Translations under genes and position numbers: made by a program
Notes under the pieces: model-generated
Seen by the model: the letters and a program-made list of their open reading frames with translations, nothing else
The model's database searches: none
Told to the model about the DNA's origin: nothing
In this document: positions 1 to 64,000 of the stretch, piece by piece
Numbering within the stretch: the stretch's first letter is position 1
Layout of the letters: every line of letters starts with the position of its first letter
Assembly (NCBI GenBank): GCA_963843575.1
Contig: CAWJKZ010000021.1
Coordinates: 192,001 to 256,000, forward strand
Direction of reading: 5' to 3'
From: an uncultured Acidobacteriota bacterium
GTDB lineage: Bacteria > Acidobacteriota > UBA6911
Length of the DNA: 64,000 bases

Positions 1-132
1 GTCCGCGAGCGCCGCCCTGCCGGGACCGTTCCTGAAGCCGGAGGGCTGCGACGATCTTCCGCAGAGGTCGTCGCCGGGGACGATCTCCGGGATGCCGCCG
101 AGCGCCCGAATTGAGATCCTGCCGTTAGGCAC
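1..132 (-). CDS. cofE: F420-0:gamma-glutamyl ligase, N-terminus (runs off the window edge)
   Basis: Manual translation from GTG at 132 gives VPNGRISIRALGGIPEIVPGDDL, matching the CofE N-terminal GIPExxPGDDL motif; overlaps the cofC stop; not in the ORF track. Confidence 0.8.
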   Translation of the reverse strand, partial: MPNGRISIRALGGIPEIVPGDDLCGRSSQPSGFRNGPGRAALAD

Positions 133-787
133 CGAGCGCGATCCTTTCTGCCAGCCCCAGGGTCGACAGCAGCGCGTAGGTGCGGGTGTCGGAAGGCCGC
201 TGCAGGAATACGCGCACGTCGCCGGCATCGTCCAGGTCCAGGGCCAGTCGCGGGTTTTCGACGATGACGGGGGACGAGCCGGCGCGCAGCGCCTCCTGGG
301 TGTGGAGGACGAGGCTGCGGCGCGCCGAAACGCGAAGGGAAGAGGTCCGGCGGGGACCGGAGTATCGCGTTGGTGCCGGTGCCGTCGAGCGACGGGACCA
401 GGACCGTGCAACCTGGGCCGCCTGCCACTCCTGCCAGGGCCGCGACGTCTTCGGGAAGCACGAGCGGCACGTCGGCGGGGATCCGCAGGGAGCGGCAGGC
501 ACCCCTCGAGCGACAGCTGCCGGCATGCCGCATCCACCGACGCGCTCTCCGACACCTGCGTCCGCTCGCAGAAAACCCTCCACCCCAACCGCGCCGCGTG
601 GGCCGACGCGCGTTCGGAATTCGTCACGACGATCGACGGCCATCCGCGTCTGCGCCAGCGCCGCGGAGACATCCTCGAACATCGCCCACCACAGCGCCTC
701 CCGTTCTGGCGGCCGGAGTACGTGGGCGAGCCGGAGCTTGGCGGCGGCAGGTGCCTTGACGGGGAGGATCACGGCCTCGCGGTTCAC
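125..787 (-). CDS. cofC: 2-phospho-L-lactate/PEP guanylyltransferase (internal frameshifts)
   Basis: VILPVKAPAAAKLRLAHVL...AMFEDV at the N-terminus and LALDLDDAGD at the C-terminus; GTGA overlap with the cofD stop; the middle part is out of frame. Confidence 0.85.
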   Translation of the reverse strand: MNREAVILPVKAPAAAKLRLAHVLRPPEREALWWAMFEDVSAALAQTRMAVDRRDEFRTRVGPRGAVGVEGFLRADAGVGERVGGCGMPAAVARGVPAAPCGSPPTCRSCFPKTSRPWQEWQAAQVARSWSRRSTAPAPTRYSGPRRTSSLRVSARRSLVLHTQEALRAGSSPVIVENPRLALDLDDAGDVRVFLQRPSDTRTYALLSTLGLAERIALGA

Positions 788-1716
788 GGGATCATCTCCA
801 GCAGCCGGCGGGCGAGCGCGACCCGGGCCGGCGGGTCGTCCATCAGGAGCGGCGCCGGACGCGGGGAAATACCGAGGCTGGCAACCCGGGCGCACTGGTC
901 GCCGTCGAGTGCGTCGAGCAGAAAGATGTCGACGAAATCCCGGTACAGCGCGGCCACGCCGGCGGCCGAGACGTCGTGGCCCAGTTGCCGGAGCATCTCG
1001 GCCGTGGGGCCTTTCACGGCCCGCCCCGCGATGACGGGGCTGACGGCAAGCACGGGATGTCGTGGCTTTCACTAGCGCCTCCCGGATCCCGGGCACGGCC
1101 AGGATGGGCCCGATGCTGACGAACGGGTTGCTCGGGCAGACGATCACGGCGTCGGCCTGCGCGATGGCGTCGAGGACGCCGCCGGCCGGCTGCGAGACGT
1201 CGGCGCCCAGGTAGGTGAAGCCGTACTACGCGCGGTGCGCAGCGTCTCGCGACGAAATATTCCTGGAAGGGAAGATCGCCCTCGGCGGTGTGGACGAGGG
1301 TGGGCACCGGGCTGTCCGTCATCGGCAGATACGCGGCTCCGGACCCCTCTCCGGCGGCACAGGGCGTCCGTCGCCCTCGAGAGGTTGGTGCCGCCAGACA
1401 GGAGGGAAGTCCGGTAGACGTGGGTAGCCAGGTCGCGGTCCCCGATCCGGAACCATCGCCGGCCCGCCCAGGCGCCCCATCTCGTCGAGCATGGCGAAAG
1501 TGTCGCCCTGGACTCCCCCAGCCGGTGTCCGCGTTGGCACGGCCCGCAAGCGTGTAGATGATCGTGTCGATGTCCGGGCAGACCCGGAGGCCCATCCAGT
1601 CGAAGTCGTCTCCCGTGTTGACGATCACGGTCAGGTCTTCGGGCGGCAGCGACTTCGACCAGCCCCGACACAAGCCTGGCGGCGCCGACCCCGCCGGCGA
1701 GAGCTGTGATCTTCAT
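784..1716 (-). CDS. cofD: 2-phospho-L-lactate transferase (several frameshifts)
   Basis: MKITALAGGVGAARL, VNTGDD..GLRVCPDIDT, WFRIGDRDLATH, FQEYFV, CPSNPFVSIGPIL and AVSPVIAGRAVKGP are distributed over successive frames. Confidence 0.9.
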
Positions 1717-1770
1717 CCTCGGCTCCGCGCACCCCCCGCCGCAGGCGGGAAGCGCTTCTCAGCATGCAGG

Positions 1771-2430
1771 CTACAGGCCCTCGATCCGGAAGCGCGCTCC
1801 CCTGCGCTTGTAGCGGCGATTGAGGGAGATGGCCAGGAAACGTCATGCGCTCCAGGGCCCGTGCCATCGCCAGGGGCCCGGCGTCAAGCGGCCGCAGGTG
1901 CGGGATCAGGGCCGCCGTCTCCATGACGCTGTCGCGCGCCGTCTTCGTATCGCCGCATACAAACACGTCGCAGCGCAGTTCGGTCCCGAGCTCCGCGAGC
2001 GCGTGCGCCGGTATGGTCTTGAAGGCGCACACCAGGGCCACACCTTCGGGGACGTGCCGTGCGATCCAGTTCCGCGTTCGAGCCCGATTCCTGCTCGACG
2101 AAGACGGGCCCCCCTGCCGTGAAGTCGATCGGTACGGTCACGTCGACCACGATCTGACCCGGTCGGAAATCGGCGCGGCAGGATTCCAGGGCCTCGACCG
2201 CGCCCGCGTACGGAACGGTGAGAAAGACGAGGTCGCACCGCGCCAGCATTTCAGCGTTGCCGCAGCCCTCGACCGCCTTTGCGCCGAAGCGTCGAGTTGC
2301 AGCCGTCGGCAGCGAGGCGGGCGCGCTCCGCCAAGCGGGACCCCAACACGACCGGGACCCCCGCCGCGGCGAAACGCAGCGCCAGGCCCTTGCCTTCTAC
2401 CCCGGTCCCACCCAGAAAACCGATTTCCAT
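1771..2430 (-). CDS. npdG: NADPH-dependent F420 reductase (several frameshifts)
   Basis: Manual translation MEIGFLGGTGVEGKGLALRFAAAG...; also VFLTVPY, IVVDVTVP, AFKTIPAH, DVFVCGD, LDAGPL, ISLNRRYK; next to cof genes. Confidence 0.85.
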
Positions 2431-2827
2431 CCCGACTCCCCCCGGCCACGGATAAAGGAAGTTCGAGTTGCCGTCCAGATGACGATAGCACGACCCGAAT
2501 GACTGCGCGTCAAGAATGCAATCCTTCGCAATTCTTGGAGGCCTTCGAGAAGCCTTTGAGGTCAGTATTTACCAGATAACCCCAAGGCGCCAAGAGCTCG
2601 ACTAATCGGCGAGACGGGTGCTCCCGGTTCAACCATTTGAGCATGAATATATGTCGCTGTGTATAGCATAACCCGAATGCGCAAACAGCCGTACCCGGCG
2701 ATGACCCGTATTCCCGGGCCGAGCCATTTCCGGAGGCACAAGGCCCTGCGCGTGGTATAAGAGAACATTCTGTTGACATGATCCGACGAGGGCAGGTCCG
2801 GAACGGTGCGCTCCGGACTGACACGAC

Positions 2828-2856
2828 TTGCCGCACTCGCGCTGTTTTCTTATAAT
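2828..2856 (+). promoter_or_regulatory. sigma70-type promoter
   Basis: TTGCCG-17 bp-TATAAT, 35 bp upstream of the ATG at 2892. Confidence 0.6.
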
Positions 2857-2891
2857 GTCCGTCGATTTAGGGCTTGAACGGATTGAGACCG

Positions 2892-3542
2892 ATGCATCTG
2901 GCCACGAACCGAATTTTCCTGCAGAATGTCGCCCGCGACTTCAAGCGGACCGGGGCGGTCGCCCCGTCCTCCAAGGCCCTGGCCCTGTCGATTACCGGTG
3001 AACTGGCGCGGCACTACAGGTCTCCTGCGTCGGTTCTCGAGGTCGGGGCCGGGACCGGCAGCATCACCGAGGAAATCGTCCGGCACCTCTCCGCCGGCGA
3101 CCGCCTGGACGTGTATGAGATCGACCGGCGCTTTTCCTCTCTGATCCGGCACCGCCTGAAGGAGGACCCAGCGTTCCGCGGGGTGAAGGCCGCCGTGAGG
3201 GTTTTCAACAAGCCGATCGAGGCGATCCAGCGCGAGCCGAACTACGACTTTGTCATATCATGTCTCCCCTTCACGAACTTCGCCCCGGACGCAGTGCGGA
3301 ACATCTTCGAGATCTACCGCGCCGTGCTGAAACCCGGCGGGATATGCAGCTTTTATGAGTATTTATTCATGAGGCGGGCCGTGCGCATCATCAGCGGCAG
3401 GCCCGAAGAGCGCAGGAGGGTGGCCGGGGTATCGTTTGTGGTCCGCAGCTACGTTACCACGTACAGCTACAAGCACGCCGTCGTCGTCCGAAACCTGCCG
3501 CCGGCCATGATCCACCACATACGCTTCGCCGACGCGGCGTGA
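2892..3542 (+). CDS. Class I SAM methyltransferase, phospholipid N-methyltransferase (PmtA)-like
   Basis: TGAVAPSS, VLEVGAGTG, YEID, VISCLPF, LKPGG motifs. Confidence 0.75.
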   Translation: MHLATNRIFLQNVARDFKRTGAVAPSSKALALSITGELARHYRSPASVLEVGAGTGSITEEIVRHLSAGDRLDVYEIDRRFSSLIRHRLKEDPAFRGVKAAVRVFNKPIEAIQREPNYDFVISCLPFTNFAPDAVRNIFEIYRAVLKPGGICSFYEYLFMRRAVRIISGRPEERRRVAGVSFVVRSYVTTYSYKHAVVVRNLPPAMIHHIRFADAA

Positions 3543-3620
3543 GTGGAGCAGGCCGTCCGCTCGCGCCGACACGGCACCGGAGGTCCCCCCATGCGTTGCC
3601 GAGACGCCCGACGGGTCACC

Positions 3621-3989
3621 ATGGCAGCCGTGGGGCTGTGGCTCCTGCTTTATGCGCCGACGGTGGGCTCGGGAGGGGTGGCCGAAGACGCAGACGTCGC
3701 CGGGACCTGGGACATGACGGTCGAGTCGCCTCAGGGCAGCGGGCATTCGACCGTGGTACTGCGTCAGGACGGTAGCCGGCTCACCGGTACCTACCGGGGC
3801 CGTATCGGCGAGAGTGCTCTCGAGGGCATCATCCACGAGGACCAGATCCGGTTTTCAGTCACCCTCAAGTTCAAAGACCAGCCAATCACCGTCACCTACA
3901 CGGGCAGTGTTGACAGGCAGACGATGCGCGGCACTGCGCAGTTCGGCGACTACGCTTCGGCCGACTGGTCCGCCAGGCGCAAGCCCTGA
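3621..3989 (+). CDS. Secreted hypothetical beta-rich protein
   Basis: Signal-like N-terminus; ADVAGTWDMTVESPQG...LTGTY...YTG pattern; start uncertain. Confidence 0.6.
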   Translation: MAAVGLWLLLYAPTVGSGGVAEDADVAGTWDMTVESPQGSGHSTVVLRQDGSRLTGTYRGRIGESALEGIIHEDQIRFSVTLKFKDQPITVTYTGSVDRQTMRGTAQFGDYASADWSARRKP

Positions 3990-4178
3990 AGGTCCCCCGA
4001 GAAACTTGCCCATCCGTGGATTTTGCCTGAATTCACTGATCCAGGTCCGCTCAGCGCCGTGCCGTGCCCGTCCACTTTCCGTGGTGGTATTCTTCTGATC
4101 ATAAGCGTCCACGGGGCTCTCCCCCGGCGCGTGTCGCGTCCGGGACCCGGTGGCGCACAGGGTGGCGGAGGCAGGGCT

Positions 4179-4574
4179 ATGGCCGATAAGGGTAGAAAGA
4201 CGGCAGCCGAGTGGAAGGAGCAACTTACGGCGGAGCAGTTCGACGTGACTCGGAACAAGGGCACCGAGCGTCCCTTCACGGGAAAGTACTGGGATCACCA
4301 CGAGGCCGGGACCTACCGGTGTGTCTGCTGCGGAAACGAACTCTTTCGTTCGGCCACCAAATACGATTCCGGTACCGGTTGGCCGAGTTTTTTCGCGCCG
4401 GCCTCGGAGCAGGCGGTGCGCGCCGTGCGGGATGACACTCACGGGATGATCCGAACGGAGGTGGTCTGCAGCCAGTGCGACGCCCACCTGGGGCACGTCT
4501 TCGATGACGGCCCCGCGCCCACGCGGCTCCGGTACTGTCTGAACTCGGCGGCGCTCGATTTCGAAGGCGGGTAG
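4179..4574 (+). CDS. msrB: Peptide-methionine (R)-S-oxide reductase
   Basis: [39 protein letters not shown]. Confidence 0.97.
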
Positions 4575-4735
4575 GCCGGATGCGAAATCCCCGCCTGGGG
4601 CGGGGTACACGTCCCTCGGACCCTCGATCCACGCTTGCATTTGCGCCTCCGATCGGGCAGCATTTTCTCAGGATTTCGGGTGCGGGCGGGTGTCTCACCA
4701 TCTGATTCGCCCTAGTTTAAAAATCCGGGGTTAGG

Positions 4736-5941
4736 GTGATGGGGCGGTTTCTGAGGGGCCTCGCGGGGCGGAGCTTTGTCACCTCGCAGTTGCTGGCTGT
4801 CTTCGGGTTTTCGCTGCTGCTCGGGGTCGGCCCGGCAACCCAGGCGTGGCAGGACACGCAGTCCACGCAGCGCCGCTCGGAAGCCATCACGCGGGAGGAG
4901 TTCGCTCACTTCGTCAACGACTACTCCGAAGACGACGGGTTCTTCAGGTCGGACAATTTCGTCTCCAACGAGACCTCGTACCTGCACATCCTCGACAAGC
5001 TGCACTCCCTCCAGGCGCATGGCGGCGCCTACATCGGGGTCGGGCCGGAGCAGAATTTCACCTACATCGCCAAAATCCGGCCCCGCATCGCCTTCATTGT
5101 CGACATCCGCCGGCAGGCCGTGATCCAGCACCTGATGTTCAAGGCCCTCTTCGCCCTGTCGGACACCCGGGCCGAGTTTCTCTCCTACCTGTTCAGCAAG
5201 CCGCTAAACGGGTCGACTGCCTCTTCGGGCGCCGCCGGCATCCGGGACACCCTTGAGTACTTCGCCAACACGCCGACGGATCCGGCGGCTTTTGCGCGCA
5301 ACTTGGCCCTCATCCGCCGGACCATACGGGACCAATTCGGAGTTCCACTCTCGGACCGGGACCAGACTTCCCTCGAGTACGTGTATTCCGCCTTTCGCGA
5401 CGAGAACCTCGGAATCCAGTACCGGTCGGGCGGCCCGAACTGGTCGGGTAGCCCCTGGGGCGACTTCCCGACGCTCCGGGAACTGATCCTGGAACCGGAT
5501 CTGACGGGGCGTCTGGGAAACTTTCTCGCCACCCAGGACGACTTCGATTTCGTGCGCCAGATGCAGCAGCAAAACCGGATCGTCCCAATCGTCGGCGATT
5601 TTGCCGGGACCAAGGCGCTCGCGTCGGTCGCCGACTACCTGAAGCGCAGCGGTTACTCCGTCACAGCCTTCTACACCTCCAACGTCGAGCAATACCTCTT
5701 TGCCAACGGCGTGTTTGGGGCCTTCGAACAGAACGTCAAGAGGCTGCCGATCACCGAGCACAGTGTCTTCATCCGCGCCTTCCCCAACATGCGCGACCCT
5801 CACCCGGCCCGGATCGGGAACCACCGGCTGACGACCCTGCTCCAGAAGATCGACGTTTTTGTCGACGACTACGAGCGGGGCGTCTACCAGGATTACTGGA
5901 CGCTCGTCACCACCCACTTCATCGCCGCCGAGGCCCGCTAG
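4736..5941 (+). CDS. Conserved exported hypothetical protein
   Basis: 401 aa ORF with an N-terminal hydrophobic segment; conserved-looking blocks SDNFVSNE, YIGVGPEQNFTYIA, FYTSNVEQYL. Confidence 0.75.
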   Translation: MMGRFLRGLAGRSFVTSQLLAVFGFSLLLGVGPATQAWQDTQSTQRRSEAITREEFAHFVNDYSEDDGFFRSDNFVSNETSYLHILDKLHSLQAHGGAYIGVGPEQNFTYIAKIRPRIAFIVDIRRQAVIQHLMFKALFALSDTRAEFLSYLFSKPLNGSTASSGAAGIRDTLEYFANTPTDPAAFARNLALIRRTIRDQFGVPLSDRDQTSLEYVYSAFRDENLGIQYRSGGPNWSGSPWGDFPTLRELILEPDLTGRLGNFLATQDDFDFVRQMQQQNRIVPIVGDFAGTKALASVADYLKRSGYSVTAFYTSNVEQYLFANGVFGAFEQNVKRLPITEHSVFIRAFPNMRDPHPARIGNHRLTTLLQKIDVFVDDYERGVYQDYWTLVTTHFIAAEAR

Positions 5942-6088
5942 CCCGGGTTTCGAACCGAGGACATTTTCATGCCGGACGACGGGAAAGGCTGAAACTCATC
6001 CCCACGCCGGGCTGCGGGCCCCGGGCGCCACATAGCTCTAATGCTCCGCACGGTGTGAACCGATCTGCACAATGGCGGCGATTTCCAT

Positions 6089-7570
6089 ATGAGCGAGCTT
6101 CCCTTGGCCCTGCAGCAGCGGCTCAGATCATGCCGGACACTGCCGAGCATCCCGGCGGTTGTCTTGGAGGTGCTGGACCTCTGCCAGCGCGACGATGTGG
6201 CCATACAGGAGGTGGCCAGAGTGCTGGCGCGCGACCCGGCGCTCGCCGCGAAGGTGCTGACGGTGGCGAATTCCGCCTGGTACGGGTTGCGTTCGCAGGT
6301 CACGACGCTGGACCGGGCGCTCGCCTTGCTCGGCATAAACGCGACGCTCAGCCTGGCGCTGAGCTTCTCGTTCGTGCGCGGACTGCGCGGGTCAGGGTGG
6401 GTGAGGTTTGATCATCAGGCCTACTGGCGCAGGTCGGCCATCGCAGCCACCGCCGCCAGGGTGATCGGCCGATACGAGTGCGACGCTACCCCGGATGAGC
6501 TCTTCCTTGCCGGTCTGCTGCAGGACATCGGCATGCTGGCGCTGAACGAAGCCATCCCGGAACTCTATGACCCGATCGTTGCCGAGGCGAAGGGCGACCA
6601 TCAAAAGCTGATGGTGCTCGAACGCGAGAAACTCGGGGCCGACCACGCAGCGAGCGGCGAGTGGCTGCTTCGGAACTGGAACCTGCCCGAGAAGCTGCAA
6701 AGGGCCGTTGCCGGCAGCCATCAGGCGGAGCCGGGTGCCGAGGCGGACTACTTCGCCCTCAGCGTCGCGCTGGCGGGCAGGGTGGCGGAGATCTGGACCC
6801 ACCCCGACAACACCGCGGCCGCCGACGCGCGCGAGGCTTCCATACGCCTGCTCGACATCCCAGCCGGGCGGTTCGACGAGATGCTGGGCGAGATCGCCCG
6901 GGCCCTGCCGGAGGTCACCGCAAACCTCGACATCGACATCGGGGGCGAGGAAGAGATCACCCGGCTGCTGGATCGGGCGCGCGAGGCGCTTGTGTCCCTG
7001 GTCATGCAGGCACAGCAGCAGGTACGCGAAATCCGCGAGCAGTCGCAGAACGACGGGCTCACCGGCCTGTGCAACCGCGCCCACCTCGATGAGGTCATGG
7101 CGGCCCGGTTTCTGGAGGCGCAGCGGATGGCCCAGCCGTTGAGCGTCGTCTTCATTGACCTCGACCACTTCAAGAGCATCAACGACGCCTACGGACACCA
7201 GGCGGGAGACCAGGTGCTGATCTCCGTCGCCGATGTCCTCCGGAATTGTCTTCGGTCCCGCGACGTGGTCGGCCGCTACGGCGGCGAGGAGTTCGTCGGC
7301 GTGCTCCCGAACACCCCGGCCGCGGCGGCCACGCTCGTGGCCGAACGCCTGCGTGCAGCGGTGGCGGCGCGGCGCCATCGGATCGGGGAAGGGCTGGACG
7401 TGGAGGTGACGATATCCGTGGGCTGCGCGACCGGCTCGCCCGAGAAGCCATTTCCCTCCAGCAAAGAATTGCTCGAGGCCGCAGATCGCTGCCTTTACGC
7501 CGCCAAGGGGCTTGGGCGCAACCGCGTGGTGGTGCTCAAAGATCTCTCCACGGCCGTGAACCAGGACTGA
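6089..7570 (+). CDS. HDOD-GGDEF diguanylate cyclase
   Basis: HDOD (LPSIP..DPALAAKVL..ANS, LLQDIG) plus DGLTGL, DLDHFKSINDAYGH, RSRD I-site and RYGGEEF. Confidence 0.93.
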   Translation: MSELPLALQQRLRSCRTLPSIPAVVLEVLDLCQRDDVAIQEVARVLARDPALAAKVLTVANSAWYGLRSQVTTLDRALALLGINATLSLALSFSFVRGLRGSGWVRFDHQAYWRRSAIAATAARVIGRYECDATPDELFLAGLLQDIGMLALNEAIPELYDPIVAEAKGDHQKLMVLEREKLGADHAASGEWLLRNWNLPEKLQRAVAGSHQAEPGAEADYFALSVALAGRVAEIWTHPDNTAAADAREASIRLLDIPAGRFDEMLGEIARALPEVTANLDIDIGGEEEITRLLDRAREALVSLVMQAQQQVREIREQSQNDGLTGLCNRAHLDEVMAARFLEAQRMAQPLSVVFIDLDHFKSINDAYGHQAGDQVLISVADVLRNCLRSRDVVGRYGGEEFVGVLPNTPAAAATLVAERLRAAVAARRHRIGEGLDVEVTISVGCATGSPEKPFPSSKELLEAADRCLYAAKGLGRNRVVVLKDLSTAVNQD

Positions 7571-7579
7571 CCCGCCGAA

Positions 7580-8362
7580 TCAGTCCCTCCGCCTTTCGGG
7601 CACCTTCAGAAGGCGTCGCAACTCGGACTCCAGTCCCGGTGCGCAGATGACGCAGTTCCCGGCGTCGATCCGTCCGGAACCGTCTCGTGCGAAAAAGGCG
7701 GCGCCGCATTCGCGCGAGATCACCCGGGCGGGCGCGTAGTCCCATTCCATGCCGCTGCCGCTCAGCCAGATGTCGGCCCTGCCCCGGGCCAGGGTCGCCA
7801 CGTCGTAGCATCCGCCGTAGCAGCGGACCGTCCAGCAGTTCCGGGTCAGGTGCCGGATCGCCTCCTCCGGCCATTGCCCCCAGGCCGAACTGAACCCGCT
7901 CACCATCAGGACCGCCTTGTCCAGTCTGGCGACCGTGGAGGCGGAGCAGGGCACCCCATTGCAGTAAGCGCCGCCCCCTGCGACGGCGTGATACAACTCG
8001 CCGAGGCAGGGGAAGTAGATGAGACCCAGCACGACCTCGCCCCCCTGCTGCAATGCGATCTGGACCGACCAGAAGGCGTTCCGCCGGACGAAATCCCGGG
8101 TACCGTCGATCGGATCCACCAGCCACCGCCGGTCCGACGAGGCCTTCCTGAAGGTGCCCTCCTCCCCGACGATGCCGTCGGCCGGGAAGGCGGCCGCCAG
8201 CGCGCCGCCGATCAGGGCCTCGCACTCCCTGTCGGCCTCCGTCACGGGGGAGCGGTCCGATTTCTCCTCGGCGGGGGTTTCACGGGCGAAATAGCTCAAC
8301 GCCAGCGCCCCGGCGTTGCGGGCGATGTCCTGTGCACGATCGAGTTCTGTCTGATACGGCAT
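7580..8362 (-). CDS. Inositol monophosphatase family protein (HisN-like)
   Basis: SPVTEADRECE, GEE, WLVDPIDGT, WDYAP. Confidence 0.9.
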   Translation of the reverse strand: MPYQTELDRAQDIARNAGALALSYFARETPAEEKSDRSPVTEADRECEALIGGALAAAFPADGIVGEEGTFRKASSDRRWLVDPIDGTRDFVRRNAFWSVQIALQQGGEVVLGLIYFPCLGELYHAVAGGGAYCNGVPCSASTVARLDKAVLMVSGFSSAWGQWPEEAIRHLTRNCWTVRCYGGCYDVATLARGRADIWLSGSGMEWDYAPARVISRECGAAFFARDGSGRIDAGNCVICAPGLESELRRLLKVPERRRD

Positions 8363-8545
8363 AGTCTCCCGGGATTCCCGCCCGATCCATGGTTTTTACC
8401 TCATTCGCCGGCTTTAGTCCACCCGAGTGGGCCGCGACGGCTCGACGCGGCTCCGGATTCGACTCGACCCGCTTTCGGGAAACAGCGTGCGGCACGCCCC
8501 CGTCATCTGCTATTCTCGCCGCACACAACAGATCGAGGGGGAATT

Positions 8546-9325
8546 ATGCGACGCCGAAGATTTCTCAAAGCCAGCCTGGCCGCCGGTGTGGCGGCGGGTA
8601 TCCCCGCTGCGGCCGCCGAGGTAGGGCCGAAGTATCTTGCTCTGGAATGGTATCGCTGCCGCCGCGACCAGGACGTGCAACGCCTGCGCGAGTTTTTCGG
8701 CGCATCGATGCTGCCTGCGTACGGCCGGGCGGGTCTCAGGACGGTCGGGCTCTTCCAGGTCTCGGTGGGTCCCGACAGCCCGTCGTTTCTCGTCCTGACG
8801 GAGTACGCGTCCATCGGGGCCGTTCAGGAGACCGCCGCCAGGCTGCTCCGGGACGAGAAGTGGTCGGCCGACCTGGTCGCCCTGGACGAGAAGTGGGACC
8901 TGGCGTACGACCGCCGGGAAGCGTGGCTCCTCCGCGGATTCAAATCTTTTCCGGGTATCGAGCTCCCCAAGACGCTCGAGCCTGGACGCGCCAACCTCTT
9001 CGAGCTGAGAATCTACGAATCGCGCAACCTGCAGGGACACCTGCGCAAGGTGTCGATGTTCGACAACGGCGAGATCGATGTCTTCCGCAAGGTGGGGATC
9101 GCGCCGGTGTTCTTCGGTTCCACCGTGTACGGGCCGAACCTGCCGAACCTGGCGTACATGATCTGTTTTCCGTCGATCGAGGCCCGCAGCGAGGCCTGGA
9201 CGAAGTTCGGCCAGGACCCGGACTGGAAGAGGATGTCCACCGCTCCCGGCAGCGCAGACCGGGAGCTCGTATCCCGCATTTCGAACCAGCTGCTCACGGC
9301 GCTGCCGGGGTCGCAGGTGAAATAG
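8546..9325 (+). CDS. Tat-exported NIPSNAP family protein
   Basis: MRRRRFLK twin-arginine leader; FELRIYES and AWTKFGQDPDW NIPSNAP-like motifs. Confidence 0.8.
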   Translation: MRRRRFLKASLAAGVAAGIPAAAAEVGPKYLALEWYRCRRDQDVQRLREFFGASMLPAYGRAGLRTVGLFQVSVGPDSPSFLVLTEYASIGAVQETAARLLRDEKWSADLVALDEKWDLAYDRREAWLLRGFKSFPGIELPKTLEPGRANLFELRIYESRNLQGHLRKVSMFDNGEIDVFRKVGIAPVFFGSTVYGPNLPNLAYMICFPSIEARSEAWTKFGQDPDWKRMSTAPGSADRELVSRISNQLLTALPGSQVK

Positions 9326-9415
9326 GAATACGGTTTTCACGGCCGCTCCCCAGCCCGCGAATGTCGGCGAAGCTTGTCGCTGTGAAACGCCGCCCCGGTA
9401 TGGTTAAATTTCTGT

Positions 9416-12010
9416 GTGAGGCTCACTTTTCGGAAGAAGGATCCTGAACCCGTTCACGCGCACCCCGAGCCTCCTTCGCGCCGCTTCTTCCGCTTCCGCG
9501 TCCCCGGCGGGCGCGAGATCCGCCTCTCCGGCACCGCGCTGGCCGCGTTTTTGATCGCGCTGCTGGCCGTGTTGTCCGTGTTGGGTGCGGGCACGTACCT
9601 CTACGTCCGCTTCGACAGGCTCATCGACGAGCTCCTTGCGGGCAACATCTACCAGAACACGTCGCGCGTCTTTGCCGCTCCCGGGAGAATTGCCGCGGGC
9701 GAGGTGCTCACGGCGGCTGAACTGGTTCACTATCTCCAGGGTGCCGGGTACGCAGACTCGCGGGATGGCGGCCCGCTCGGGCGCTACGCGTATGTCGGGG
9801 GTGCGCTGGAGATTCGACCGGGGAGCGGCTCGTGGTTCGCGGGGAAGAACGGCATCCGGGTCGAGTTCGCCGGCCGCCGTATCTCGCGCATCTCCAGCCT
9901 CGTTAATGGCGCCCGGCTCAACGCCGCCGAAATCGAGCCCGAGATGATCACGAGCCTTTTCGACGTGGCGCGCGAGAAGCGGCGACTCGTCCGGTTCGAA
10001 GATCTCCCGGCGGCGCTGGTCGACGCGGTCCTGTCGACGGAAGACCGCCGCTTCTTCAATCACCCCGGCCTGGACTTCTTCCGGGTGCTCGGGGCCGCCT
10101 GGGTGGATCTGCGCCGCGGCGAGAAAGCGCAGGGCGCCAGCACGATCACGATGCAGGTCGCGCGCAGCTTCTTTTTCACTTCGCGCCGGGAATGGGGCCG
10201 CAAGCTGCGCGAGACCGTCATGGCCCTGCTGCTGGAGCAACGCTTCAACAAGAAGCAGATCTTCGAGCTGTACGCCAACCAGATCTACCTGGGGAACCGC
10301 GCCAGCTTCGCAATCCGCGGTTTCGGCGAGGCGGCGATGGCCTATTTCGGAAAGGACGTCCAGCGGCTGGATTTGGCAGAATGCGCCTTCCTGGCCGGTA
10401 TCATCAGGGCGCCCAACCGATACTCGTCGGCCGAACGCAGGCCGGAACGGGCCGCCGAGGCTCGCGACCGGGTGCTCGCCCGGATGGAGGAGAACGGCAA
10501 GCTGCGGCCCGGAGACGCCAAGGTGGCTCGCAGGGCTCCGCTGCGCATTGTCACGAGCGCCACGGTCGGCAACTCGGCCGGGTATTTCGTGGATTTGGTG
10601 AAAGACGACCTCCTGGACCGCTATTCGGAGAACGAACTCATCTCCGAAAGCTACCGGATCTACACGACCTTCGACTACGACCTTCAGCGCGTGGCGGCGC
10701 AAGCCGTGGAGTGGGGGATGAAAAACGTCGATGCGCAGCTCGCGCGCAAGTACGACGCGTGGCGCCGGCAAGGGGCGGACGTTCCCGCGGCTCAGGTGGC
10801 GCTGGTCGTGATCGACCCGTCGACCGGGGAAGTCCGAGCCCTGGTCGGGGGCCGCGACTACGCCCGCAGCCAGCTCGACCGCGCCCTCGCGAAACGTCAG
10901 CCGGGCTCCGTGTTCAAGCCGTTTGTCTATGCTGCGGCCTTCGAGAGCGCCATCGACGGCCTTACCCCGCTGTTCACGCCGGCGAGCACCGTGGTAGACG
11001 AGCCGACGACCTTCGACTTCAAAGGGACCCCGTATGCGCCCGACAACTTCGGGGAGGAGTTCCGCGGGACGGTCAGCCTCCGCGACGCGCTGACGTATTC
11101 CCTCAACGTCGCCACGGTCAAGGTTGCGGAGGCGGTCGGGTACAGGCGCGTGGTCGGTGTGGCGAGGCGGCTCGGGCTTCCCCCGGACCTGCAGCCCACC
11201 CCCGCCGTAGCGCTCGGCGCCTATGAGATGACGCCGCTCGAGGTCGCGGCGGGCTACACCGTGTTCGCCAACGAGGGGACGCGCTGCGAACCGGTCTTCA
11301 TCCGCACGGTGCTCGGACGGGACGGCGTCGCGCTCGAACAGGAGGGGTTGCACCGCAAGGCGGTGCTCGACGGCCGGGTGGCCTACCTGGTCACCAGCAT
11401 CCTGGAGGACGTTGTCGACCGGGGCACGGGGGCCGGGGTCCGGGCCCGGGGCTTCCGGGCTCCAGCCGCCGGCAAAACCGGGACGTCTCGCGATGGCTGG
11501 TTTGCCGGGTACACCTCCAACCTCCTGTGCGTCGTCTGGGTCGGTTTCGACGACAACCGGGAGCTCGGTCTTACCGGGTCGGTTTCCGCTGCGCCCATCT
11601 GGGCCGAGTTCATGCGCCGCGCGACGGCGCTCCCGCGCTACCGCAACACCCAGCCATTCACCCGGCCGGACGGCGTCGTGTTCGAAACCATCGACCCTGA
11701 GTCGCAGGAACTCGCGACCGCGGCCTGCCCCTCCGTCCGCCAGGAAGTTTTCATCGCCGGCACCGAGCCGACCGAAACGTGCCCGCTGCACCCGGAGGAG
11801 TCGCCGGAAAACATCCCCCCGATCTCGTGGTTGTCTAAAATCCTGGGGCGCGGCCACGAGGATGCTGCGCGGGAGCAGGCCGCGCAACCCGAGAAGCCCA
11901 AGGCCGAAAAAAGAAAGAGAGGATTCTTCAAGCGACTCTTCGGCATCGGCAACGACCGCGAGGAGGGCCCTCCCGCAGAAAAGGGCGGGGCGCAAGCGGG
12001 GCCCGGATGA
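9416..12010 (+). CDS. Class A penicillin-binding protein (PBP1B-like transglycosylase/transpeptidase)
   Basis: EDRRFFNH, QGASTITMQ, RKLRE, YANQIYLG; SVFK, SLN, KTG. Confidence 0.95.
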   Translation: MRLTFRKKDPEPVHAHPEPPSRRFFRFRVPGGREIRLSGTALAAFLIALLAVLSVLGAGTYLYVRFDRLIDELLAGNIYQNTSRVFAAPGRIAAGEVLTAAELVHYLQGAGYADSRDGGPLGRYAYVGGALEIRPGSGSWFAGKNGIRVEFAGRRISRISSLVNGARLNAAEIEPEMITSLFDVAREKRRLVRFEDLPAALVDAVLSTEDRRFFNHPGLDFFRVLGAAWVDLRRGEKAQGASTITMQVARSFFFTSRREWGRKLRETVMALLLEQRFNKKQIFELYANQIYLGNRASFAIRGFGEAAMAYFGKDVQRLDLAECAFLAGIIRAPNRYSSAERRPERAAEARDRVLARMEENGKLRPGDAKVARRAPLRIVTSATVGNSAGYFVDLVKDDLLDRYSENELISESYRIYTTFDYDLQRVAAQAVEWGMKNVDAQLARKYDAWRRQGADVPAAQVALVVIDPSTGEVRALVGGRDYARSQLDRALAKRQPGSVFKPFVYAAAFESAIDGLTPLFTPASTVVDEPTTFDFKGTPYAPDNFGEEFRGTVSLRDALTYSLNVATVKVAEAVGYRRVVGVARRLGLPPDLQPTPAVALGAYEMTPLEVAAGYTVFANEGTRCEPVFIRTVLGRDGVALEQEGLHRKAVLDGRVAYLVTSILEDVVDRGTGAGVRARGFRAPAAGKTGTSRDGWFAGYTSNLLCVVWVGFDDNRELGLTGSVSAAPIWAEFMRRATALPRYRNTQPFTRPDGVVFETIDPESQELATAACPSVRQEVFIAGTEPTETCPLHPEESPENIPPISWLSKILGRGHEDAAREQAAQPEKPKAEKRKRGFFKRLFGIGNDREEGPPAEKGGAQAGPG

Positions 12011-12045
12011 ACTCAAATCCACACGTGTCGCGTGGTGGACCCGTT

Positions 12046-12130
12046 TGGAGTGCGACGCCTCGGCGGCCTCGGCGCCGCTTTCCTCATGGTTCCACGGCCG
12101 GAATGCCCGGCGCCTCGGCGCCGCACCCCA
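12046..12130 (+). repeat. REP-like intergenic repeat family A, copy 1
   Basis: tggagtgc..gcctcggcggcctcggcgccgctttc..cggcgcctcggcgcc; close copies at 14571 and 63882. Confidence 0.8.
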
Positions 12131-12145
12131 GACTGTGGGTGGCTG

Positions 12146-14530
12146 CTACTTGCGCATTTCGACCACCGTGGCGCCGCCGCCCCCTTTTTCGGGTGCGGCA
12201 AGGGCGAAACGCTCGACCTGGGGATGGCCTTTGAGCAGCTGCGCGATCGCTCGGCGCAGGATCCCCTTGCCATGGCCGTGGATGATGCGGACAGTGTCCG
12301 CCCCGGCGACAAACGCCTCGTCGAGAAACTTGTCGACCCGGTCGGTCGCCTCGTCGGCCGTCATGCCGATGACGTTGGCCTCGCGCTCAAACTCCTCGTC
12401 GATGTTGACGTCGGGCCCCGAGGCGTGAAATCCGGGGCGCGGCGCTGCGGTGCCGGCCGCCGGTTGAAGCGGGACGATTTCTTCCGGCCTGAGGCGGAAT
12501 TTCAACGAACCCACCAGTACGGTGCAGGTGTCGTCCTGCGTCGAATCGACCACCCCTTCCTTGCCGAGCGACGGAATCCGCACCCGGGTCCCCTCGCGGA
12601 GGTCCGCGACGTGAAAGGTGGGCGCCGCGGGCACGCCCGCGCCGGTGTCGGCGCCGGGCCCCTGTTTCAGCCGCTCTGCGGTGCGGCGCAGTTCGGCTGA
12701 GCGGCTGGCTGCGGCCTTGCTGAGGCGCTGGGCTTCGACCCGGTCCTTCAGGTCGCGGACGAGACGCTCGCTTTGCGCGGTGAAGCCGGCGATCACGCGG
12801 GCGAGTTCCTGCTCGAATTCGCGGTGCCTTTCGGCCTCGCGGCGGGCGAACTCCAGATCGAGCCGGGCGTATTCCCGCGCCGCCGCCTCACGCTCCTGCT
12901 CCAGGGCGGCGCGCAACTGTTCCTGGTCGTCGACGGAGGCCTTCAGCTTCCTGAGGTAGGCGCCGGCCTCGGTGTGCGCGGGATCGATACGGGCCTTGGC
13001 CTCGTCGAGGATGACCGGCGGGATGTTCATGCGGCGGGCGATCTCGAGCCCTGCCGATGCGCCGGCCACCCCGACCATCAGCCTGTAGGTCGGCCGCAGC
13101 GTGCGCTCGTCGAACTCCACCGACGCGTTCAGCACGCCCTCGGCCTGCGCCGCCCAGATTTTGAGACCCGAGTAGTGGGTGGTGGCGACCGTGGTGGCCC
13201 CGGCACGGCGGAAGAAATCGACGATGGCCACGGCCAGCGCCGCCCCCTCGTCCGGGTCGGTCCCGGTCCCGACCTCGTCCAGCAGCAGCAGCGCCGGCGG
13301 GGCGACGCGCTCGGCCATGTCGGCGATGTTGCGCATGTGCGCCGTGAAGGTCGACAGGTTGGCCGCGATCGACTGCTGGTCGCCGATGTCGGCAAACACC
13401 TGGTCGAAAACCGGGAGCACCGCCTCGCAGGCGGGCACGTGCAGACCCATTTGCGCCATCAGGACGGCAAGCCCCACCGTCTTGAGCACCACGGTCTTTC
13501 CCCCGGCATTCGGCCCGCTGATGACGACGACCTGGTGTGACTCGTCGAGGTCCAGCGTGATGGGGACCGCGGTCGCCCCGGAGACCCGCAGGGCGCGCTC
13601 GAGCAGAACATGGCGGACATCGGCGAGGCGCAGCGCCGTGCCTTGGGCCAGCCGCGGCCGCACGCAGCGGAACTCGGCGGAAAGTCTCCCTTTTGCCTGG
13701 GAGAAGTCCACCAGCGCGACGGCGTCCCGGACAGCGGCAATCTCGGCGGCGTGCAGCCGGAGGGCCTCGCTGATGGAGAAGAGAATGCGGGCAATCTCCG
13801 CCTCCTCCTGCTCGCGCAGCCGCACGAGCTCGTTGTTCTGCTCGATGGCCGCAAGGGGTTCGACGAAAGTCGTCTGCCCGCTGGAAGACAGGCCGTGCAC
13901 CACACCCGGGACCTGGTGGCGCGCGTCGGTGCGGATCGGGATGACGAAGCGGCCGTTACGAAACGTGACGAGATCGTCCTGGACTGCCCGCGTCTGCGCC
14001 TTGAGGATGGAGTCCAGGCTTCGAAAGATGCGCGTGCGGGCTTCCCCGAGCTCGCGCCGTATCGCCCTGAGCTCGGGGCTCGCGTTCTCGTCGATCTCTC
14101 CCCCGGGAAGGATCTTTCCCCGGATCGAGCCGAGCAGCCGCCGCAGATCGGGGATGCTGCCGGAGAGACGGGACAGCTCGGGGTAGAGTTCGAGCGCCTC
14201 GGCGCCCCGGAACTGCTCGCGCAGGCCGAGCCCGACCGAGACCAGCCGCTCCAGCTGGAGTATCTGCAGCGGTTCGAGGCTCGTGCCTTCGATCTGCAGC
14301 TTGGCCAGGGCCGCTTCCGGGTCCTCGATGCCGGCGAACCCGAATCGTTCGCCGGAGTTCAGGTAGCGCGCGCACTCGGTGGTGAGCTCCTGCCCCAGCT
14401 CGATTTCAGCCCGATCGGACGACGGCCGCTGCGCCGCGACGAGCCGGCGGCCGAGCGGCGTCTGGGCGTGCCCGGCCAGCAAATCGAGGAGAGAGTGCAG
14501 CTCGAGCGTGGAAAAGGTGCGTTGGTCCAT
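12146..14530 (-). CDS. mutS2: MutS2 with C-terminal Smr domain
   Basis: ISGPNAGGKT, ADIGDQQSI..LSTF, LLDEVGTGTDP, TTHY, IIHGHGKGILR, GGGGAT. Confidence 0.96.
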   Translation of the reverse strand: MDQRTFSTLELHSLLDLLAGHAQTPLGRRLVAAQRPSSDRAEIELGQELTTECARYLNSGERFGFAGIEDPEAALAKLQIEGTSLEPLQILQLERLVSVGLGLREQFRGAEALELYPELSRLSGSIPDLRRLLGSIRGKILPGGEIDENASPELRAIRRELGEARTRIFRSLDSILKAQTRAVQDDLVTFRNGRFVIPIRTDARHQVPGVVHGLSSSGQTTFVEPLAAIEQNNELVRLREQEEAEIARILFSISEALRLHAAEIAAVRDAVALVDFSQAKGRLSAEFRCVRPRLAQGTALRLADVRHVLLERALRVSGATAVPITLDLDESHQVVVISGPNAGGKTVVLKTVGLAVLMAQMGLHVPACEAVLPVFDQVFADIGDQQSIAANLSTFTAHMRNIADMAERVAPPALLLLDEVGTGTDPDEGAALAVAIVDFFRRAGATTVATTHYSGLKIWAAQAEGVLNASVEFDERTLRPTYRLMVGVAGASAGLEIARRMNIPPVILDEAKARIDPAHTEAGAYLRKLKASVDDQEQLRAALEQEREAAAREYARLDLEFARREAERHREFEQELARVIAGFTAQSERLVRDLKDRVEAQRLSKAAASRSAELRRTAERLKQGPGADTGAGVPAAPTFHVADLREGTRVRIPSLGKEGVVDSTQDDTCTVLVGSLKFRLRPEEIVPLQPAAGTAAPRPGFHASGPDVNIDEEFEREANVIGMTADEATDRVDKFLDEAFVAGADTVRIIHGHGKGILRRAIAQLLKGHPQVERFALAAPEKGGGGATVVEMRK

Positions 14531-14570
14531 GCGGAACCTTACTTAGAAACGGGGCGGGCGGTCAAGTGTG

Positions 14571-14654
14571 TGGAGTGCAGCGCCTCGGCGGCCTCGGCGC
14601 CGCTTTCTCGGTGCGTCCTACGGCCGAATTACCCGGCGCCTCGGCGCCACACCG
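14571..14654 (+). repeat. REP-like intergenic repeat family A, copy 2
   Basis: Same core and orientation as 12046-12130. Confidence 0.8.
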
Positions 14655-14774
14655 AACCTCGCCGTGCCCTTACTGCTCGACGCGCGGCGCCGTCGAGCCG
14701 CCGCGCTCCTGGCCTGCCTTGCTCCTTGTGCAAGAAAGCGTTAGTCTGTGACAACAAAGTGTGGAGCCGCCGAT

Positions 14775-16148
14775 ATGCCTGCGAGCAGGAAAATCGTGAT
14801 CATGGGGGCCGCGGGGAGGGATTTTCACAACTTCAACCTCTGTTTCCGCAATAACCCGGCGTACCGTGTCGAAGCATTCACCGCTTTTCAGATCCCGAAC
14901 ATCTCGGGCCGCACCTATCCGCCGGGACTCGCCGGCGAGGGGTATCCGGAGGGGATCCCGATCTATCCCGAAGCCGATCTCCCGGGGCTGATCCGGGACA
15001 AGGGGATCCAGGAGGTGGTCTTCGCCTACAGCGACGTCTCGTACGCCGACCTCATGCACAAGGCGTCGCTGGTCAACGCCGCCGGCGCGGATTTCCGGCT
15101 CTTGGGCGCGGCGGGCACGATGCTCCGGGCGGGGAAGCCGGTGGTGGCGGTCTGCGCCGTCCGGACGGGATGCGGGAAGAGCCAGACGTCGCGGCGCGTT
15201 GCGGAGCTGCTGCGTGGACGCGGCAAATCGGTGGTGGTCGTGCGCCACCCCATGCCGTACGGCGACCTGAACGCGCAACGCTGCCAGCGTTACGAGGCGC
15301 TCGCGGACCTGGACCGGCACCGCTGCACGATCGAGGAGCGCGAAGAATACGAGTCCCACATCCTGCAGGGAAACATCCTCTACGCGGGGGTGGACTACGA
15401 GGAAATCCTGCGCAGCGCCGAAAAGGAGGCCGACATCATTCTCTGGGACGGCGGCAACAACGACCTGCCGTTCTTCCGCCCGGACCTGCACATCGTGCTG
15501 GTGGACCCGCACCGACCCGGTCACGAGCTGCGCTACTACCCGGGGGAGACCAACCTGCGGATGGCGGATGTGGTGATCGTGAGCAAGTCGGGGAGCGCGA
15601 CGGCGGCGGGTGTGGAGGAGGTGACCGCGAACGCTAGAGGCGCGAACCCGCGGGCCCTGTTGATCCGCGCCGACTCGATCCTGCACGTCCAGGACGAGAC
15701 GGCTATTCGCGGCAGGCGAGTGCTGGTGGTCGAGGACGGCCCGACCCTGACGCACGGCGAGATGACTTACGGCGCGGCGCACCTGGCGGCGCGGCAGTTC
15801 GGAGCGGCCGAGATCGTTGACCCGCGGCCCTACGCGGTGCGCTCGATGCGTGAGACCTTCGCTCGGTATCCCCACCTGGTCGACGTGCTCCCGGCCATGG
15901 GATATGGCGACGAGCAGGTCCGGGACCTCCAGGAGTCCATCGACGCCGTCCCGTGCGACCTCGTGCTGGTCGGCACCCCGCTCGACCTGGGGCGGCTGAT
16001 CGAGACCCGACATCCGATGCTGCGCGTGACCTACAGCCTCGACGCGGTTGCGTCGGAAGCGCTGGACCGGGTGCTGGGACAGTTCCTATCCAGTCCGTTG
16101 GAGACAAGAGGCGACCATGCGGAAAAAGGACTTTCTCTCCATCCGTGA
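14775..16148 (+). CDS. arcE: P-loop protein of the cyclic 2,3-diphosphoglycerate synthetase/'GTPase' family; probable arginine synthetase (ArcE-like)
   Basis: IMGAAGRDFHNFN, AVRTGCGKSQTSR, RHPMPYG, CTIEEREEYE, WDGGNND, VVEDGPTLTHG, LPAMGY; first gene before OTCase and carbamate kinase. Confidence 0.75.
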   Translation: MPASRKIVIMGAAGRDFHNFNLCFRNNPAYRVEAFTAFQIPNISGRTYPPGLAGEGYPEGIPIYPEADLPGLIRDKGIQEVVFAYSDVSYADLMHKASLVNAAGADFRLLGAAGTMLRAGKPVVAVCAVRTGCGKSQTSRRVAELLRGRGKSVVVVRHPMPYGDLNAQRCQRYEALADLDRHRCTIEEREEYESHILQGNILYAGVDYEEILRSAEKEADIILWDGGNNDLPFFRPDLHIVLVDPHRPGHELRYYPGETNLRMADVVIVSKSGSATAAGVEEVTANARGANPRALLIRADSILHVQDETAIRGRRVLVVEDGPTLTHGEMTYGAAHLAARQFGAAEIVDPRPYAVRSMRETFARYPHLVDVLPAMGYGDEQVRDLQESIDAVPCDLVLVGTPLDLGRLIETRHPMLRVTYSLDAVASEALDRVLGQFLSSPLETRGDHAEKGLSLHP

Positions 16149-17034
16149 TCAGTCCACGGACGAGCTGCGCGACACGCTCATCAACGCCTTTGCGGTCAAA
16201 TCGGATCCGCTGAAGTACTCGGATGCGCTCAGGGGGAAGGCTCTGGCCATGATTTTCGAGAAGCCTTCCCTGCGGACTCGGGTGACCTTCGATGTCGGCA
16301 TACACCAGTTGGGCGGCTTTTCCGTCTACCTCTCGCCCGGCGAGATCAACCTGGGCAAGCGCGAACCGGTGGGCGACGTGGCCCGCAACCTCGAGCGCAT
16401 GGTGCAGGGGATCATGATCCGCACGTTCAGCCACCGGATCGTGGAGGAAATGGCGGCGTGCGCGTCGGTCCCTGTGATCAACGGCCTCACCGACTTCAGC
16501 CACCCCTGCCAGGCGGTGGCCGACTACATGACCATGATCGAGTGCAAGGGGGAACTGAGCGGCCTGAAGCTGGCCTATCTCGGGGACGGCAACAACGTGG
16601 CCAACTCGCTGATGTTCGGCGCTGCCCTGCTGGGTGTGCACATCGTCGTCGCCGCCCCGCGCGGCTACGAGCCGAGGACAGAGGTGCTCGAGTGGGCGCG
16701 CGCGCACGCACCGGCCTCGGGGAGCAGGATCGAGGTCACGGACGATCCCGAACAAGCCGCCGCCGGCGCCGACGTGCTCTACACGGACGTCTGGGCGAGC
16801 ATGGGCCAGGAGGACGAGGCGGCGGAGCGGCGGCGGAGCTTTCAGCCATACCAGGTCTCCGAGCGCCTGTTCGAGCTGGCCAGGCCCGACGCGATCTTCA
16901 TGCACTGCCTCCCCGCTCATCGGGACGAAGAAGTCAGCGCGGGGGTGATCGACTCGCCCCGATCCGTCGTCTTCCAGCAGGCGGAAAACCGGCTCCACGC
17001 GCAGAAGGCGATCATGCTGGGCGTCATGGGTTGA
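16117..17034 (+). CDS. argF: Ornithine carbamoyltransferase
   Basis: FEKPSLRT, HPCQ, GDGNN, DVWASMG, FMHCLP, AENRLH. Confidence 0.95.
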   Translation: MRKKDFLSIRDQSTDELRDTLINAFAVKSDPLKYSDALRGKALAMIFEKPSLRTRVTFDVGIHQLGGFSVYLSPGEINLGKREPVGDVARNLERMVQGIMIRTFSHRIVEEMAACASVPVINGLTDFSHPCQAVADYMTMIECKGELSGLKLAYLGDGNNVANSLMFGAALLGVHIVVAAPRGYEPRTEVLEWARAHAPASGSRIEVTDDPEQAAAGADVLYTDVWASMGQEDEAAERRRSFQPYQVSERLFELARPDAIFMHCLPAHRDEEVSAGVIDSPRSVVFQQAENRLHAQKAIMLGVMG

Positions 17035-17043
17035 GGTGAATCC

Positions 17044-18006
17044 GTGGCTAGATCCGCGCTGGTCGCAGTAGGCGGAAATTCGCTCGTCCGTGCGGGAGAG
17101 CAGGGGGCGGTCCGTGAGCAGGTTGCCAACGCGCGCCGCATCAGCCGTGCGATCGCCGCGCTCCTGCGGGAAGGGCTCGACGTGGTCGTCACGCACGGCA
17201 ACGGGCCGCAGGTGGGGGCCGCACTGCTCCGCTCGGAAAGAGCCTCCGGCCAGGTGTACGAACAGGGCCTCGACGTGTGCGTCGCCGCCACCCAGGGCGA
17301 GATAGGCTACATCCTTCAGCAGGCGCTCGGGTACGAAATCCGCCGCCAGGGGATCGACAGGCCGGTGACCACCATCCTGACCCAGGTCGTGGTGGGCGTG
17401 GACGACCCCGCCTTCCTGCACCCCACGAAACCCGTCGGGCCCTTTTACTCGCGCACCGCGGCCGAGGAAAAGGCGCGCCGGCTGGGGTGGATCATGGTCG
17501 AGGACGCCGCCCGGGGCTACCGGCGCGTGGTCCCCTCGCCGCGCCCCCTGGAGATCGTCGAAGAGGACGTGATCCGCAGGATGCTCTCAATGGGGATGCT
17601 GGTGATCGCGCTGGGCGGGGGAGGTATCCCGGTGGTGCGCGAAGAGGGCGCGCTCCGCGGGGTCGACGCCGTGATCGACAAGGACCGTGCCTCCCTGCTG
17701 CTCGGCTCGCGCCTGCCGGTCGATCTCCTCGTCTTCGCCACCGACGCCGACCGCGTCTACCTCGACTACCGGAAGCCCGGCCAGCGGCCGCTGACCCGCG
17801 TGTTTGCGCGGCAGATGCGCGCCTACCTGGCCGCCGGCCAGTTCCCGCCCGGGAACATGGGGCCCAAGATCGAAGCGGCGCTCGAATTCCTGGCGCTCGG
17901 GGGGAAGGAAGCCATCGTCGCCTCCCACGAGCACCTCGTGGCCGCCGTCCACGGCGAGGCCGGCACCCGGATCCTGCCCGACAACTCCGAGGAGCGCAAT
18001 CCATGA
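17044..18006 (+). CDS. arcC: Carbamate kinase
   Basis: VAVGGNSL, THGNGPQVG, PTKPVGPFY, RRVVPSPRP, GGGGIPV, VIDKD, MGPKI. Confidence 0.96.
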   Translation: MARSALVAVGGNSLVRAGEQGAVREQVANARRISRAIAALLREGLDVVVTHGNGPQVGAALLRSERASGQVYEQGLDVCVAATQGEIGYILQQALGYEIRRQGIDRPVTTILTQVVVGVDDPAFLHPTKPVGPFYSRTAAEEKARRLGWIMVEDAARGYRRVVPSPRPLEIVEEDVIRRMLSMGMLVIALGGGGIPVVREEGALRGVDAVIDKDRASLLLGSRLPVDLLVFATDADRVYLDYRKPGQRPLTRVFARQMRAYLAAGQFPPGNMGPKIEAALEFLALGGKEAIVASHEHLVAAVHGEAGTRILPDNSEERNP

Positions 18007-18917
18007 AGCTCCGTCACGTCATTCAGTCTCAACAGTTCACCGTACCCCTCCTGATGGAGCTCTTCGACCGCACCCGCGCCATGGAGCGCGTCGTGCGCCG
18101 GGGCGGGACGCAGGATTACCAGAACAAAATCATGGCGACCCTGTTCTACCAACCCTCGACGCGCACGCGCTTCTCGTTCGAAGCCGCGATGTACCGCCTG
18201 GGGGGAAAAGTGTTTTCCACCGAGCAGGCCCGCTACTTCTCCTCGGAGGTCGAGGGAGAGCAGCTGGAAGACACGATCCGCACGATCTCCGGCTACTCCG
18301 ATGTCATCGTGATCCGCCACTCTGAGGTGGGGGGAGCGGCGCGCGCGGCGGCTGTGTCACGGGTGCCGGTGATCAACGCCGGCGACGCCAACGGCGGGCA
18401 GCACCCCACGCAGGCCCTGCTGGACCTTTACACGATATTCCGCGAACGCCGCACGCTCGACGGACTCAGCATCGCCATCATCGGGGACCTCGAACGCGGC
18501 CGCACCGCCCGCTCCCTGGCCTACCTGTTGAGCAAATTCGACCGAGTGAAGATCTGGTTCGTAAGCCCGCCCGAGCTTCAGATGGCGCGCGACATCCTGG
18601 ACTACCTCGAGGAAAACGACGTGTGGTACGGGCTCGAACCCGACATGGACCGCGTGCTCGGGCACGTCGACGTCGTCTACCTGACCCAGATCCGCCCGGC
18701 CCGCCTCAAGGAGCAGCAGGGGGCGCTCAAGTACACGATCGATGCCTCGGTACTTCGTTGTCTGCGGCCCGACGCCCTGATCCTGCACCCCCTCCCGCGG
18801 ACCGCGGAACTGGACAAGGCTGTCGACGAAGACCCCCGCGCGTGCTACTTCCGGCAGGCGGCCAACGGCCTGTTCGTGCGGATGGCGCTGCTGACAATGG
18901 TGCTCGAGGACGCCTGA
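18003..18917 (+). CDS. Aspartate carbamoyltransferase-like protein (plant-type), with substituted Asp-binding residues
   Basis: [24 protein letters not shown] and HPLPR are present, but KGE is EGE and TRIQ is TQIR; ATGA overlap with arcC. Confidence 0.85.
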
Positions 18918-18972
18918 GGCTTCCGGCCAACGGCCCCCTCCCAGCGCACCCGGTGTTGGAGAGGAGAATGCC

Positions 18973-20193
18973 ATGGAAGAGGAACTCAAGGCTGCAAAGC
19001 CTGCGACCACTGCGGACGCCCTCATCGACCTCGAAAACGAGTACGGCGCACATAATTACAACCCGCTGGACGTCGTCGTGCACCGGGCGTCGGGTGTCTG
19101 GGTGTACGACGTCGAGGGGAAGCGTTACCTCGACTGCCTGGCCGCCTATTCCGCCGTGAACCAGGGACACTGCCATCCGGCCATCCTGCACGCGGCCGAG
19201 GAGCAGATGCGCCTCGTGACCCTGACCTCGCGCGCCTTCCGCAACGACCAGCTTCCGCTGCTGTGCCGGGACCTGCACGAACTCACCGGCATGGAGATGG
19301 CGTTGCCCATGAACTCCGGGGCGGAGGCGGTCGAAACGGCGCTGAAGGCGGCGCGCAAGTGGGGCTATACGTGCAAAGGGATCCCTCCGGGGAAGGCGGA
19401 GATCGTCGTCTGCGCCAACAACTTTCACGGCCGCACGATTTCGCTCGTGAGTTTTTCCACCGACGAACAGTACCGGCGCGGCTTCGAACCGTTCACCCCC
19501 GGTTTCAGGACGGTGCCGTACGGAGACAGCGACGCACTCCGCCGCGCACTGACTCCCAACACCTGTGCCTTCCTGGTGGAGCCCATCCAGGGGGAGGCGG
19601 GAGTCGTCATCCCGCCGGACGGTTACCTCGAGGCGTGCTCCAGGCTGTGCAGGGAAAACGACGTGCTGTTCGTGGCCGACGAGATCCAATCGGGGCTGGG
19701 GCGCGCCGGAAAGCTCTTCGCCTATTTGTACGAGGACGTCGAGCCCGACGTCCTGATCATAGGGAAAGCGCTCGCCGGCGGGTTCTACCCCGTCTCGGCC
19801 GTGCTGGCCTCCAAGGAGGTGCTCGGCGTCTTCGGGCCCGGCGACCACGGCAGCACGTTCGGCGGCAACCCCCTCGCCTGCGCCATCGCCCGGGCCGCGC
19901 TCCGCGTACTGCAGGAGGAGAAGCTCGTCGAGCGCTCCGCCGAACACGGCCGGTACTTCCTCGGGCTCCTGCGGACGCTGCGCTCCGCCGACATCGTCGA
20001 GGTAAGGGGCCGCGGCCTCTGGATCGGCCTCGAGCTCAAGCGTGGAGCACGCGGCTGCTGCGAGATCCTGAAGGAGCGGGGGATCCTCTGCAAGGAAACC
20101 CACGAACGCGTGATCCGGGTCGCGCCCCCCCTCGTGATCACGCGTGAGGAGATCGACTGGGCCTTCGAAAGGTTCCGCTCCGTCCTCGAATAG
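18973..20193 (+). CDS. rocD: Ornithine--oxo-acid transaminase
   Basis: [72 protein letters not shown]. Confidence 0.96.
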
Positions 20194-20269
20194 CCCCGCG
20201 GACCTCACCATTTGGAGTGCGGCGGCTCGACGCCGACACTAGCCCATGTCTGCGGGCTTTCGCGCTATT

Positions 20270-20410
20270 CGCGTGCGTATGTGTTCGTGGCGTCGCTCGC
20301 GTTTCTGCTGGATCGAGCGTTGGAGAAAAAACTGCAATCGGCCGGCTCGGACATCTCATCGCGGGAGGGAGGCTTGGCAGTCGCTGCGGACAGTCCGGAC
20401 ACAGGCTACG
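20270..20410 (+). mobile_element. Degraded transposase C-terminal fragment, IS1634-like
   Basis: RAYVFVASLAFLLDRALEKKLQSAG..S continuing in another frame as REAWQSLRTVR; resembles my recollection of IS1634-family C-termini; no ends visible. Confidence 0.55.
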
Positions 20411-20554
20411 CCTGTCACCAGGTCCAGATCCGCGCGCAACCGCGAAAATCCGCGTCCGGGAACGTCTGTCAGCGCACTTCCGAACACCTGACCTGTACCA
20501 GGCCAACCTGCACTGGGCCGCTTACGCTCCACGTCCAGCGGTGGACCGACGAGC

Positions 20555-20563
20555 TGATATAAT
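20555..20563 (+). promoter_or_regulatory. Extended -10 promoter for qor
   Basis: TGaTATAAT 27 bp upstream of the ATG at 20591. Confidence 0.55.
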
Positions 20564-20590
20564 GTTCCCGGTTATCTCGATGGGAGCCAC

Positions 20591-21562
20591 ATGATGAAAG
20601 CGATACGCGTGCATGAAACGGGCGGTCCCGAGGCACTCCAACTCGAAGAGATTGCCGTGCCGGCACCGGGCCCCGGCCAGGTACGGGTGCAAGTCAAGGC
20701 GATCGGTGTGAACTTCATCGACATCTACCACCGCAGCGGGCTCTACAAGCTCCAGCTTCCGTTCATCCCGGGTTCCGAGGCGGCCGGGATCGTTGATGCC
20801 GTCGGCGAAGGCGTCAAGACAGTGGCGGCGGGGGAGCGGGTGGCCTACGCCATGAATCCGGGCGCCTACGCCGAGTACGCGCTCGTCAACGACTGGCAGC
20901 TCGTGAAGCTCCCGGACGACGTCGATTTCCGCACGGCGGCCGCGCTGATGCTGCAAGGCATGACCTCGCACTACCTCATGTACTCCACGTTTCCACTCCG
21001 CAGCGGGGAAGTCGCCCTGGTTCACGCCGCGGCCGGCGGGGTGGGGCTGCTGCTGCTGCAGATCGGCAAGATGCTCGGAGCCACCCTGATCGGCACGGTT
21101 TCGACGCAGGGGAAACGGGAGCTGGCCCTGGAGGCGGGGGCCGACCACGTCGTCCTGTACGAAGAGAACGACTTCGAGGCGGAAGTGAAGAAGCTGACCG
21201 ACGGCCACGGTGTCCACGTCGTGTACGATTCGGTCGGGCGGACCACGTTCGACCGCAGCCTGCGTTGTCTGCGGCCGCGCGGCATGCTGGTCCTTTTCGG
21301 ACAATCCAGCGGGCCCGTGCCCCCCATCGATCCCGGCGTGCTGGCGGCGCGCGGCTCGGTCTACCTGACCCGGCCGAGCCTGGCCCATTACACGGCCAGC
21401 CCGGAGGAGATCGGCTGGCGCGCCGGCGACGTGCTGCGGTGGGTCGCCGAAGGACGGCTCAAGGTGCGCATCGACTCCAACTATCCGCTGGGCGAGGCGG
21501 CGGCGGCTCACCGCGCCCTCGCGGGCCGGAAGACCAGCGGCAAGATTATCCTCCAGCCCTGA
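20591..21562 (+). CDS. qor: NADPH:quinone oxidoreductase (zeta-crystallin family)
   Basis: GGPEAL, IGVNFIDIYHRSG, HAAAGGVG, VYDSVG, FGQSSG, TSGKIIL. Confidence 0.93.
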   Translation: MMKAIRVHETGGPEALQLEEIAVPAPGPGQVRVQVKAIGVNFIDIYHRSGLYKLQLPFIPGSEAAGIVDAVGEGVKTVAAGERVAYAMNPGAYAEYALVNDWQLVKLPDDVDFRTAAALMLQGMTSHYLMYSTFPLRSGEVALVHAAAGGVGLLLLQIGKMLGATLIGTVSTQGKRELALEAGADHVVLYEENDFEAEVKKLTDGHGVHVVYDSVGRTTFDRSLRCLRPRGMLVLFGQSSGPVPPIDPGVLAARGSVYLTRPSLAHYTASPEEIGWRAGDVLRWVAEGRLKVRIDSNYPLGEAAAAHRALAGRKTSGKIILQP

Positions 21563-21597
21563 GTCAGCCGCCTTACTACTGATGTTCACAGATGCGC

Positions 21598-21688
21598 TTT
21601 TTTCAGGACCCAAACTTGCGCGGATCCACACGGATCGGCCTAGCGAGCGTGAATCCGTTGAATCCGCGCAAATCTGCGTCCTGAAAAA
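21598..21688. terminator. Long imperfect palindrome between convergent genes (bidirectional terminator or repeat)
   Basis: ttttcaggac..ttgcgcggat..acggat pairs with atccgt..atccgcgcaa..gtcctgaaaa. Confidence 0.65.
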
Positions 21689-21715
21689 TACGTCAGCGTA
21701 ATTATGAGACTGTAC

Positions 21716-22462
21716 TCAGTGCAGCCTGAAGATCACGGTCACGATCGCGAGCACCGGGACCGGCTCGCCGTTGAGCAGCGTAGGAGAATATTTCCACTGG
21801 CGTACTGCCTCGACCGCCGCGTCGCTCAGCAGCGGGTGGCCGCCCACTACCCGGACGGCCACGACGTTTCCGTCGTCGTCCACCGCGACTTCGAGTGTCA
21901 CTTCACCTGAAACCCGCGCCCTGCGGGCCAGTTCGGGGTATGCCGGCTCGACCCTGCGGAGCAGGCGGGACTCGAGCACTTTCCCGCCGATGCGCATCGC
22001 CTCCGTCGTCCGGTGCACCGGGGGTGGAGGCGGCGGCCGCAGCGGAGCAGCCGGCCGGCCGCCGGGCAGCAGCTCCGCCGGAATGCCCGGGAATCCGCCC
22101 GGGCCGAACGGTTGCCCCGGCACGCCGAATTCCGCCGCGGGCAGTTCCTCCGGCGGGAGTGGATCGAGGACGATGCCGTCCGGTATGATCGTCGGGGTTA
22201 AGAGCCCCAGCCTGATGGTGGCTGCGCCACCGCGGACCTGAGCCGTCCCAACCGGAGGGCGAGGCGGCTCGCGCGCGGGCGGCGTGGCTGGGGTGGCAAT
22301 AAGGAACGTGAGCAGGCCTGCGCCCGGGATGACGTTCAGCCAGAACAGCGGCACCAGCACCAGCGCGCCGATCCCGACGATGTGAAGCACCAGCGAGACA
22401 AGAAGACTCGAGGCGCGGCGCAAGAAGCTGCGCTGTTCGCCGAACTCGGCCGATTCGAACAT
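21716..22462 (-). CDS. TonB family energy transducer
   Basis: N-terminal TM with SLVLH, Pro-rich linker, PAYPELARRARVSGEV..AVRQWKYSPTLLNG. Confidence 0.9.
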   Translation of the reverse strand: MFESAEFGEQRSFLRRASSLLVSLVLHIVGIGALVLVPLFWLNVIPGAGLLTFLIATPATPPAREPPRPPVGTAQVRGGAATIRLGLLTPTIIPDGIVLDPLPPEELPAAEFGVPGQPFGPGGFPGIPAELLPGGRPAAPLRPPPPPPVHRTTEAMRIGGKVLESRLLRRVEPAYPELARRARVSGEVTLEVAVDDDGNVVAVRVVGGHPLLSDAAVEAVRQWKYSPTLLNGEPVPVLAIVTVIFRLH

Positions 22463-22745
22463 GGTTCCCCCTTTCCGGCGCCCGGCGGCGCCCGGATCAT
22501 CGAAGCCTGCGCTTTCCGTGATTTTTCACTGCTACTGGATTTGACCCTGCACGCCCGCCGAAGTTCCGGAGCGGGGATCATCGGGATTCATGGAGCATTT
22601 AACGACCGCACGAGCACGTCAGCCGAGACGAAGTCGATCGTGGGGCGGCCTCTTCACCCGGGCAGGGGTTGCCGCAGCCTTTCCCGCGCCGGTGTGCGAT
22701 GATAAGCTTGAATGGGGTCCCCCTAAGCCAAACCGGAGAACAGTG

Positions 22746-23492
22746 ATGAGCAACCATGACGGAACGCAGGGCGAGATTCTCGCGCGTTTGCGCAAGCTCG
22801 AGGCACAGAACCGGCTCATCAAGAGGATCGGCCTCCTGGCGTTCCTCTCGGCCGGGGCGTTGTTCTGGATGGGGCAGGCCAGGACAGCGCGCAACGTCGA
22901 AGCGAGGAGGTTTACCCTGAAAGATGTCAAGGGGAAGCGGAGGGCGGAACTGGCGATAGAGCTCGGCCGCCCGGTACTGCTCTTCTACGACGAGATGGAG
23001 AGGGCGTCCGTGTCGATTGGGGTGGAGGAGGACGGTCCCGGCCTGACCCTGTACGACCCGGCCGGCCGCCAGTCGATGGTGCTGAGCGCGGCCGCAAACG
23101 GCCCCGTGTTGAGCATGTTCTCCCGCTCGGGGGTGAAACGGCTGAACATGAGCGTGGCGGCGCAGGGCCCTGTCATCGGACTGCTCGGGACCGCAGGGGA
23201 GGCCAGGGCGGCGTTCGGCGCCTCGGGTTCCGACAATACCTTTCTGCACCTGTTTTCCGACAAGGAGCACGGCGGCGTGCAGCTTTCGGCCGGCGCGGAC
23301 CGCGCGGTCGTGCGCATCTTCGACGGCGCCGACAAGCCCAGGGCCGTTTTGGGAATGCTGGAGAAGGAAAACACCCCGGGGCTGGTTCTCAACGACGGCG
23401 CGGGGGCCGCGCGGGTGATGCTGCTGTTGTTTCCCCGTGGTCCCGGGCTCGAGTTCCGCAGCGACAAAGACGTCGTCTGGCGGGCCCCCTGA
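22746..23492 (+). CDS. Membrane-anchored hypothetical protein with internal beta-repeats
   Basis: Short coiled coil, one TM helix, then repeated (L/F)xDxxGxxR units. Confidence 0.7.
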   Translation: MSNHDGTQGEILARLRKLEAQNRLIKRIGLLAFLSAGALFWMGQARTARNVEARRFTLKDVKGKRRAELAIELGRPVLLFYDEMERASVSIGVEEDGPGLTLYDPAGRQSMVLSAAANGPVLSMFSRSGVKRLNMSVAAQGPVIGLLGTAGEARAAFGASGSDNTFLHLFSDKEHGGVQLSAGADRAVVRIFDGADKPRAVLGMLEKENTPGLVLNDGAGAARVMLLLFPRGPGLEFRSDKDVVWRAP

Positions 23493-23494
23493 CG

Positions 23495-23890
23495 TCAGAT
23501 GCCCTTGTGCGGTGTCAGCGACCGTGCGATCAGCCCAAGACCCCCGGCCAGCAGCGCCAGCATGAAGAGCGTGTTGTAGAGCGACGTCGGGCGGAAATAG
23601 ATGTCCATGTTCATCAGCACCCCCGCCAGGATGATCCCGAAACCCAGGACCGTCAGGATCCAGCCGGCCGGGGACTTTCCGTTGAAAAAGAGCATGCCGA
23701 CGCCCACGAGCATCGGGACCAGGCTCAGGCCGAAGGCATTGACACCCCAGAGTCGTCCCCACGACGTGGTCACCTCCACCTGGTTGAGGAACAGGTAGGC
23801 TCCGATCCCGGCCATGATCAGGCCTGCGAAAAACTGACCGATTCCCCCGGGCGTCCCACCGGCTCCGACATTCTTCGTCTCTTCCCCCAT
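23495..23890 (-). CDS. Small 4-TM hypothetical membrane protein
   Basis: GAGGTPGG N-terminal motif and four hydrophobic segments. Confidence 0.75.
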   Translation of the reverse strand: MGEETKNVGAGGTPGGIGQFFAGLIMAGIGAYLFLNQVEVTTSWGRLWGVNAFGLSLVPMLVGVGMLFFNGKSPAGWILTVLGFGIILAGVLMNMDIYFRPTSLYNTLFMLALLAGGLGLIARSLTPHKGI

Positions 23891-23977
23891 GCCCCGCCCC
23901 TCCATCGTTGTGAGTCGTCTTCAAAGGTCTCAGAAAGCCGCCCGGCCCCGTTGCCCCGCGGCCGCGCGGCGGGTCCG

Positions 23978-24005
23978 ATTATAGGGCGACCGTCGCATCT
24001 GGCAA
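23978..24005 (-). promoter_or_regulatory. sigma70-type promoter
   Basis: Minus strand TTGCCA-16 bp-TATAAT upstream of the gene starting at 23890. Confidence 0.5.
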
Positions 24006-24109
24006 CGGCCACCACGGGCCCCAACGCGAACTCCGTGCCCCGGCTCGCGTGGCTGTTGCTCTGAAGCGGCGAGACCATTATAGTCAGGTTCGCGGAAGGA
24101 TATTCGAAG

Positions 24110-24901
24110 ATGCACCCACGACTGCTGACGACCCCCTATTTCACCCTTCACACGTTCGGCGTTTTGCTGGCCGCGGCTTACCTCGCGGCGCTGTGGTGGA
24201 TCACCCGCAGCGCCAAGCGGGAGGGGCTCGACCCGGAGCGGATGATGTCGCTCGGGCTGTGGGCGATCGTCGGGGCGGTGATCGGGGCCAAGCTGCTGAT
24301 GGTCTTGCGGACGCTGCCGGAGTATCTGGCCGACCCGTCGCAGTTGTGGGCGCTGTCGACGCTGCAGAGCGCGGGCGATTTCTACGGGGGCTTCCTGGGC
24401 GCCCTGGCCGCCGTGGCGGTGTATTTCGCGCGCACGCCGCAGCTGCGCGTCTGGCGGACCGCCGACATATGCGCGCCAGCGATCGCGCTGGGGCAGGCGA
24501 TCGGGCGCGTGGGCTGCTTCATGGCGGGTGACGACTACGGAAGCCCCGCGACGGTGCCGTGGGCCGTGAGGTTCACCGACCCGGACGCCTACAGCATCGG
24601 GGGTGCGCCGCTCGGGGTACCGCTGCACCCCGTGCAGCTCTACGAATCCGCCGTGTGCCTGGCGCTCTTCCTGTTTCTGGTGCGGCTCTCGCGCCGCAGG
24701 CGTTTCGACGGGCAGGTCATCCTGTCCTACACGCTGCTGTATGCGGCCGCACGCTTCCTGCTGGAATTCGTCCGCGGCGACGAGGATCGGGGCTTCCTGC
24801 TGCAGGGGCTCCTGTCCACATCCCAGTTCATCGCGTTGCTCCTCGCCGCCGCGAGTGTGGTGCTTTGGTGGAAGAGACGTGCCTCTCGGAGGGGAATATG
24901 A
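24110..24901 (+). CDS. lgt: Prolipoprotein diacylglyceryl transferase
   Basis: FYGG, LGQAIGRVGCF, HPVQLYE, RFLLEFVRGD. Confidence 0.93.
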   Translation: MHPRLLTTPYFTLHTFGVLLAAAYLAALWWITRSAKREGLDPERMMSLGLWAIVGAVIGAKLLMVLRTLPEYLADPSQLWALSTLQSAGDFYGGFLGALAAVAVYFARTPQLRVWRTADICAPAIALGQAIGRVGCFMAGDDYGSPATVPWAVRFTDPDAYSIGGAPLGVPLHPVQLYESAVCLALFLFLVRLSRRRRFDGQVILSYTLLYAAARFLLEFVRGDEDRGFLLQGLLSTSQFIALLLAAASVVLWWKRRASRRGI

Positions 24902-25581
24902 AACCCAGGATCGGGGTGGTGCTTTCCGGTTGTGGCGTGCTGGACGGTTCGGAGATCCACGAGGCAACCCTGACGCTTTACTTTCTTGACAAGCACGGCG
25001 CCGAGGCCGTCTGCCTGGCGCCCGACAAGGACCAGGCAGAGGTCGTGGATCACGTCCGAGGAGAATCGGCGGCGGAGAAACGCAACGTCCTGCGCGAGTC
25101 CGCGCGGATCGCGCGGGGAGCGATCTCGGACGTGGCTGCCGGCAGGGCCGCCGACCTCGACGGCGCGATCCTCCCGGGCGGGTACGGTGCGGCGAAGAAC
25201 CTGTCCAACTTTGCGTCCGACGGGGCGCGCTGCCAGGTGGACCCGGGTGTTCGCCGCCTGCTGCTCGACCTGCACGCCGCGGGAAAGCCGATAGGCGCGC
25301 TGTGCATCGCGCCGGCGCTGATCGCGGCCCTGTTCGGTTCCGAGCACGTTCGTTTGACGATCGGCACGGATGCGGGGACCGCGTCGGTCCTGGAACAGAC
25401 GGGCGCGCGGCACGTCGTTGCCCGCACCGGCGACGTCGTGGTCGACGAGGAGCTCCGGATCGTCACCACACCGTGCTATATGACCGCGCGCACGATCGGC
25501 GAGGTGGGGGACGGCATCGAGAAGGCGGTCCTGAAAGTGCTTGAGCTCGTCCGCACCAGCAAGGCCTCGGGCCGCGCGTAA
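24898..25581 (+). CDS. elbB: ElbB/ES1 family glyoxalase (DJ-1/PfpI superfamily)
   Basis: VVLSGCGVLDGSEIHE, RNVLRESARIARG, PGGYGAAKNL, CIAP, TTPCYM; ATGA overlap with lgt. Confidence 0.93.
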   Translation: MKPRIGVVLSGCGVLDGSEIHEATLTLYFLDKHGAEAVCLAPDKDQAEVVDHVRGESAAEKRNVLRESARIARGAISDVAAGRAADLDGAILPGGYGAAKNLSNFASDGARCQVDPGVRRLLLDLHAAGKPIGALCIAPALIAALFGSEHVRLTIGTDAGTASVLEQTGARHVVARTGDVVVDEELRIVTTPCYMTARTIGEVGDGIEKAVLKVLELVRTSKASGRA

Positions 25582-25802
25582 GCCGCGGCGATCTGCTTCA
25601 CGGCGGCAGCGGGCCCCCCGGCGCACCAGCCAGCCACGATCGCTCCGGGCGGCCTCGCCTGCCATGAGCCCCCCGCCCTTTGATCCCCGTCCCGGCACCG
25701 CATCGAACGGTCAGGGAGGGGCTGGCGGCACGGCCTTTACCGCGAAGGCGCGAACGTTCATACTGTCTGTCGGCCCGTGGGCCGGGGAAAGGGGGTGCGG
25801 CA

Positions 25803-27155
25803 GTGAACTCGAGACCTGATGAGCCATTGAATCGACTGGTGGCAGACGCCATTCTTGGCATCGACACGCTCTGGGGCGGGGACGTCATGAACCCGTCCGG
25901 TACCGGGCGCTTCATCGCCGACTCCTGGTTTTCCGACGAGCCGCTGCCGCCCGCCTACACGCATCCCCTGGCGGCCCGGGTGCGGGAGAGCGGTGGTGTC
26001 TCGGCTGCGCAACCCGACCGGACGGCGATCGAGGAATACCTTGGGGCCATCGACATCGCCGGAGCCATCAAGGGGATGGCTGAGGAGGCGAAAAGGGTGG
26101 GGCGGCGCCGTCGCGCCTACATCAAGGGGCTGGCCGTCTGTTTCGAGGCGATGTGGGACCTTGCCATGGAGATCCTCGGCAAGGGGGAAGCGGTACCCTA
26201 CGACCGCTGCGTGCTCGCCTCCACGGGCCGCTGCCCGGAGCCGTCGCAGCCCGATGCAAAGCGGCAGCGCGCCGGGGAAATCCTGGCGCGGGCGGGGTAC
26301 CCGACCGGCTCGAACGAAGAGTTGCTCTTGGCCGTCGACGCGTGGCGCGCCGAGCGGCTCGTCCCGGCAAGATCGATCGCGGCCCTGGGGGCGGCGTTCA
26401 TCGCGAAATACGACGCGCTCTCGACCCGCCACCTCCTGCCCTTCCTGCCGCAGGCGCTCCGGCCCGTGCCGCGCGCCAACATCCGCTTCCTGCCCATCAA
26501 AGACGCGTGGTTCTCCGGGTCGATGAACTACCTCGGCCGCGCCCGTAAGCCGGACGGCAGCCCCGAGTATGAGGCCTCCTACGAAATCAACGCGTCGCTC
26601 GAGATCTCCGTGCCGGAATTCGAGCAGCTGGTCAGCCACGAGGTGGTGCCCGGCCACGTGACCAGCTTCGCCTACCTGCAGAACCTCTTCTGGCGCGGCA
26701 AGGTCGGCTTCGAAGCCTCCGTCCTGACCATGAACACGCGGGCTGCCGCCCTCTGCGAGGGGATCGCCAACAACGCACTCCTCATCGCCTGCGGGGTGAC
26801 CGAGGTGGAACAGCTTGCCGACGAAGATCTCCAGCTGGGCCTGCTGCTTGCCCTGCTCCAGGACGACGCCAAGAACCAGGCGTCGTACCTCACCTGGCAC
26901 GAGCGCCTGCCGCAACCCGAAGTCGCTGCGACGCTGCGCCGGGATTTCCTGGTCACCGAGGAACGCGCGCAAAAGCTCTCAGGGGCATGGGGTCGCCATC
27001 CCCTGCTCGGCCGCATGTACCTGCCCGCCTACCGCGCGGGCACCGAGCTGGTGGCTGGACTGCGCCGCAGGTATCCTGCCGAAAAGGTGTTGCCGGTCCT
27101 GTACGGCTGCAACGGGCTGGTGGACGTGACTACCGTCGAGGCGGCCATCCGCTAG
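25803..27155 (+). CDS. Conserved protein with a DUF885-like metallopeptidase motif
   Basis: HEVVPGH followed by EGIA. Confidence 0.65.
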   Translation: MNSRPDEPLNRLVADAILGIDTLWGGDVMNPSGTGRFIADSWFSDEPLPPAYTHPLAARVRESGGVSAAQPDRTAIEEYLGAIDIAGAIKGMAEEAKRVGRRRRAYIKGLAVCFEAMWDLAMEILGKGEAVPYDRCVLASTGRCPEPSQPDAKRQRAGEILARAGYPTGSNEELLLAVDAWRAERLVPARSIAALGAAFIAKYDALSTRHLLPFLPQALRPVPRANIRFLPIKDAWFSGSMNYLGRARKPDGSPEYEASYEINASLEISVPEFEQLVSHEVVPGHVTSFAYLQNLFWRGKVGFEASVLTMNTRAAALCEGIANNALLIACGVTEVEQLADEDLQLGLLLALLQDDAKNQASYLTWHERLPQPEVAATLRRDFLVTEERAQKLSGAWGRHPLLGRMYLPAYRAGTELVAGLRRRYPAEKVLPVLYGCNGLVDVTTVEAAIR

Positions 27156-27184
27156 TTCGACGTCGCCGTCCGGGAGACGCGGAG

Positions 27185-27823
27185 ATGTCGGGAAACGGCA
27201 GGATCTCAACCGTGCTTTTCGACTGGGACGGCACCCTGCTGGACTCGGCGCGCCTCGGCCTGCTCGCCTTCCGCGCCACCTTCGCCGAACTCGGCATCGC
27301 GTTCCCGGAGGAGCTGTACAGGTCCGCGTACTCGCCCAACTGGTATGCGATGTACGAGGCGATGCGCGTCCCAAGGGAGTCGTGGGCGGCCGCAGACCGC
27401 CTGTGGCTTCAGCACTACGGCGAGGAAACCCCCGCACTGGTCCCCGGAGCGCGGCAAACCCTGCTGGACCTGTCCGGAAAGGGCTACCGCCTGGGGATCG
27501 TCAGCAGCGGCTCGGAGTGCCGTGTGCGCCGGGAAATCGCGCAGCTGGACCTGGACCGGTTGTTCCAGGTCGTGGTCTGCAACGAAAACACCACCCACAA
27601 GAAACCCCACCCGGAGGGGCTGGAAACCGCCATCTTCGCCCTTGGCTGTCCAAAAGACGCGTGCTGCTACGTGGGCGACAGCCCGGAAGACATCCTGATG
27701 GGCAGGCGGGCCGGCATCTTGACCATCGGAGTGCGCAGCGCCTATCCCGGCAGCGACCGCCTCCCGGCTGCCTGCCCCGACCTCCTGCTGGAGAATGTGC
27801 ACGAGGTGCTTCTGCACCTTTGA
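27185..27823 (+). CDS. HAD-family hydrolase (phosphoglycolate phosphatase-like)
   Basis: FDWDGTLLDS, VSS, KKPHP, VGDSPEDI. Confidence 0.9.
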   Translation: MSGNGRISTVLFDWDGTLLDSARLGLLAFRATFAELGIAFPEELYRSAYSPNWYAMYEAMRVPRESWAAADRLWLQHYGEETPALVPGARQTLLDLSGKGYRLGIVSSGSECRVRREIAQLDLDRLFQVVVCNENTTHKKPHPEGLETAIFALGCPKDACCYVGDSPEDILMGRRAGILTIGVRSAYPGSDRLPAACPDLLLENVHEVLLHL

Positions 27824-27983
27824 GGGCCGGCTGGCCGCCCCATGAAACCCCGGGGCTGCGTCGGGCCGCCGCGCCCGCCCGCACCACTTTGGCGCTCCGG
27901 ATCCGCCTGTAAAGGTGTACAATTCTCCGGGTTACGGGAATTCTCGAGCATCGACACACACTCACCGATCGGACTGACAAGCC

Positions 27984-30900
27984 ATGATTACCGAAGACCC
28001 CGAACGCAAAACGCAAGTTTATGCACAGGTCGAAGAACTGCTCCGGCGCAAGGCTCCGCAGGACGACCTGGAGCTTCTGTCGGCCTTCGCGCCGGTCATG
28101 TTTGCGGAGATGCCGGACAGCATCGCCCTGAGGCTCCCGCCCGAAGCCGTCGCCGAGAGGATCTCGGCCCACTTTCGCTTTGTCGCGCGGGAGATGCCGC
28201 CGGCGATCCAGCTGTATCGGGGCCTGCCGGGCATCCACGTCTCCGCCCTGAATCCCACCGAGGAGGAGGCCCGCGCGACCGGGGGCGGGGCGGGGCTTCC
28301 CATCGAGACCACCGTCGTCCGGACCCACACGCTCGACGCCCCGTTCATATTCGAGAGCCTCAAGAACTACTTCAGCAAGGCGGGTCTGCGGGTTTTTTCG
28401 GCGGTGCACCCGATCTTTACCGTGCGGCGCCAGTGGGAGCGGGTGGTCGGCATCGCCGGGCCGCACGAGGAAGGCACGAGGGAGGTCTACTGTCAGTTCC
28501 AGATCGAACGGGTCGAGTCGAAGGAACGGCTGCGCCGGATCGAGCACGAGATTTTCTCCGTTTTGAAATCCGTGTTTCTGGCCGTCGAGGATTTCGCGGC
28601 GATGGTCCGCACCCTGGAAGGCATCGGGCCGAGGCTGCAGAGCCGGGCCGGGGATCCCGAGGAGGCCAAGTCCTCCCGCGAGTTCCTCTGCTGGCTCGCC
28701 GACGAGAACTATATATTCATGGGAACGGCTCGTTATGAGGCGGGGAGCAACGGCGACCCGGTCAGGGTGGAAGACAGCGTGCACGGGGTTTTCAAGGACC
28801 CGACCCTCCTCCCGGTCGTTTTCCCCGGGTTGCTCGAGGAAATCGAGTCGCGGATTCCCCCCGCCCCGGGCGACGATCACATCGTGGGGTTGGATTACTG
28901 CAAGAACGCCGCCGCGCTGCACCACCTCGATCCGATCGACTACGTCGTGATCCGCGAGTGGGACGCCGCCGGGAACTTCAGCGGCGCGACCCTCCTGCTG
29001 GGACGGTTCGCGCGCGGGACGTTCGTGCAGCGGGCCGACAGGATCCCCGTGCTCAAGGAGAAGGTCGACTCCATCCTCGAAGCCAGTGGGGCACTGCCGA
29101 ATTCGCACATCCACCGCGAAATCCGCGCGACGTTCAACCGCCTGCCGCTGCGCGAGCTGTTTTATTCGGACCCGGCCTCACTCAAGTCCATCATCGACCA
29201 GGTCGTGTACATGATGGGGGACAACGAGCTGGCCGTGCACATCCGCAACGGCCGGGGGTACATCGCCCTGCTGATCGCCATCTCGCGCCTCCGCTACTCC
29301 TACGGGGCCGAAGAGAGCCTCACGCAGGCGTTCACCCGGTCGTTCGGCCCGATCCACTTCCACACCTCGGCGGATTGCGGCGCGGTCAGCCTGATCATGT
29401 TCTATTTCGACGCGACACAGCTCGATCATCCCGTCGACGCGGAAGTCGTGCGCCGCATCACCGAGCCCCTCGTCATGGACTGGGAAGGTCGCGTCGCTTC
29501 CGTGCTGGAACAGGCGTTCGGCGAACGGGAAGGGCGGCGCCTGTTCAACCGGTGGGTGCGCCAGGAGAGCCGCAGCGGACTCTACCGCGAGGTGACTCCG
29601 CCCGAACTGGTGCCCGACGACATCCGGCACCTGGAGAACCTGGAGAGCCGGCTCGAGGTCCGGGCCGTGCCGCGCACGGCCGAGAGCGCGATGCTGCACT
29701 TGTACTCGATGCGGTCGCTCGGCCTCACCGGGATCCTCTCGACCCTGAAAAACTTCGGGCTCACCGTCGTCGATGAGATACGGGTCCCCCTGACTCTCCC
29801 GGAAGGCCGGAAGTGCTACCTGTACCGTCTGGAAATACAGGCTCCCCCGGCGCGCATCGCACACCTGCAGGCCGGCGGGGAGCGATTCATCGACGCCCTC
29901 CGCGCCGTCGACGAGGAACGCACGACCGAAGACGTCCTTAACGGTCTGATTTTGGACGCGGGGCTGGCCTGGCGCGAGATCGAGGTGCTCCGCACGCTGC
30001 GCAACCACCTCCTGCAGATCCGCCCGCACTACAACGCGGAGACGATCAACAGCGTGCTCCTGCGCAACAGTGCCGCGGCAGCGGCCCTGTTCCGGTCCTT
30101 CGCCTCCCGTTTCGACCCGGCCCTGGCCGGCGACCGGCAGGCTGCCATGCAGGAAGGGGCCCGCGGCATCCAGGCGGCGCTGGAGTCGGTACGGCTGCTC
30201 GCCGACGACGAAATTCTCCGGGCCCTGGACAACCTCAAGAGCGCTTCGTTGCGCACTAACTTCTTCCAGCGCCCGCAGCGCCCCGTCTTCGCCATCAAGA
30301 TCGACAGCCGCAAGGTCGAGGGGATGCCCTCGCCGAGGCCGATGTTCGAAATCTACGTTCACTCCCGGCTCCTCGAGGGGATTCACCTGCGCGGCGGCAA
30401 GGTGGCCCGGGGCGGCATCCGCTGGAGCGACCGGCACGACGATTTCCGGACCGAAATCCTCGGCCTGATGAAAACGCAGATGGTGAAAAACTCGATCATC
30501 GTCCCTGTCGGGTCCAAGGGAGGGTTCGTCCTGAAAGGGAACGTCCCCTCGCAACCCGCCCTGGATGCCTACGTCGTCGATCGCTACCGCGAGTTCGTTT
30601 CCGGGCTGCTCGACGTCACCGACAACATCGTCGACGGCCAGGTCGTCCATCCGCCCGAGGTGGTCCGTCTCGACGAAGACGATCCCTACCTGGTCGTGGC
30701 CGCCGACAAGGGGACCGCCCACCTTTCCAACACCGCCAACAGCGTCTCCAACCAGTACGGTTACTGGCTGGGCGACGCGTTCGCGTCGGGCGGCAGCCAT
30801 GGCTACGACCACAAGAAGGTCGGCATCACCGCCCGCGGGGCCTGGGAGTGCGTCAAGCACCACTTCCGCAACCTCGCGATGGACATCCAAAAGGAGCCCT

Positions 30901-32285
30901 TCACCGTCTGTGCCATCGGGGACATGGCCGGCGACGTTTTCGGCAACGGCATGCTCATGAGCCACGCGACCAGGCTGATCGCCGCGTTCAACCATGCACA
31001 CATCTTCCTGGATCCCGATCCCGACCCCGAGACCAGTTATCAGGAGCGGCTCCGCCTCTTCAACCTGCCCAGGTCCTCGTGGCGTGACTATAACGTCGAC
31101 CTGATCAGCAAGGGAGGCGGGGTTTTCGACCGGTCGGACAAGGCCATCCCGGTGAGTTCCGAAGTCCGGCGCGCGCTCGGCATCGAAGGCGAGGTTGCGA
31201 CGGGCGAAGAGATGATCCGGCGCATCGTGCTCGCGCAGGTAGACCTTCTGTACAACGGCGGCATCGGTACCTATATCAAGGCCTCCGCCGAAGAGAATGC
31301 CCACGTCGGCGACCACGCCAACGACCGGGTGCGCGTCGACGGAAAGAACGTGCGCGCCCGGGTCATCGCCGAAGGGGGCAACCTCGGCTGCACGCAGCGC
31401 GGCCGCCTGGAGTACTGGGCCGCGGGCGGGCTGTTGAACACCGACGCGGTCGACAACTCCGGCGGCGTCGACATGTCCGATCACGAGGTCAACATCAAGA
31501 TCCTGCTCGACATGCTCGTCAAACGGGGCGTGGTCCGCGGCCGCGAGGAGCGCAACCGGATCCTGGCCGAGATGACCGACGACGTCGCTGGCCTGGTGCT
31601 CGCGGACAACGACAACCAGGCGCGCGCCATCACGCTGGACGAGGTGCGCAGCGCCGCCGCCTACGAGGAGTACGCCGGCTTCGTGGAGGAACTGGTCGCC
31701 AACGGCGTCGTCAACCGGACCGACGCCGACATCCCGACCCGGGACGAACTGCTCGGCAGCCCGCAACGCGAGCGGGGCCTGCCGCGGCCCCTGCTCGCCG
31801 TCCTGCTCGGGTACACCAAAATGTGGGCGTTCAACCTGGCGATGCAGGGAACCCTGCCGGATTGCCAGCCGGCGCAGCGGTTCCTGCACGACTACTTTCC
31901 CAAGCGCCTGCAGGAGAGCTTCGGCACTTACTTCAAGGACCACGCGCTCCGCCGTGAGATCGTCGCCACCGGCGCCGTCAACTACGTCGTCAACAACGCC
32001 GGCATCGTGCTCATCCCCCGGTTGATGACGAGCGCAAACGCCTCGATCGGCGACGTCATCGAGCAGTACCTGGCCGCAGACTGCAACCTAGGTGCGGCGC
32101 CTCTGCGTCAGCAGGCGCTGAAGTCGGGGCTGGGCGCCAGACGCGAGCACGAGCTGCTCGTCGAGATCGAGGCGGCGCTCGCCGCCGCAACCCGGGCGCG
32201 TCTGGCCGGTGAGCGCGCCCGACCCGGGGTCGACCTGCTCGCCGCCGTGCGCAGCCGCCTCACTTCGCAGCGGCCTCAGCCCTGA
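27984..32285 (+). CDS. gdhB: Large NAD-specific glutamate dehydrogenase
   Basis: 1433 aa; HLRGGKVARGGIRWSDR, KNSIIVPVGSKGGF, YLVVAADKGTA, DAFASGGS, GDMAGDVFGNG, EGGNLG, DNSGGVDMSDHEVNIKI. Confidence 0.95.
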   Translation: MITEDPERKTQVYAQVEELLRRKAPQDDLELLSAFAPVMFAEMPDSIALRLPPEAVAERISAHFRFVAREMPPAIQLYRGLPGIHVSALNPTEEEARATGGGAGLPIETTVVRTHTLDAPFIFESLKNYFSKAGLRVFSAVHPIFTVRRQWERVVGIAGPHEEGTREVYCQFQIERVESKERLRRIEHEIFSVLKSVFLAVEDFAAMVRTLEGIGPRLQSRAGDPEEAKSSREFLCWLADENYIFMGTARYEAGSNGDPVRVEDSVHGVFKDPTLLPVVFPGLLEEIESRIPPAPGDDHIVGLDYCKNAAALHHLDPIDYVVIREWDAAGNFSGATLLLGRFARGTFVQRADRIPVLKEKVDSILEASGALPNSHIHREIRATFNRLPLRELFYSDPASLKSIIDQVVYMMGDNELAVHIRNGRGYIALLIAISRLRYSYGAEESLTQAFTRSFGPIHFHTSADCGAVSLIMFYFDATQLDHPVDAEVVRRITEPLVMDWEGRVASVLEQAFGEREGRRLFNRWVRQESRSGLYREVTPPELVPDDIRHLENLESRLEVRAVPRTAESAMLHLYSMRSLGLTGILSTLKNFGLTVVDEIRVPLTLPEGRKCYLYRLEIQAPPARIAHLQAGGERFIDALRAVDEERTTEDVLNGLILDAGLAWREIEVLRTLRNHLLQIRPHYNAETINSVLLRNSAAAAALFRSFASRFDPALAGDRQAAMQEGARGIQAALESVRLLADDEILRALDNLKSASLRTNFFQRPQRPVFAIKIDSRKVEGMPSPRPMFEIYVHSRLLEGIHLRGGKVARGGIRWSDRHDDFRTEILGLMKTQMVKNSIIVPVGSKGGFVLKGNVPSQPALDAYVVDRYREFVSGLLDVTDNIVDGQVVHPPEVVRLDEDDPYLVVAADKGTAHLSNTANSVSNQYGYWLGDAFASGGSHGYDHKKVGITARGAWECVKHHFRNLAMDIQKEPFTVCAIGDMAGDVFGNGMLMSHATRLIAAFNHAHIFLDPDPDPETSYQERLRLFNLPRSSWRDYNVDLISKGGGVFDRSDKAIPVSSEVRRALGIEGEVATGEEMIRRIVLAQVDLLYNGGIGTYIKASAEENAHVGDHANDRVRVDGKNVRARVIAEGGNLGCTQRGRLEYWAAGGLLNTDAVDNSGGVDMSDHEVNIKILLDMLVKRGVVRGREERNRILAEMTDDVAGLVLADNDNQARAITLDEVRSAAAYEEYAGFVEELVANGVVNRTDADIPTRDELLGSPQRERGLPRPLLAVLLGYTKMWAFNLAMQGTLPDCQPAQRFLHDYFPKRLQESFGTYFKDHALRREIVATGAVNYVVNNAGIVLIPRLMTSANASIGDVIEQYLAADCNLGAAPLRQQALKSGLGARREHELLVEIEAALAAATRARLAGERARPGVDLLAAVRSRLTSQRPQP

Positions 32286-32613
32286 TCGCCTCGATCGGCT
32301 GCGCCGGCCTCGGCGACTCGGGCTGCAGCGCGGCGGCGAGCTGCAGCTCGCCGATCGCCGCGGCGTACTCGCGCCGCGCACGGAGAGCGTCTGCCTGCTC
32401 GAAGGCGCGGACAAAGAGCCCGGCCAGGACCCTGCGTGCTACCCGCCGCTCGGCCGTGTCGCGCTCCAGGGCGGCGCTCCGCCGCAGCTGGTTCAGTCTG
32501 GAGTTGAACGCCCCCAGTGCCGCCTGTTTCCGGTCGGTGTCTTGCCGGGCGTGCCAGGCGCCGTACAGCTCACCGGATAATTGTCCTTTGTTGGTCGAAC
32601 TGTGATTGCTCAT
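32260..32613 (-). pseudogene. Probable gene remnant with a helical/TPR-like C-terminal piece
   Basis: ERRVARRVLAGL...EYAAAIGELQLAAALQPE looks coding; upstream is broken and lower in GC; ends inside the gdh 3' end. Confidence 0.35.
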
Positions 32614-33077
32614 CTCTAAGGTACTTCTTTAAGATTCGAGATCCCTTCAGGCCGGCAGCGGCCTGCTCCCGCGACGTCCCTGCCTGCCAGTTTACGGTGA
32701 ATACGTCGTCGAATCATGGTTGATAATTAGCCACTGAACGGCTGAGCTGCAAAGGAAAATATTCATTGCTTCATCGGGGATGCGTCGGCACCTCCTCGAG
32801 TTCGTAGCCGGCCTCGTGCAGCACCTGCGCCACCGACGACATGCTCGCACCCAGGCCCGGACCCACCCATCGTCAAATGACCGAGCGGCACGATGACAGC
32901 CGCGTGCGAATTCTGCCGTTTCATCGGCTCCGCTCCCTGGCCGATCGGCAGCGCGGAAAGTGGGATCTTGCATGAGCCGCGGCCCTGATGATAGGATCTG
33001 CTACTTATAACTAGCTTGGTCGGGCTGACTTCATATGCTGGAAGACCGCCGGGTCGCGGCGGCGGAGGGTGGCGTTC

Positions 33078-34115
33078 ATGCGCAAAGTTCCTTTGTCCGA
33101 ATCGCTCAGGATCATCGGACGCGGTTCCCTCAATTGGTTTGTCGAACGTCCGATCGTGGTCTCGTTCGAGGTGACCGATTCGTGCACGTGCTGGTGCAAG
33201 CACTGCGATCACGGAGGGCCCAGGGACACGTCCAAGGACATGAAGCCGGCCGACTACCGGCGCTACATGGATGTGTTGCGCCCTGTGGTTGTACAGGTCT
33301 CGGGCGGGGAACCGCTGATGCGGCGGGATCTTGCCGACGTCGTGCGCAACATCAAGTGCGAGTCCGGGATCCCTTTCATCATCCTGGTCTCCAACTGGTC
33401 CCTGATGACGGAGGAGCGCTACCTGGCCCTGCGCCAGGCCGGCGTGGACGAGTTTTGCGTCAGCCTCGATTTCCCCGACGAACGGCACGACGAGTTCCGG
33501 CAGCACAAGGGGCTGTACCGGCATCTGAATACGCTCATGCCGAAGCTCTCGGCCCACGGCTACGACGACATACTCCTGAACAACTGCATCACGGCGGAAA
33601 ACGTCTCGGAGATCAACAAGTGCGCCGACAAGGCGCGCGAATGGGGCGTCAACATCAACTTTAGCGCCTACTCCCCCCGGCGCACCGGCTGCCGCGACTA
33701 CTTCCCCAGCACCCCCGAGCAACTCCTGGTCCTGCGCCGGGAGTTGGAGCGGGTAAAGGACAGGCTCGAGGACAACCGCTGGATCGCCACCACCGAGAGC
33801 ACGATCGAAGCGACCCTGCGCTATTTCGAGGCCGGCGGCGCCCCGGGCTGCAAGGCCGGTCAGCGCTGGCTCGTGGTGACGAGCCAGGGCGCGCTGCAGC
33901 CCTGTTCCATGCAGTTCAAGCGCTACGGCCTGACCGAGCAGCGACGCATGATCCGGGAGTTCACCGCCGTCAACGACTGCGACCAGTGTTACGTCTCGAT
34001 ACGCAGCTATCTGGACAAGACCTTTCCCCAGCTCCTGCGCGAGAACGTCTCCGGTTTCTTCTCGTTCAAATCACGCCAGCTGCGCGACGGCGCCGCCCAA
34101 CCTGCCCGCTCGTAG
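33078..34115 (+). CDS. Radical SAM protein with C-terminal Cys-rich (SPASM/twitch-like) region
   Basis: CTCWCKHC, SGGEPL, VSLD; GCKAG...GALQPC...CDQC. Confidence 0.9.
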   Translation: MRKVPLSESLRIIGRGSLNWFVERPIVVSFEVTDSCTCWCKHCDHGGPRDTSKDMKPADYRRYMDVLRPVVVQVSGGEPLMRRDLADVVRNIKCESGIPFIILVSNWSLMTEERYLALRQAGVDEFCVSLDFPDERHDEFRQHKGLYRHLNTLMPKLSAHGYDDILLNNCITAENVSEINKCADKAREWGVNINFSAYSPRRTGCRDYFPSTPEQLLVLRRELERVKDRLEDNRWIATTESTIEATLRYFEAGGAPGCKAGQRWLVVTSQGALQPCSMQFKRYGLTEQRRMIREFTAVNDCDQCYVSIRSYLDKTFPQLLRENVSGFFSFKSRQLRDGAAQPARS

Positions 34116-34172
34116 GTTGGACCTGAGCAGGGACTGGGACCGCGTCGGCCCGACGCGGCCCCCACACCTCCT

Positions 34173-34346
34173 TCAAGTGCGGGGTGCAGCGTCCTGTCGG
34201 AGCGCCAGGCTGCGCTGGTAGGCCTTCCATCCCGGACACCACCCCGTGTGCCACCGCCAGAGACGAGCGAGCAGCGATTCCGGTTTTCTCTCCGAGTACC
34301 TCCTCAACTTACACTGTTCGCATGAGTACGTCCGTGCCTTTTCCAT
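34173..34346 (-). CDS. Small Cys/Trp-rich protein (57 aa)
   Basis: MEKARTYSCEQCKLR...LWRWHTGWCPGWKAY; purine-rich RBS-like sequence upstream. Confidence 0.65.
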   Translation of the reverse strand: MEKARTYSCEQCKLRRYSERKPESLLARLWRWHTGWCPGWKAYQRSLALRQDAAPRT

Positions 34347-34475
34347 ATTTTCGCGCCCCTTTGCTACCGGGTTGTTCCAAGGTGGAACAGATGATATACC
34401 GAAGGCTTCACAATGCGGGATCGAGTTTGACCGCTGCTCGGGAATCAACACCCTGACGCTTCAGGAGGCATTCTT

Positions 34476-35048
34476 ATGAATCCGGTGCTCGAGGCAATCC
34501 GTATGCGCAGGTCGGTGAGGGCGTACGACCCTCGCCCCGTCCCCAGAGACGCCGTGGCGTCCCTGATCCAGGCTGCAATCGAGGCTCCTTCCGGCATGAA
34601 TACCCAGCCTTGGCGTTTTGTCGTCGTCGAGGATCCGTCTTTCCACCGGAAACTGGTCGCGAGGGCCGTTCCCAATTCCAGGAAGTACCTGGAGCCGTTG
34701 CGCGAGGCGGATCCGGCAAGGTTTGCCGCGATGATGCGGCGGTACGAGGAGCTGGAGGACCCGGTCTACTACTCCGCCCCAATTATCATCTTCGTCATAG
34801 GCTCCGGCCCTTATGCCGCCGATTCATGCCCGCTCGCCTGCGAAAACCTGATGCTGGCGGCGCAGTCACTCGGGTTCGGCACGTGCTGGGTCAAGCTCGG
34901 CTCGCTCGTCACGGACGATCCCGACATCGTCGGCGCCCTCGAGCTCAAGGAGGGCGAGCAGATCTTCGGGCCGATCCTGCTCGGTTACCCGAAACAGCCG
35001 CCGCCACAGGCCCCGGCCCGCAGGGCCGCCGCGGTCAAGTGGATCTGA
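34476..35048 (+). CDS. Nitroreductase family protein
   Basis: [40 protein letters not shown]; AGGAGG RBS. Confidence 0.93.
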
Positions 35049-35116
35049 GACGCGACGGCGTGACCCGGAGGGCTTTGTCTGTTACTCTCACCGGGGTATC
35101 GGGAAAGGAAAACGCG

Positions 35117-35872
35117 ATGATCACAAGAACGGTGCGGTACACGGCGGCGCTGGCGTTTGGCGTGCTGCTGGCCTGCGCGGCGGGCCGGCTGGCGGGTGCT
35201 GCGGACCCGCCGCAGTTCAGGGACCTGTTCAACGGCAGGGACCTCACCGGCTGGGTGAACGTCAACACTGACAAGGACACATGGTCTGTGCGCGATGGAA
35301 TGCTGATATGCAAGGGCAAGCCCATCGGGGTGATGCGCACCGACCGGCAATACGAGAACTTCATCCTGCACGTCGAGTGGATGCACATGGAACCGGGAGG
35401 GAACTCGGGCACCTTCATCTGGAGCGAGGGGACGCCTGCCCCGGACGGCCCGCTGCCGAAGGGACTCGAGGTACAGATGCTCGAACTCGACTGGGTCAAC
35501 CTCAATCGCGACGCGCAGGGGAATCCGCGCCCCGTGGCCTACGTGCACGGGGAGCTCTTCGGTGCCAACGGGGTGACCACCGTGCCGGACAACCCCCGCG
35601 GCACGCGCAGCATGTCGATCGAGAACCGCTGCAAGGGAAAGGGGGAGTGGAACGTCTACGACGTCGTGGCCGTCGACGGGGTCGTCAAGCTGTCGGTGAA
35701 CGGCAAATTCGTCAACGGTATCAGCCGCTCTTCGGTCAAAAAGGGATACATCTGCCTGGAGTCGGAAGGGGCCGAGATTCATTTCCGGAACATCCAGATC
35801 ATGGAACTCCCCCCCGGCGTCACCGCCGACACGCAATCGGCGCCGGTCGCGAGCGACCCGCCCTGGAGGTGA
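35117..35872 (+). CDS. DUF1080 (3-keto-disaccharide hydrolase-like) secreted protein
   Basis: Signal peptide; [40 protein letters not shown]. Confidence 0.9.
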
Positions 35873-35873
35873 C

Positions 35874-36275
35874 ATGATCCGACGCGCTGCACTCCTGTTG
35901 TCCGCCGTGCTGCTCTCGGCGGCGTTCCTGCAAACCCGACTCGTCGCGCAGTCCGCCGGCGGAGCCGCCATGCTGTCGCACGACGTGTTTTTTAGCCTCA
36001 AGGATTCTTCGGAGAGTGCCCGGGCGAGACTGGTGGAGGCCTGCCGCAAATACCTGAAGGGACACCCGGGCGAAGTTTTTTTCGCCACCGGCACCCGCGT
36101 GCAGGAGCACGTCCGGGACGTCAACGACAGGAATTTCGACGTGTCGCTGCACATCGTGTTCCGGAGCAAAGCCGACCACGACAGGTACCAGTCGGCGGAC
36201 CGGCACAAGAAGTTCATCGAGGAGAACCAGTCGGGCTGGGCGGCGGTGCGGGTCTTCGACAGCTGGATTAAATAA
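35874..36275 (+). CDS. Dabb (stress-responsive A/B barrel) protein
   Basis: HDVFFSLK...FDVSLHIVF...YQSADRHKKFI...VRVFDS. Confidence 0.85.
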   Translation: MIRRAALLLSAVLLSAAFLQTRLVAQSAGGAAMLSHDVFFSLKDSSESARARLVEACRKYLKGHPGEVFFATGTRVQEHVRDVNDRNFDVSLHIVFRSKADHDRYQSADRHKKFIEENQSGWAAVRVFDSWIK

Positions 36276-36292
36276 TGCCTCCCAAAACTCGG

Positions 36293-36325
36293 AAGTGGGT
36301 CCGGGCTGAAGTCCCGGACCCACTT
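36293..36325. terminator. Hairpin between convergent genes
   Basis: aagtgggtccggg-ctgaagt-cccggacccactt, perfect 13-bp stem. Confidence 0.75.
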
Positions 36326-36329
36326 GTCT

Positions 36330-38105
36330 TCAGGGTGTCGTGGCGGATGATTTCGGTGTGGGGTAGTAATACCCGGAGCGGGAGTGGATCTGGTAGTCGG
36401 CCGGAGGCCGGCCGAAGTGCTCGGCGAGCCGGACCTCGATGCGCCTGAAGGTTCCCGGTTGGGGATTCCCCGGGTAGTAGCCGAGCGTGTAGCGCAGTTT
36501 GAGGCGTTCGACGGCGGTCTTGAGGGCCGCGTCGAGCGACCCGTTCCCGGCGACCTCGATGATTTCTCCCCCGGTCTCCTCTGTGATCTTCGGCACCGGG
36601 CCTGACCCTCCGATCAGGTTCGGGAGCCGCAGGGTCAGCGGCAGCGCCTCGCCGGCAGTCTTGACGCTGTAGACGACGGTCTCGGTTTCCATGGCCAGCC
36701 GGATCGTCTGGCCCAGGTCCGCGCGGGGCCTGGTCGTGGCGTGGTTGTCGGAGATCAGGATTACGGCGCGGCGGCTCTCGGGTGCCACCATGCTGAGATA
36801 GTTGACTGCGTCGTGAACGGCGTCGACGATGTTGGTGCCGCCCCCGCCGTGAATGGTCGCGATCCGATCCGCGACGCGCTGGCGGTCCGTGGTCAGCTCC
36901 TCGAGCCGCTCGGCGGCTGCGGCGAAGGAGAACAGGCAGACCTGGTCGCCCGGCTTGAGCTGCATCAGGGCGCGATAGGCGGCGTGGCGGATTTCGTTCA
37001 TGTAAGGGGCGACGCTGCCGCTGCGGTCGACGACCAGGGCGACGGCGAGCGGAAGTTCGTCGCGCGAAAGGGACTGGATCGGCTGCTCGACCCCGTCTTC
37101 AAACAACCGGAAATCCCCGCGGCCGAGGTTTTCCATGGGCCTGCCCGCGCGGTCGCGCACCAGCGCGTCGACCTGCACCAGCTGAACCGCGACGCTCAGC
37201 TTGAAGGCGTTGGGGTCGGCGGAGGCCTCCGAGCGGGGCGCCGGGGTCGGCGCAGCAGGTTCGGGTGCCGGCGCCGGCTCGATCCTGGCGACCTCGGCCG
37301 GGGGAGCGGGCACCGGCGGGGCGCGGCGGGAGAGGGTGGGCCGGGGCGCGTTGCGGGATTCGGGAACGGATTCCTCCTCCGGCACGCGAAGCTCGCCCGT
37401 GAAGGGTGCGGCGGTTCGTGCCGCGATCTCGGCGACTCGGAGCGCGGTTTCCGCGGGTATGTCCAGCCGGCGGTCGAACCTCGCCTCGAAGATGGTGTTG
37501 CGCGGCAGGTCCACGTCGGGGCCGCGGCGCAGCAGGACCTGGGCGAGGCCGACGCCCGCGCCGATGGCACCGCCGTACATTACTCCCCGCGCGCCGCCCA
37601 GTATCCCGATGACGGCGCCCTGCATCCCGCCATGCAGGACGGCGGCGGCGCTGCCGCCGCTCCCCGATTCTCCTCGGACCTTGGGGTCCGAGTCCTTCGC
37701 CTTCTCCACCGGACTGACCCCCACCCTCACGATCGAAGCCGGCAGCGGGAGGCTGGTCCCGTCGGCGAGCTGCACCTTGTCCAGGCGCAGTTGGATCTCC
37801 GAGCGCCCGGATATCCGCCCGGCACGCTTGGCGAGCGTGACGGTGCCCTGGACCACGCTGCCGCGCGGCAGCGCGACCCGGTCGCCGACGCGCACGTCGC
37901 GCAGGACCCGAAATGCGACCTTGTCCCCCTTGCGCGTGGACCGGGTGTGCAGGGATGTCTCGAGTTCGATGACGAGCTTCTCGCCTGCATCGACGCTCAC
38001 GGCTCCCGCCTCGGGCGGCGTGACCCCGGGTCGGGTCGATTGCGAACCCGACAGCGCCGCCGGAAGGCAAAGCAGCCAGGTGTAAAACGCAATGCGAGAT
38101 CTCAT
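36330..38105 (-). CDS. Acidobacterial-type VWA protein with an N-terminal TrbI/VirB10-like beta domain
   Basis: LVQVDALVRD..FRLFEDGVEQ, DRSGS MIDAS, GGT, LISD, TGG, YTLGYYP; N-terminal LETSL..G.V..AKRAGRI plus a glycine zipper. Confidence 0.85.
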   Translation of the reverse strand: MRSRIAFYTWLLCLPAALSGSQSTRPGVTPPEAGAVSVDAGEKLVIELETSLHTRSTRKGDKVAFRVLRDVRVGDRVALPRGSVVQGTVTLAKRAGRISGRSEIQLRLDKVQLADGTSLPLPASIVRVGVSPVEKAKDSDPKVRGESGSGGSAAAVLHGGMQGAVIGILGGARGVMYGGAIGAGVGLAQVLLRRGPDVDLPRNTIFEARFDRRLDIPAETALRVAEIAARTAAPFTGELRVPEEESVPESRNAPRPTLSRRAPPVPAPPAEVARIEPAPAPEPAAPTPAPRSEASADPNAFKLSVAVQLVQVDALVRDRAGRPMENLGRGDFRLFEDGVEQPIQSLSRDELPLAVALVVDRSGSVAPYMNEIRHAAYRALMQLKPGDQVCLFSFAAAAERLEELTTDRQRVADRIATIHGGGGTNIVDAVHDAVNYLSMVAPESRRAVILISDNHATTRPRADLGQTIRLAMETETVVYSVKTAGEALPLTLRLPNLIGGSGPVPKITEETGGEIIEVAGNGSLDAALKTAVERLKLRYTLGYYPGNPQPGTFRRIEVRLAEHFGRPPADYQIHSRSGYYYPTPKSSATTP

Positions 38106-38241
38106 GGAAAGTCGCCGGTCCTTCCTGCCCGATGATCTAGATGCGGCCAGCAGTCGTCCGGTTCATACCCTTTTCGCAGGGCGGGAGGTGCGCTATATTT
38201 TCCCAACGATTCTAACGACGATTATATCAGACGGAGGGGGT

Positions 38242-38751
38242 ATGAAGGCTTGGGGCCCGATCACGTTTTGGGCTTTTGGCCTGGCGCTGCTTGCGCCGGC
38301 TCAGGCCCGCGCGGAGACGACCGCGCAGGCCGGCTTCGAGAAGCTGGCGGCACTGGCAGGCCAATGGAAGGCGGAGACGCCCGAGGGCCAGGTTGCGACC
38401 GCCAACTACAGGGTCGTATCCAACGGTAGCGCCGTGATGGAGGAGGTGACGACCCCGGACGGCGTCTCGATGGTCACGATGTATCACCTGGACGGCGACA
38501 ACCTGGTCCTCACCCACTACTGTGCGGCGAAAAACCAGCCCCGGATGAAAGCTGACCTGGGCGCCAGCAGCCCGGGAGAGTTGCGGTTCAGATTTCTCGA
38601 CGCGACCAACCTGGCGGATCGAAACACCGGCCACATGCGCGACTTGACGGTCAGGTTCCAGGACGAAAAACACATGTCGCAGGAGTGGATTTTCCGCAAG
38701 GACGGCAAGGACCAACCGCCGCACCCGTTTCATTACGAGCGCGTACGCTGA
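38242..38751 (+). CDS. Secreted hypothetical protein
   Basis: Signal peptide; MVTMYHLDG..LTHYCAAKNQPRM; GGAGG RBS. Confidence 0.8.
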   Translation: MKAWGPITFWAFGLALLAPAQARAETTAQAGFEKLAALAGQWKAETPEGQVATANYRVVSNGSAVMEEVTTPDGVSMVTMYHLDGDNLVLTHYCAAKNQPRMKADLGASSPGELRFRFLDATNLADRNTGHMRDLTVRFQDEKHMSQEWIFRKDGKDQPPHPFHYERVR

Positions 38752-38768
38752 GGACCGGGCTTCCCCTG

Positions 38769-39695
38769 TCAGGTTTGGGCGCGCTTGATGACCACCAGGC
38801 TCAGGTCGTCGGTCTGCTCGGCGACGGCCTTCCGCTCACGGACGAGCGCGTCGCAGATTTCCCGCGCGCTCCCGTCGATCGAGCGCGAGACGGCGCGTTC
38901 GAGCTGCGCCTGTGTGAATGGCGACAGTGGGTCGAGCAGCCCGTCCGTGTACAGCAGCAGCACGTCCCCGTGCCCCATGAGATTCAACTCGTTGACGGTG
39001 TAGCGCTTCTTGTACCCGAGTGCCTGCTGGTAGCGGCGCGCGTCGGCTAGGTCTTCGATCGGCTGCAGCCCGATGGGCGGGTAGCTGACCAGACGGTCAG
39101 GAGAGATCTCGACAAAGCGGTCGTACTCGCGCGAGAAGACGAGCGGTGGCGGGTGGCCGGCGCTGAGGAACCTGAACCTGCCGGTCTGCCCGATCTCGCC
39201 GTAAATCAGGGTGATGAAGGATGTGGCGTCGGGGTCGGCCGCCAGGTTGCGCAGCGTGGACGATTTCAGGAAGCGGGTGTTGATCTGTTCGAACAGCCTC
39301 ACGGTGATCTCGCCGTTCAAGTCCATCTCGTACAGGGCGCCCGTGTGGAAGGCCTGGTGCAACAGGAGTGCCCGGGCGGCATCCGTGAAACCGTGGCCGG
39401 CGACGTCTGCGACGAGGACCGCCCCTTTGCGTTTCAGCCTCTGGAGCGCGTGCGCCATCCTCTCGCGTCCGCCCGCCAGCGCCTGCCGGATCCGCTGGTC
39501 CAGGTCGAAGCGTTCCTCGAAATCGACGTACGTGATCAGGTCCCCTCCGACCAGGCCGTTGAGGGGCAAGCTGACGCCGTAGATGTCGATTCCGGTCAGC
39601 CGCGGTATGGCGCCCGTGCTCGGCATCAGCCGCTGGGAAAGGTATTGCGCGCCGTCTCGCAGTTCTTCGACGATCTTCGAATCATGTGCGTCCAT
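38769..39695 (-). CDS. PP2C/SpoIIE-type Ser/Thr phosphatase
   Basis: VGGD, ADVAGHG, SAGHPPP, LLYTDGL, DDLSLVVIK. Confidence 0.9.
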   Translation of the reverse strand: MDAHDSKIVEELRDGAQYLSQRLMPSTGAIPRLTGIDIYGVSLPLNGLVGGDLITYVDFEERFDLDQRIRQALAGGRERMAHALQRLKRKGAVLVADVAGHGFTDAARALLLHQAFHTGALYEMDLNGEITVRLFEQINTRFLKSSTLRNLAADPDATSFITLIYGEIGQTGRFRFLSAGHPPPLVFSREYDRFVEISPDRLVSYPPIGLQPIEDLADARRYQQALGYKKRYTVNELNLMGHGDVLLLYTDGLLDPLSPFTQAQLERAVSRSIDGSAREICDALVRERKAVAEQTDDLSLVVIKRAQT

Positions 39696-39920
39696 GTTCA
39701 ACCGGTCAACTCCGCTCTCTGCCGAGGACTCGGGCGACCCTTCGAGTCCCTGGAGACGAGCCTTCCGCTCGCTTCCCGCTCTCCGGGCTCGAATAATCTC
39801 AAACGCTTTCACACCGACCGCGCCGCAAGACCCCAAATACTACAACGGGGCACGCCCACTTGCACTACCTTACCGAAGATCCCGTTTCGGCGTATAGTAT
39901 CCCGGCAAGGAGGCGCAAGC

Positions 39921-42024
39921 ATGAGGCGAGCGGCACTTTGGGCGGGCGTTGTCGTACTGATTTCCCTCTACCCGGCGCTGTACGCCGGCCAGGACCCCCG
40001 GGGACTCGCTATCACCTGAGCGGCCAGTACTCCAGGACCCGGACCATTTCCGCTGGCGCCTGCCCGACCCGTTCCCCACGAGGCAGCAGTGGGAGCAGCG
40101 CGCCGCGCAACTCCGCCGGAAGGTCCTGCTTTCGGCGGGCCTGTGGCCGGAGCGGGAACGGACGCCGCTTCGACCCGTCATCTTCGACGTCAAAGAGGGC
40201 GGTGGTTTCAAGGTCGGCAAAGTATATTTCGAGAGCTTCCCGGGATTCCTCGCCACCGGGAACATCTATTACCCGACCGCCGGGAAGCCTCCCTACCCCG
40301 CGATCCTCACCCCACACGGGCACTGGGAATACGGCCGCCTGCAGAACAGCGAGTCCGGTTCCATACCTGCCCGGTGCATCGATTTCGCCCGCCAGGGCTA
40401 CGTGGTCTTCTCCATCGACATGGTCGGTTACAACGACTCGATTCAGCTGCCGCACGACGGGGCGAAAAGCCGGGCACAACTCGCCGCCGACACTCCACTC
40501 CCCTACGAGCCGCGGCTGTTCCGGGCCGATTGGTCCTTCCCGGATGCGGAGCTCTACGGGTTCAACCTGGGGGGCATGCAGCTCTGGAACGGCATCCGCG
40601 CACTCGATTTCCTGGCCTCGCTTCCGGAGGTCGATCCGGGCCGGATCGGGGTGACTGGAGCGTCCGGCGGGGCGACTCAAACTATCCTGCTGATGGCGGC
40701 GGACCCTCGCGTCCGAGTCGCCGCGCCGGTGAACATCATCGGCGCCGAGAAACACCCGGGGTGCGGCTGCGAGAATCTGCCCGGCCTGTGGGTGGACACG
40801 TCAACCATCGAGGTGGCCGCGACCTTCGCCCCTCGGCCCCTCCTCCTGGTTTCGGCCACCGAGGACCCCTGGACGCACTCGACACCGACCCGCGAGCTGC
40901 CGATGCTCACCAGGTACTACGCGCTGTTCGATGCCCAGGATAGGATTGCGAACGTGCACGTGACGGCGGCGCACAACTACAACGCCCAAAGCCGGGCTGC
41001 CGTGTACGCGTTCTTCCGTAAGTACCTCGACCCGCCGGGTCCGCCGGTGGATGCCCCGCCCCCCGTCGCCCCGGAGATGAAGTCGCTCGGTGACCTGCGC
41101 GTTTTTCCCGACGGCGTGCTGCCCAAGGCCGCGAAGCCGGGAAGGGTGATCGCCGAGGACTGGCGCAAGAGCTCCGAGGAGGCGCTTGGCCGGGCCTTTC
41201 CGAAGGCGGCCGCGGAGGTGGAACCCTTTCGGACGGCGTTCGGCGAGGCGCTGGGGCTGGCGCTGAACGTCGAGCGGGTCGCCCCCGAATCGTTGAAGCG
41301 CGTTCCGGAAAGCGGGCCGCGCGCGGGGGGGCACGTGCGCAGAGACCGGATCACCCGGCCGGCCGGGGGGGATGCCGTGCTGCTCGAGTCGGTCCGGGCC
41401 GGCGGCAGCCCCGCGGCTGCCACCCTGATCGCCGCACCGGATTACTTCGCGCTGACGGCCGAAGAGGGTTCCGGTGCAGCTCTGCCGTGGGTCGTCCGCC
41501 TGCTTGAGCAGGGGAATGCCGTTTTCCGGGTCCGCGGTTACTCTTCGGGTGCGGCGCATATCAGCGACCGTGCCTGGGACGCCCTGTCCTGGCCCGGCTC
41601 ATACAACCGCCCCAACGAGGTGCTTGCCGTGCAGGAGATCATGACTGCGATGGCGAGCATACGGCAGGAACTGCCGGGTGTGCCGCTGACGGTGATCGGG
41701 CTGGACAGGGCTGGGGTCCCCGCGGCCTTCGCGGCCGCGCTCCAGGGCGGGGCGAACCGGGTCGTCGTGGACCTGAATGGCGAGGATCCCGGTTATGACC
41801 GGACCCTGACGCGCCTGCTCCCCGTTGGGGCGATCCGCAGGGTTGGGGACCTTCGGACCGCGCTGCTTCTCATCACAGGGCAGGTGCAGCTGGTCAATCC
41901 CGGCCCGGGTTTCGATCCGGACTGGTATCGCAACCAGGCCGCGCGTTCCGGCGCGAAGCTGGTCGTGCACGGCGCCGCGCCGTTCGCCGATGCGGCGTTC
42001 CTGGGGATCCTCTCGGCGCCGTAG
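39921..42024 (+). CDS. Secreted alpha/beta hydrolase (acetylxylan esterase-like), one frameshift near 39995-40004
   Basis: Signal peptide in one frame; WEQRAAQLRRKVL..VYFESFPG..PHGHW..GVTGASGGATQT..HNY in the next; the shift falls at a CCCCC/GGGG run. Confidence 0.8.
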
Positions 42025-42111
42025 ACAGGACGTCACAAATAGTTGCGCATCGTCCGGAGTACGGCAAAAGACGCCGTGGCTTTGCCGGAGCGCCTCGAGA
42101 TTCTTGGAGAC

Positions 42112-42221
42112 CTTCGAGCTCTTCGAGGCTTGAAAGTGACTTGGGCCAGGTTCACAAACTGCCACGGAAGACACTGAAGAAAAGCAGAGGGCACGGAGGG
42201 CTTTCTTCGAGCCTCTTTGAG
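42112..42221. repeat. Intergenic repeat family B (cttcgag/cacgga motifs)
   Basis: Shares exact 17-mer and 12-mer (inverted) with 61754-61784. Confidence 0.65.
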
Positions 42222-42244
42222 GTTGGACTTTGACTTATACCGGC

Positions 42245-42871
42245 CTATCGCCGGTAGAGGAATCGAACCGAGTCCGCGCAGTTCGTCCACGAGGTCAGGG
42301 AGTGGCCGTTTTTGTCCTTGTCGGTCATCAGGGCCCCCCCTTGGCGCAGGCTGTCGAACTGGGCCCTCAGCCCGGCATCGCACAGGGACCAGTCCGCGTC
42401 GGGGGCCAAGGGGGAAATGCCCGCTTCGCATCCGGGGCTGTATTCCCCTGAGCAGAAATACTCAATCGATGTCGGTTCGGTGAAGAAATTGCCGTGCGCG
42501 AACCCCACCGGAACCCAGATCCACTCGGCGAACGGGCGCTCGGGCGACGCGGGCATGTCGTAAGCCAGGATTTTCCCGAACGTCGGCGACCCCTGGCGGA
42601 TGTCCAGGACCAGGTCCACCATGCGCCCGCTCAGCGTCCGCACGAGCTTCCCCATGTAGGGATTCCACTGGAAGTGCAGGCCGCGGATTGTTCCCGCCCT
42701 CGAAAAGCTCTCGTTGGCCTGCAGGAATCGCACTCCTTCCATGAAGGGCAGGCCGTCGAAATCGCTCCTGCGGAAGTGCTCCGTGAAGTAACCCCGGTGA
42801 TCGTGGAAGCGGGCGAAACGGATCACCCGGATCTCCGGCATGGCCAGGCTTTTCACATCGACAATTTTCAC
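42245..42871 (-). CDS. rmlC: dTDP-4-dehydrorhamnose 3,5-epimerase family
   Basis: FHDHRGYFTE, QANESFS, IRGLHFQ, KLVR, DIRQGSPTFG, WVPVGFAHG. Confidence 0.9.
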   Translation of the reverse strand: MKIVDVKSLAMPEIRVIRFARFHDHRGYFTEHFRRSDFDGLPFMEGVRFLQANESFSRAGTIRGLHFQWNPYMGKLVRTLSGRMVDLVLDIRQGSPTFGKILAYDMPASPERPFAEWIWVPVGFAHGNFFTEPTSIEYFCSGEYSPGCEAGISPLAPDADWSLCDAGLRAQFDSLRQGGALMTDKDKNGHSLTSWTNCADSVRFLYRR

Positions 42872-43176
42872 CGCCGCTCCCCCCTGACACTCCGCTCCAG
42901 TGTTGTGCGAGTTTAGCGCCGGCACTCTCACGGGAGCGGGCCCCGCACGTGCCCTCCCCGGTCTTCGAGAGTCTCGTCCGCGCTAGTCGAAACGGGCCAT
43001 ACTATCAGATTCCGCGTTTTCCTCGGTACGCGTCTTGATCGGCCGCACGCTTAACTGCCAGGCGGACTTCACTTTCTGAATGAGTAATTGTTCAAGTGCC
43101 CGCACCGGATTGCCGATGAATAGCGTGGGTTGCGTCGAGATCCCGGTTTCATTCACTGAACGGAAGGCGGGTGTGC

Positions 43177-44250
43177 ATGAAGAAGATCTTGCTGGTCGGG
43201 GGCGCGGGTTACATCGGATCGGTGCTGGCCCACGAACTCCTCGAGAGAGGGTACGCGGTGCGGATCCTGGACCGCATGTATTTCGGGGATCAGGGACTGG
43301 CCGACATCCGCGACCGGGTCGAGGTGGTCGTGGCGGACATGCGTACGCCGCCCGCATATGCCCTGGACAACGTCGAAGCAGTGGTCAACATCGCGGGACT
43401 CTCCAACGATCCCACTGCGGAATACAACCCTGCCGCCAACTACGCCATGAACACGACGGCGAGCGTCACGCTCGCCAGGGAGTGCATGCAGCGCGGCGTT
43501 CGAAGGTACATCTACGCGTCCTCCTGCTCGATCTACGATTACGGCGTACTGGACCAGAACCAGGACCTCATCCTGGACGAGACCGCGGCGGTCAATCCGC
43601 GGGCGGCATACTCGAGCTCGAAATTCGCCGCCGAGAAGGAACTGCTGCCGCTGGCCTCCGACAAGTTCTGCGTGTCGGTGCTGCGCAAAGGCACGTTGTT
43701 CGGCTTCTCCCCACGGATGCGCTACGACCTGGTGGTCAACACGTTCGTGAAAGACGCCCTGAGCAAGGGAGAAATGCGGCTGCACTACGGCGGGGAGATG
43801 TGGCGCCCGCTGGTGGAGATCCGCGACGCCGCCCGTGCTTACATCGCTCTGATCCAGGCAGAGTCCGAGGCCGTCAACGGGCAGATCTTCAACCTGGTCT
43901 ATGGGAACATGCGGATCAGCGAGCTTGCCCTGCGGATCCGCGAGGTGCTGCGCGAGCTCGACGTCAAGGTCGAAGTCAAGGCGGACTATGCCTACAAGGG
44001 GGTGCGCAACTACCGGGTGACCGGTGAGAAGCTCTATCGCGTGCTGAACTTCAGGCCCAAGGTCTCCGTCGAGGAATCGGTGCGCAACCTGGTCCAGGAA
44101 ATCCGCCGGTCGCGCTATACCGATTTCGAGAATCCCCGCTATTACAACATCGCCTGGATGCGTCTGCTGGAAGAGGCCAACAAGATCGTTCAGATTACCG
44201 GATCGGTCTTTGACGCGCGGGAGGCGCCGGACCTCGCCCGGAGCGCCTAG
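43177..44250 (+). CDS. NAD-dependent nucleotide-sugar epimerase/dehydratase
   Basis: GGAGYIGS, AGLSNDP, ASSCSIY, YSSSK, SPRMRYDLVVN, WRPLV. Confidence 0.9.
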   Translation: MKKILLVGGAGYIGSVLAHELLERGYAVRILDRMYFGDQGLADIRDRVEVVVADMRTPPAYALDNVEAVVNIAGLSNDPTAEYNPAANYAMNTTASVTLARECMQRGVRRYIYASSCSIYDYGVLDQNQDLILDETAAVNPRAAYSSSKFAAEKELLPLASDKFCVSVLRKGTLFGFSPRMRYDLVVNTFVKDALSKGEMRLHYGGEMWRPLVEIRDAARAYIALIQAESEAVNGQIFNLVYGNMRISELALRIREVLRELDVKVEVKADYAYKGVRNYRVTGEKLYRVLNFRPKVSVEESVRNLVQEIRRSRYTDFENPRYYNIAWMRLLEEANKIVQITGSVFDAREAPDLARSA

Positions 44251-44339
44251 TTCGGCCACGGGCCGACGTGGATTGTCTTTGGCCGGTCCGGACGCACGGA
44301 TCCGGACCTGAATGTGCGCGATTGAAAGATGAAGGTGCG

Positions 44340-45245
44340 ATGAGCAGACTGGTGGTCGTCATTGGCTCGAATGGGCAGCTGGGTTCGGACCTGATGCGTT
44401 TGTGGCCCGTGAACCCTGCCGGCCCCAGTCTGCGCGGCTTCACCCACGCGGAAATCGAGATCTCCGACGCCGCGTCGGTCCAAGCGGCGCTGATGCCGCT
44501 CTCCCCCGGGGTGGTGGTCAATACGGCGGCCTGCCACCGCGTCGACGACATCGAAGCCGCTCCCGGGAGAGCATTTGAGGTCAACGTGCTGGGCCCGAGA
44601 AACCTGGCCGAGGCATGTCGGGCGCTCGACGCCGTCCTCGTCCACATCAGCACGGACTACGTGTTCTCCGGGAAGAAAGGTGCCCCGTACTGGGAGTGCG
44701 ACCCCGTGGACCCGGTCAACATGTACGGCATCAGCAAGGCCGCCGGCGAGATGGCGATCCGCTCCTTGTGGCCCCGGCACTTCATCGTGCGCACCAGCGG
44801 GCTTTACGGCGCGGCCGGCCCGTCCGGGAAGGGGAGCAACTTTATCGAGCTGATGCTGCGGCTGGCCCGTTCCGGCAAGCCGATACGGGTGGTGGACGAC
44901 CAGACCCTGACCCCGACACCGACGGCGTCCCTGGCGCCGCAGATCGCCCTGCTTTGCGGACAGGGGCACTACGGCACCTACCACGCCACGTGCCAGGGGT
45001 CGTGCTCCTGGTTCGATTTTGCGGCGGCGATCTTCGGCTTGGCCGGACTGACGCCGGATCTTGGTCGCCAATCGACCCGTCAGTCGGGGGCCCGTGCCGC
45101 CCGTCCTTCGTTCTCGGTCCTGGAAAACCGCAATCTCGCGCTCCTGGGGATCGACCGCATGCCACCGTGGCGGCGCGCGCTCGAGGAGTACCTGGAAACC
45201 CGGCGCAGCCGCGCCGAAAGCCGCGAGTTCTGTTCAAACGCTTGA
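44340..45245 (+). CDS. rmlD: dTDP-4-dehydrorhamnose reductase
   Basis: GSNGQLG, VHISTDYVFSG, YGISK, VVDDQ..PT, SWFDFA, RPSFSVL. Confidence 0.92.
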   Translation: MSRLVVVIGSNGQLGSDLMRLWPVNPAGPSLRGFTHAEIEISDAASVQAALMPLSPGVVVNTAACHRVDDIEAAPGRAFEVNVLGPRNLAEACRALDAVLVHISTDYVFSGKKGAPYWECDPVDPVNMYGISKAAGEMAIRSLWPRHFIVRTSGLYGAAGPSGKGSNFIELMLRLARSGKPIRVVDDQTLTPTPTASLAPQIALLCGQGHYGTYHATCQGSCSWFDFAAAIFGLAGLTPDLGRQSTRQSGARAARPSFSVLENRNLALLGIDRMPPWRRALEEYLETRRSRAESREFCSNA

Positions 45246-45265
45246 GCCCGTCCCCGGAGGTGTCG

Positions 45266-46996
45266 ATGCCTGCCGCCGCCCCGTCCTTTGTCCTCGTCCC
45301 AAGGTGCGTCCCCTGGGATGCCTTCACGGAATTCCTCGGCGGAATCCGGAAGCGGTTCCCCGGCTGCCGCATGGCGGTCTTCGAGGCGAACCCCGGCAAC
45401 CTGCGGCGCTACGCCCCGGGGATCCAGGTACTCCAGTACCGCGGCGCGCGCTTCTTCGAGTCGGACATGCGCGCACAACTCGAGGGGAAACTGGACTGGA
45501 GGAGTTGCGCAGCCGTGGTGGTGCCTCTGGGCAACGACGAAGGCAGGGGTTACGAACAGCTCATCGGCTTTGCCCGTGGTTGCTCCGGGATTCCCGCCTT
45601 CGTGATGGCCCCTGATTTGAGCCTTAGGTCGGTTTCTTATGCGCCGGCGGTCGCCACTCCCGCTACCGGCGGCGCCTCCCTGGAAAGGGCCGTGCTCGGT
45701 TGCTTCCGCGCTCGAGACGGTGCGCTCGCGATCGTGGGCCGGCTCCCCGACGGCGGCTCGCCGGCGGAACGGCTTGCCGTGTGCAGCGACTCCGGTCCCG
45801 CGCAGGTCGAAGCCACGGTGTTCCGCTATCCCTGCCCGGATTACGGCGCACCGGGCGAGGAGGCCGGGATCGCGGTCTTCATCCCACCGGGGATTCCCGC
45901 GTTGGGCCTGCGGATCCGTTGCCCCGGGGGGAGCGAGTTCAAGATCGACCCCGACACTCCCTCGGACCCGTCGGCGCTCATGGAGGAGTTTGTCGTCGCC
46001 TTCAACCGCTGCCGCCACGCCGCGAGCCGTGACGTCGAGCGGCGCCGGAGGGTCGAAGAGCACTTCCTGGGCGTGATCACGGCCTTGAACGCAGCGGCGA
46101 ACGACGCCGTGAGCGTCATCGCGGAGCACCAGTTTGGCGTCGCCCCGGCGCATCCCAAGGTCAGCATCGTCGTGCCGTTTTTTGGGGCCTACGATTTAAT
46201 CCGGCACCAGCTTTCTGATTTTTCCTCCGACGCGTTCCTGAAGCAGCAGGAACTGATCCTGGTGCTTCACCGCGTCGACGACGAGCAAGACGACCTGGAC
46301 CGGTTCAAGGTCAGGCTACACCGGTTGCACGATCTCTATGGCGTTCCGGTGCGGCTTTTGGTGACCAATCGCACGTGCGGTTTCAGCATGGCGTGCAACA
46401 TCGGGGCGACCGCCGCACGCGCGGACTGCCTGCTCCTGCTCAACTCCGACGTGTTTCCCAAGACCCAGGGCTGGCTGGAGATGCTGGTCTCGGATTTGGG
46501 AAGCGACCCCTCCGCCGGGATCGTCGGGGCGCGGCTGCTTTACCCAGACGAGTCGGTGCAGCACGTCGGGCTGACGTGGCGCCGCGATCCCGCCCTGCAG
46601 GACCTTCCGGTGAACTATCATCCGTATAAGGGAATGAGCCCGACCCTGGTGCCGTGCGGCGGGCTGGCCGAGGTGCACGCGGTCACCGGGGCCTGCATGA
46701 TGTTCAGGACCGCCGAATACCGGGCCCTTGGGATGCTCGACACCGGCTTCATCCGGGGCGACTACGAGGACTCGGATATCTGCCTTCGCTTCAGGGCGCG
46801 AGGCATGAGGACGGTCTGCGACAACCGGGTCGAGCTCTATCACCTGGAGGGGGCGTCGTGGGCCTCTGACCTGCGCCACTCGCTGCACTTCGTCAACGCC
46901 CGGCGGCACGAACAGAGGTGGGGCCGGGTCATCTCCGAACTGATCGCCCAACCTCACCGCGAGGGCTCCGGGGACGCAGCGACCGCGGCGAGGTGA
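45266..46996 (+). CDS. GT2 glycosyltransferase with long N-terminal extension
   Basis: VSIVVP, GFSMACNIG, LLLNSD, VGARLLYPDESVQH, AVTGACM, EDSDICLR, HLEG. Confidence 0.88.
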   Translation: MPAAAPSFVLVPRCVPWDAFTEFLGGIRKRFPGCRMAVFEANPGNLRRYAPGIQVLQYRGARFFESDMRAQLEGKLDWRSCAAVVVPLGNDEGRGYEQLIGFARGCSGIPAFVMAPDLSLRSVSYAPAVATPATGGASLERAVLGCFRARDGALAIVGRLPDGGSPAERLAVCSDSGPAQVEATVFRYPCPDYGAPGEEAGIAVFIPPGIPALGLRIRCPGGSEFKIDPDTPSDPSALMEEFVVAFNRCRHAASRDVERRRRVEEHFLGVITALNAAANDAVSVIAEHQFGVAPAHPKVSIVVPFFGAYDLIRHQLSDFSSDAFLKQQELILVLHRVDDEQDDLDRFKVRLHRLHDLYGVPVRLLVTNRTCGFSMACNIGATAARADCLLLLNSDVFPKTQGWLEMLVSDLGSDPSAGIVGARLLYPDESVQHVGLTWRRDPALQDLPVNYHPYKGMSPTLVPCGGLAEVHAVTGACMMFRTAEYRALGMLDTGFIRGDYEDSDICLRFRARGMRTVCDNRVELYHLEGASWASDLRHSLHFVNARRHEQRWGRVISELIAQPHREGSGDAATAAR

Positions 46997-47016
46997 ATAT
47001 GCGAAACACGAACAAC

Positions 47017-47098
47017 AACTTGTCACGGAAGACACGGAAAAAAACACGGAAAGCACGGAAAAACACGATATCTTCTTCCGTGTCCTCCGTGACAAGTT
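47017..47098. repeat. Palindrome with tandem CACGGAA units between convergent genes
   Basis: aacttgtcacggaagacacggaa ... ttccgtgtcctccgtgacaagtt; four CACGGAA units. Confidence 0.75.
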
Positions 47099-47138
47099 TT
47101 TTGTCGTTGCGTCCTGTTCCCCGCGAGTACCCGCACCG

Positions 47139-49572
47139 CTACGGTTCGCGTTCGTAAACGAGGATGGAATCCTGGTCCATCGCCGCGACGTACAGCCGGC
47201 CGCGATGGACCCACATGCCCTGTGCGAAGCAGGTGAGCGGAGTCCTGTCGAATTCGGCCCCTTCGGGCGTGAACAGCTTGAGGCAGCGGTTCCAGCGGTT
47301 CTGAGCCACGGCGACGGCGCCGTCTTCGAATTGAGCGACGCTTTCCGGGGCGAAAAGCGCGTCGCGGCCTAGGCCGCAGCGGCCAATCGCCTGAACGCAG
47401 CGCCCTGCCGGGTCGACCCGCTGGACGCGGTGGTTATTCCGGTCCACGACCCAGAGACTCCCCTCCAGCCCGGGGCTCAGCTGCGTCGGATGGCGGAACT
47501 CTCCCAGCCCAGTTCCCTCGGCCCTGACGAGCGTGTCCCAGGACCCGTCAGGTCGAAACCGCACGATTCCGTTTCCGGAGTCGCTGACGAGCATCGCCCC
47601 GTCCGCCATTCTGCCAATGCCGAAGGGATGGCCATCCTGCCAGGGGGAGTCTCCGCCCGGGGGAACGTGATACGCGGCGCCGCGGTCCAGGTCCAGCACC
47701 TCAACGCTCCGGTTCTCGGCATCGACGACCCAGAGCCGCCCCACGTCATCGAACGCAATGCCTGCCGGTCTCTGAAACGCCCGGGCCGCGGTTTTCGGTT
47801 TTGCGATGCGGCGGAGGACACCGCCCTCGGGTTGGACTTCCAAGACCTCGTGGCCTCGATTGAGGCTTACGAAGAGCCGCCCGTCGTGGAAGGAGATGCA
47901 GTGAGGGTGAAGGGGTTCCGGGCCGGTGCCGAGCGGGATCCTGAGGACCTCCCGCAGCCGTGACGGCTTCGGCTTGTAGCTCCTCCGGGACCTGCGGAAG
48001 GCCGCGTGGCCCGGGGCGCGCGCTTTGTCGCGCAGTACCTCGGGCAGGGGCAGCAGCCAGGGGAGGGGCAGAAGCTCCTGGGTCCCCTCGACGACCCCCG
48101 ACCAGCGATAGATCCACTCCAGGACGCCCATGAAGTGTGCTTCGAAAGCCGCACCTGCCTGGCGCCACGACTCCGTCCGGAGTCGATCGGACAGGCTGGT
48201 GACGCCGAGCGTCCGGGCGCGGATGTCTTCCAGCCGCGCGGCGGCCGGCGCGAACCTGTCGAAGATTGGGCGCACAAGGGGCGCCCACACCTTTGTCGCT
48301 GCCGCGACAGCGTCGTGGTCGCCGGCCAGGCGGCTTTCGAGGACGCCCAGGCAGAAGTGGTGAAGGGCTTCGTGCACCGCCTGTTCGGCGGCTGCGCGTT
48401 TCTGCGCCAGATCGCGCAGGGCGGCAAGGGCGCGGTCTGGAGCGTCCGACGCATCCTGGTCACGTTCCGGGCTCAGCGCTTCGTCCGCCAGCGCCGAGGG
48501 CGTGGTCCACCAGGTCCGCCCATTCCCGGATCGACACACCCGGTGCGTCGGAGTCGATCCGCCTGAGTTCAGCCTGGGCCGTCCGCCGCAGGGGTGTCCG
48601 AATGTCGAGGAGCCGCGGCTCGGGCCGCATCGGATGGACGCCGCTGCCGGTCCACCGCTCCATCCGCTCGCCGCAGCGGAGCCAGAACTCTCCGCCCGAA
48701 TTGCTGGTCGGGACAGGGACGCCGGAGGTTTCGAGCGTCTGCCGGAGTTCCCCGTCCCAGCCGTAGAACAGGAGGCGGCGGCGGTCCCAGCCGATCAGTC
48801 CCCACTCGTCCGCGGACACCCAGTCGAGCGGCGTTTCCGCGCTGACCCGCACGGGGAGCAGATTCCCGAGAAGGACCTGCTTGAGCGTGCGTGAGGAGGG
48901 TTCCCACACGTACAGTGCGTTCTCCGAGTCTCCGAGAATGCGCTCCGGGTAATAGGTGAAGTCGAGGGCGGGGAAGTCCTTGAGCAGTCCGGTCTGCTCA
49001 AGCTCGCTTTCGAGAAACAGGCCGGGAACCACCCAGCGGTTCTCCACAGCCGGAGGGAGGGCTCTTCCGATCTCGAAGAGCAGCTGTCCGCGCAGGGACA
49101 TTGCGCAGAGCCGGTGATTGCCCCTGTCCAGCACGAGCCAGAAGCTCATCGGTTTGGCCACGCGCTCGCTGTTGAAGTCGCCGGCGACGAACCGCACGTC
49201 GGCGACTTCCCCGAATCGGTCTCTGTCCCGCGCCGGTCCAGAGTCAGCAACGGGTTTCCAGCCAGATCGAGGAATTGCACGCGCCGGTTCCAGGCGTCGC
49301 AGACGGCGAGGCAGCGCACGGTTTCGCCGTTCTTCTCAACCCAGCCGATGGACAAGCCGCGGGGATAGTGAAAGGCGCCCGGCCGCGTTGCCGCGGGCCG
49401 TTCTCTGCCACCGGATCTCGCCGCTGCCGTCCAGGGAGCAGACGCTGTGGTTGATCTCGTCCGAGTAGTAGACTTCGCCGGCGGGGCCCGAGACGATCGT
49501 GTGGATCGGGCCGGGTTGGTGACCGCCCGAGCGGGGCAGCGGTATCGACTGAGCCAGACGGGGTGGTCCCAT
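47139..49572 (-). CDS. NHL-repeat (beta-propeller) protein, split by at least 3 frameshifts
   Basis: YYSDEINHSV, FHYPRGL, VCDAWNRRVQ, VLDRGNHRL, FQRPAGIAFD, FRHPTQL, VVDRNNHRVQ in successive frames. Confidence 0.75.
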
Positions 49573-49576
49573 ACGA

Positions 49577-50727
49577 TTAGCCACGCAAATGTCCGGTGCG
49601 CTTCGAGCCGAGCGCCTGGAGGTAGATCTGTTCCAGGTGGGCAGTTGTCTTGCGCGCGTCGAACGAGCGGCGCGCGAACTGTTCGCCGGCGCGTCCCAGC
49701 CCGATGCGCTTCGGCCGGTCGAACCTGGCCATGGTGAGGATTTCCGCGGAGAGCACCGGGGCGCATTCCGGCGGGACGACGGTGCCGAATGGGGCGGCGG
49801 CAAGGAGCTCGGGGACGCCGCCCACCCCCGTGGCCACGATGGGGAGTCCGGCCAGCATCGCTTCCAGGAGGACCACGGGCAGGTTGTCCGACCGACTGGC
49901 AAGGGCGAAGAGGTCGAAGTCCCCCAGCCGTGCGTACGGGTTGAAGACCGCTCCGTAAAAGACGAGGCGTTTCATGGAGGGATCGACGTGCGCCGCCCAG
50001 CGCCGCAGTTGGGCGGCCGAATCGCCGTCTCCCATGATGTGCAGCTCGGCGCGCGGGAACTCGCTCCAGACTGCCGGCATCGCTTCGAGCAGGAGATCGA
50101 CCCCCTTGCGGGAAGTCAGCTCGCAGACCGTGACGATTCGGAACGGTTCGGGGGCGGTGCGCTCCGGCACCGGGTATGCGGGGAACCGTTCGAGGTCGAG
50201 GCCCATCGGGATGAGCTGCGGGGCGCGGACGCCCAGGTCGTGGCTCAGCCGTCCCGCCCAGTGGCGCGAGTAGGTGAGGACCGCGTCGCACAGCTGGTAG
50301 GCGAGAGCGTCCTGGAGGTCCATGTCGGCCGACCGCCCGGCTCCCCAGCCGTGACAGGTCGCGACCAGGGCGCCGGGTTGCGCCCAGTGACCGACCGCGG
50401 CGGCCATCGCCGTGTGGGCGTGTACCACGGAAGGACCGCGAGTGTGGCTGGAGGACGCGTCCCAGTTTTTCCGAGGCGTTGCCGCAGCGGACCCGTGCGG
50501 CGGTGGAAGAAATCACCCAGGGTGAGGACCTCGACGTGGTGGCGCGCCAGTTCGGCCACCAGTTCGGGGTCCGTGCGCCAGTGCGCGTCGGCGTCGTCGC
50601 TGACCCCGACGGTCACCCTGTGCCCTCGGCCACGGGCCTGCTCGATCGCGGCGTCGGCCACGACACGTCCCGCGCCCAGCCGCAGTTGCGGGATCACGTG
50701 AACGATCGTCAAAGGTTCGGCACTCAT
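49577..50727 (-). CDS. GT4 glycosyltransferase (frameshift near 50430-50480)
   Basis: VHAHTA, RKGVDLL, DLFALASRSDNLPVVLLEAMLAGLPIVATGVGGVPE. Confidence 0.88.
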
Positions 50728-50746
50728 GTCGCTCCTGGTCCGGGCC

Positions 50747-51810
50747 TCACATCAGCACCGGGAAGATCGGCTCGCCCGCCGGATCCAACGCGCGGAGGGT
50801 CGGCTCCACCTCGAAGAAGTATTGCGTGGCCGCGATCAGCCGGTCGTAGGCGACTCCCCGGAGGGACGCGAGCGGGAGCACCGGCCTGTCCAGGAATGAT
50901 TCTCCGGAAGCCGCGGCGTTCGAGGAGGTGTAGGCCGCGATCCGGATGCCGCAGTCGTCGAGCACACGCGCCAGCCCGCGGGCCGCGACGCCCGTGCCGA
51001 ACACCGCGACCGTGCGGATGCCGTCGTGCTTTGAGCCGGCGCACGTAGTCCTGTTCGCGGGCGACGAGTTCCCGGTCCCAGACCCGCCGGTAAAGAGTGT
51101 AGTTGTGGTCCAGGTCCCACTTCCGGGTGATCTTCAGGGTGGCGGACTCCGCGTGAATGCTGACGGCCTGCGGGCTCGTAGAACGGTTGCAGGCCGGCCG
51201 CCCTTATCTTGAGGCAGAGGTCGATGTCCTCGACCCCCCAGATGTAGCGCTCGTCGAAGCCGCCGACCCTGTCGAAGACCTCGCGCGCCAGGCAGAGCAT
51301 CGCGCCCGTGAGCGCGAAGCGCTCGCACCGCCTGTTCACCCGTTCGTCCGAGGGGGAGGCACCCACCCCGTAGTTGGTCGGGTAGCCCCACAGCATCTGT
51401 CCTATCCCCGCGTGCTGGACGACCGTTTCGCCCGGGAACAGCAGCTTGGCCCCCGTGATGCCGATCCCCTCGTCTTCGCGCAACGGCGCCAGCAGCCGCT
51501 CGACGCTCTCGCGCCCGACGATGACGTCGTTGTTGAGGAACAGGAGCCATCGGCCCGAGGCTTCCGCGCACCCCGCGGTTGTTCGCCGGGAGAACGGGGT
51601 GTTGTCGTCGTTTCTGAGGATCCTGAAGCGCTGGAACCAGTCGGCGCACTCGGACAGCGCGCGGGTGTCGTCGGTGGAAGCGTTGTCCACCAGGATGACT
51701 TCGTGCTCCACGGTCGCCACGGCGCGGGACAGGCTCTCGAGGCAATTCCGGGTCATGGGAACGTTGTTGTGCATCAGGACGATGACGCTGAGGCTGTCCG
51801 ATTCGGTCAT
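50747..51810 (-). CDS. GT2 glycosyltransferase with a small C-terminal Rossmann-like domain (frameshifts)
   Basis: LSVIVL, EVILVDNASTD, LFLNND, ALTGAM, VGGFDE, EDIDLCL; C-terminal VFGTGVAARGL. Confidence 0.85.
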
Positions 51811-51823
51811 TTTCCGGACTCCT

Positions 51824-54800
51824 TCAATCAACCGTGAAAATCCGGGGCCGGCTGCCGGCCCCGGCGTAGGCGAGGCGGATCTCGCGCCTGATTTCGCGCG
51901 TGAATGCGAAGGAGCCTACCGCGTACACGTGAATTCCTCTTTCCCGGGCCTCCGCGAGCGACAGGACCTCCACGCCCTCCACCTGAGATCCCCACAGAGA
52001 CTGCTTCTTGTCCACAAAGCCGCAGGGGCGCAGCCCGGCGCTGCGGGCCGCCCGGGCCAGGGCGCGGCCCGCCTCTCCGGCGCCGTAGACGAGCACCTCC
52101 CGGATCCCGTGCCGCCGGATGCGGCGCACGAGCTTCGACATCTTCTCCTCGTAGAGTTCGCCGCGCATCCGGGGCAGATCGCAGTCCACGACGTGCCGCA
52201 GGTTTGTATTTTCCGTTTCGAGTTCCGCGATCCGGTACTCCTGCCGTCGCAGCGTCTCGGTGCGCTCGTCCCTCTCCCGCGCGAGTTCCGGCCACAGTTC
52301 GAGGTAAAGCAGGGCCAGGTCCTTGGCGGCGGCGGCGTCGGCGGGGTCGAGTTCCACCGCCTTGCGGAAGTGTTCCAGCGCCTCGTGTTTCTTCCCCTCG
52401 GCGTAGCGCAGCAGCCCGAGTTCGTGGTGCGCGGCGGAGTCGGTGACGTCGAGCCAGAGCAGGTCGCGCAATTCGGTTGCCGAGCGCTCGGCCTGCGGAC
52501 CCGCAGGAAGGCGGGGGCCCGGGATGGTTGTGCGGGACAGCGCCTGGAGATCCCGTCCAGGCGGCGAACGGTCTTGCTGTAGCAGTAGTCGCGTGTTTCG
52601 CTGACCGTCTGCCACGAAGGCCGACAGCAGTTCCTGCTCCCGCGCGGACAGCGCGGGGACCGCGGCCGACATCGCTTCGTCGGTAGATCCGGGTCAGCTC
52701 CGGTATCCTCGCTGCGGCGTCGAAGCGCTCCAGTGCGAGGTCCCGCAAGCGCTGGCCGGACTCGCCGCGGTATCTCCGGAGTTCGTCGGCCAGCTGTGAC
52801 GGGGTGTACTCCAGTCGACGCGTCCGGCCCGAGAAGTTGCGTTTCATCAGGTCGTCGAGGTTTTCGGGCGTCACCATGCCGTCGCCGCCGAGGTAGTCGT
52901 AGACCACCGGGACACGGCCGCACAACATGGTTTCGATCACGCCCCTCCCGAGCGAGAACACGATGTCGGCCTCGTTGATGTACGAGGGGAGCAGTGCCGG
53001 GTCGGCCTCTCCGAATCTCCCCCCCACGAAGCGCCCGAAGATCCCCAGGTCCGACAGCGCCTCCCGAATGACGGCTTCCCGCGCGTGATCGAGCCGGGAA
53101 CTCAGCACCAGCGCACGCTCGGGCTTCTGCCGGATCGGACAAGTGGGGCTGAAGCGCTGCGAGTCGACGACGTTACGGAAGACCGAGACTGAGCCGGCCG
53201 GTACGCCCTTGGACAAGGAGGTTTTCCAGGACCTCCTCGCTCACGGCGAGGTATCGGGCGATTTTGAGGTCGACGACCGGCGGCTGCTCCAGGAAGGGGA
53301 GCACCCCATGGGAAACCATGACCATCGGCAGGTGCGGGAAGCGCAGCCGGACTTCCATTGCGTTGATGTTGTGATGTACCTGCGCGACGTCGAACGGCTC
53401 GCCGGCGATCTCGTCGATGTCCTGCACGACCCGCACACCGATGCCGCGCAGCCGTCGGCCGGTCTTGTCGACGTACCGGGAGTACACGATGACATCGTGC
53501 CCCGCCCGTTTCAAGAAGTCGGCGACCGTATAGGTGAAGGCCTCCGAACCCGTGTAGTCGAGCAGATGATGATTCGTCAGCAGTACCCTCAGGCTGGCGG
53601 GTGCCGCGACAATGGCCTTCTGCGCCGCGGCCTCGATCTCGGGGGTTAGCGGAACGCCCCTGAATTCCTTCTCTTCCCACGTGATCAGGGGATTACCGAA
53701 ATCCGACTGCGTGTGGACGGCTTTTCCCTTGCGGGCATTCCATTTCGCGGCATAGCCGGCGAAGTTGCCGCTGTAGTAGCGGCAGGTTTCCTCCCACTGC
53801 GCGACGGAGACCGCTTTGCCGTAGTGCCTGACGTGGCCGGCCTCCAGCAGCTTTCCTTCGGTGCCGAGTTCCACCTCGCGTTGCCCGGGCCGGCTGTAGG
53901 AAAGAGACGGCAGGTTTCGGAACGCCATCAGGATGGGCCGGTACTCGGGGCCGAGCCACTTGCGTTCCGCATAGGTCGCCTCCACGTCCTCCGCGGTGAT
54001 GTAGTAGTCGAACAGCTTCATCCGCACCCCCACGATGTCGTCCGGGCAGAGGAGGAGGCTGCTCCAGTCGAACTCGATTCGCTCGTCCGCGTCCAGGTAG
54101 ACGAACCAGTCGCGCGGTCCGGCTTCGCGCTTCGCCCGGGCGAGAACAGCGGCGCGGTCGGCGTAGTTGGCCCTCCCGCGGTTGCCGTCCCAGAATTCCC
54201 CCCGGACGACGTCGATGACGGCAGGGTGTGCGCGACAGATCTCGGGGGTCGAGTCCGACGATACGTCGTCGTACACGACGATCCCTCCGTTGCAGAAGCG
54301 GGACAGGTGGTCGAGCGTGTCCCGGACGATAGCCGCCTCGTTTCGGACCCGGGTCAACCCGATCACGCGCATGTCGGTTGCGTGGGCCAGGCAGAACGTC
54401 CGGCCTTCTTCCTCCCAGATCTCCGAGTAGGTGAGGCCGGCGGACTTGAGCCAAAGCCGCAGTTCTGCCGCCGGCACGCCCCGCACGTGGGTGTTGTTCC
54501 CCCAGTGGCTCGAAGGGCTCGAGATGTAGAGGGTGCCGGCGGGGGCGAGGGCAACGCGGGCGACCTTCAGGATTTCCACGGGGTCGGCGACGTGCTCGAG
54601 TATCTCGGCGCAGATCACGTGATCGTAGAGATCGGCGGTCGTGAAGTCCTCTATCCAACCGCGGTGCATGCGGACGCGCGCCTGGACCTCCGGCGCTTCG
54701 CAGGCGAGGGCCGTCTCGAAGGTCTGGGCGAGCGAGTCGGACAGCTCCACGCCGTGCACCACGTGACCCTCCCTGGCGTAGTGGATCAGGTTCGGCCCGT

Positions 54801-55002
54801 TGTGCGCTCCGAGTTCCAGGATGCGGGCCGCCGGCCTCGGCCGGAAGTGCTTCATCCACTCTTCGCGCCGGCGGACCACGCGGTTGGCTTCGAGCGTGCC
54901 GACCTCGTCGTACAGGGCCTTGTAACGCTTCCGGTCGGACAGGTGCCGATAGTCCTTCACGTCCGTGATGTATCGGTGCCGGGGTGCCTTGTGGACAGTC
55001 AT
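51824..55002 (-). CDS. Multidomain methyltransferase-GT2-like-GT4-like-TPR-Rossmann protein (frameshifts near 53200 and 52680)
   Basis: ILELGAHNG/EILEHV methyltransferase; TRVRNE..YDDVSSD..LDADE GT2-like; VLLTNHHL..GSE..GRGVIETMLCG GT-B; AAHHELG..ALEHFRKAVELDP TPR; VYGAGEAG. Fusion of the last part is inferred. Confidence 0.75.
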
Positions 55003-56303
55003 GCCGCCGCATTGACCTCGAGAAGTTCGTCGTAGAGTGTCGCGATCCGGCGCGGCCATCTCCTCGGAGGAGAGGATGACGCGGGATGCCCGCGACGAGC
55101 CGCGCATAGAGCTCGGGGGAGGTCGCCAGTTGGAGAAGTCGCTGCAGCAGGTCCGAGTGGTTCGCCGGCCGCGAAGTGCAGGCCGCTGACGCCGTCGACC
55201 ACTTTTTCCGCCATGCCGCCGATGTTCGAGCACACGACCGGCAGGCCGGCCATGAACGCCTCCTGGATGACCAGCGGCGAGTTTTCCCACCAGACCGATG
55301 GGACGACGACGCAGTCGACGCGGCTCGAGCAGGTCCTGCATGCAGCCGACGTCGTAGGCGCCGTGATCGTGCACCACGTCGCGCGTCCGATCGATGAGGC
55401 GGTCCAGGTCCTCCGCCGCCGGCCCCGACATCCAGTGGCGCGCCCCGTAGAGTCCGAAGTGGAGCTCGGGCAGTGTCACGGCCGTGACGCGCCTGCAGGT
55501 ACTCCTCGGCGGCCCGGAGGAAGACGTCGCACCCCTTGTGGGCGACGACTTGCCCGAAGAAGGCGGCGCGAAACGGCTGCCCGGACCGCCTCGGCGGGCG
55601 CTGCCGCCGCTCCCAGACCGGACGACCGTTGTCCATCACCAGGATGCGCTCGGGAGCGATGCCCCACTCCACGTACCGGTCCTTCAGGAACCGGCTCGGG
55701 GCGATGAATCTGTCGACTGCTGAGAAGTTTGATTTGATCAGGCGCTCGCGCAGGAAGAAGTCGCGCGGCCTGCGCCGCGGGAAACAGCGGCAGCACTCGA
55801 GCAGCGACGCGCGGTGACAGGGACGGCAGGTGTCTCTCCTCGAGCATGAGCCCCTGGTTGGCGCAGATGGCCTCGTACTCGTGCAGCGTGAGCACGATCT
55901 TCGCGCCGGGAAGCAGGGACCGAACGTAGGAAATGAGATCCACGCCAAGGTGGATGAAGTGCTGAAAATGCACCACGTCGGGCTTGAGCCCCAGTAGAAG
56001 CTCGCGAAACGGTTCGAACAGGTCCGCTTCGACGGCGCCGGAAGCGATCCTGGAGTGGCAGAAATAGTCGTAATGGCAGCTGTCGCTCACGATCAGGTGG
56101 GTGGAATCGTCCGGCTGCCAGCGGATCAAGGGCGCGTCGGGCCCGCGCACTCGACCCTCGGCGTCGGCGATCCTGGCCAGCAGGTGCGGCTCGTAACCGC
56201 CGGCGGCCTTCATGGCCTGATACAGGTGCGCCGCGGCCAGCTCCCCGCCCCCGGTAGAAAAGGCCGGATGCCCGTGTGCGACGTAGAGCACTCTTCTCTT
56301 CAT
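54999..56303 (-). CDS. GT4 glycosyltransferase, paralog A (several frameshifts)
   Basis: VLYVAHGHP..GGGE, PDVVHFQH, TLHEY, FFGQVVAHKG, MAGLPVVCSNIGGMAEKV. Confidence 0.85.
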
Positions 56304-57683
56304 AGTTGGTTATCCGGCGGCCGCGGCTCGGGGCGCGAAGTTCGGTCTGCCCTCGGGTGCGCTCGTCCTGCGGCATTGCGGTCGAGACGAGCGCGCAGCA
56401 GCCCGTCGTAGATGACGCTGAAGCGGCGGGCCATCTCGTGATCGGACAGGATCTCCGGGATGCCCTGCACCAGCCGGGCGTAGAGCTCGGGCGATCCCGC
56501 CAGCTCCAGGATCCGGTCGAGCAGGTCGAAGTGATCTCCCACCGCGAAGTGCAGACCGTTGACCCGGTCCTTCACTTTCTCCGCCATCCCCCCTATGTTG
56601 GAGCAGATGACCGGCACTCCGGCCAGGAAGGCCTCCTGTATGACCAGGGGCGAGTTCTCCCACCAAACGGAGGGGACGACGACGCAGTCCACGCGCGAGA
56701 GCAGGTCCTGCATGCTATCCATGTCGTACGGCCCGTGATCGTGCACAACGCAGCGCGCGGCCTCCAGGAGGGTTTCGAGCCGGCCGCTCAGTTCGTCCGA
56801 AAGCTGGCGCGTGCCGTGCAGGCTGAATCGTACTTCCGGCAGGGGCACACCCGCCGGGAGCGGCGGATGACCGCAGCCGCGCGTACTCTGCCGCCGCCTG
56901 CAAGAAGACGTCCCACCCCTTGTGGAATACCATCTGGCCGAAGAATGCCGCCCTGAAGGGCCGGCCCGCGCGGGTCCGCCTTGTCGCGGTCCACCCGGGA
57001 CGGCCGTAATCCATGACCACGATGCGCTCAGAGGGGACGCCCCAATCGACGTAGCGCTTTTTCAGGAACTCGCTCGGGGCATGGAACAGGTCGACCGCCG
57101 CGAAGTTGGATTTGATCAGGCGCTCCCGCAGGAAGAACTCGCGGGATTTCCGTCCGGGAAAACACCGGCAGCAGTCCAGGGTGGAGGCGCGATGGCACAG
57201 CTGTCTGCGGTCGGTTTTCAGCATCGAACCGTCGTGGGCGCAGATGGCGCCGTACTCGTGCAGGGTGAGCAGGATCCGTGTCGCGGGCAGGAGTGTCTTG
57301 ACGTAGGAAATCAGGTCCACGCCGATGTGCACGAAATGCTGAAAATGGACGATGTCGGGCCTCAGGGCGAGGAGAAACTCGCGCACGTCGGCATACATGT
57401 CGGCTTCCGCAAGTGCCGCGTCTATCTTGGTGTGGTAAAAGTAGTCGTAGGCGTTGCTGACCAGCAGGTGCGTCGCTTCGTCCTTTTCCCAACCCAGGAG
57501 GCGGGATCCCGGGTGCTGAACCTGGCAGGACGGATCCGCGAACCGTGCCAGCAGGAACGGCCGGTAATCCCCGCTCCGTTTCATCGCTTCGTAGAGGTAG
57601 TGTGCGGCGAGCTCTCCACCGCCGCGCGAGAAGGCCGGATGGGCGTGGGCGACGTAGAGCACTTTCTTTCGTGGGTCTGTCAT
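56300..57683 (-). CDS. GT4 glycosyltransferase, paralog B (frameshift near 56850)
   Basis: VLYVAHAHP..GGGE, PDIVHFQH, TLHEY, FFGQMVFHKG, PSVWWENSPLVIQEAF. Confidence 0.88.
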
Positions 57684-58399
57684 TGTCCACCTGCGAGCGT
57701 TGGGGTGTGCCACTCCGCTGGCGCCCGGCGGTCCGCAGCAAGGCCGGGTTCGCCCGGCACCTGGGCGCGGACGCGGTCCGTCCTGATCAGGTCGATGCCG
57801 TACTTCGCGAGGTAAGCCAGGGCGCGCCAAACCGGGTCCGCCCCTTCCTCCAACGCGATCACCACGGCATCGGGTGCCAGGTAACGGATCTGGGCCGGAT
57901 TCAGCATTTCGCGGCCGCACCACTCCCTCCCGATGCCGTCCGGGTCGGTGGTGCACACGCCGACGACACTGATCCGGGCCGATTCCAGCGCGTGGAAGGA
58001 TATTTCGGCCAGGCGCCCGCTGCCGTACAGGACAGCCCGATGCAGCTCGCGGCGCGCCTGGCTCACGATGATTTCCCGCACCCAGTCCCGGGTTTCCGCG
58101 AACGATTCGATCCTCTCGAGCAGCAGCTCGTTCTGGATGGCCTCGGCCGTCTGGCCGCCCTCCGGCGTCACGTGATAGGAAATGGTCTTCGCCGTCTGGC
58201 GGCGGTATTCCAGGAGGCCGCCGTCGCACAGCTCCTTCATGTAGTTGTTGACCATTGCCACGGACAAGCCGCACCGCCGGGCCAGCGCGGTCTGCGTGAT
58301 GCCGTGGTCGGCAGCCACCTCCTCGAGGATGCGGAGCTGATTCAACCGCGGAGCGGGGCTGTAGAGGCTGCCTCGGGCCTTAGTTCGCATCGGTTTCAT
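57680..58399 (-). CDS. Winged-helix (MarR-like, polysaccharide-locus type) regulator with C-terminal Rossmann-like domain
   Basis: ILEEV..ITQTALARRCGLSVAMVNNYMKEL..YHVTPEG; AVLYGSGRLAEI; first gene of the GT operon. Confidence 0.85.
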   Translation of the reverse strand: MKPMRTKARGSLYSPAPRLNQLRILEEVAADHGITQTALARRCGLSVAMVNNYMKELCDGGLLEYRRQTAKTISYHVTPEGGQTAEAIQNELLLERIESFAETRDWVREIIVSQARRELHRAVLYGSGRLAEISFHALESARISVVGVCTTDPDGIGREWCGREMLNPAQIRYLAPDAVVIALEEGADPVWRALAYLAKYGIDLIRTDRVRAQVPGEPGLAADRRAPAEWHTPTLAGGQ

Positions 58400-58564
58400 C
58401 CAGTGAATGCACGTCATGGGCTGGCCACGCCAGCCACAACCGGCCTCATCGTCGGAACCGACTGGGAACTTTAAACTTTGCACGCTCGGGCGTCGATTCC
58501 CGGGAGCGAAACGCCTCGGGAATTCACTCACTGGTTGTAAGATGTCCTTTCGCTGGGGGCGGCC

Positions 58565-60436
58565 TTGGACTATCTCAACTCTAACCTGGATTTGCTGTCG
58601 CGACGCCAGCCGGCACTCGCCCGGCTTTTGTCTGCTGCGAGCCTGGGGCCGATCGAACTCCTTCCGACGGCCAGCGGCGTGCCTACCGCCCGTTGTCACG
58701 GTCCGGCTTCGACGGTGCTGCTGCACAGCGGGCGCGACCCGATGAAGGAGGCCCGCAGCTCGCTGGCGGGTCAGCACCTGCCCACCGGCGAATGCTATGC
58801 GCTGCTCGGGTTCGGGCTCGGATATGTGCTCGACGCCCTGCTCGAGATGAACCGCGGCCGGAGTGCGGGCTATTTCGTGGTGGAATCGAACCTCGAGATC
58901 CTCAGGGCGGCTTTCGAAGCCCGGGACATGCGGGGCGTGCTCTCGCTGCCGCAGCTGCACTTTGCCTGGCCTCCCGCCGGCCCCGAACTGTGCGAACAAT
59001 GGAGGCAGTTTTTCGACCCCGTGACGGCGGAAAAATGCACCTTCGTCATGCACCCCCCCTCGATCGCCCGGGCTCCGGCGCTTTTCAAGTCGGCTGCCGA
59101 GATCATCCAGAGCGAGTCGTTTCAGATCCTGACCGACATCAATACGCTGGTCGCCCGGTCGGAGGAGTTCCTCCGGAACTTCGTCGAGAATCTTCCTCGG
59201 GCGCTTGGCTGCCCGGGCGTTTCGGGATTCGCCGGGGCGTTCACCGGTGTGCCGGGGCTCATCGTTTCGGCCGGTCCGTCGCTGGACCGGAACGTCCACG
59301 AGTTGCGTGGCTGGGAAGAGCAGGTCCTGGTCCTGTCGACCGACACGGCTCTGAAGCCCCTGCTTGCCGCGGGCATCGAACCGCACTTCGTGCTCACGGC
59401 GGATCCGGGTCATCGTAACTTTCTCCACGTCCAAGGCGCCGTGACGCGGCGGGCGCTGCTGGTCGCCGAAGCGACGGCCTATCCGGCGGTCTTCGCCGAA
59501 TTTCCAGGCCGGGTCATAACCTGCACCTTTCGGGATTCCTCGTTGCGGGCGCTCTCCGACGTCCTTGCCGAAAAAGGCTCGCTCAAGGCCTGGGGTTCGG
59601 TGGCGACGATGGCCCTGGACTTCGCCCTGCATCTTGGGTGCAACCCGGTGATTTTCGCGGGTCAGGATCTGGCCCACAGCGACGGCCGGACCTACTGCAC
59701 GGGACTGTTCACGGAGGGGGAGTGGTTTGCGGACATAGCCGACCCGCAGGCGTGGGCGAGCCGGTGGGAACGCCTGCGCGAGGGGCACAAGATCGTCGTC
59801 ACGGATGACCTTTTCGGGCGGCCGATCGAAACCACCGACAAGCTGGCCGCATACTGGAACTGGATGGTTAAAGAGATCGGGGCGCACCCCGGGACTCGGT
59901 TCATCAATGCGACCGAAGGGGGCATCCTGCGCCAGGGTGTGGAAATCCTGAGCCTGCGCGAGGCGTTGCACAGGTATTGTGCACTCCCCTTGGCGCTGCT
60001 CGACCGGGTGCGTACTCTGTACGGACGGTGCGCGCAAGACCCGGGCCTGGGGGACCGAGGCCGAGCCGACTTCCTGGTGGAGGAAGCCGCCCGTCTGGAG
60101 CGGGCCGTGCAGGAAGGGCTAGCGCTTGCGCGGAGGACGCCGGCCGGTCCTTCGCCCGCGCTGCTCGCCACCCTGGAGAAGGCCAAACAGTCGGTCTATT
60201 CGGGCGCCCCGCAACTGGCCTCGCTGCTGGACGCTTTCAACCAGATGGGCAATGTCGCATTTCTGCGCGGCCGCAACCGGCTGACCCAGACCCCCAAACC
60301 GAGCGCCGTTGCCATCCAGTCCGTTTACGGCGAGTACTTCGCTTCCGTCGGGGAGGCGCTGAGACGCGTGGCGCCGGGCTTGCAGGAGATCCGGCGCGCC
60401 CTCGGGGCGGCGCCGCGGGTCGTCGAACCGGATTGA
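58565..60436 (+). CDS. Maf-type (motility associated factor, DUF115/MAF_flag10) glycosyltransferase
   Basis: LHSGRDPMKEA, GFGLGY, IVSAGPSLDRN, DTAL, GSVATMA..LGCNPVIFAGQDLA, INATEGG. Confidence 0.85.
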   Translation: MDYLNSNLDLLSRRQPALARLLSAASLGPIELLPTASGVPTARCHGPASTVLLHSGRDPMKEARSSLAGQHLPTGECYALLGFGLGYVLDALLEMNRGRSAGYFVVESNLEILRAAFEARDMRGVLSLPQLHFAWPPAGPELCEQWRQFFDPVTAEKCTFVMHPPSIARAPALFKSAAEIIQSESFQILTDINTLVARSEEFLRNFVENLPRALGCPGVSGFAGAFTGVPGLIVSAGPSLDRNVHELRGWEEQVLVLSTDTALKPLLAAGIEPHFVLTADPGHRNFLHVQGAVTRRALLVAEATAYPAVFAEFPGRVITCTFRDSSLRALSDVLAEKGSLKAWGSVATMALDFALHLGCNPVIFAGQDLAHSDGRTYCTGLFTEGEWFADIADPQAWASRWERLREGHKIVVTDDLFGRPIETTDKLAAYWNWMVKEIGAHPGTRFINATEGGILRQGVEILSLREALHRYCALPLALLDRVRTLYGRCAQDPGLGDRGRADFLVEEAARLERAVQEGLALARRTPAGPSPALLATLEKAKQSVYSGAPQLASLLDAFNQMGNVAFLRGRNRLTQTPKPSAVAIQSVYGEYFASVGEALRRVAPGLQEIRRALGAAPRVVEPD

Positions 60437-60438
60437 GG

Positions 60439-61608
60439 TCAGCGCAGGTTCAACGAGCGCGGGGTCTCGGTGGAGTCCACGAGACGCGTTGCGCGCACGA
60501 ACGTCTCGGCGCGGTCGCGGTCGAATGTGGGCGAGCGCGGGTCGAGGCTGGCTATGCGCACCCTGCCCGAGCAGTGGATGAAGGCCCCGTCGGACAGGTA
60601 GAGGCCTACGTGCCAGATCCGCTCCGGTTTTCCGTCACCGGCCTTCCGGCCGAAAAACAGCAGGTCGCCGCGCTTCAGGTTCACCAGGCCCGCGGGATCC
60701 ACGCCGCGGCCGAGCCGGGCCTGCTGGTTCGCGTCGCGCAGGAGGTCGAGGCCGTTCATCTGGTAGACGGTCTTCACAAAGCCGGAGCAGTCGAACCCCT
60801 TCGCGGACGTACCGCCCCAAAGATACGGCACCCCCAGGAACATGCGCGCCGTCTTCTCGATCCCTTCGGCGGTGAGACGGCGCGTGGATTTCCACGCCGA
60901 GTACTCTTGCGCCGCGGCGGCCGCGACGAAGCCCGTTCGCCCGTCGGGAAGGGCGGCTTCGAACCACGGGCCCCGGCCGGCCACCCACCTCAGGAGATCG
61001 CCGGCCACCAGATCGGAAACCTGTGCGGCGGTCTGCCCGGGGCGTTCGAGGAGAACGGCGGACGGGGTGGTCACCACGATGCGCCTGGCCGCGTTCCAGC
61101 CGTCGGCGGCTCCGGCGTCCACGACGGCCATGGCGTCGTCGTCGATCCAGCCGAGGTAACGGTCCGCGCACTTTACGTAGAGCCAGCCACCGTCCCGCTT
61201 CAGGAGGCGAACGACCGCGCCCATAAGCACCTGGCTCAGCATCTCGGCCGAGTGCCTCGGGGCTCGCCGGAGATTGCCGACCGAGACCGTCACGATGCCG
61301 AACTTTTCCCCGGCGAGCCCGGGATCGGGGAGGACAGCCACACGGTCCGTGACAGGCATGCCGGCACGCTCGGCGAGGCGCGCAAGCACCTCGGCCTTTG
61401 CCGCCGGGTCATCGACCTCGCCCTCCGCGACGAGCTTTCCCGGTTCGCCGCTGACTTCTATGCGGAACACGGCGAGGCGCGTGTCGGGGGCGTATTTGTC
61501 CTGGATCGGTTGCAGGTCTGCGGTCCAGTCCCGCTCGGCAGGCCGCCTGCATGCCGCGGCCGGCAGGAGGACAAGCAGGACCAGCGCGGCTTGTCTGACC
61601 TTGTTCAC
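60439..61608 (-). CDS. SH3 + NlpC/P60 peptidase (YkfC-like), probable lipoprotein
   Basis: LPAAAC lipobox-like; GVPYLWGGTS..FDCSG, GDLLFF, HVGLY, FIH. Confidence 0.92.
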   Translation of the reverse strand: MNKVRQAALVLLVLLPAAACRRPAERDWTADLQPIQDKYAPDTRLAVFRIEVSGEPGKLVAEGEVDDPAAKAEVLARLAERAGMPVTDRVAVLPDPGLAGEKFGIVTVSVGNLRRAPRHSAEMLSQVLMGAVVRLLKRDGGWLYVKCADRYLGWIDDDAMAVVDAGAADGWNAARRIVVTTPSAVLLERPGQTAAQVSDLVAGDLLRWVAGRGPWFEAALPDGRTGFVAAAAAQEYSAWKSTRRLTAEGIEKTARMFLGVPYLWGGTSAKGFDCSGFVKTVYQMNGLDLLRDANQQARLGRGVDPAGLVNLKRGDLLFFGRKAGDGKPERIWHVGLYLSDGAFIHCSGRVRIASLDPRSPTFDRDRAETFVRATRLVDSTETPRSLNLR

Positions 61609-61668
61609 CGTGGTTCCCTTTCGGCCGTAGGATAATGGTTTTCGCCCACGAAGGCCAGGATGGCCAGG

Positions 61669-61784
61669 CTTCGGGCCTCTTTGAGTTCTTTGGTTCCTCG
61701 AGGTGAACTGTCCGTGTCCTGCGTGGCAGGTTGTTTTTTGTTTTTTTCACCGCCAAGCCTCGAAGAACTCAAAGAGGCTCGAAG
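61669..61784. repeat. Intergenic palindrome, repeat family B
   Basis: cttcgggcctctttgagttctt ... aagaactcaaagaggctcgaag. Confidence 0.7.
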
Positions 61785-61797
61785 GAGCGCAGTCCGA

Positions 61798-61803
61798 TAT
61801 AAT
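61798..61803 (+). promoter_or_regulatory. -10 box for the S9 peptidase gene
   Basis: TATAAT followed by an AGGAGG RBS and the ATG at 61836. Confidence 0.45.
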
Positions 61804-61835
61804 GTGTTCAATCGACCCAAACGTAGGAGGGTGGC

Positions 61836-63881
61836 ATGCGTAAGGCGCTTGTGCTGGTGTTCGTCGCGGCCGTGGCGGTCGTCGCCCGAGGCGCGGCCCC
61901 GCACGCGTTTTCGGTGCATGACATGTTGGCGATGGACCGCGTCTCGGATCCGCAGGTCTCGCCCGACGGCAAGCTGGTGGCGTTCTCGGTGAGCGTTACC
62001 GACCTGGCGGCCAACGGGCGCCGTTCCGACATATATGTCGCGTCGGTCGACGGCTCCTTCGTGCGGCGCATGACCAGCGATGCGGCGAACGACACCCAGC
62101 CGCGCTGGAGCAGGGACGGCAAGGGGATCTATTTCGTGTCGGCGCGGGGAGGCTCGCCCCAGGTTTGGAGGCTCCCGATCGACGGCGGCGAAGCGAAGCA
62201 GGTGACCCGGCTGCCGCTGGGCGTCGACGCTCTGAGGGTCGCTCCTGATGGCAGATTCCTCACTTTCTCGCTCGCGGTCTTCCCCGGGAAGTCGCCGGAG
62301 GAGACGAGGCGCCTCCTGGACGAGAGGGCGAAGGCCAAATCTACCGGCGTCGTGTACGACCGCCTGTTCATCCGTCATTGGGACACCTGGGAGGATGGCA
62401 CACGCAATCACCTGTTCATCTACCCGCTCCCGGCCGGGCCCGCCCGCGATCTTATGCCGGCCATGGATGCGGATTGCCCGTCCAGGCCATTCGGCGGAGC
62501 CGAGGAGTATGGAGTGTCGCTCGACGGTCAGGATATCGTGTTTGCGGCAAAGGACGCGGGACGCGAGGAGGCGTGGTCGACCAACTACGATCTCTACCTG
62601 GTGCGTGCCGGCGGACCGGACGCGCCGCGCAAGCTCACCGGCAACCCGGCGTGGGATACGCAGCCGGCTTTTTCCCCCGACGGCAAGACCCTGGCTTACC
62701 TGGCCATGAGCCGCTCTGGGTATGAGGCGGATCGCTACGACGTCGTCCTGCGCGACTGGACAAGCGGCTCGGAACGCAGGATCGTGCTCCGCGCCGACGA
62801 GACCCCGCGCGGCGACCGTTCGGCGGGTGAACTGGCATGGTCCGCAGACGGCCGCGAACTGTACTGCACGGCCGATCACCTGGGACAGCACTCGTTGTTC
62901 GCCGTCGACGCGGCAAGCGGCAAGGCACGCATCGTGGTCAGGGACGGGACGACGGCGGGTCCGCAGCCCCGCCCGGATGGGCGGATCCTGTACAGCATGC
63001 ATTCGCTGCTCGGTCCCGCCGAACTCTACGACGCTGCGCGCGACGGCAGCGACGCCCGCAGGGTCACCCACTTCAACGACGACAGGGTGGCCGCCGCCAA
63101 GTTCGGAAGGCCCGAGCAGTTCACTTTCAAAGGGGCGAAAGACGAGACCGTCTACGGGTACCTCGTCCGTCCGGTGGATTTCGATCCCGCGAAGAAGTAC
63201 CCGGTCGCCTTCCTCATCCACGGCGGACCGCAGGGCTCCTTCGGCAACGACTTCCACTACCGTTGGAACCCGCAAGCCTACGCGGGTGCAGGCTACGCGG
63301 CCCTGACCGTCGATTTTCACGCGTCGACCGGGTACGGTCAGGCGTTCACCGATGCGGTCAACGGGGACTGGGGCGGGGCCCCTTACGAAGACCTGATGAA
63401 GGGCCTCGACTTCGCGCTGCAGAAGTACCCCTTCCTGGACGGCGGCCGGGTGGGCGCGCTCGGCGCCTCCTACGGCGGCTACATGATCAACTGGATCGCC
63501 GGCCACACGGACAGGTTCAAGTGCCTGGTCAGCCATGACGGCAATCTCGACGAGCACATGGCCTACTACGACACCGAGGAGCTATGGTTCCCCGAGTGGG
63601 AGCATGGCGGCCCCGCATATGACCACCCCGAGGGGTACACGCGGCACAGCCCCCTCGGCTACGCCAGGAACTGGAAGACCCCGATGCTGGTGATACACGG
63701 GGGGAAGGACTACCGGGTCGCGGAGACGCAGGGGATCGCGGCTTTCAACCTGCTTCAGCGCAAAGGCATCCCGTCGCGGTTCCTCTATTTCCCGGACGAA
63801 AACCACTGGGTGCTGAAGCCCGCCAATACCATCCAGTGGCACGAGACCGTGCTCGCATGGCTGAGGCAGTGGCTGCAGTGA
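61836..63881 (+). CDS. S9 family prolyl oligopeptidase/dipeptidyl peptidase (DPP5-like)
   Basis: Signal peptide, PD40 repeats, IHGGPQG, GASYGG, DYRV, DENHW. Confidence 0.95.
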   Translation: MRKALVLVFVAAVAVVARGAAPHAFSVHDMLAMDRVSDPQVSPDGKLVAFSVSVTDLAANGRRSDIYVASVDGSFVRRMTSDAANDTQPRWSRDGKGIYFVSARGGSPQVWRLPIDGGEAKQVTRLPLGVDALRVAPDGRFLTFSLAVFPGKSPEETRRLLDERAKAKSTGVVYDRLFIRHWDTWEDGTRNHLFIYPLPAGPARDLMPAMDADCPSRPFGGAEEYGVSLDGQDIVFAAKDAGREEAWSTNYDLYLVRAGGPDAPRKLTGNPAWDTQPAFSPDGKTLAYLAMSRSGYEADRYDVVLRDWTSGSERRIVLRADETPRGDRSAGELAWSADGRELYCTADHLGQHSLFAVDAASGKARIVVRDGTTAGPQPRPDGRILYSMHSLLGPAELYDAARDGSDARRVTHFNDDRVAAAKFGRPEQFTFKGAKDETVYGYLVRPVDFDPAKKYPVAFLIHGGPQGSFGNDFHYRWNPQAYAGAGYAALTVDFHASTGYGQAFTDAVNGDWGGAPYEDLMKGLDFALQKYPFLDGGRVGALGASYGGYMINWIAGHTDRFKCLVSHDGNLDEHMAYYDTEELWFPEWEHGGPAYDHPEGYTRHSPLGYARNWKTPMLVIHGGKDYRVAETQGIAAFNLLQRKGIPSRFLYFPDENHWVLKPANTIQWHETVLAWLRQWLQ

Positions 63882-63948
63882 TGGAGTCCTCGGCGCCGCT
63901 TTCGCATGCGTCCTGAGGCCGGAACCCCTGCGCCTCGGCGCCACACCG
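63882..63948 (+). repeat. REP-like repeat family A, copy 3 (internal deletion)
   Basis: tggagt-cctcggcgccgctttc..gtcct..ggcc..gcgcctcggcgccacaccg. Confidence 0.75.
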
Positions 63949-64000
63949 CTTCCCTCGGGCGCCGGAGGCCGTTCTACGTGCCGGATGCGGATGCGCTGCT

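Follow-up and report, generated by a model that had tools for sequence, protein, structure and literature searches.

An operon in a soil acidobacterium of mesophilic type (genome 88% complete) probably encodes an arginine pathway built on an arginine synthetase (ArcE), forming an amphibolic node between arginine and carbamoyl phosphate through the only ornithine carbamoyltransferase (OTC) found in the genome. The operon also includes a transcarbamylase, here called atcL, that belongs to the aspartate carbamoyltransferase (ATCase) branch but has lost the signature for aspartate. In the window, i.e. the whole 64-kb stretch of DNA that was analysed, the operon occupies 14775-20193 on the + strand. 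All five genes of the original prediction (P-loop protein, OTCase, carbamate kinase, ATCase-like protein and ornithine aminotransferase) proved to be real, co-oriented and overlapping or tightly packed:

14719..14747, + strand: candidate promoter (TTGCTC, 17 nt, TAGTCT), tentatively placed from an alignment of upstream regions
14775..16148, + strand: arcE-like gene encoding a 457-aa P-loop protein that belongs to the arginine synthetase family
16114..17034, + strand: OTC (NF001986, 423.5 bits against a cut-off of 306)
17044..18006, + strand: carbamate kinase, CK (NF009007, 331.8 bits against a cut-off of 266)
18003..18917, + strand: atcL (ATCase-like), ATCase-branch transcarbamylase; carbamoyl-phosphate site intact, second-substrate signature of ATCases missing
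18973..20193, + strand: ornithine--oxo-acid aminotransferase, OAT, RocD type (TIGR01885, 519.4 bits against a cut-off of 378.4)

The arcE-like gene starts with ATG and has a GGAG 8 nt upstream. The OTC start overlaps it by 35 nt, CK begins with GTG after a gap of 9 nt, the start of atcL overlaps the stop of CK (ATGA), and 55 nt separate atcL from OAT. The candidate promoter lies within a ~60-nt block conserved with a relative from the same genus (G001); a scan for consensus promoters returned no match. No transporter or regulator linked to the five-gene module was found.

Curated models identify OTC, CK and OAT. OTC also scores above the cut-off of TIGR00658 (396.5 against 280.85 bits), and both family motifs, DVWASMG (DxxxSMG) and HCLP, are present in its alignment. 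CK, which exceeds the cut-off of NF009007, falls slightly below that of TIGR00746 (351.5 against 358.25 bits), while OAT is better described by its RocD model than by the argD models, TIGR00707 giving 364 bits at a cut-off of 410. A tblastn search of the genome found no second OTC, and in near-complete relatives (97-99% complete) the operon's OTC is likewise the only one found. The operon therefore cannot serve catabolism alone, since the same gene must also supply citrulline for argG/argH. The earlier description as an 'arginine catabolic operon' thus holds as far as its catabolic pointers go, but not in the sense of exclusive catabolism.

The P-loop protein had no match in Pfam or NCBIfam profile searches. 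It has at least 8000 homologs, ~70% identical across phyla, and the family members at 79 loci are ~60% identical in bacteria and archaea alike. Michimori et al. (2024) identified this very conserved 'predicted GTPase' family as arginine synthetase (PMC11032458). Membership of the window protein was judged by fold, by genomic context and by comparison with a family member from Caldisericum exile (P0357) as a proxy for TK2200 of Thermococcus kodakarensis. The two proteins are 57% identical over 431 residues without gaps, and the Discussion of PMC11032458 lists Caldisericum among the holders of arcE, naming the genus rather than the protein. In the AlphaFold model (pLDDT 90.8), the nearest solved folds are cDPG synthetase (cDPGS; Foldseek E 1.6e-16, 13-15% identity) and then Aquifex LpxK at ranks 3-8 (4EHX/4EHY, E 3e-8; 4EHY, E 6.6e-8). 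LpxK 4EHY is also the structural neighbour reported for TK2200p (PMC11032458, 'Prediction of the Reaction'), and the model thus shares with it a P-loop NTPase fold with LpxK neighbours. A phmmer comparison with the Methanothermus fervidus cDPGS gave E 0.0036 and 19.7 bits, over residues 217-399 only; such low similarity is expected of the ArcE family, for which cDPG synthetase served as the outgroup in its authors' analysis (PMC11032458). As the match to this characterised enzyme is not significant, the protein was not counted as a true cDPGS. Similarity and modelled fold support placing the protein in the T. kodakarensis ArcE family, and the prediction of an ArcE-like synthetase is supported by the C. 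exile identity, the marginal cDPGS match, the LpxK and cDPGS fold neighbours and a genome in which neither arcA nor arginase was found.

The gene neighbourhood is conserved as well. The order arcE-otc-ck-atcL recurs in 11/11 loci fetched from atcL-carrying relatives, and the same module is found in a second family of the phylum (G231). Among 80 metagenomic atcL loci, CK precedes atcL in all 71 that could be judged, OTC likewise lies upstream in 44/45 and OAT downstream in 68/72 judgeable loci, and arcE falls within the cluster in 17 of the 21 loci with both flanks. In most metagenomic loci the cluster opens with otc and closes with arcE. Recurrence in relatives together with linkage of the same five genes in metagenomes means that the arrangement is not due to chance. 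The stop and start codons of CK and atcL often overlap, and in one metagenome the two are read as a single fusion ORF. Across many phyla, 22/79 arcE loci have CK and/or OTC close by (both in 12), and the window locus shows the company expected of an ArcE, arcC and arcB in a genome where arcA was not found. No arcE cluster of other phyla contained atcL (0/79). ArcE homologs in Acidobacteria and arcE genes adjoining arcB/arcC had already been published (PMC11032458), so that the novelty of the supposedly undescribed acidobacterial version is limited to the five-gene module, conserved and including atcL.

These data also bear on whether the P-loop protein could instead act as a cDPG synthetase, or as a GTPase with some different role that only happens to adjoin arc genes, which we regard as very improbable. 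Family members carry public names such as 'predicted GTPase' and 'cDPG synthase' or 'cyclic 2,3-diphosphoglycerate synthase', cDPGS is the closest solved structure, and in 57/79 arcE loci the fetched flanks, many of them short, contain no CK and no OTC. However, the similarity to cDPGS is marginal in sequence and structural alignment alike, cDPG is confined to hyperthermophilic methanogens (PMC10690619, abstract), and the linkage with OTC, CK and OAT is repeated. Moreover, a family that is so conserved across both domains of life is likely to have one function, and its characterised member is ArcE.

In the pathway proposed here, ArcE would convert arginine, ADP and Pi into citrulline, NH3 and ATP, and OTC would phosphorolyse citrulline to ornithine and carbamoyl phosphate. 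CK would then draw a second ATP from carbamoyl phosphate, and ornithine would leave as glutamate semialdehyde via the RocD-type aminotransferase, from which we infer a yield of two ATP per arginine. The sole OTC would also make citrulline for argG/argH, and atcL is predicted to bind carbamoyl phosphate still, without the aspartate-recognition signature. In the whole genome, 88% complete, arginase was not found and the models for arcA (best match 31 bits, cut-off 489) and the arginine/ornithine antiporter arcD (80 bits, cut-off 591) stayed far below their cut-offs; the window contains neither arcA nor arcD, as had been noted at the outset. At this completeness an arcA, arginase or second OTC may have been missed in this genome taken by itself. 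The arginine deiminase pathway (arcABC/D) was considered and rejected, arcA having no match over its cut-off; a short ORF (~250 aa) of the ADI/DDAH superfamily is present on C13 (PF02274, 78.8 bits). Elsewhere in the genome are argG, argH, carB and argCBDJ, with argD separate from OAT within the argCBDJ cluster on C14. By the reasoning of the ArcE authors (PMC11032458), the presence of argG and argH where arcA and arginase are not found points to the catabolic direction, for which CK and OAT inside the operon were counted as well.

Since the ArcE reaction can run either way (K ~10 at 80 °C; PMC11032458, abstract) and OTC is present as a sole copy, net arginine synthesis would be possible. A mainly synthetic module would run from glutamate semialdehyde to ornithine (OAT) and, with carbamoyl phosphate from CK or CPS, to citrulline via OTC, which ArcE would turn into arginine with NH3 and ATP, independently of aspartate at high ammonia; atcL would divert carbamoyl phosphate to another product. 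The single OTC, here and in the near-complete relatives, and the prevailing metagenomic order from otc to arcE agree with such a direction. Reversible ArcE supports arginine synthesis from citrulline in vivo (PMC11032458, abstract and 'Arginine Generation In Vivo'), and its authors suggest that certain bacteria may use it for biosynthesis (PMC11032458). We nevertheless consider it unlikely, as the authors keep that role for organisms without argG/argH (PMC11032458), whereas this genome has both in addition to carB and argCBDJ. Furthermore, the Ks for ammonia is millimolar, CK was unable to provide carbamoyl phosphate in T. kodakarensis (PMC13260591, Discussion), and the operon has a RocD-type aminotransferase, with a separate argD.

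atcL scores above the cut-off of TIGR00670 (284 against 237 bits) and below that of NF002032 (256.5 against 263), and its best solved relative is Arabidopsis PYRB (6YPO, 314 bits). Measured against the motifs described in PMC4581275, its carbamoyl-phosphate site is complete: S52, R54, T55, R105, H134, Q137 and HPLP occur in 120/120 orthologs and T53 in 117/120. R167 is kept in 120/120 as well. By contrast, the 240s-loop motif RxQxER, 'found in all known ATCases' and providing R229 and Q231 to bind the aspartate beta-carboxylate (PMC4581275), occurs in 0/120 orthologs (Q231 in 0/120, R229 in 37/120), the window protein reading QIRPAR. At position 84, where a lysine from the adjacent subunit is the proposed catalytic proton acceptor (PMC4581275), only 1/120 has K; the others have E (82), Q (17), A (12), D (3), S (2) or, once each, V, P and H. 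The combination K84-R167-R229-Q231 is kept in 115/126 of the nearest ATCase-family sequences, and the stretch from residue 231 to HPLP spans 30 residues in atcL against a mode of 34. The H(T/S)LP of ureidoglycine transcarbamylase is absent too, HPLP being invariant. An ordinary ATCase was rejected on the missing RxQxER and K84; the predicted 'extra carbamoyltransferase' is therefore a transcarbamylase of the ATCase branch without being an ATCase in the usual sense. A more distant CK-linked ATC-like gene (G243) also lacks R54 and the His of HPLP.

Could atcL still work as an aspartate carbamoyltransferase and lead arginine-derived carbamoyl phosphate into pyrimidine synthesis, like ArcE/ArcB in T. 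kodakarensis? The TIGR00670 score, the kinship with PYRB and the retention of R167 and all carbamoyl-phosphate-site residues would permit this, Q229/R231 might in principle stand in for R229/Q231, and the archaeal ArcE pathway does feed pyrimidine synthesis (PMC13260591, abstract and Discussion). Yet the lost signature and the shortened stretch before HPLP speak against it, as do a canonical pyrR-pyrB (412 bits) and carB elsewhere in the genome and the arcE clusters of other phyla that lack atcL, which makes this function rather unlikely. A non-catalytic partner, e.g. a carbamoyl-phosphate-binding scaffold or a regulator of CK or OTC, seems unlikely as well. Its constant position directly after CK, the overlapping codons and the fusion ORF, the loss of K84 and the losses in the G243 gene would fit such a partner, and CK-OTC channelling complexes are reported from Pyrococcus (PMC6022934); however, the tetrahedral-intermediate residues R105, H134, Q137 and HPLP are invariant, so that an active enzyme fits better.

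Most likely, atcL would be a transcarbamylase that is specific to its lineage, coupled to CK and active on an amino or ureido compound. More tentatively, it may represent a fourth type of catabolic transcarbamylase beside the ornithine, putrescine and ureidoglycine enzymes, one that would phosphorolyse an N-carbamoyl compound, perhaps a ureido product of ArcE from a second guanidino substrate, and hand carbamoyl phosphate to the CK encoded upstream. If so, the five-gene module would harvest ATP from two ureido substrates.

To our knowledge, arginine synthetase has been characterised in one hyperthermophilic archaeon only, and the literature searched contained no experimentally characterised bacterial ArcE. 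A compact and widely recurring bacterial operon offers a clean system for the question of two ATP per arginine in soil bacteria, and for how one OTC serves both synthesis and breakdown of arginine. ArcE-family proteins are systematically misannotated as 'cDPG synthase' or 'GTPase'. atcL, in turn, is annotated everywhere as ATCase in many soil and sediment metagenomes, yet it lacks the signature of that enzyme and is linked to CK; undiscovered catabolic transcarbamylases are named as an open question in reviews of the family (PMC4581275, PMC6022934).

Among known systems, the ArcE pathway of T. kodakarensis (ArcE TK2200, ArcB TK0871, ArcC TK2158, OrnAT TK2101; PMC11032458, PMC13260591) is matched in its three enzyme families plus ornithine aminotransferase, in ArcE replacing arginine deiminase where arcA is not found, and in the fold neighbours of ArcE (LpxK-like P-loop, distant cDPGS). 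The archaeal locus tags lie apart, whereas the acidobacterial genes form one operon in a mesophilic-type soil host that also has CPS, argG and argH, an OTC that as sole copy must be amphibolic, and an extra ATCase-branch transcarbamylase between CK and OAT. With the arcABC/arcD operon of Pseudomonas aeruginosa and others, it shares co-transcribed OTC and CK and ATP from carbamoyl phosphate; unlike that operon, it has neither arcA nor arcD, and deimination would fall to a P-loop enzyme, with one more ATP conserved in that step. The M. fervidus cDPGS (PDB 8ORK/8ORU) is the nearest solved fold and the source of the family's public annotation, but differs from the arcE-like protein in sequence, genomic context and taxon range.

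PyrB resembles atcL in fold family, length, STRTR, R105, HPTQ, R167 and HPLP. atcL, however, has E, Q or A in place of K84, (Q/R)-I-(R/L/H)-P-x-R in place of RxQxER and a 240s region ~4 residues shorter, and it follows CK instead of lying in a pyr operon, the canonical pyrB being located elsewhere. Finally, the ureidoglycine transcarbamylase (UGTCase) of Rubrobacter xylanophilus, the ATCase-branch enzyme with a known role in catabolism, is likewise annotated as ATCase and serves a CK-coupled catabolic route (PMC4581275); it has H(T/S)LP and keeps the K84 equivalent, whereas atcL has HPLP, lacks K84 and belongs to an arginine rather than a purine context.

The original prediction placed five plus-strand genes in one arginine operon, and ORF listing, family scans and the gene junctions put all five where it had set them, among four neighbours without a link to arginine metabolism:

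9416-12010, plus strand: class A penicillin-binding protein, operon neighbour
12146-14530, minus strand: mutS2 (MutS2), upstream of the operon
14775-16148, plus strand: arcE-like gene for a 457-aa P-loop protein; ATG start, GGAG 8 nt upstream
16114-17034, plus strand: OTC (otc), sharing 35 nt with the arcE-like gene
17044-18006, plus strand: carbamate kinase (CK, ck), by family scan
18003-18917, plus strand: ATCase-like gene (atcL), in ATGA overlap with the CK stop
18973-20193, plus strand: RocD-type ornithine aminotransferase (OAT), by family scan
20591-21562, plus strand: NADPH:quinone reductase (quinone oxidoreductase), downstream of the operon
21716-22462, minus strand: TonB-family protein, operon neighbour

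An Rfam scan of 14300-20700 returned a single chance-level match (mir-667, E 0.77), a promoter scan of the operon region returned no site, and the six terminator-like sites, against 3.2 +/- 1.9 in shuffles, are not informative. The source genome comprises 6.68 Mb in 27 contigs and is 88% complete; among the sequencing runs no RNA run is listed, and the DNA runs share at most 0.14 of the sampled words.

Searches against Pfam and NCBIfam assigned the P-loop protein to no family, even at E 10, and the protein atlas labels it only a 'putative GTPase', with CobW on 25-36% of members. A homolog search yielded at least 8000 clusters, about 70% identical across phyla, whose source names are 'predicted GTPase' or 'cyclic 2,3-diphosphoglycerate synthase'. 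The best 79 arcE loci of species-representative genomes encode proteins 57-66% identical to that of the window and come from many bacterial phyla as well as Thermoplasmata, Bathyarchaeia, Thorarchaeota and other archaea; archaeal and bacterial sequences intermingle in a tree built from them. According to the main text of Michimori et al. (PMC11032458), TK2200 of Thermococcus kodakarensis, formerly a 'hypothetical protein' with homologs named 'putative GTPases', is the arginine synthetase ArcE, and homologs of it occur broadly among bacteria, Acidobacteria (Koribacter) and Caldisericum among them. The family member of Caldisericum exile, our proxy for TK2200, aligns with the window protein at 57% identity over 431 residues without a gap. 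Starting a homolog search from an archaeal member of Aciduliprofundum type gave no Thermococcales protein among the 120 matches listed.

The original prediction had weighed its reading against a true cDPGS. That enzyme is indeed the first fold neighbour of the AlphaFold model (pLDDT 90.8), but at 13% identity, and solved cDPGS matches the window protein only marginally (E 0.0036). Next come the Aquifex LpxK structures 4EHX and 4EHY, the latter a structural neighbour described for TK2200p in the main text of PMC11032458, where cDPGS is a distant ArcE relative only. The C. exile identity, the marginal cDPGS match and the fold neighbours therefore place the protein outside true cDPGS, and we rejected that identity in favour of ArcE. 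NCBI labels ArcE-family proteins, among them P0064, P0114, P0242 and P0357, as 'cyclic 2,3-diphosphoglycerate synthase' or 'GTPase', mesophilic bacteria included, a naming that is probably a systematic misannotation. Two loci each hold a pair of arcE paralogues separated by 2-3 kb, with OTC ahead of the first copy:

8001-9296 and 11196-12512: arcE paralogues of L028, Symbiobacterium MAG
6177-7481 and 9672-10979: arcE paralogues of L060, Bacillota MAG

The genome-wide search for arcA, arginase, argG and argH that had been proposed found the latter two only. Within the 88% complete genome, no arcA scored above the cut-off (best 31 bits versus 489), no arginase-family gene was found, and no arginine/ornithine antiporter exceeded its model cut-off. 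The best arcA-model match is a short ORF of the arginine deiminase/DDAH superfamily (G000:C13:819744-820370, minus strand; L120:9730-10611; PF02274, 78.8 bits) which could have a guanidino compound as substrate and is a caveat to the lack of arcA. Elsewhere lie carB, argG, argH, an argC-argB-argD-argJ cluster and a canonical pyrR-pyrB (NF002032, 412 bits). Both argH (G000:C14:690059-691422) and a second carB copy (G000:C27:64828-67952) are broken across three reading frames, the matched pieces being free of internal stops, breaks that represent frameshifts or assembly indels; C25 carries an intact carB. Membership in the ArcE family by similarity and fold, together with the failure to find arcA, supports the main reading of the original prediction, namely a bacterial operon of the arginine synthetase pathway.

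Regarding the direction of flux, organisms that combine ArcE with argG/argH use ArcE to convert arginine to citrulline, as reasoned in the main text of PMC11032458; by analogy, the presence of argG and argH in a genome with ArcE favours catabolism here. A tblastn search of the 88% complete genome found the operon OTC and no second one, and the cluster OTC is likewise the only one over the cut-off in six relatives with the cluster that are 94-99% complete (G004, G005, G006, G017, G021 and G023). Arginine synthesis must therefore depend on this OTC as well, making the operon amphibolic.

How widely is the module conserved? The main text of PMC11032458 reports arcB and/or arcC near some ArcE homologs, and among our 79 arcE loci, many with short fetched flanks, CK and/or OTC occurred in 22 from many phyla (both in 12), an OAT with 56% identity in one and the ATCase-like gene in none. 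Among 40 relatives, a count that, like the OTC survey of relatives and the phylum sample below, includes an unpublished genome (G034) on which no specific claim depends, arcE is present in 20 and a close atcL ortholog in 12, all of the window's own family. These orthologs are 74-91% identical, with two fragments in G021 at 65% and 79%. The order arcE-otc-ck-atcL is kept in all 11 relatives' loci fetched, with OAT next in six. Eighty metagenomic atcL loci (71-76% identical) have CK directly upstream in 71 of 71 judgeable cases, OTC in 44 of 45 and OAT downstream in 68 of 72; their commonest order is otc-ck-atcL-oat-arcE, six show the window's order, and arcE lies within the cluster in 17 of the 21 with enough flank on both sides. 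Across these 11 relatives' loci and the 71 judgeable metagenomic ones, atcL never stood beside arcE without CK. The same-family relative G007 carries an arcE-otc-oat cluster lacking both CK and atcL (L109, on C21, 5875-9363). When 301 genomes were sampled evenly across the phylum, close matches (E <= 1e-90) turned up in six, one of which, G231 from another family, holds the full module. Ten long metagenomic loci are flanked by housekeeping or variable genes (polA, CCA/poly(A) polymerase, sensor kinases, gamma-glutamyltranspeptidase), with no transporter, regulator or clue to the atcL substrate among them.

The best solved relative of atcL is Arabidopsis PYRB, and its numbering stays in register with E. 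coli ATCase as far as residue 234. ATCases bind aspartate through R167, R229 and Q231, and the RxQxER motif occurs in every known ATCase (PMC4581275, main text). The 120 atcL orthologs show little or no variation at the carbamoyl-phosphate site and at R167; K84 survives in one (replaced by E in 82, Q in 17 and A in 12), R229 in 37 (Q in 81) and Q231 in none (R in 101, L in 13, H in 5), and residue 231 is 30 residues from HPLP versus a mode of 34. The combination K84-R167-R229-Q231 occurs in 115 of the 126 nearest ATCase-family sequences, a set that combines representatives of 50%-identity clusters with the pyrB of the genome itself. The atcL clade is represented once, at 72% identity, and the sequence after it stands at 57%. 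We rejected E50Q as diagnostic, since residue 50 differs between clade members (Q 59, E 47, S 12 of 120) and Q is also seen in 16 of the 126.

A more distant CK-linked relative occurs in a ygeW-type cluster of G243, from another family of the phylum (locus L215, G243:C8:56000-72000):

3626-15657: whole cluster
6445-7404: CK gene, overlapping the ATC-like gene by 4 nt
7401-8324: ATC-like gene, 53% identical, directly after CK

The ATC-like gene departs from the usual carbamoyl-phosphate motif (SSLTR in place of STRTR, and SPLP in place of HPLP), and the pair is clustered with two PALP enzymes, an M20 peptidase, an amidohydrolase, an Fe-S protein and a xanthine-dehydrogenase-like Mo enzyme.

Catabolic transcarbamylase genes adjoin CK genes, and further catabolic members may exist (PMC6022934, main text); atcL fits this pattern, while the module names no substrate. 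A 525-aa metagenomic protein, P0142, fuses CK and atcL in one ORF, in keeping with the stop-start codon overlap in the window. The original prediction knew of no description of the five-gene version, and this stands for the module with atcL: the main texts and the literature searches yielded neither a conserved five-gene module with the sole OTC embedded nor a CK-coupled ATCase-branch transcarbamylase failing the ATCase signature, and supplements of the ArcE papers may show related clusters. It does not stand for the remainder, since ArcE in Acidobacteria and arcE beside arcB/arcC are already known, the operon being a new member of a kind described in 2024. Finally, the known catabolic enzyme of the ATCase branch, UGTCase, carries the motif H(T/S)LP (PMC4581275, main text), whereas atcL carries HPLP, a difference on which we rejected a UGTCase identity.

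Follow-up and report, generated by a model that had tools for sequence, protein, structure and literature searches.

An aspartate carbamoyltransferase paralog without the aspartate-binding residues accompanies carbamate kinase in catabolic operons of several bacterial phyla and may serve as a kinase-docked accessory subunit

All known aspartate carbamoyltransferases (ATCases) are stated to carry the RxQxER motif, in which R229 and Q231 bind the β-carboxylate of aspartate (PMC4581275). The ATCase branch also holds pseudo-ATCases, i.e. paralogs annotated as ATCases that keep the STRT and HPTQ motifs and are missing RxQ (PMC4016543). Three groups of them have been distinguished by the motif combinations HPLA with AIA, AIS or SIA, H[ST]LP with GX[SC], and HSLP with VXP; genes of group 1 adjoin carbamate kinase (CK), and those of group 2 adjoin ygeW, xdh and hyuA (PMC4016543). 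Physical partnerships have been described as well. The CK of P. furiosus forms a complex with ornithine carbamoyltransferase (OTC) and channels kinetically to OTC and ATCase, a coupling that protects the labile carbamoyl phosphate (CP) (PMC6022934), and in Pseudomonas aeruginosa the pseudo-DHOase PyrC', an inactive paralog, is kept as an obligatory partner within a trimer-dimer hetero-oligomer in which the ATCase is active (PMC7053772).

Here, we analyzed an ATCase-like paralog (ATCl) of an uncultured Acidobacteriota bacterium, encoded within a stretch of 64,000 nucleotides to which we refer as the window (Table 1). Its open reading frame is stop-free and yields 304 amino acids with the two-domain OTCace_N and OTCace fold (PF02729, E 4.3e-41; PF00185, E 2.7e-24), and the translation contains PSTRTR (51-56), IRH (104-106), QHPTQ (133-137), GRT (166-168) and HPLPR (262-266). 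Thus, the three elements of the carbamoyltransferase signature, S-T-R-T, H-P-x-Q and H-P-L-P, are all present, and they are kept throughout the family to which the gene belongs (type B, see below), with HPLP in 81/81 members and, in the eight members that deviate from PSTRTR, the variants ASTRTR or SSTRTR (seven) and PSTRTQ (one). The closest solved structure is the Arabidopsis ATCase PYRB (6ypo, E 5.4e-93, compared with 8e-63 for the E. coli enzyme 1q95), and Brassicaceae ATCases are 52-53% identical over 99% of the query. The equivalog model TIGR00670 scores the protein above its cut-off (284.1 versus 236.95) and NF002032 below it (256.5 versus 263); TIGR00670 is, however, non-discriminating, since a sister protein devoid of Arg54 passes it too (285.7).

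Compared with the plant (ATC II) ATCase, the fold, the domains and the CP site of ATCl are the same, and the 80s (CP) loop is of equal length, with Phe79-Ser-Ser resembling plant F161-S162-S163. A Phe-containing CP loop is not a plant-only trait, as many canonical representatives carry AREFSSAAKGET. The differences concern the remainder of the site: plant K166 is replaced by E84, A164 and A165 by E82 and V83, and R310 and Q312 (equivalent to R229 and Q231) by Gln and Arg, whereas D162 and E50 are unconserved in the ATCl family and one residue is inserted before HPTQ. In addition, ATCl stands outside a pyr context, and its family conserves a surface patch whose residues vary among ATCases. A UMP-type ligand, as in plant ATCase, was considered because the retained residues are the UMP binders of the Arabidopsis enzyme, and is kept as no more than a thought, A164/A165 being Glu and Val/Ile here.

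At the DNA level, the 80s loop reads TTC TCC TCG GAG GTC GAG GGA GAG CAG (F-S-S-E-V-E-G-E-Q), with the GAG codon of residue 84 at 18252-18254, and the 240s loop reads ACC CAG ATC CGC CCG GCC CGC, so that Lys84, a residue that ATCases receive from the neighbouring chain, is Glu in this gene and RxQxER is Q-I-R-P-A-R. The 120 closest proteins share at least 73% identity with ATCl. Of these, 115 show one of the 12 most frequent 80s-loop patterns, with K84 in a single case, and 92 show one of the 12 most frequent 240s-loop patterns, comprising 62 TQIR and 30 TRI[LRH] and none with Q231. As closest relatives share the substitutions, these are neither private drift nor base-call errors. Across the 81 species-level family members, position 84 is occupied by E (55), A (9), D (7), K (5), Q (2), P, M and S (one each), and position 231 by R (41), D (16), Q (8), N (5), H (4), L (3), E (3) and K (1); positions 162 (Asp) and 50 (Glu) vary too. 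R229, on the other hand, is retained in 77/81, Q229 being confined to the window gene and one further locus (L004) and H229 to two others (L062 and L079), and the R229Q/Q231R swap is therefore the mark of a subclade, whereas the family as a whole is characterised by having lost K84 and Q231. STRTR, R105, H134, Q137, R167 and PLP are retained across the family, and E82 (93%) and D164 (96%) are newly conserved close to the site; apparent conservation in the family is inflated by an alignment of lower diversity than that of the canonical ATCases. Gly131, the inserted residue, is present in 75/81 members and has no counterpart in 96% of the 98 canonical ATCases; these sequences, out of 106 full-length representatives, all carry K84, R229 and Q231 by construction.

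The original prediction, which had been made from this DNA alone, had described a plant-type ATCase in an unbroken frame with intact CP motifs and GRT, a glutamate codon at position 84 and T-Q-I-R-P-A-R in the 240s loop, all of which we read likewise in the DNA, the translation and, for the likeness to plant enzymes, the structure match, the identities and the tree. Close homologs with K/R/Q in place, which were to speak against it, are not what the family contains, as K84 and Q231 are missing family-wide. Its EGE/TQIR signature stands for the loss of K84 and Q231 and has to be narrowed to a subclade for R229Q. Similarly, the aspartate site had been termed rewired: its determinants are gone in the entire family, but with positions 84, 231, 162 and 50 all variable it is relaxed rather than turned to one new specificity. 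Taken together, the alignments show that ATCl, as judged by its sequence, retains the fold of ATCases together with a complete CP site and has lost the aspartate residues.

Table 1. Features of the ATCl operon in the window (positions in the window; residue numbers of ATCl)
Feature	Position	Strand	Basis
ArcE-like gene (arginine synthetase family, inferred); alternative GTG start at 14748	14775..16148	+	weak PDB match, Atlas clusters
Ornithine carbamoyltransferase (OTC)	16114..17034	+	NF001986 423.5 bits (cut-off 306), TIGR00658 396.5
Carbamate kinase (CK), predicted binding partner	17044..18006	+	NF009007 331.8 bits (cut-off 266)
ATCase-like paralog (ATCl, type B), subject gene	18003..18917	+	ORF, Pfam domains, curated HMMs, PDB search, family alignment, tree, complex model
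Residues 10-16, part of predicted CK-binding patch, invariant P15	18030..18050	+	model, patch statistics, B/C alignment
S52-T53-R54-T55-R56, CP motif, intact	18156..18170	+	PSTRTR in 73/81 family members
80s (CP) loop; E82 family-specific, E84 replaces Lys84	18237..18263	+	DNA read, family alignment
Gly131, one-residue insertion before QHPTQ, common to types B and C	18393..18395	+	family alignment
Residues 149-156, part of predicted CK-binding patch, invariant G154	18447..18470	+	model, patch statistics, B/C alignment
Residues 177-183, part of predicted CK-binding patch, invariant K178 and R181	18531..18551	+	model, patch statistics, B/C alignment
Residues 203-223, other predicted CK contacts (203, 205, 206, 208, invariant D223)	18609..18671	+	model, patch statistics, B/C alignment
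240s loop T-Q-I-R-P-A-R, versus T-R-x-Q-x-E-R of ATCases	18684..18704	+	DNA read, family alignment
Ornithine-oxo-acid aminotransferase (OAT), last gene of the operon	18973..20193	+	TIGR01885 519.4 bits (cut-off 378.4)

ATCl is the fourth of five genes (Table 1). The ArcE-like gene at the head of the operon has no Pfam or NCBIfam match; its weak PDB match is a cyclic 2,3-diphosphoglycerate synthetase (E 0.0036) and its nearest Atlas clusters are labelled 'putative GTPase' (0.99), matches that fit the ArcE/TK2200 homologs as described in PMC11032458, to which the gene is likened by that description only. The OTC, for which the ATG start was picked by eye within ORF 16048-17034, is the sole OTC found in the genome, which contains three OTCace_N genes in all. 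The CK falls slightly short of the cut-off of TIGR00746 (351.5 versus 358.25), and its TGA stop overlaps the ATG of the co-oriented ATCl gene in the sequence atga. No pyr genes were found near ATCl in the annotated part, approximately 9-25 kb of the window, and a canonical pyrB (SKGE, HPTQ, RVQHER) is present on contig C14 beside an ORF that we judged by eye to be PyrR-like; the 18003-18917 gene, located between CK and OAT, is therefore a paralog and almost certainly not a second pyrB. The genome also holds carB, and the assembly has frameshift-like breaks elsewhere, namely in argH and in one carB copy, each of which is in three pieces. Hence, the overlap with the arcC stop, the absence of neighbouring pyr genes and the catabolic CP operon that had been proposed for this locus are all borne out, the last by ArcE, OTC, CK and OAT alongside ATCl, and the suggested look for a canonical pyrB elsewhere located the cell's own.

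The ATCl clade was recovered at 80 genome loci from several phyla, almost always as OTC-CK-ATCl-OAT-ArcE. At the 61 loci with room for the neighbours (upstream flank of 2.2 kb or more, downstream flank of 3 kb or more), CK was found in 60, OTC in 58, OAT in 53 and ArcE in 49, with CK, OTC and ArcE all beside ATCl in 49, such that the anticipated co-location with arcE, argF and arcC extends to the family. In 24 of 75 loci, ATCl begins before the CK stop or within 30 nt of it: 11 show an ATGA overlap, one a 56-nt overlap and 12 a gap of 0-30 nt. Two other spacings with a negative value (-918) are coordinate artefacts. Departures from the common arrangement are few: one locus (L068) has no CK within 8 kb of ATCl, which counts against a CK partner, and two of the Gemmatimonadota type (L051 and L055) read CK-ATCl-OAT-ArcE without an OTC in the 2.6-5.8 kb upstream. 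All-against-all ORF clustering over the 80 loci gave no conserved neighbour beyond the five genes, and no conserved deiminase, hydantoinase or transporter among them; the next ORF clusters, antisense ORFs among them, are confined to 19 loci or fewer. Across the phyla, ATCl is 60-91% identical, which is no less than for the OTC, CK and ArcE beside it. Four ATCl-bearing genomes of the window's phylum (G000, G063, G210 and G198) each hold a separate canonical-type match in addition, at 35-38% identity.

The five-gene arrangement defines a distinct bacterial version of the ArcE pathway in several phyla. A requirement of that pathway for ATCl is ruled out, since most ArcE operons of the phylum are without it: type B ATCl was found in 4/251 and 5/401 phylum genomes, ArcE homologs in 69/101, and eight sampled ArcE loci, viewed with 1.5-kb flanks, are plain ArcE-CK-OTC. 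The term 'aspartate carbamoyltransferase' has no occurrence in the main text of PMC11032458, whose supplementary figures S2, S10 and S11 may already show the gene in arcE clusters. A search for CK-ATCl fusions among proteins of 533-2000 amino acids returned none, only plant ATCases and CAD-type fusions of at most 53% identity; one 525-residue protein (P0021) with AA_kinase and OTCace domains was rejected as a natural fusion, as residues 1-224 of CK are joined straight to Met1 of ATCl, and to judge from this junction it is probably a deletion, a misassembly or another assembly fault.

A sister branch, type C, was found in one genome (G211) and at 13 metagenome loci, and here ATCl directly follows CK in 13/14 (the remaining locus, L107, is too short to tell) within clusters of YgfK, Se-XDH, YgeW and YgeY for selenium-dependent purine degradation, from which OTC, ArcE and OAT are absent. 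The catalytic Arg54 is Leu in 14/14 type C loci, which read DGKGGQHPTQ with the Gly131 insertion included. In the tree, the two types together are monophyletic (SH-aLRT 98), type C branching from within type B, and their adjacent CKs are on average 53.8% identical to each other, compared with 47.4% between ATCl-linked CKs and the kinases of plain ArcE-CK-OTC operons of the window's phylum. At twelve positions, B and C kinases share a conserved residue from which eight type A kinases differ; as a CK-side signature this is weak, with only position 16 in the predicted contact set described below and position 13 adjacent to it. The ATCl clade is thus tied to CK genetically in two catabolic contexts that are unrelated, ArcE/OTC arginine and YgeW/selenium purine breakdown.

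With respect to the published pseudo-ATCases, the likeness includes the CK adjacency of group 1, and the type C context recalls that of group 2 (PMC4016543). Nevertheless, the ATCl family keeps HPLP and mostly R229 (R-I-[RDQNHLEK], with Q-I-R in the window) and is set apart by the published motifs; an assignment to ureidoglycine carbamoyltransferase (UGTCase) or to groups 1-3 was rejected, as neither the third motif nor the 229-231 motif matches. The ArcE/OTC/OAT context is likewise not described for pseudo-ATCases in PMC4016543.

We modelled CK and ATCl as a complex in a single run at 1:1 stoichiometry and obtained ipSAE values of 0.63, 0.61 and 0.63, compared with 0.01 for the best control (canonical PyrB was not among the controls), at a contact agreement of at least 94% and a partner pLDDT of at least 86. 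The ipSAE mark applied is reached by 58/80 solved complexes and 2/110 mismatched pairs, counts that are only rough because we supplied alignments of our own. Proteins closely related to a genuine partner may reach this mark as well. At the 22 predicted contact positions, canonical ATCases are more variable than elsewhere (2.73 versus 1.94 bits), whereas the family is equally conserved at both (0.83 versus 0.85 bits), and the gain in conservation is larger at the predicted interface (Mann-Whitney p 3.7e-5). Four of 15 family-specific positions fall in the patch (14, 15, 156 and 181; p 0.017), and P15, G154, K178, R181 and D223 are invariant in 79/79 aligned B and C sequences. These data support a predicted docking of ATCl onto CK through a patch formed by the N-terminal helix and the distal face of the C-terminal domain.

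What such a protein might do can be read in several ways, and a catabolic enzyme with a new acceptor, as also envisaged by the original prediction, is the alternative that we weigh most heavily. As a counterpart of UGTCase, type B would then act by phosphorolysis on some N-carbamoyl compound, neither carbamoyl-aspartate nor citrulline, and pass CP to the docked CK for extra ATP; given R167, the acceptor would keep its α-carboxylate and would have no β-carboxylate, and its side chain might be neutral or cationic because E82, E84 and D164 are acidic. The complete transcarbamylase signature of type B and the newly conserved E82 and D164 suit such an activity, as does the adjacency to CK, a published hallmark of catabolic transcarbamylases (PMC6022934) that is shared by the UGTCase Rxyl_2847, which converts allantoate and Pi to ureidoglycine and CP (PMC4016543), and the predicted docking would fit channeling as much as regulation. 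However, arginine breakdown offers no second ureido substrate, citrulline being served by the operon's OTC, and the positions that would read the acceptor side chain swing between opposite charges (E, K or A at 84; R, D or Q at 231). Moreover, nested type C is CK-linked although without Arg54 (14/14), the CK patch lies, judging from residue numbers, at the N-terminal ends of the C-domain strands and distant from the active site, and none of the three published pseudo-ATCase motif sets fits the family. We consider a new catabolic enzyme a substantial possibility that nonetheless probably does not hold.

The original prediction had alternatively seen in ATCl an inactive regulatory partner of OTC. 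In such a role, inactive or regulatory, a hetero-hexamer of one OTC trimer and one ATCl trimer, for example, could let the lone OTC of the cell operate catabolically. Both proteins are expected trimers of common fold, OTC belongs to the operon in 58/61 loci, and two genomes of 99% completeness (G000 and G063) have one OTC each; yet it is CK that is the invariant neighbour (60/61), also in the OTC-less type C clusters, the two Gemmatimonadota-type loci have no upstream OTC, and the supported model, the sole pairing modelled, is that of CK with ATCl, leaving an OTC partnership improbable. We give even less credence to a remaining, possibly weak ATCase activity through which CP from arginine breakdown would enter pyrimidine synthesis. 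The TIGR00670 score would allow it, R229 together with R231, present in most members, might conceivably take the place of K84, and the ArcE pathway of T. kodakarensis feeds CP to biosynthesis (PMC13260591), but K84 is found in 5/81 and Q231 in 8/81 members (both fixed by construction in the canonical set), RxQxER is stated for every known ATCase, Bacteroidota-type members pair D/N/E at 231 with E/D at 84, R54 is missing in type C, and the genome has its canonical pyrB and carB already. That the gene is a functionless, decaying duplicate or an assembly artefact, as the broken argH and carB of the same assembly might suggest, is hardly credible in view of the intact frame, the cross-phylum identity at or above that of its neighbours and the company of CK, OTC and ArcE in 49/61 flanked loci.

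We favor, with a probability of roughly 0.45, the view that ATCl is a CP-binding, CK-docked accessory subunit and no longer an ATCase. The loss of parent-activity residues that characterizes pseudoenzymes is apparent, with K84, Q231, D162 and E50 relaxed and R54 lost in type C. In this accessory role, an ATCl trimer and CK dimers would assemble into a hetero-oligomer, which as a proposal would resemble the c6r6 ATCase holoenzyme or the ATCase-DHOase dodecamers; ATCl would hold CP as a sensed ligand or retained intermediate and may gate, stabilise or organise CK, so that CP from the catabolic OTC would yield ATP instead of being lost or drained from biosynthesis. The fullest form of this idea, that an ATCase trimer became a regulatory or organising CK subunit whose old active site is a CP sensor or holder gating ATP formation, in a CK-ATCl module used in at least two unrelated ureido-compound fermentations, is rather unlikely to be right in all its parts. 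The coupling of CK and carbamoyltransferase in P. furiosus offers a precedent for a CK-ATCl coupling, although that system is anabolic, from a hyperthermophile and composed of fully active enzymes, whereas ATCl stands in a catabolic setting and is missing the aspartate residues (PMC6022934). In P. aeruginosa, the ATCase is active and the DHOase-like chain dead (PMC7053772), whereas in the present case CK would be active and the ATCase-like chain its accessory, in a complex that is predicted. Against an accessory subunit, the full type B signature and the strong purifying selection across phyla are what a working enzyme would show, the conserved E82 and D164 hint at a specific second ligand, and UGTCase, the one characterised CK-adjacent paralog of the ATCase branch, is a real catabolic enzyme (PMC4016543).

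The sources from which homologs were named call the relatives of ATCl aspartate carbamoyltransferase, and annotation pipelines would do likewise; reconstructions from Acidobacteriota, Gemmatimonadota and Bacteroidota/Ignavibacteria MAGs would therefore count a second pyrB. In the arginine synthetase (ArcE) pathway, first described in 2024, ATCl points to an unrecognised component on CK, the ATP-yielding step common to all ureido-compound fermentations. Should ATCl prove to be an enzyme after all, the catabolic transcarbamylases would gain another member, and the substrates that yield ATP a new one. A genuine CK-ATCl complex would add a new example of an enzyme reused as a pseudoenzyme subunit and would provide a handle on how a catabolic CK is kept from draining biosynthetic CP.

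The ATCase-like gene of the window (ATCl) translates as an open frame of 304 codons with both carbamoyltransferase domains (profile search; PF02729, E 4.3e-41; PF00185, E 2.7e-24), and its residue numbers coincide with those of E. coli ATCase as far as ~235. The carbamoyl phosphate (CP) motifs which the original prediction had described as intact were all found on translation (PSTRTR 51-56, R105-H106, QHPTQ 133-137, G-R167-T and HPLPR 262-266), as were the two departures that it had read in the aspartate site, namely GAG at residue 84 (18252-18254, inside F-S-S-E-V-E-G-E-Q) and T-Q-I-R-P-A-R in the 240s loop (18684-18704). The ATCl start codon (ATG, 18003) shares nucleotides with the TGA stop of the carbamate kinase (CK) gene before it, and ATCl is the fourth member of a tight array of five genes (14775-20193), with MutS2 upstream on the opposite strand and genes for a quinone reductase and for TonB downstream. 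The composition of this operon bears out the proposed catabolic CP setting.

Genes of the ATCl operon in the window and the evidence for their assignment
Gene	Position	Strand	Evidence
ArcE-like (arginine synthetase)	14775-16148	+	PDB and Atlas resemblance, without Pfam or NCBIfam match
Ornithine carbamoyltransferase (OTC)	16114-17034	+	NF001986, 423.5 bits (cut-off 306)
CK	17044-18006	+	NF009007, 331.8 bits (cut-off 266)
ATCl	18003-18917	+	PF02729, PF00185, CP-site motifs
Ornithine aminotransferase (OAT)	18973-20193	+	TIGR01885, 519.4 bits (cut-off 378.4)

Beyond the lack of a profile match, the first ORF resembles cyclic 2,3-diphosphoglycerate synthetase only faintly in the PDB (E 0.0036), and its nearest Atlas clusters carry the name 'putative GTPase' (0.99). 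ArcE homologs are described in such terms by Michimori et al., who report that the enzyme converts arginine, ADP and Pi to citrulline, NH3 and ATP and that arcB and arcC often lie near its gene (PMC11032458); the ORF fits this published description and is putatively ArcE-like.

The original prediction had proposed looking for a canonical pyrB elsewhere in the genome. Three OTCace_N genes were found in this assembly (88% complete, 27 contigs): ATCl, the operon OTC and, on contig C14, a gene for a 316-aa product with SKGET, HPTQ and RVQHER, adjoining an ORF read by eye as PyrR-like. ATCl is a paralog and not the pyrB of this genome, which also holds carB, argG and argH. The argH gene (C14:690059-691422) and a second carB copy (C27:64828-67952) each consist of three consecutive frames without internal stops, which looks like assembly indel or frameshift errors, or pseudogenes; such splitting indicates that the assembly has indel errors. 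The ATCl frame is unbroken, as originally stated, and its unusual residues recur in relatives. The operon OTC is the sole OTC found in this genome, alongside argG and argH, and a 99% complete relative (G063) likewise has a single OTC, the operon's own; one enzyme may serve arginine synthesis and breakdown alike in both.

The best 120 database matches to ATCl are at least 73% identical and are called ATCase by those sources that name them. Scanning species-representative genomes, we found 80 loci (60-91% identity) with this form of ATCl (type B), assigned by record title to Acidobacteriota, Gemmatimonadota and Bacteroidota/Ignavibacteria/Kapaibacteria, with a few from MAGs labelled Chromatiales, Hyphomicrobiales or Deltaproteobacteria. 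Within 8 kb, CK was present at 77 of the 80 loci, OTC at 68, OAT at 66 and ArcE at 61; for the 61 loci whose flanks reach 2.2 kb or more upstream and 3 kb or more downstream, the counts were 60, 58, 53 and 49, respectively, in line with the co-location with arcE, argF and arcC that the original prediction had proposed to test. Clustering all ORFs of the 80 loci revealed no further widely conserved neighbour. In degree of conservation ATCl matches the genes that share its operon (e.g. at L081: OTC 60%, CK 54%, ATCl 61%, OAT 62% identity). The family forms essentially one cluster at 50%, and the relatives next to it (50-57% identical) are canonical ATCases, which have TRIQKER and the plant-like loop AREFSSAAKGET. 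A tandem OTC-CK-OTC-CK lies upstream of ATCl in a Terriglobia MAG (L046:5-4008), and an Ignavibacteria MAG carries an orphan ATCl (L068:8001-8927) flanked by a WD40-repeat gene and a glycosyltransferase gene, where CK, OTC, OAT and ArcE are all missing within 8 kb. An apparent CK-ATCase fusion (P0021, 525 aa, on a 2.2-kb contig) joins CK 1-224 exactly to the ATCl Met1 and was set aside as a probable deletion or assembly chimera.

Domain closure and Q231 positioning in ATCase involve E50 and D162. We set 81 family members against 98 canonical sequences, chosen for K84, R229 and Q231 from 106 full-length representatives. Four positions that ATCases conserve are not conserved in the family. There, position 84 (K in ATCase) is E in 55, A in 9, D in 7, K in 5, Q in 2 and P, M or S in one each; position 231 (Q) is R in 41, D in 16, Q in 8, N in 5, H in 4, L in 3, E in 3 and K in 1; position 162 (D) is E in 56, A in 21, D in 3 and N in 1; and position 50 (E) is Q in 29, E in 15, R in 13 and K in 12, among others. 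Since these positions vary without a single replacement, the aspartate site looks like one under relaxed constraint rather than one with a single new specificity. K84, R229 and Q231 act on aspartate in ATCase (PMC4581275, PMC7878868), and the earlier view of a 'rewired' site thus stands as to the loss of K84 and Q231 in most members, not as to re-specification. Similarly, its proposed EGE/TQIR signature is shared in part: E84 is frequent and the R229Q/Q231R swap occurs in the window, in L004 and in no fewer than 62 of the 120 nearest metagenome proteins, but R229 is retained in 77/81. Together with the separate pyrB, this agrees with the claim that ATCl is not a normal ATCase. Family-specific gains include E82 (93%), D164 (96%), a Gly131 insertion, P15 and R181 (100% each), Y39 and Y64.

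Six ATCase-like representatives without K84 and/or Q231 (P0135, P0139, P0186, P0195, P0218, P0265; e.g. FSSEITGSS / TRLHKEL) fall outside the ATCl clade in our tree and may be other, independent pseudo-ATCase lineages. Many canonical representatives (P0122, P0127, P0129, P0154 and others) have the CP loop AREFSSAAKGET, the same as in Arabidopsis, where the loop with F161 is the proposed basis of UMP inhibition in plants (PMC7878868); if these are bacterial, UMP-type inhibition may extend beyond plants.

A nested sister branch (type C) was encountered in genome G211, which encodes P0271 (53-54% identity to ATCl), with a start that overlaps a CK stop. Its cluster encodes YgeY (582 bits, cut-off 321), CK directly before P0271, a ThrC-like PLP enzyme, SsnA (469, cut-off 444), a YgfK-like Fe-S protein, a xanthine dehydrogenase of the selenium-dependent type (796, just below the cut-off of 830) and YgeW (656, cut-off 453). 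The pattern recurs in 13 metagenome loci (67-90% identical to P0271), none of which contains OTC, ArcE or OAT. Complete YgeW/YgeY/SsnA/YgfK/Se-XDH-like purine-degradation clusters are seen at L096 (G211:C8) and L097-L106, on Acidobacteriota-type and metagenome contigs, with cysteine-synthase-like and ThrC-like PLP enzymes where a recognisable YgeX would be. All 14 type C loci have Leu for Arg54 of S-T-R-T and Pro at position 84. At position 229 they show Q, R, G or T, and the HPLP His is often S, D or N, while R105, HPTQ, R167 and the Gly131 insertion are kept. Because Arg54 is invariant among all characterised transcarbamylases of PMC4581275 Table 1, for type C transferase activity is, judging from its residues, very unlikely. 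A quick maximum-likelihood tree (84 rows) unites types B and C in one clade (SH-aLRT 98) within plant-like ATCases, in which type C (99) nests next to L074 (97), a locus of type B. Context and active site both shift between the two types, leaving the position directly behind CK as the constant.

ATCl is not a requirement of the ArcE pathway: ArcE homologs occur in 69/101 sampled phylum genomes vs type B in 4/251 and, in a second sample, 5/401 (denominators including the unpublished genomes G049, G024 and G152, all without ATCl). All four type B genomes of the 251 also have a canonical-type pyrB match. ArcE in the phylum stands mostly in plain ArcE-CK-OTC clusters (L085-L095), seen at 8 sampled ArcE loci with short flanks.

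We modelled CK with ATCl from 79-row alignments paired from the same loci. The ipSAE was 0.63, 0.61 and 0.63, whereas the best of three controls reached 0.01, with at least 94% contact agreement between runs and partner pLDDT of at least 86; the benchmark mark, reached by 58/80 solved complexes and 2/110 mismatched pairs, is only a rough guide here, our own alignments having been used. To our knowledge there is no solved CK-ATCase complex, so template memory is unlikely to lie behind the model. The 22 predicted ATCl contacts (10, 13-16, 149, 151, 153-156, 177-178, 180-183, 203, 205-206, 208, 223) include 4 of 15 previously computed family-specific positions (14, 15, 156, 181; hypergeometric p 0.017). 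This patch is more variable than the remainder in canonical ATCases (entropy 2.73 vs 1.94 bits) and conserved alike in the ATCl family (0.83 vs 0.85). Conservation rises more there than in the rest of the protein (Mann-Whitney p 3.7e-5), and P15, G154, K178, R181 and D223 are invariant in 79/79 type B and C sequences. Predicted CK contacts (12, 15-21, 55, 133-136, 139, 154-158, 243, 270-271) lie in what we take to be the vicinity of the CP site, around the glycine-rich loops and the protruding subdomain. Binding of ATCl to CK is predicted and supported by the model; with the near-constant CK neighbour and the OTC-free type C metagenome clusters, this favours CK as the partner over the OTCase, one of the options originally suggested.

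The findings are read most economically if ATCl is an ATCase-derived subunit attached to CK. Type B probably binds CP, since its CP site is complete, and the loss of Arg54 in type C implies that any role shared by both types is independent of transfer chemistry. ATCl trimers and CK dimers would assemble as a hetero-oligomer, in which ATCl may sense or hold CP and tune or organise CK; ligand-driven domain movement could conceivably pass on to CK, as both ATCl domains contribute to the predicted patch. In the chief rival reading, type B would be a genuine catabolic transferase acting on some ureido compound and docked on CK for channeling. This would account for the whole transferase signature and the newly conserved E82 and D164, and a precedent is offered by the ureidoglycine carbamoyltransferase (UGTCase) Rxyl_2847, an ATCase-branch paralog adjoining CK that converts allantoate and Pi to ureidoglycine and CP (PMC4016543). 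However, the pathway offers no source of a second substrate, would-be specificity positions bear opposite charges within the family, and type C appears dead.

According to Barba et al., pseudo-ATCases form three groups defined by two motifs, namely HPLA with AIA-type (context CK and allantoinase), H[ST]LP with GX[SC] (ygeW, xdh and hyuA) and HSLP with VXP (Na+ symporter and asparaginase) (PMC4016543). In contrast, type B keeps HPLP and mostly R229 and sits in ArcE operons, and by these motif and context criteria, as published, the ATCl family is a putative fourth kind. Judged by title and abstract, literature on pseudo-ATCase, pyrB2, ATCase-like and paralog yielded no description of such a gene; the main text of the ArcE paper (PMC11032458) does not mention aspartate carbamoyltransferase, and its supplementary gene-cluster figures may show the gene. 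ATCl would add a variant to the ATCase-branch paralogs already known, and the modelled CK complex is a testable prediction.
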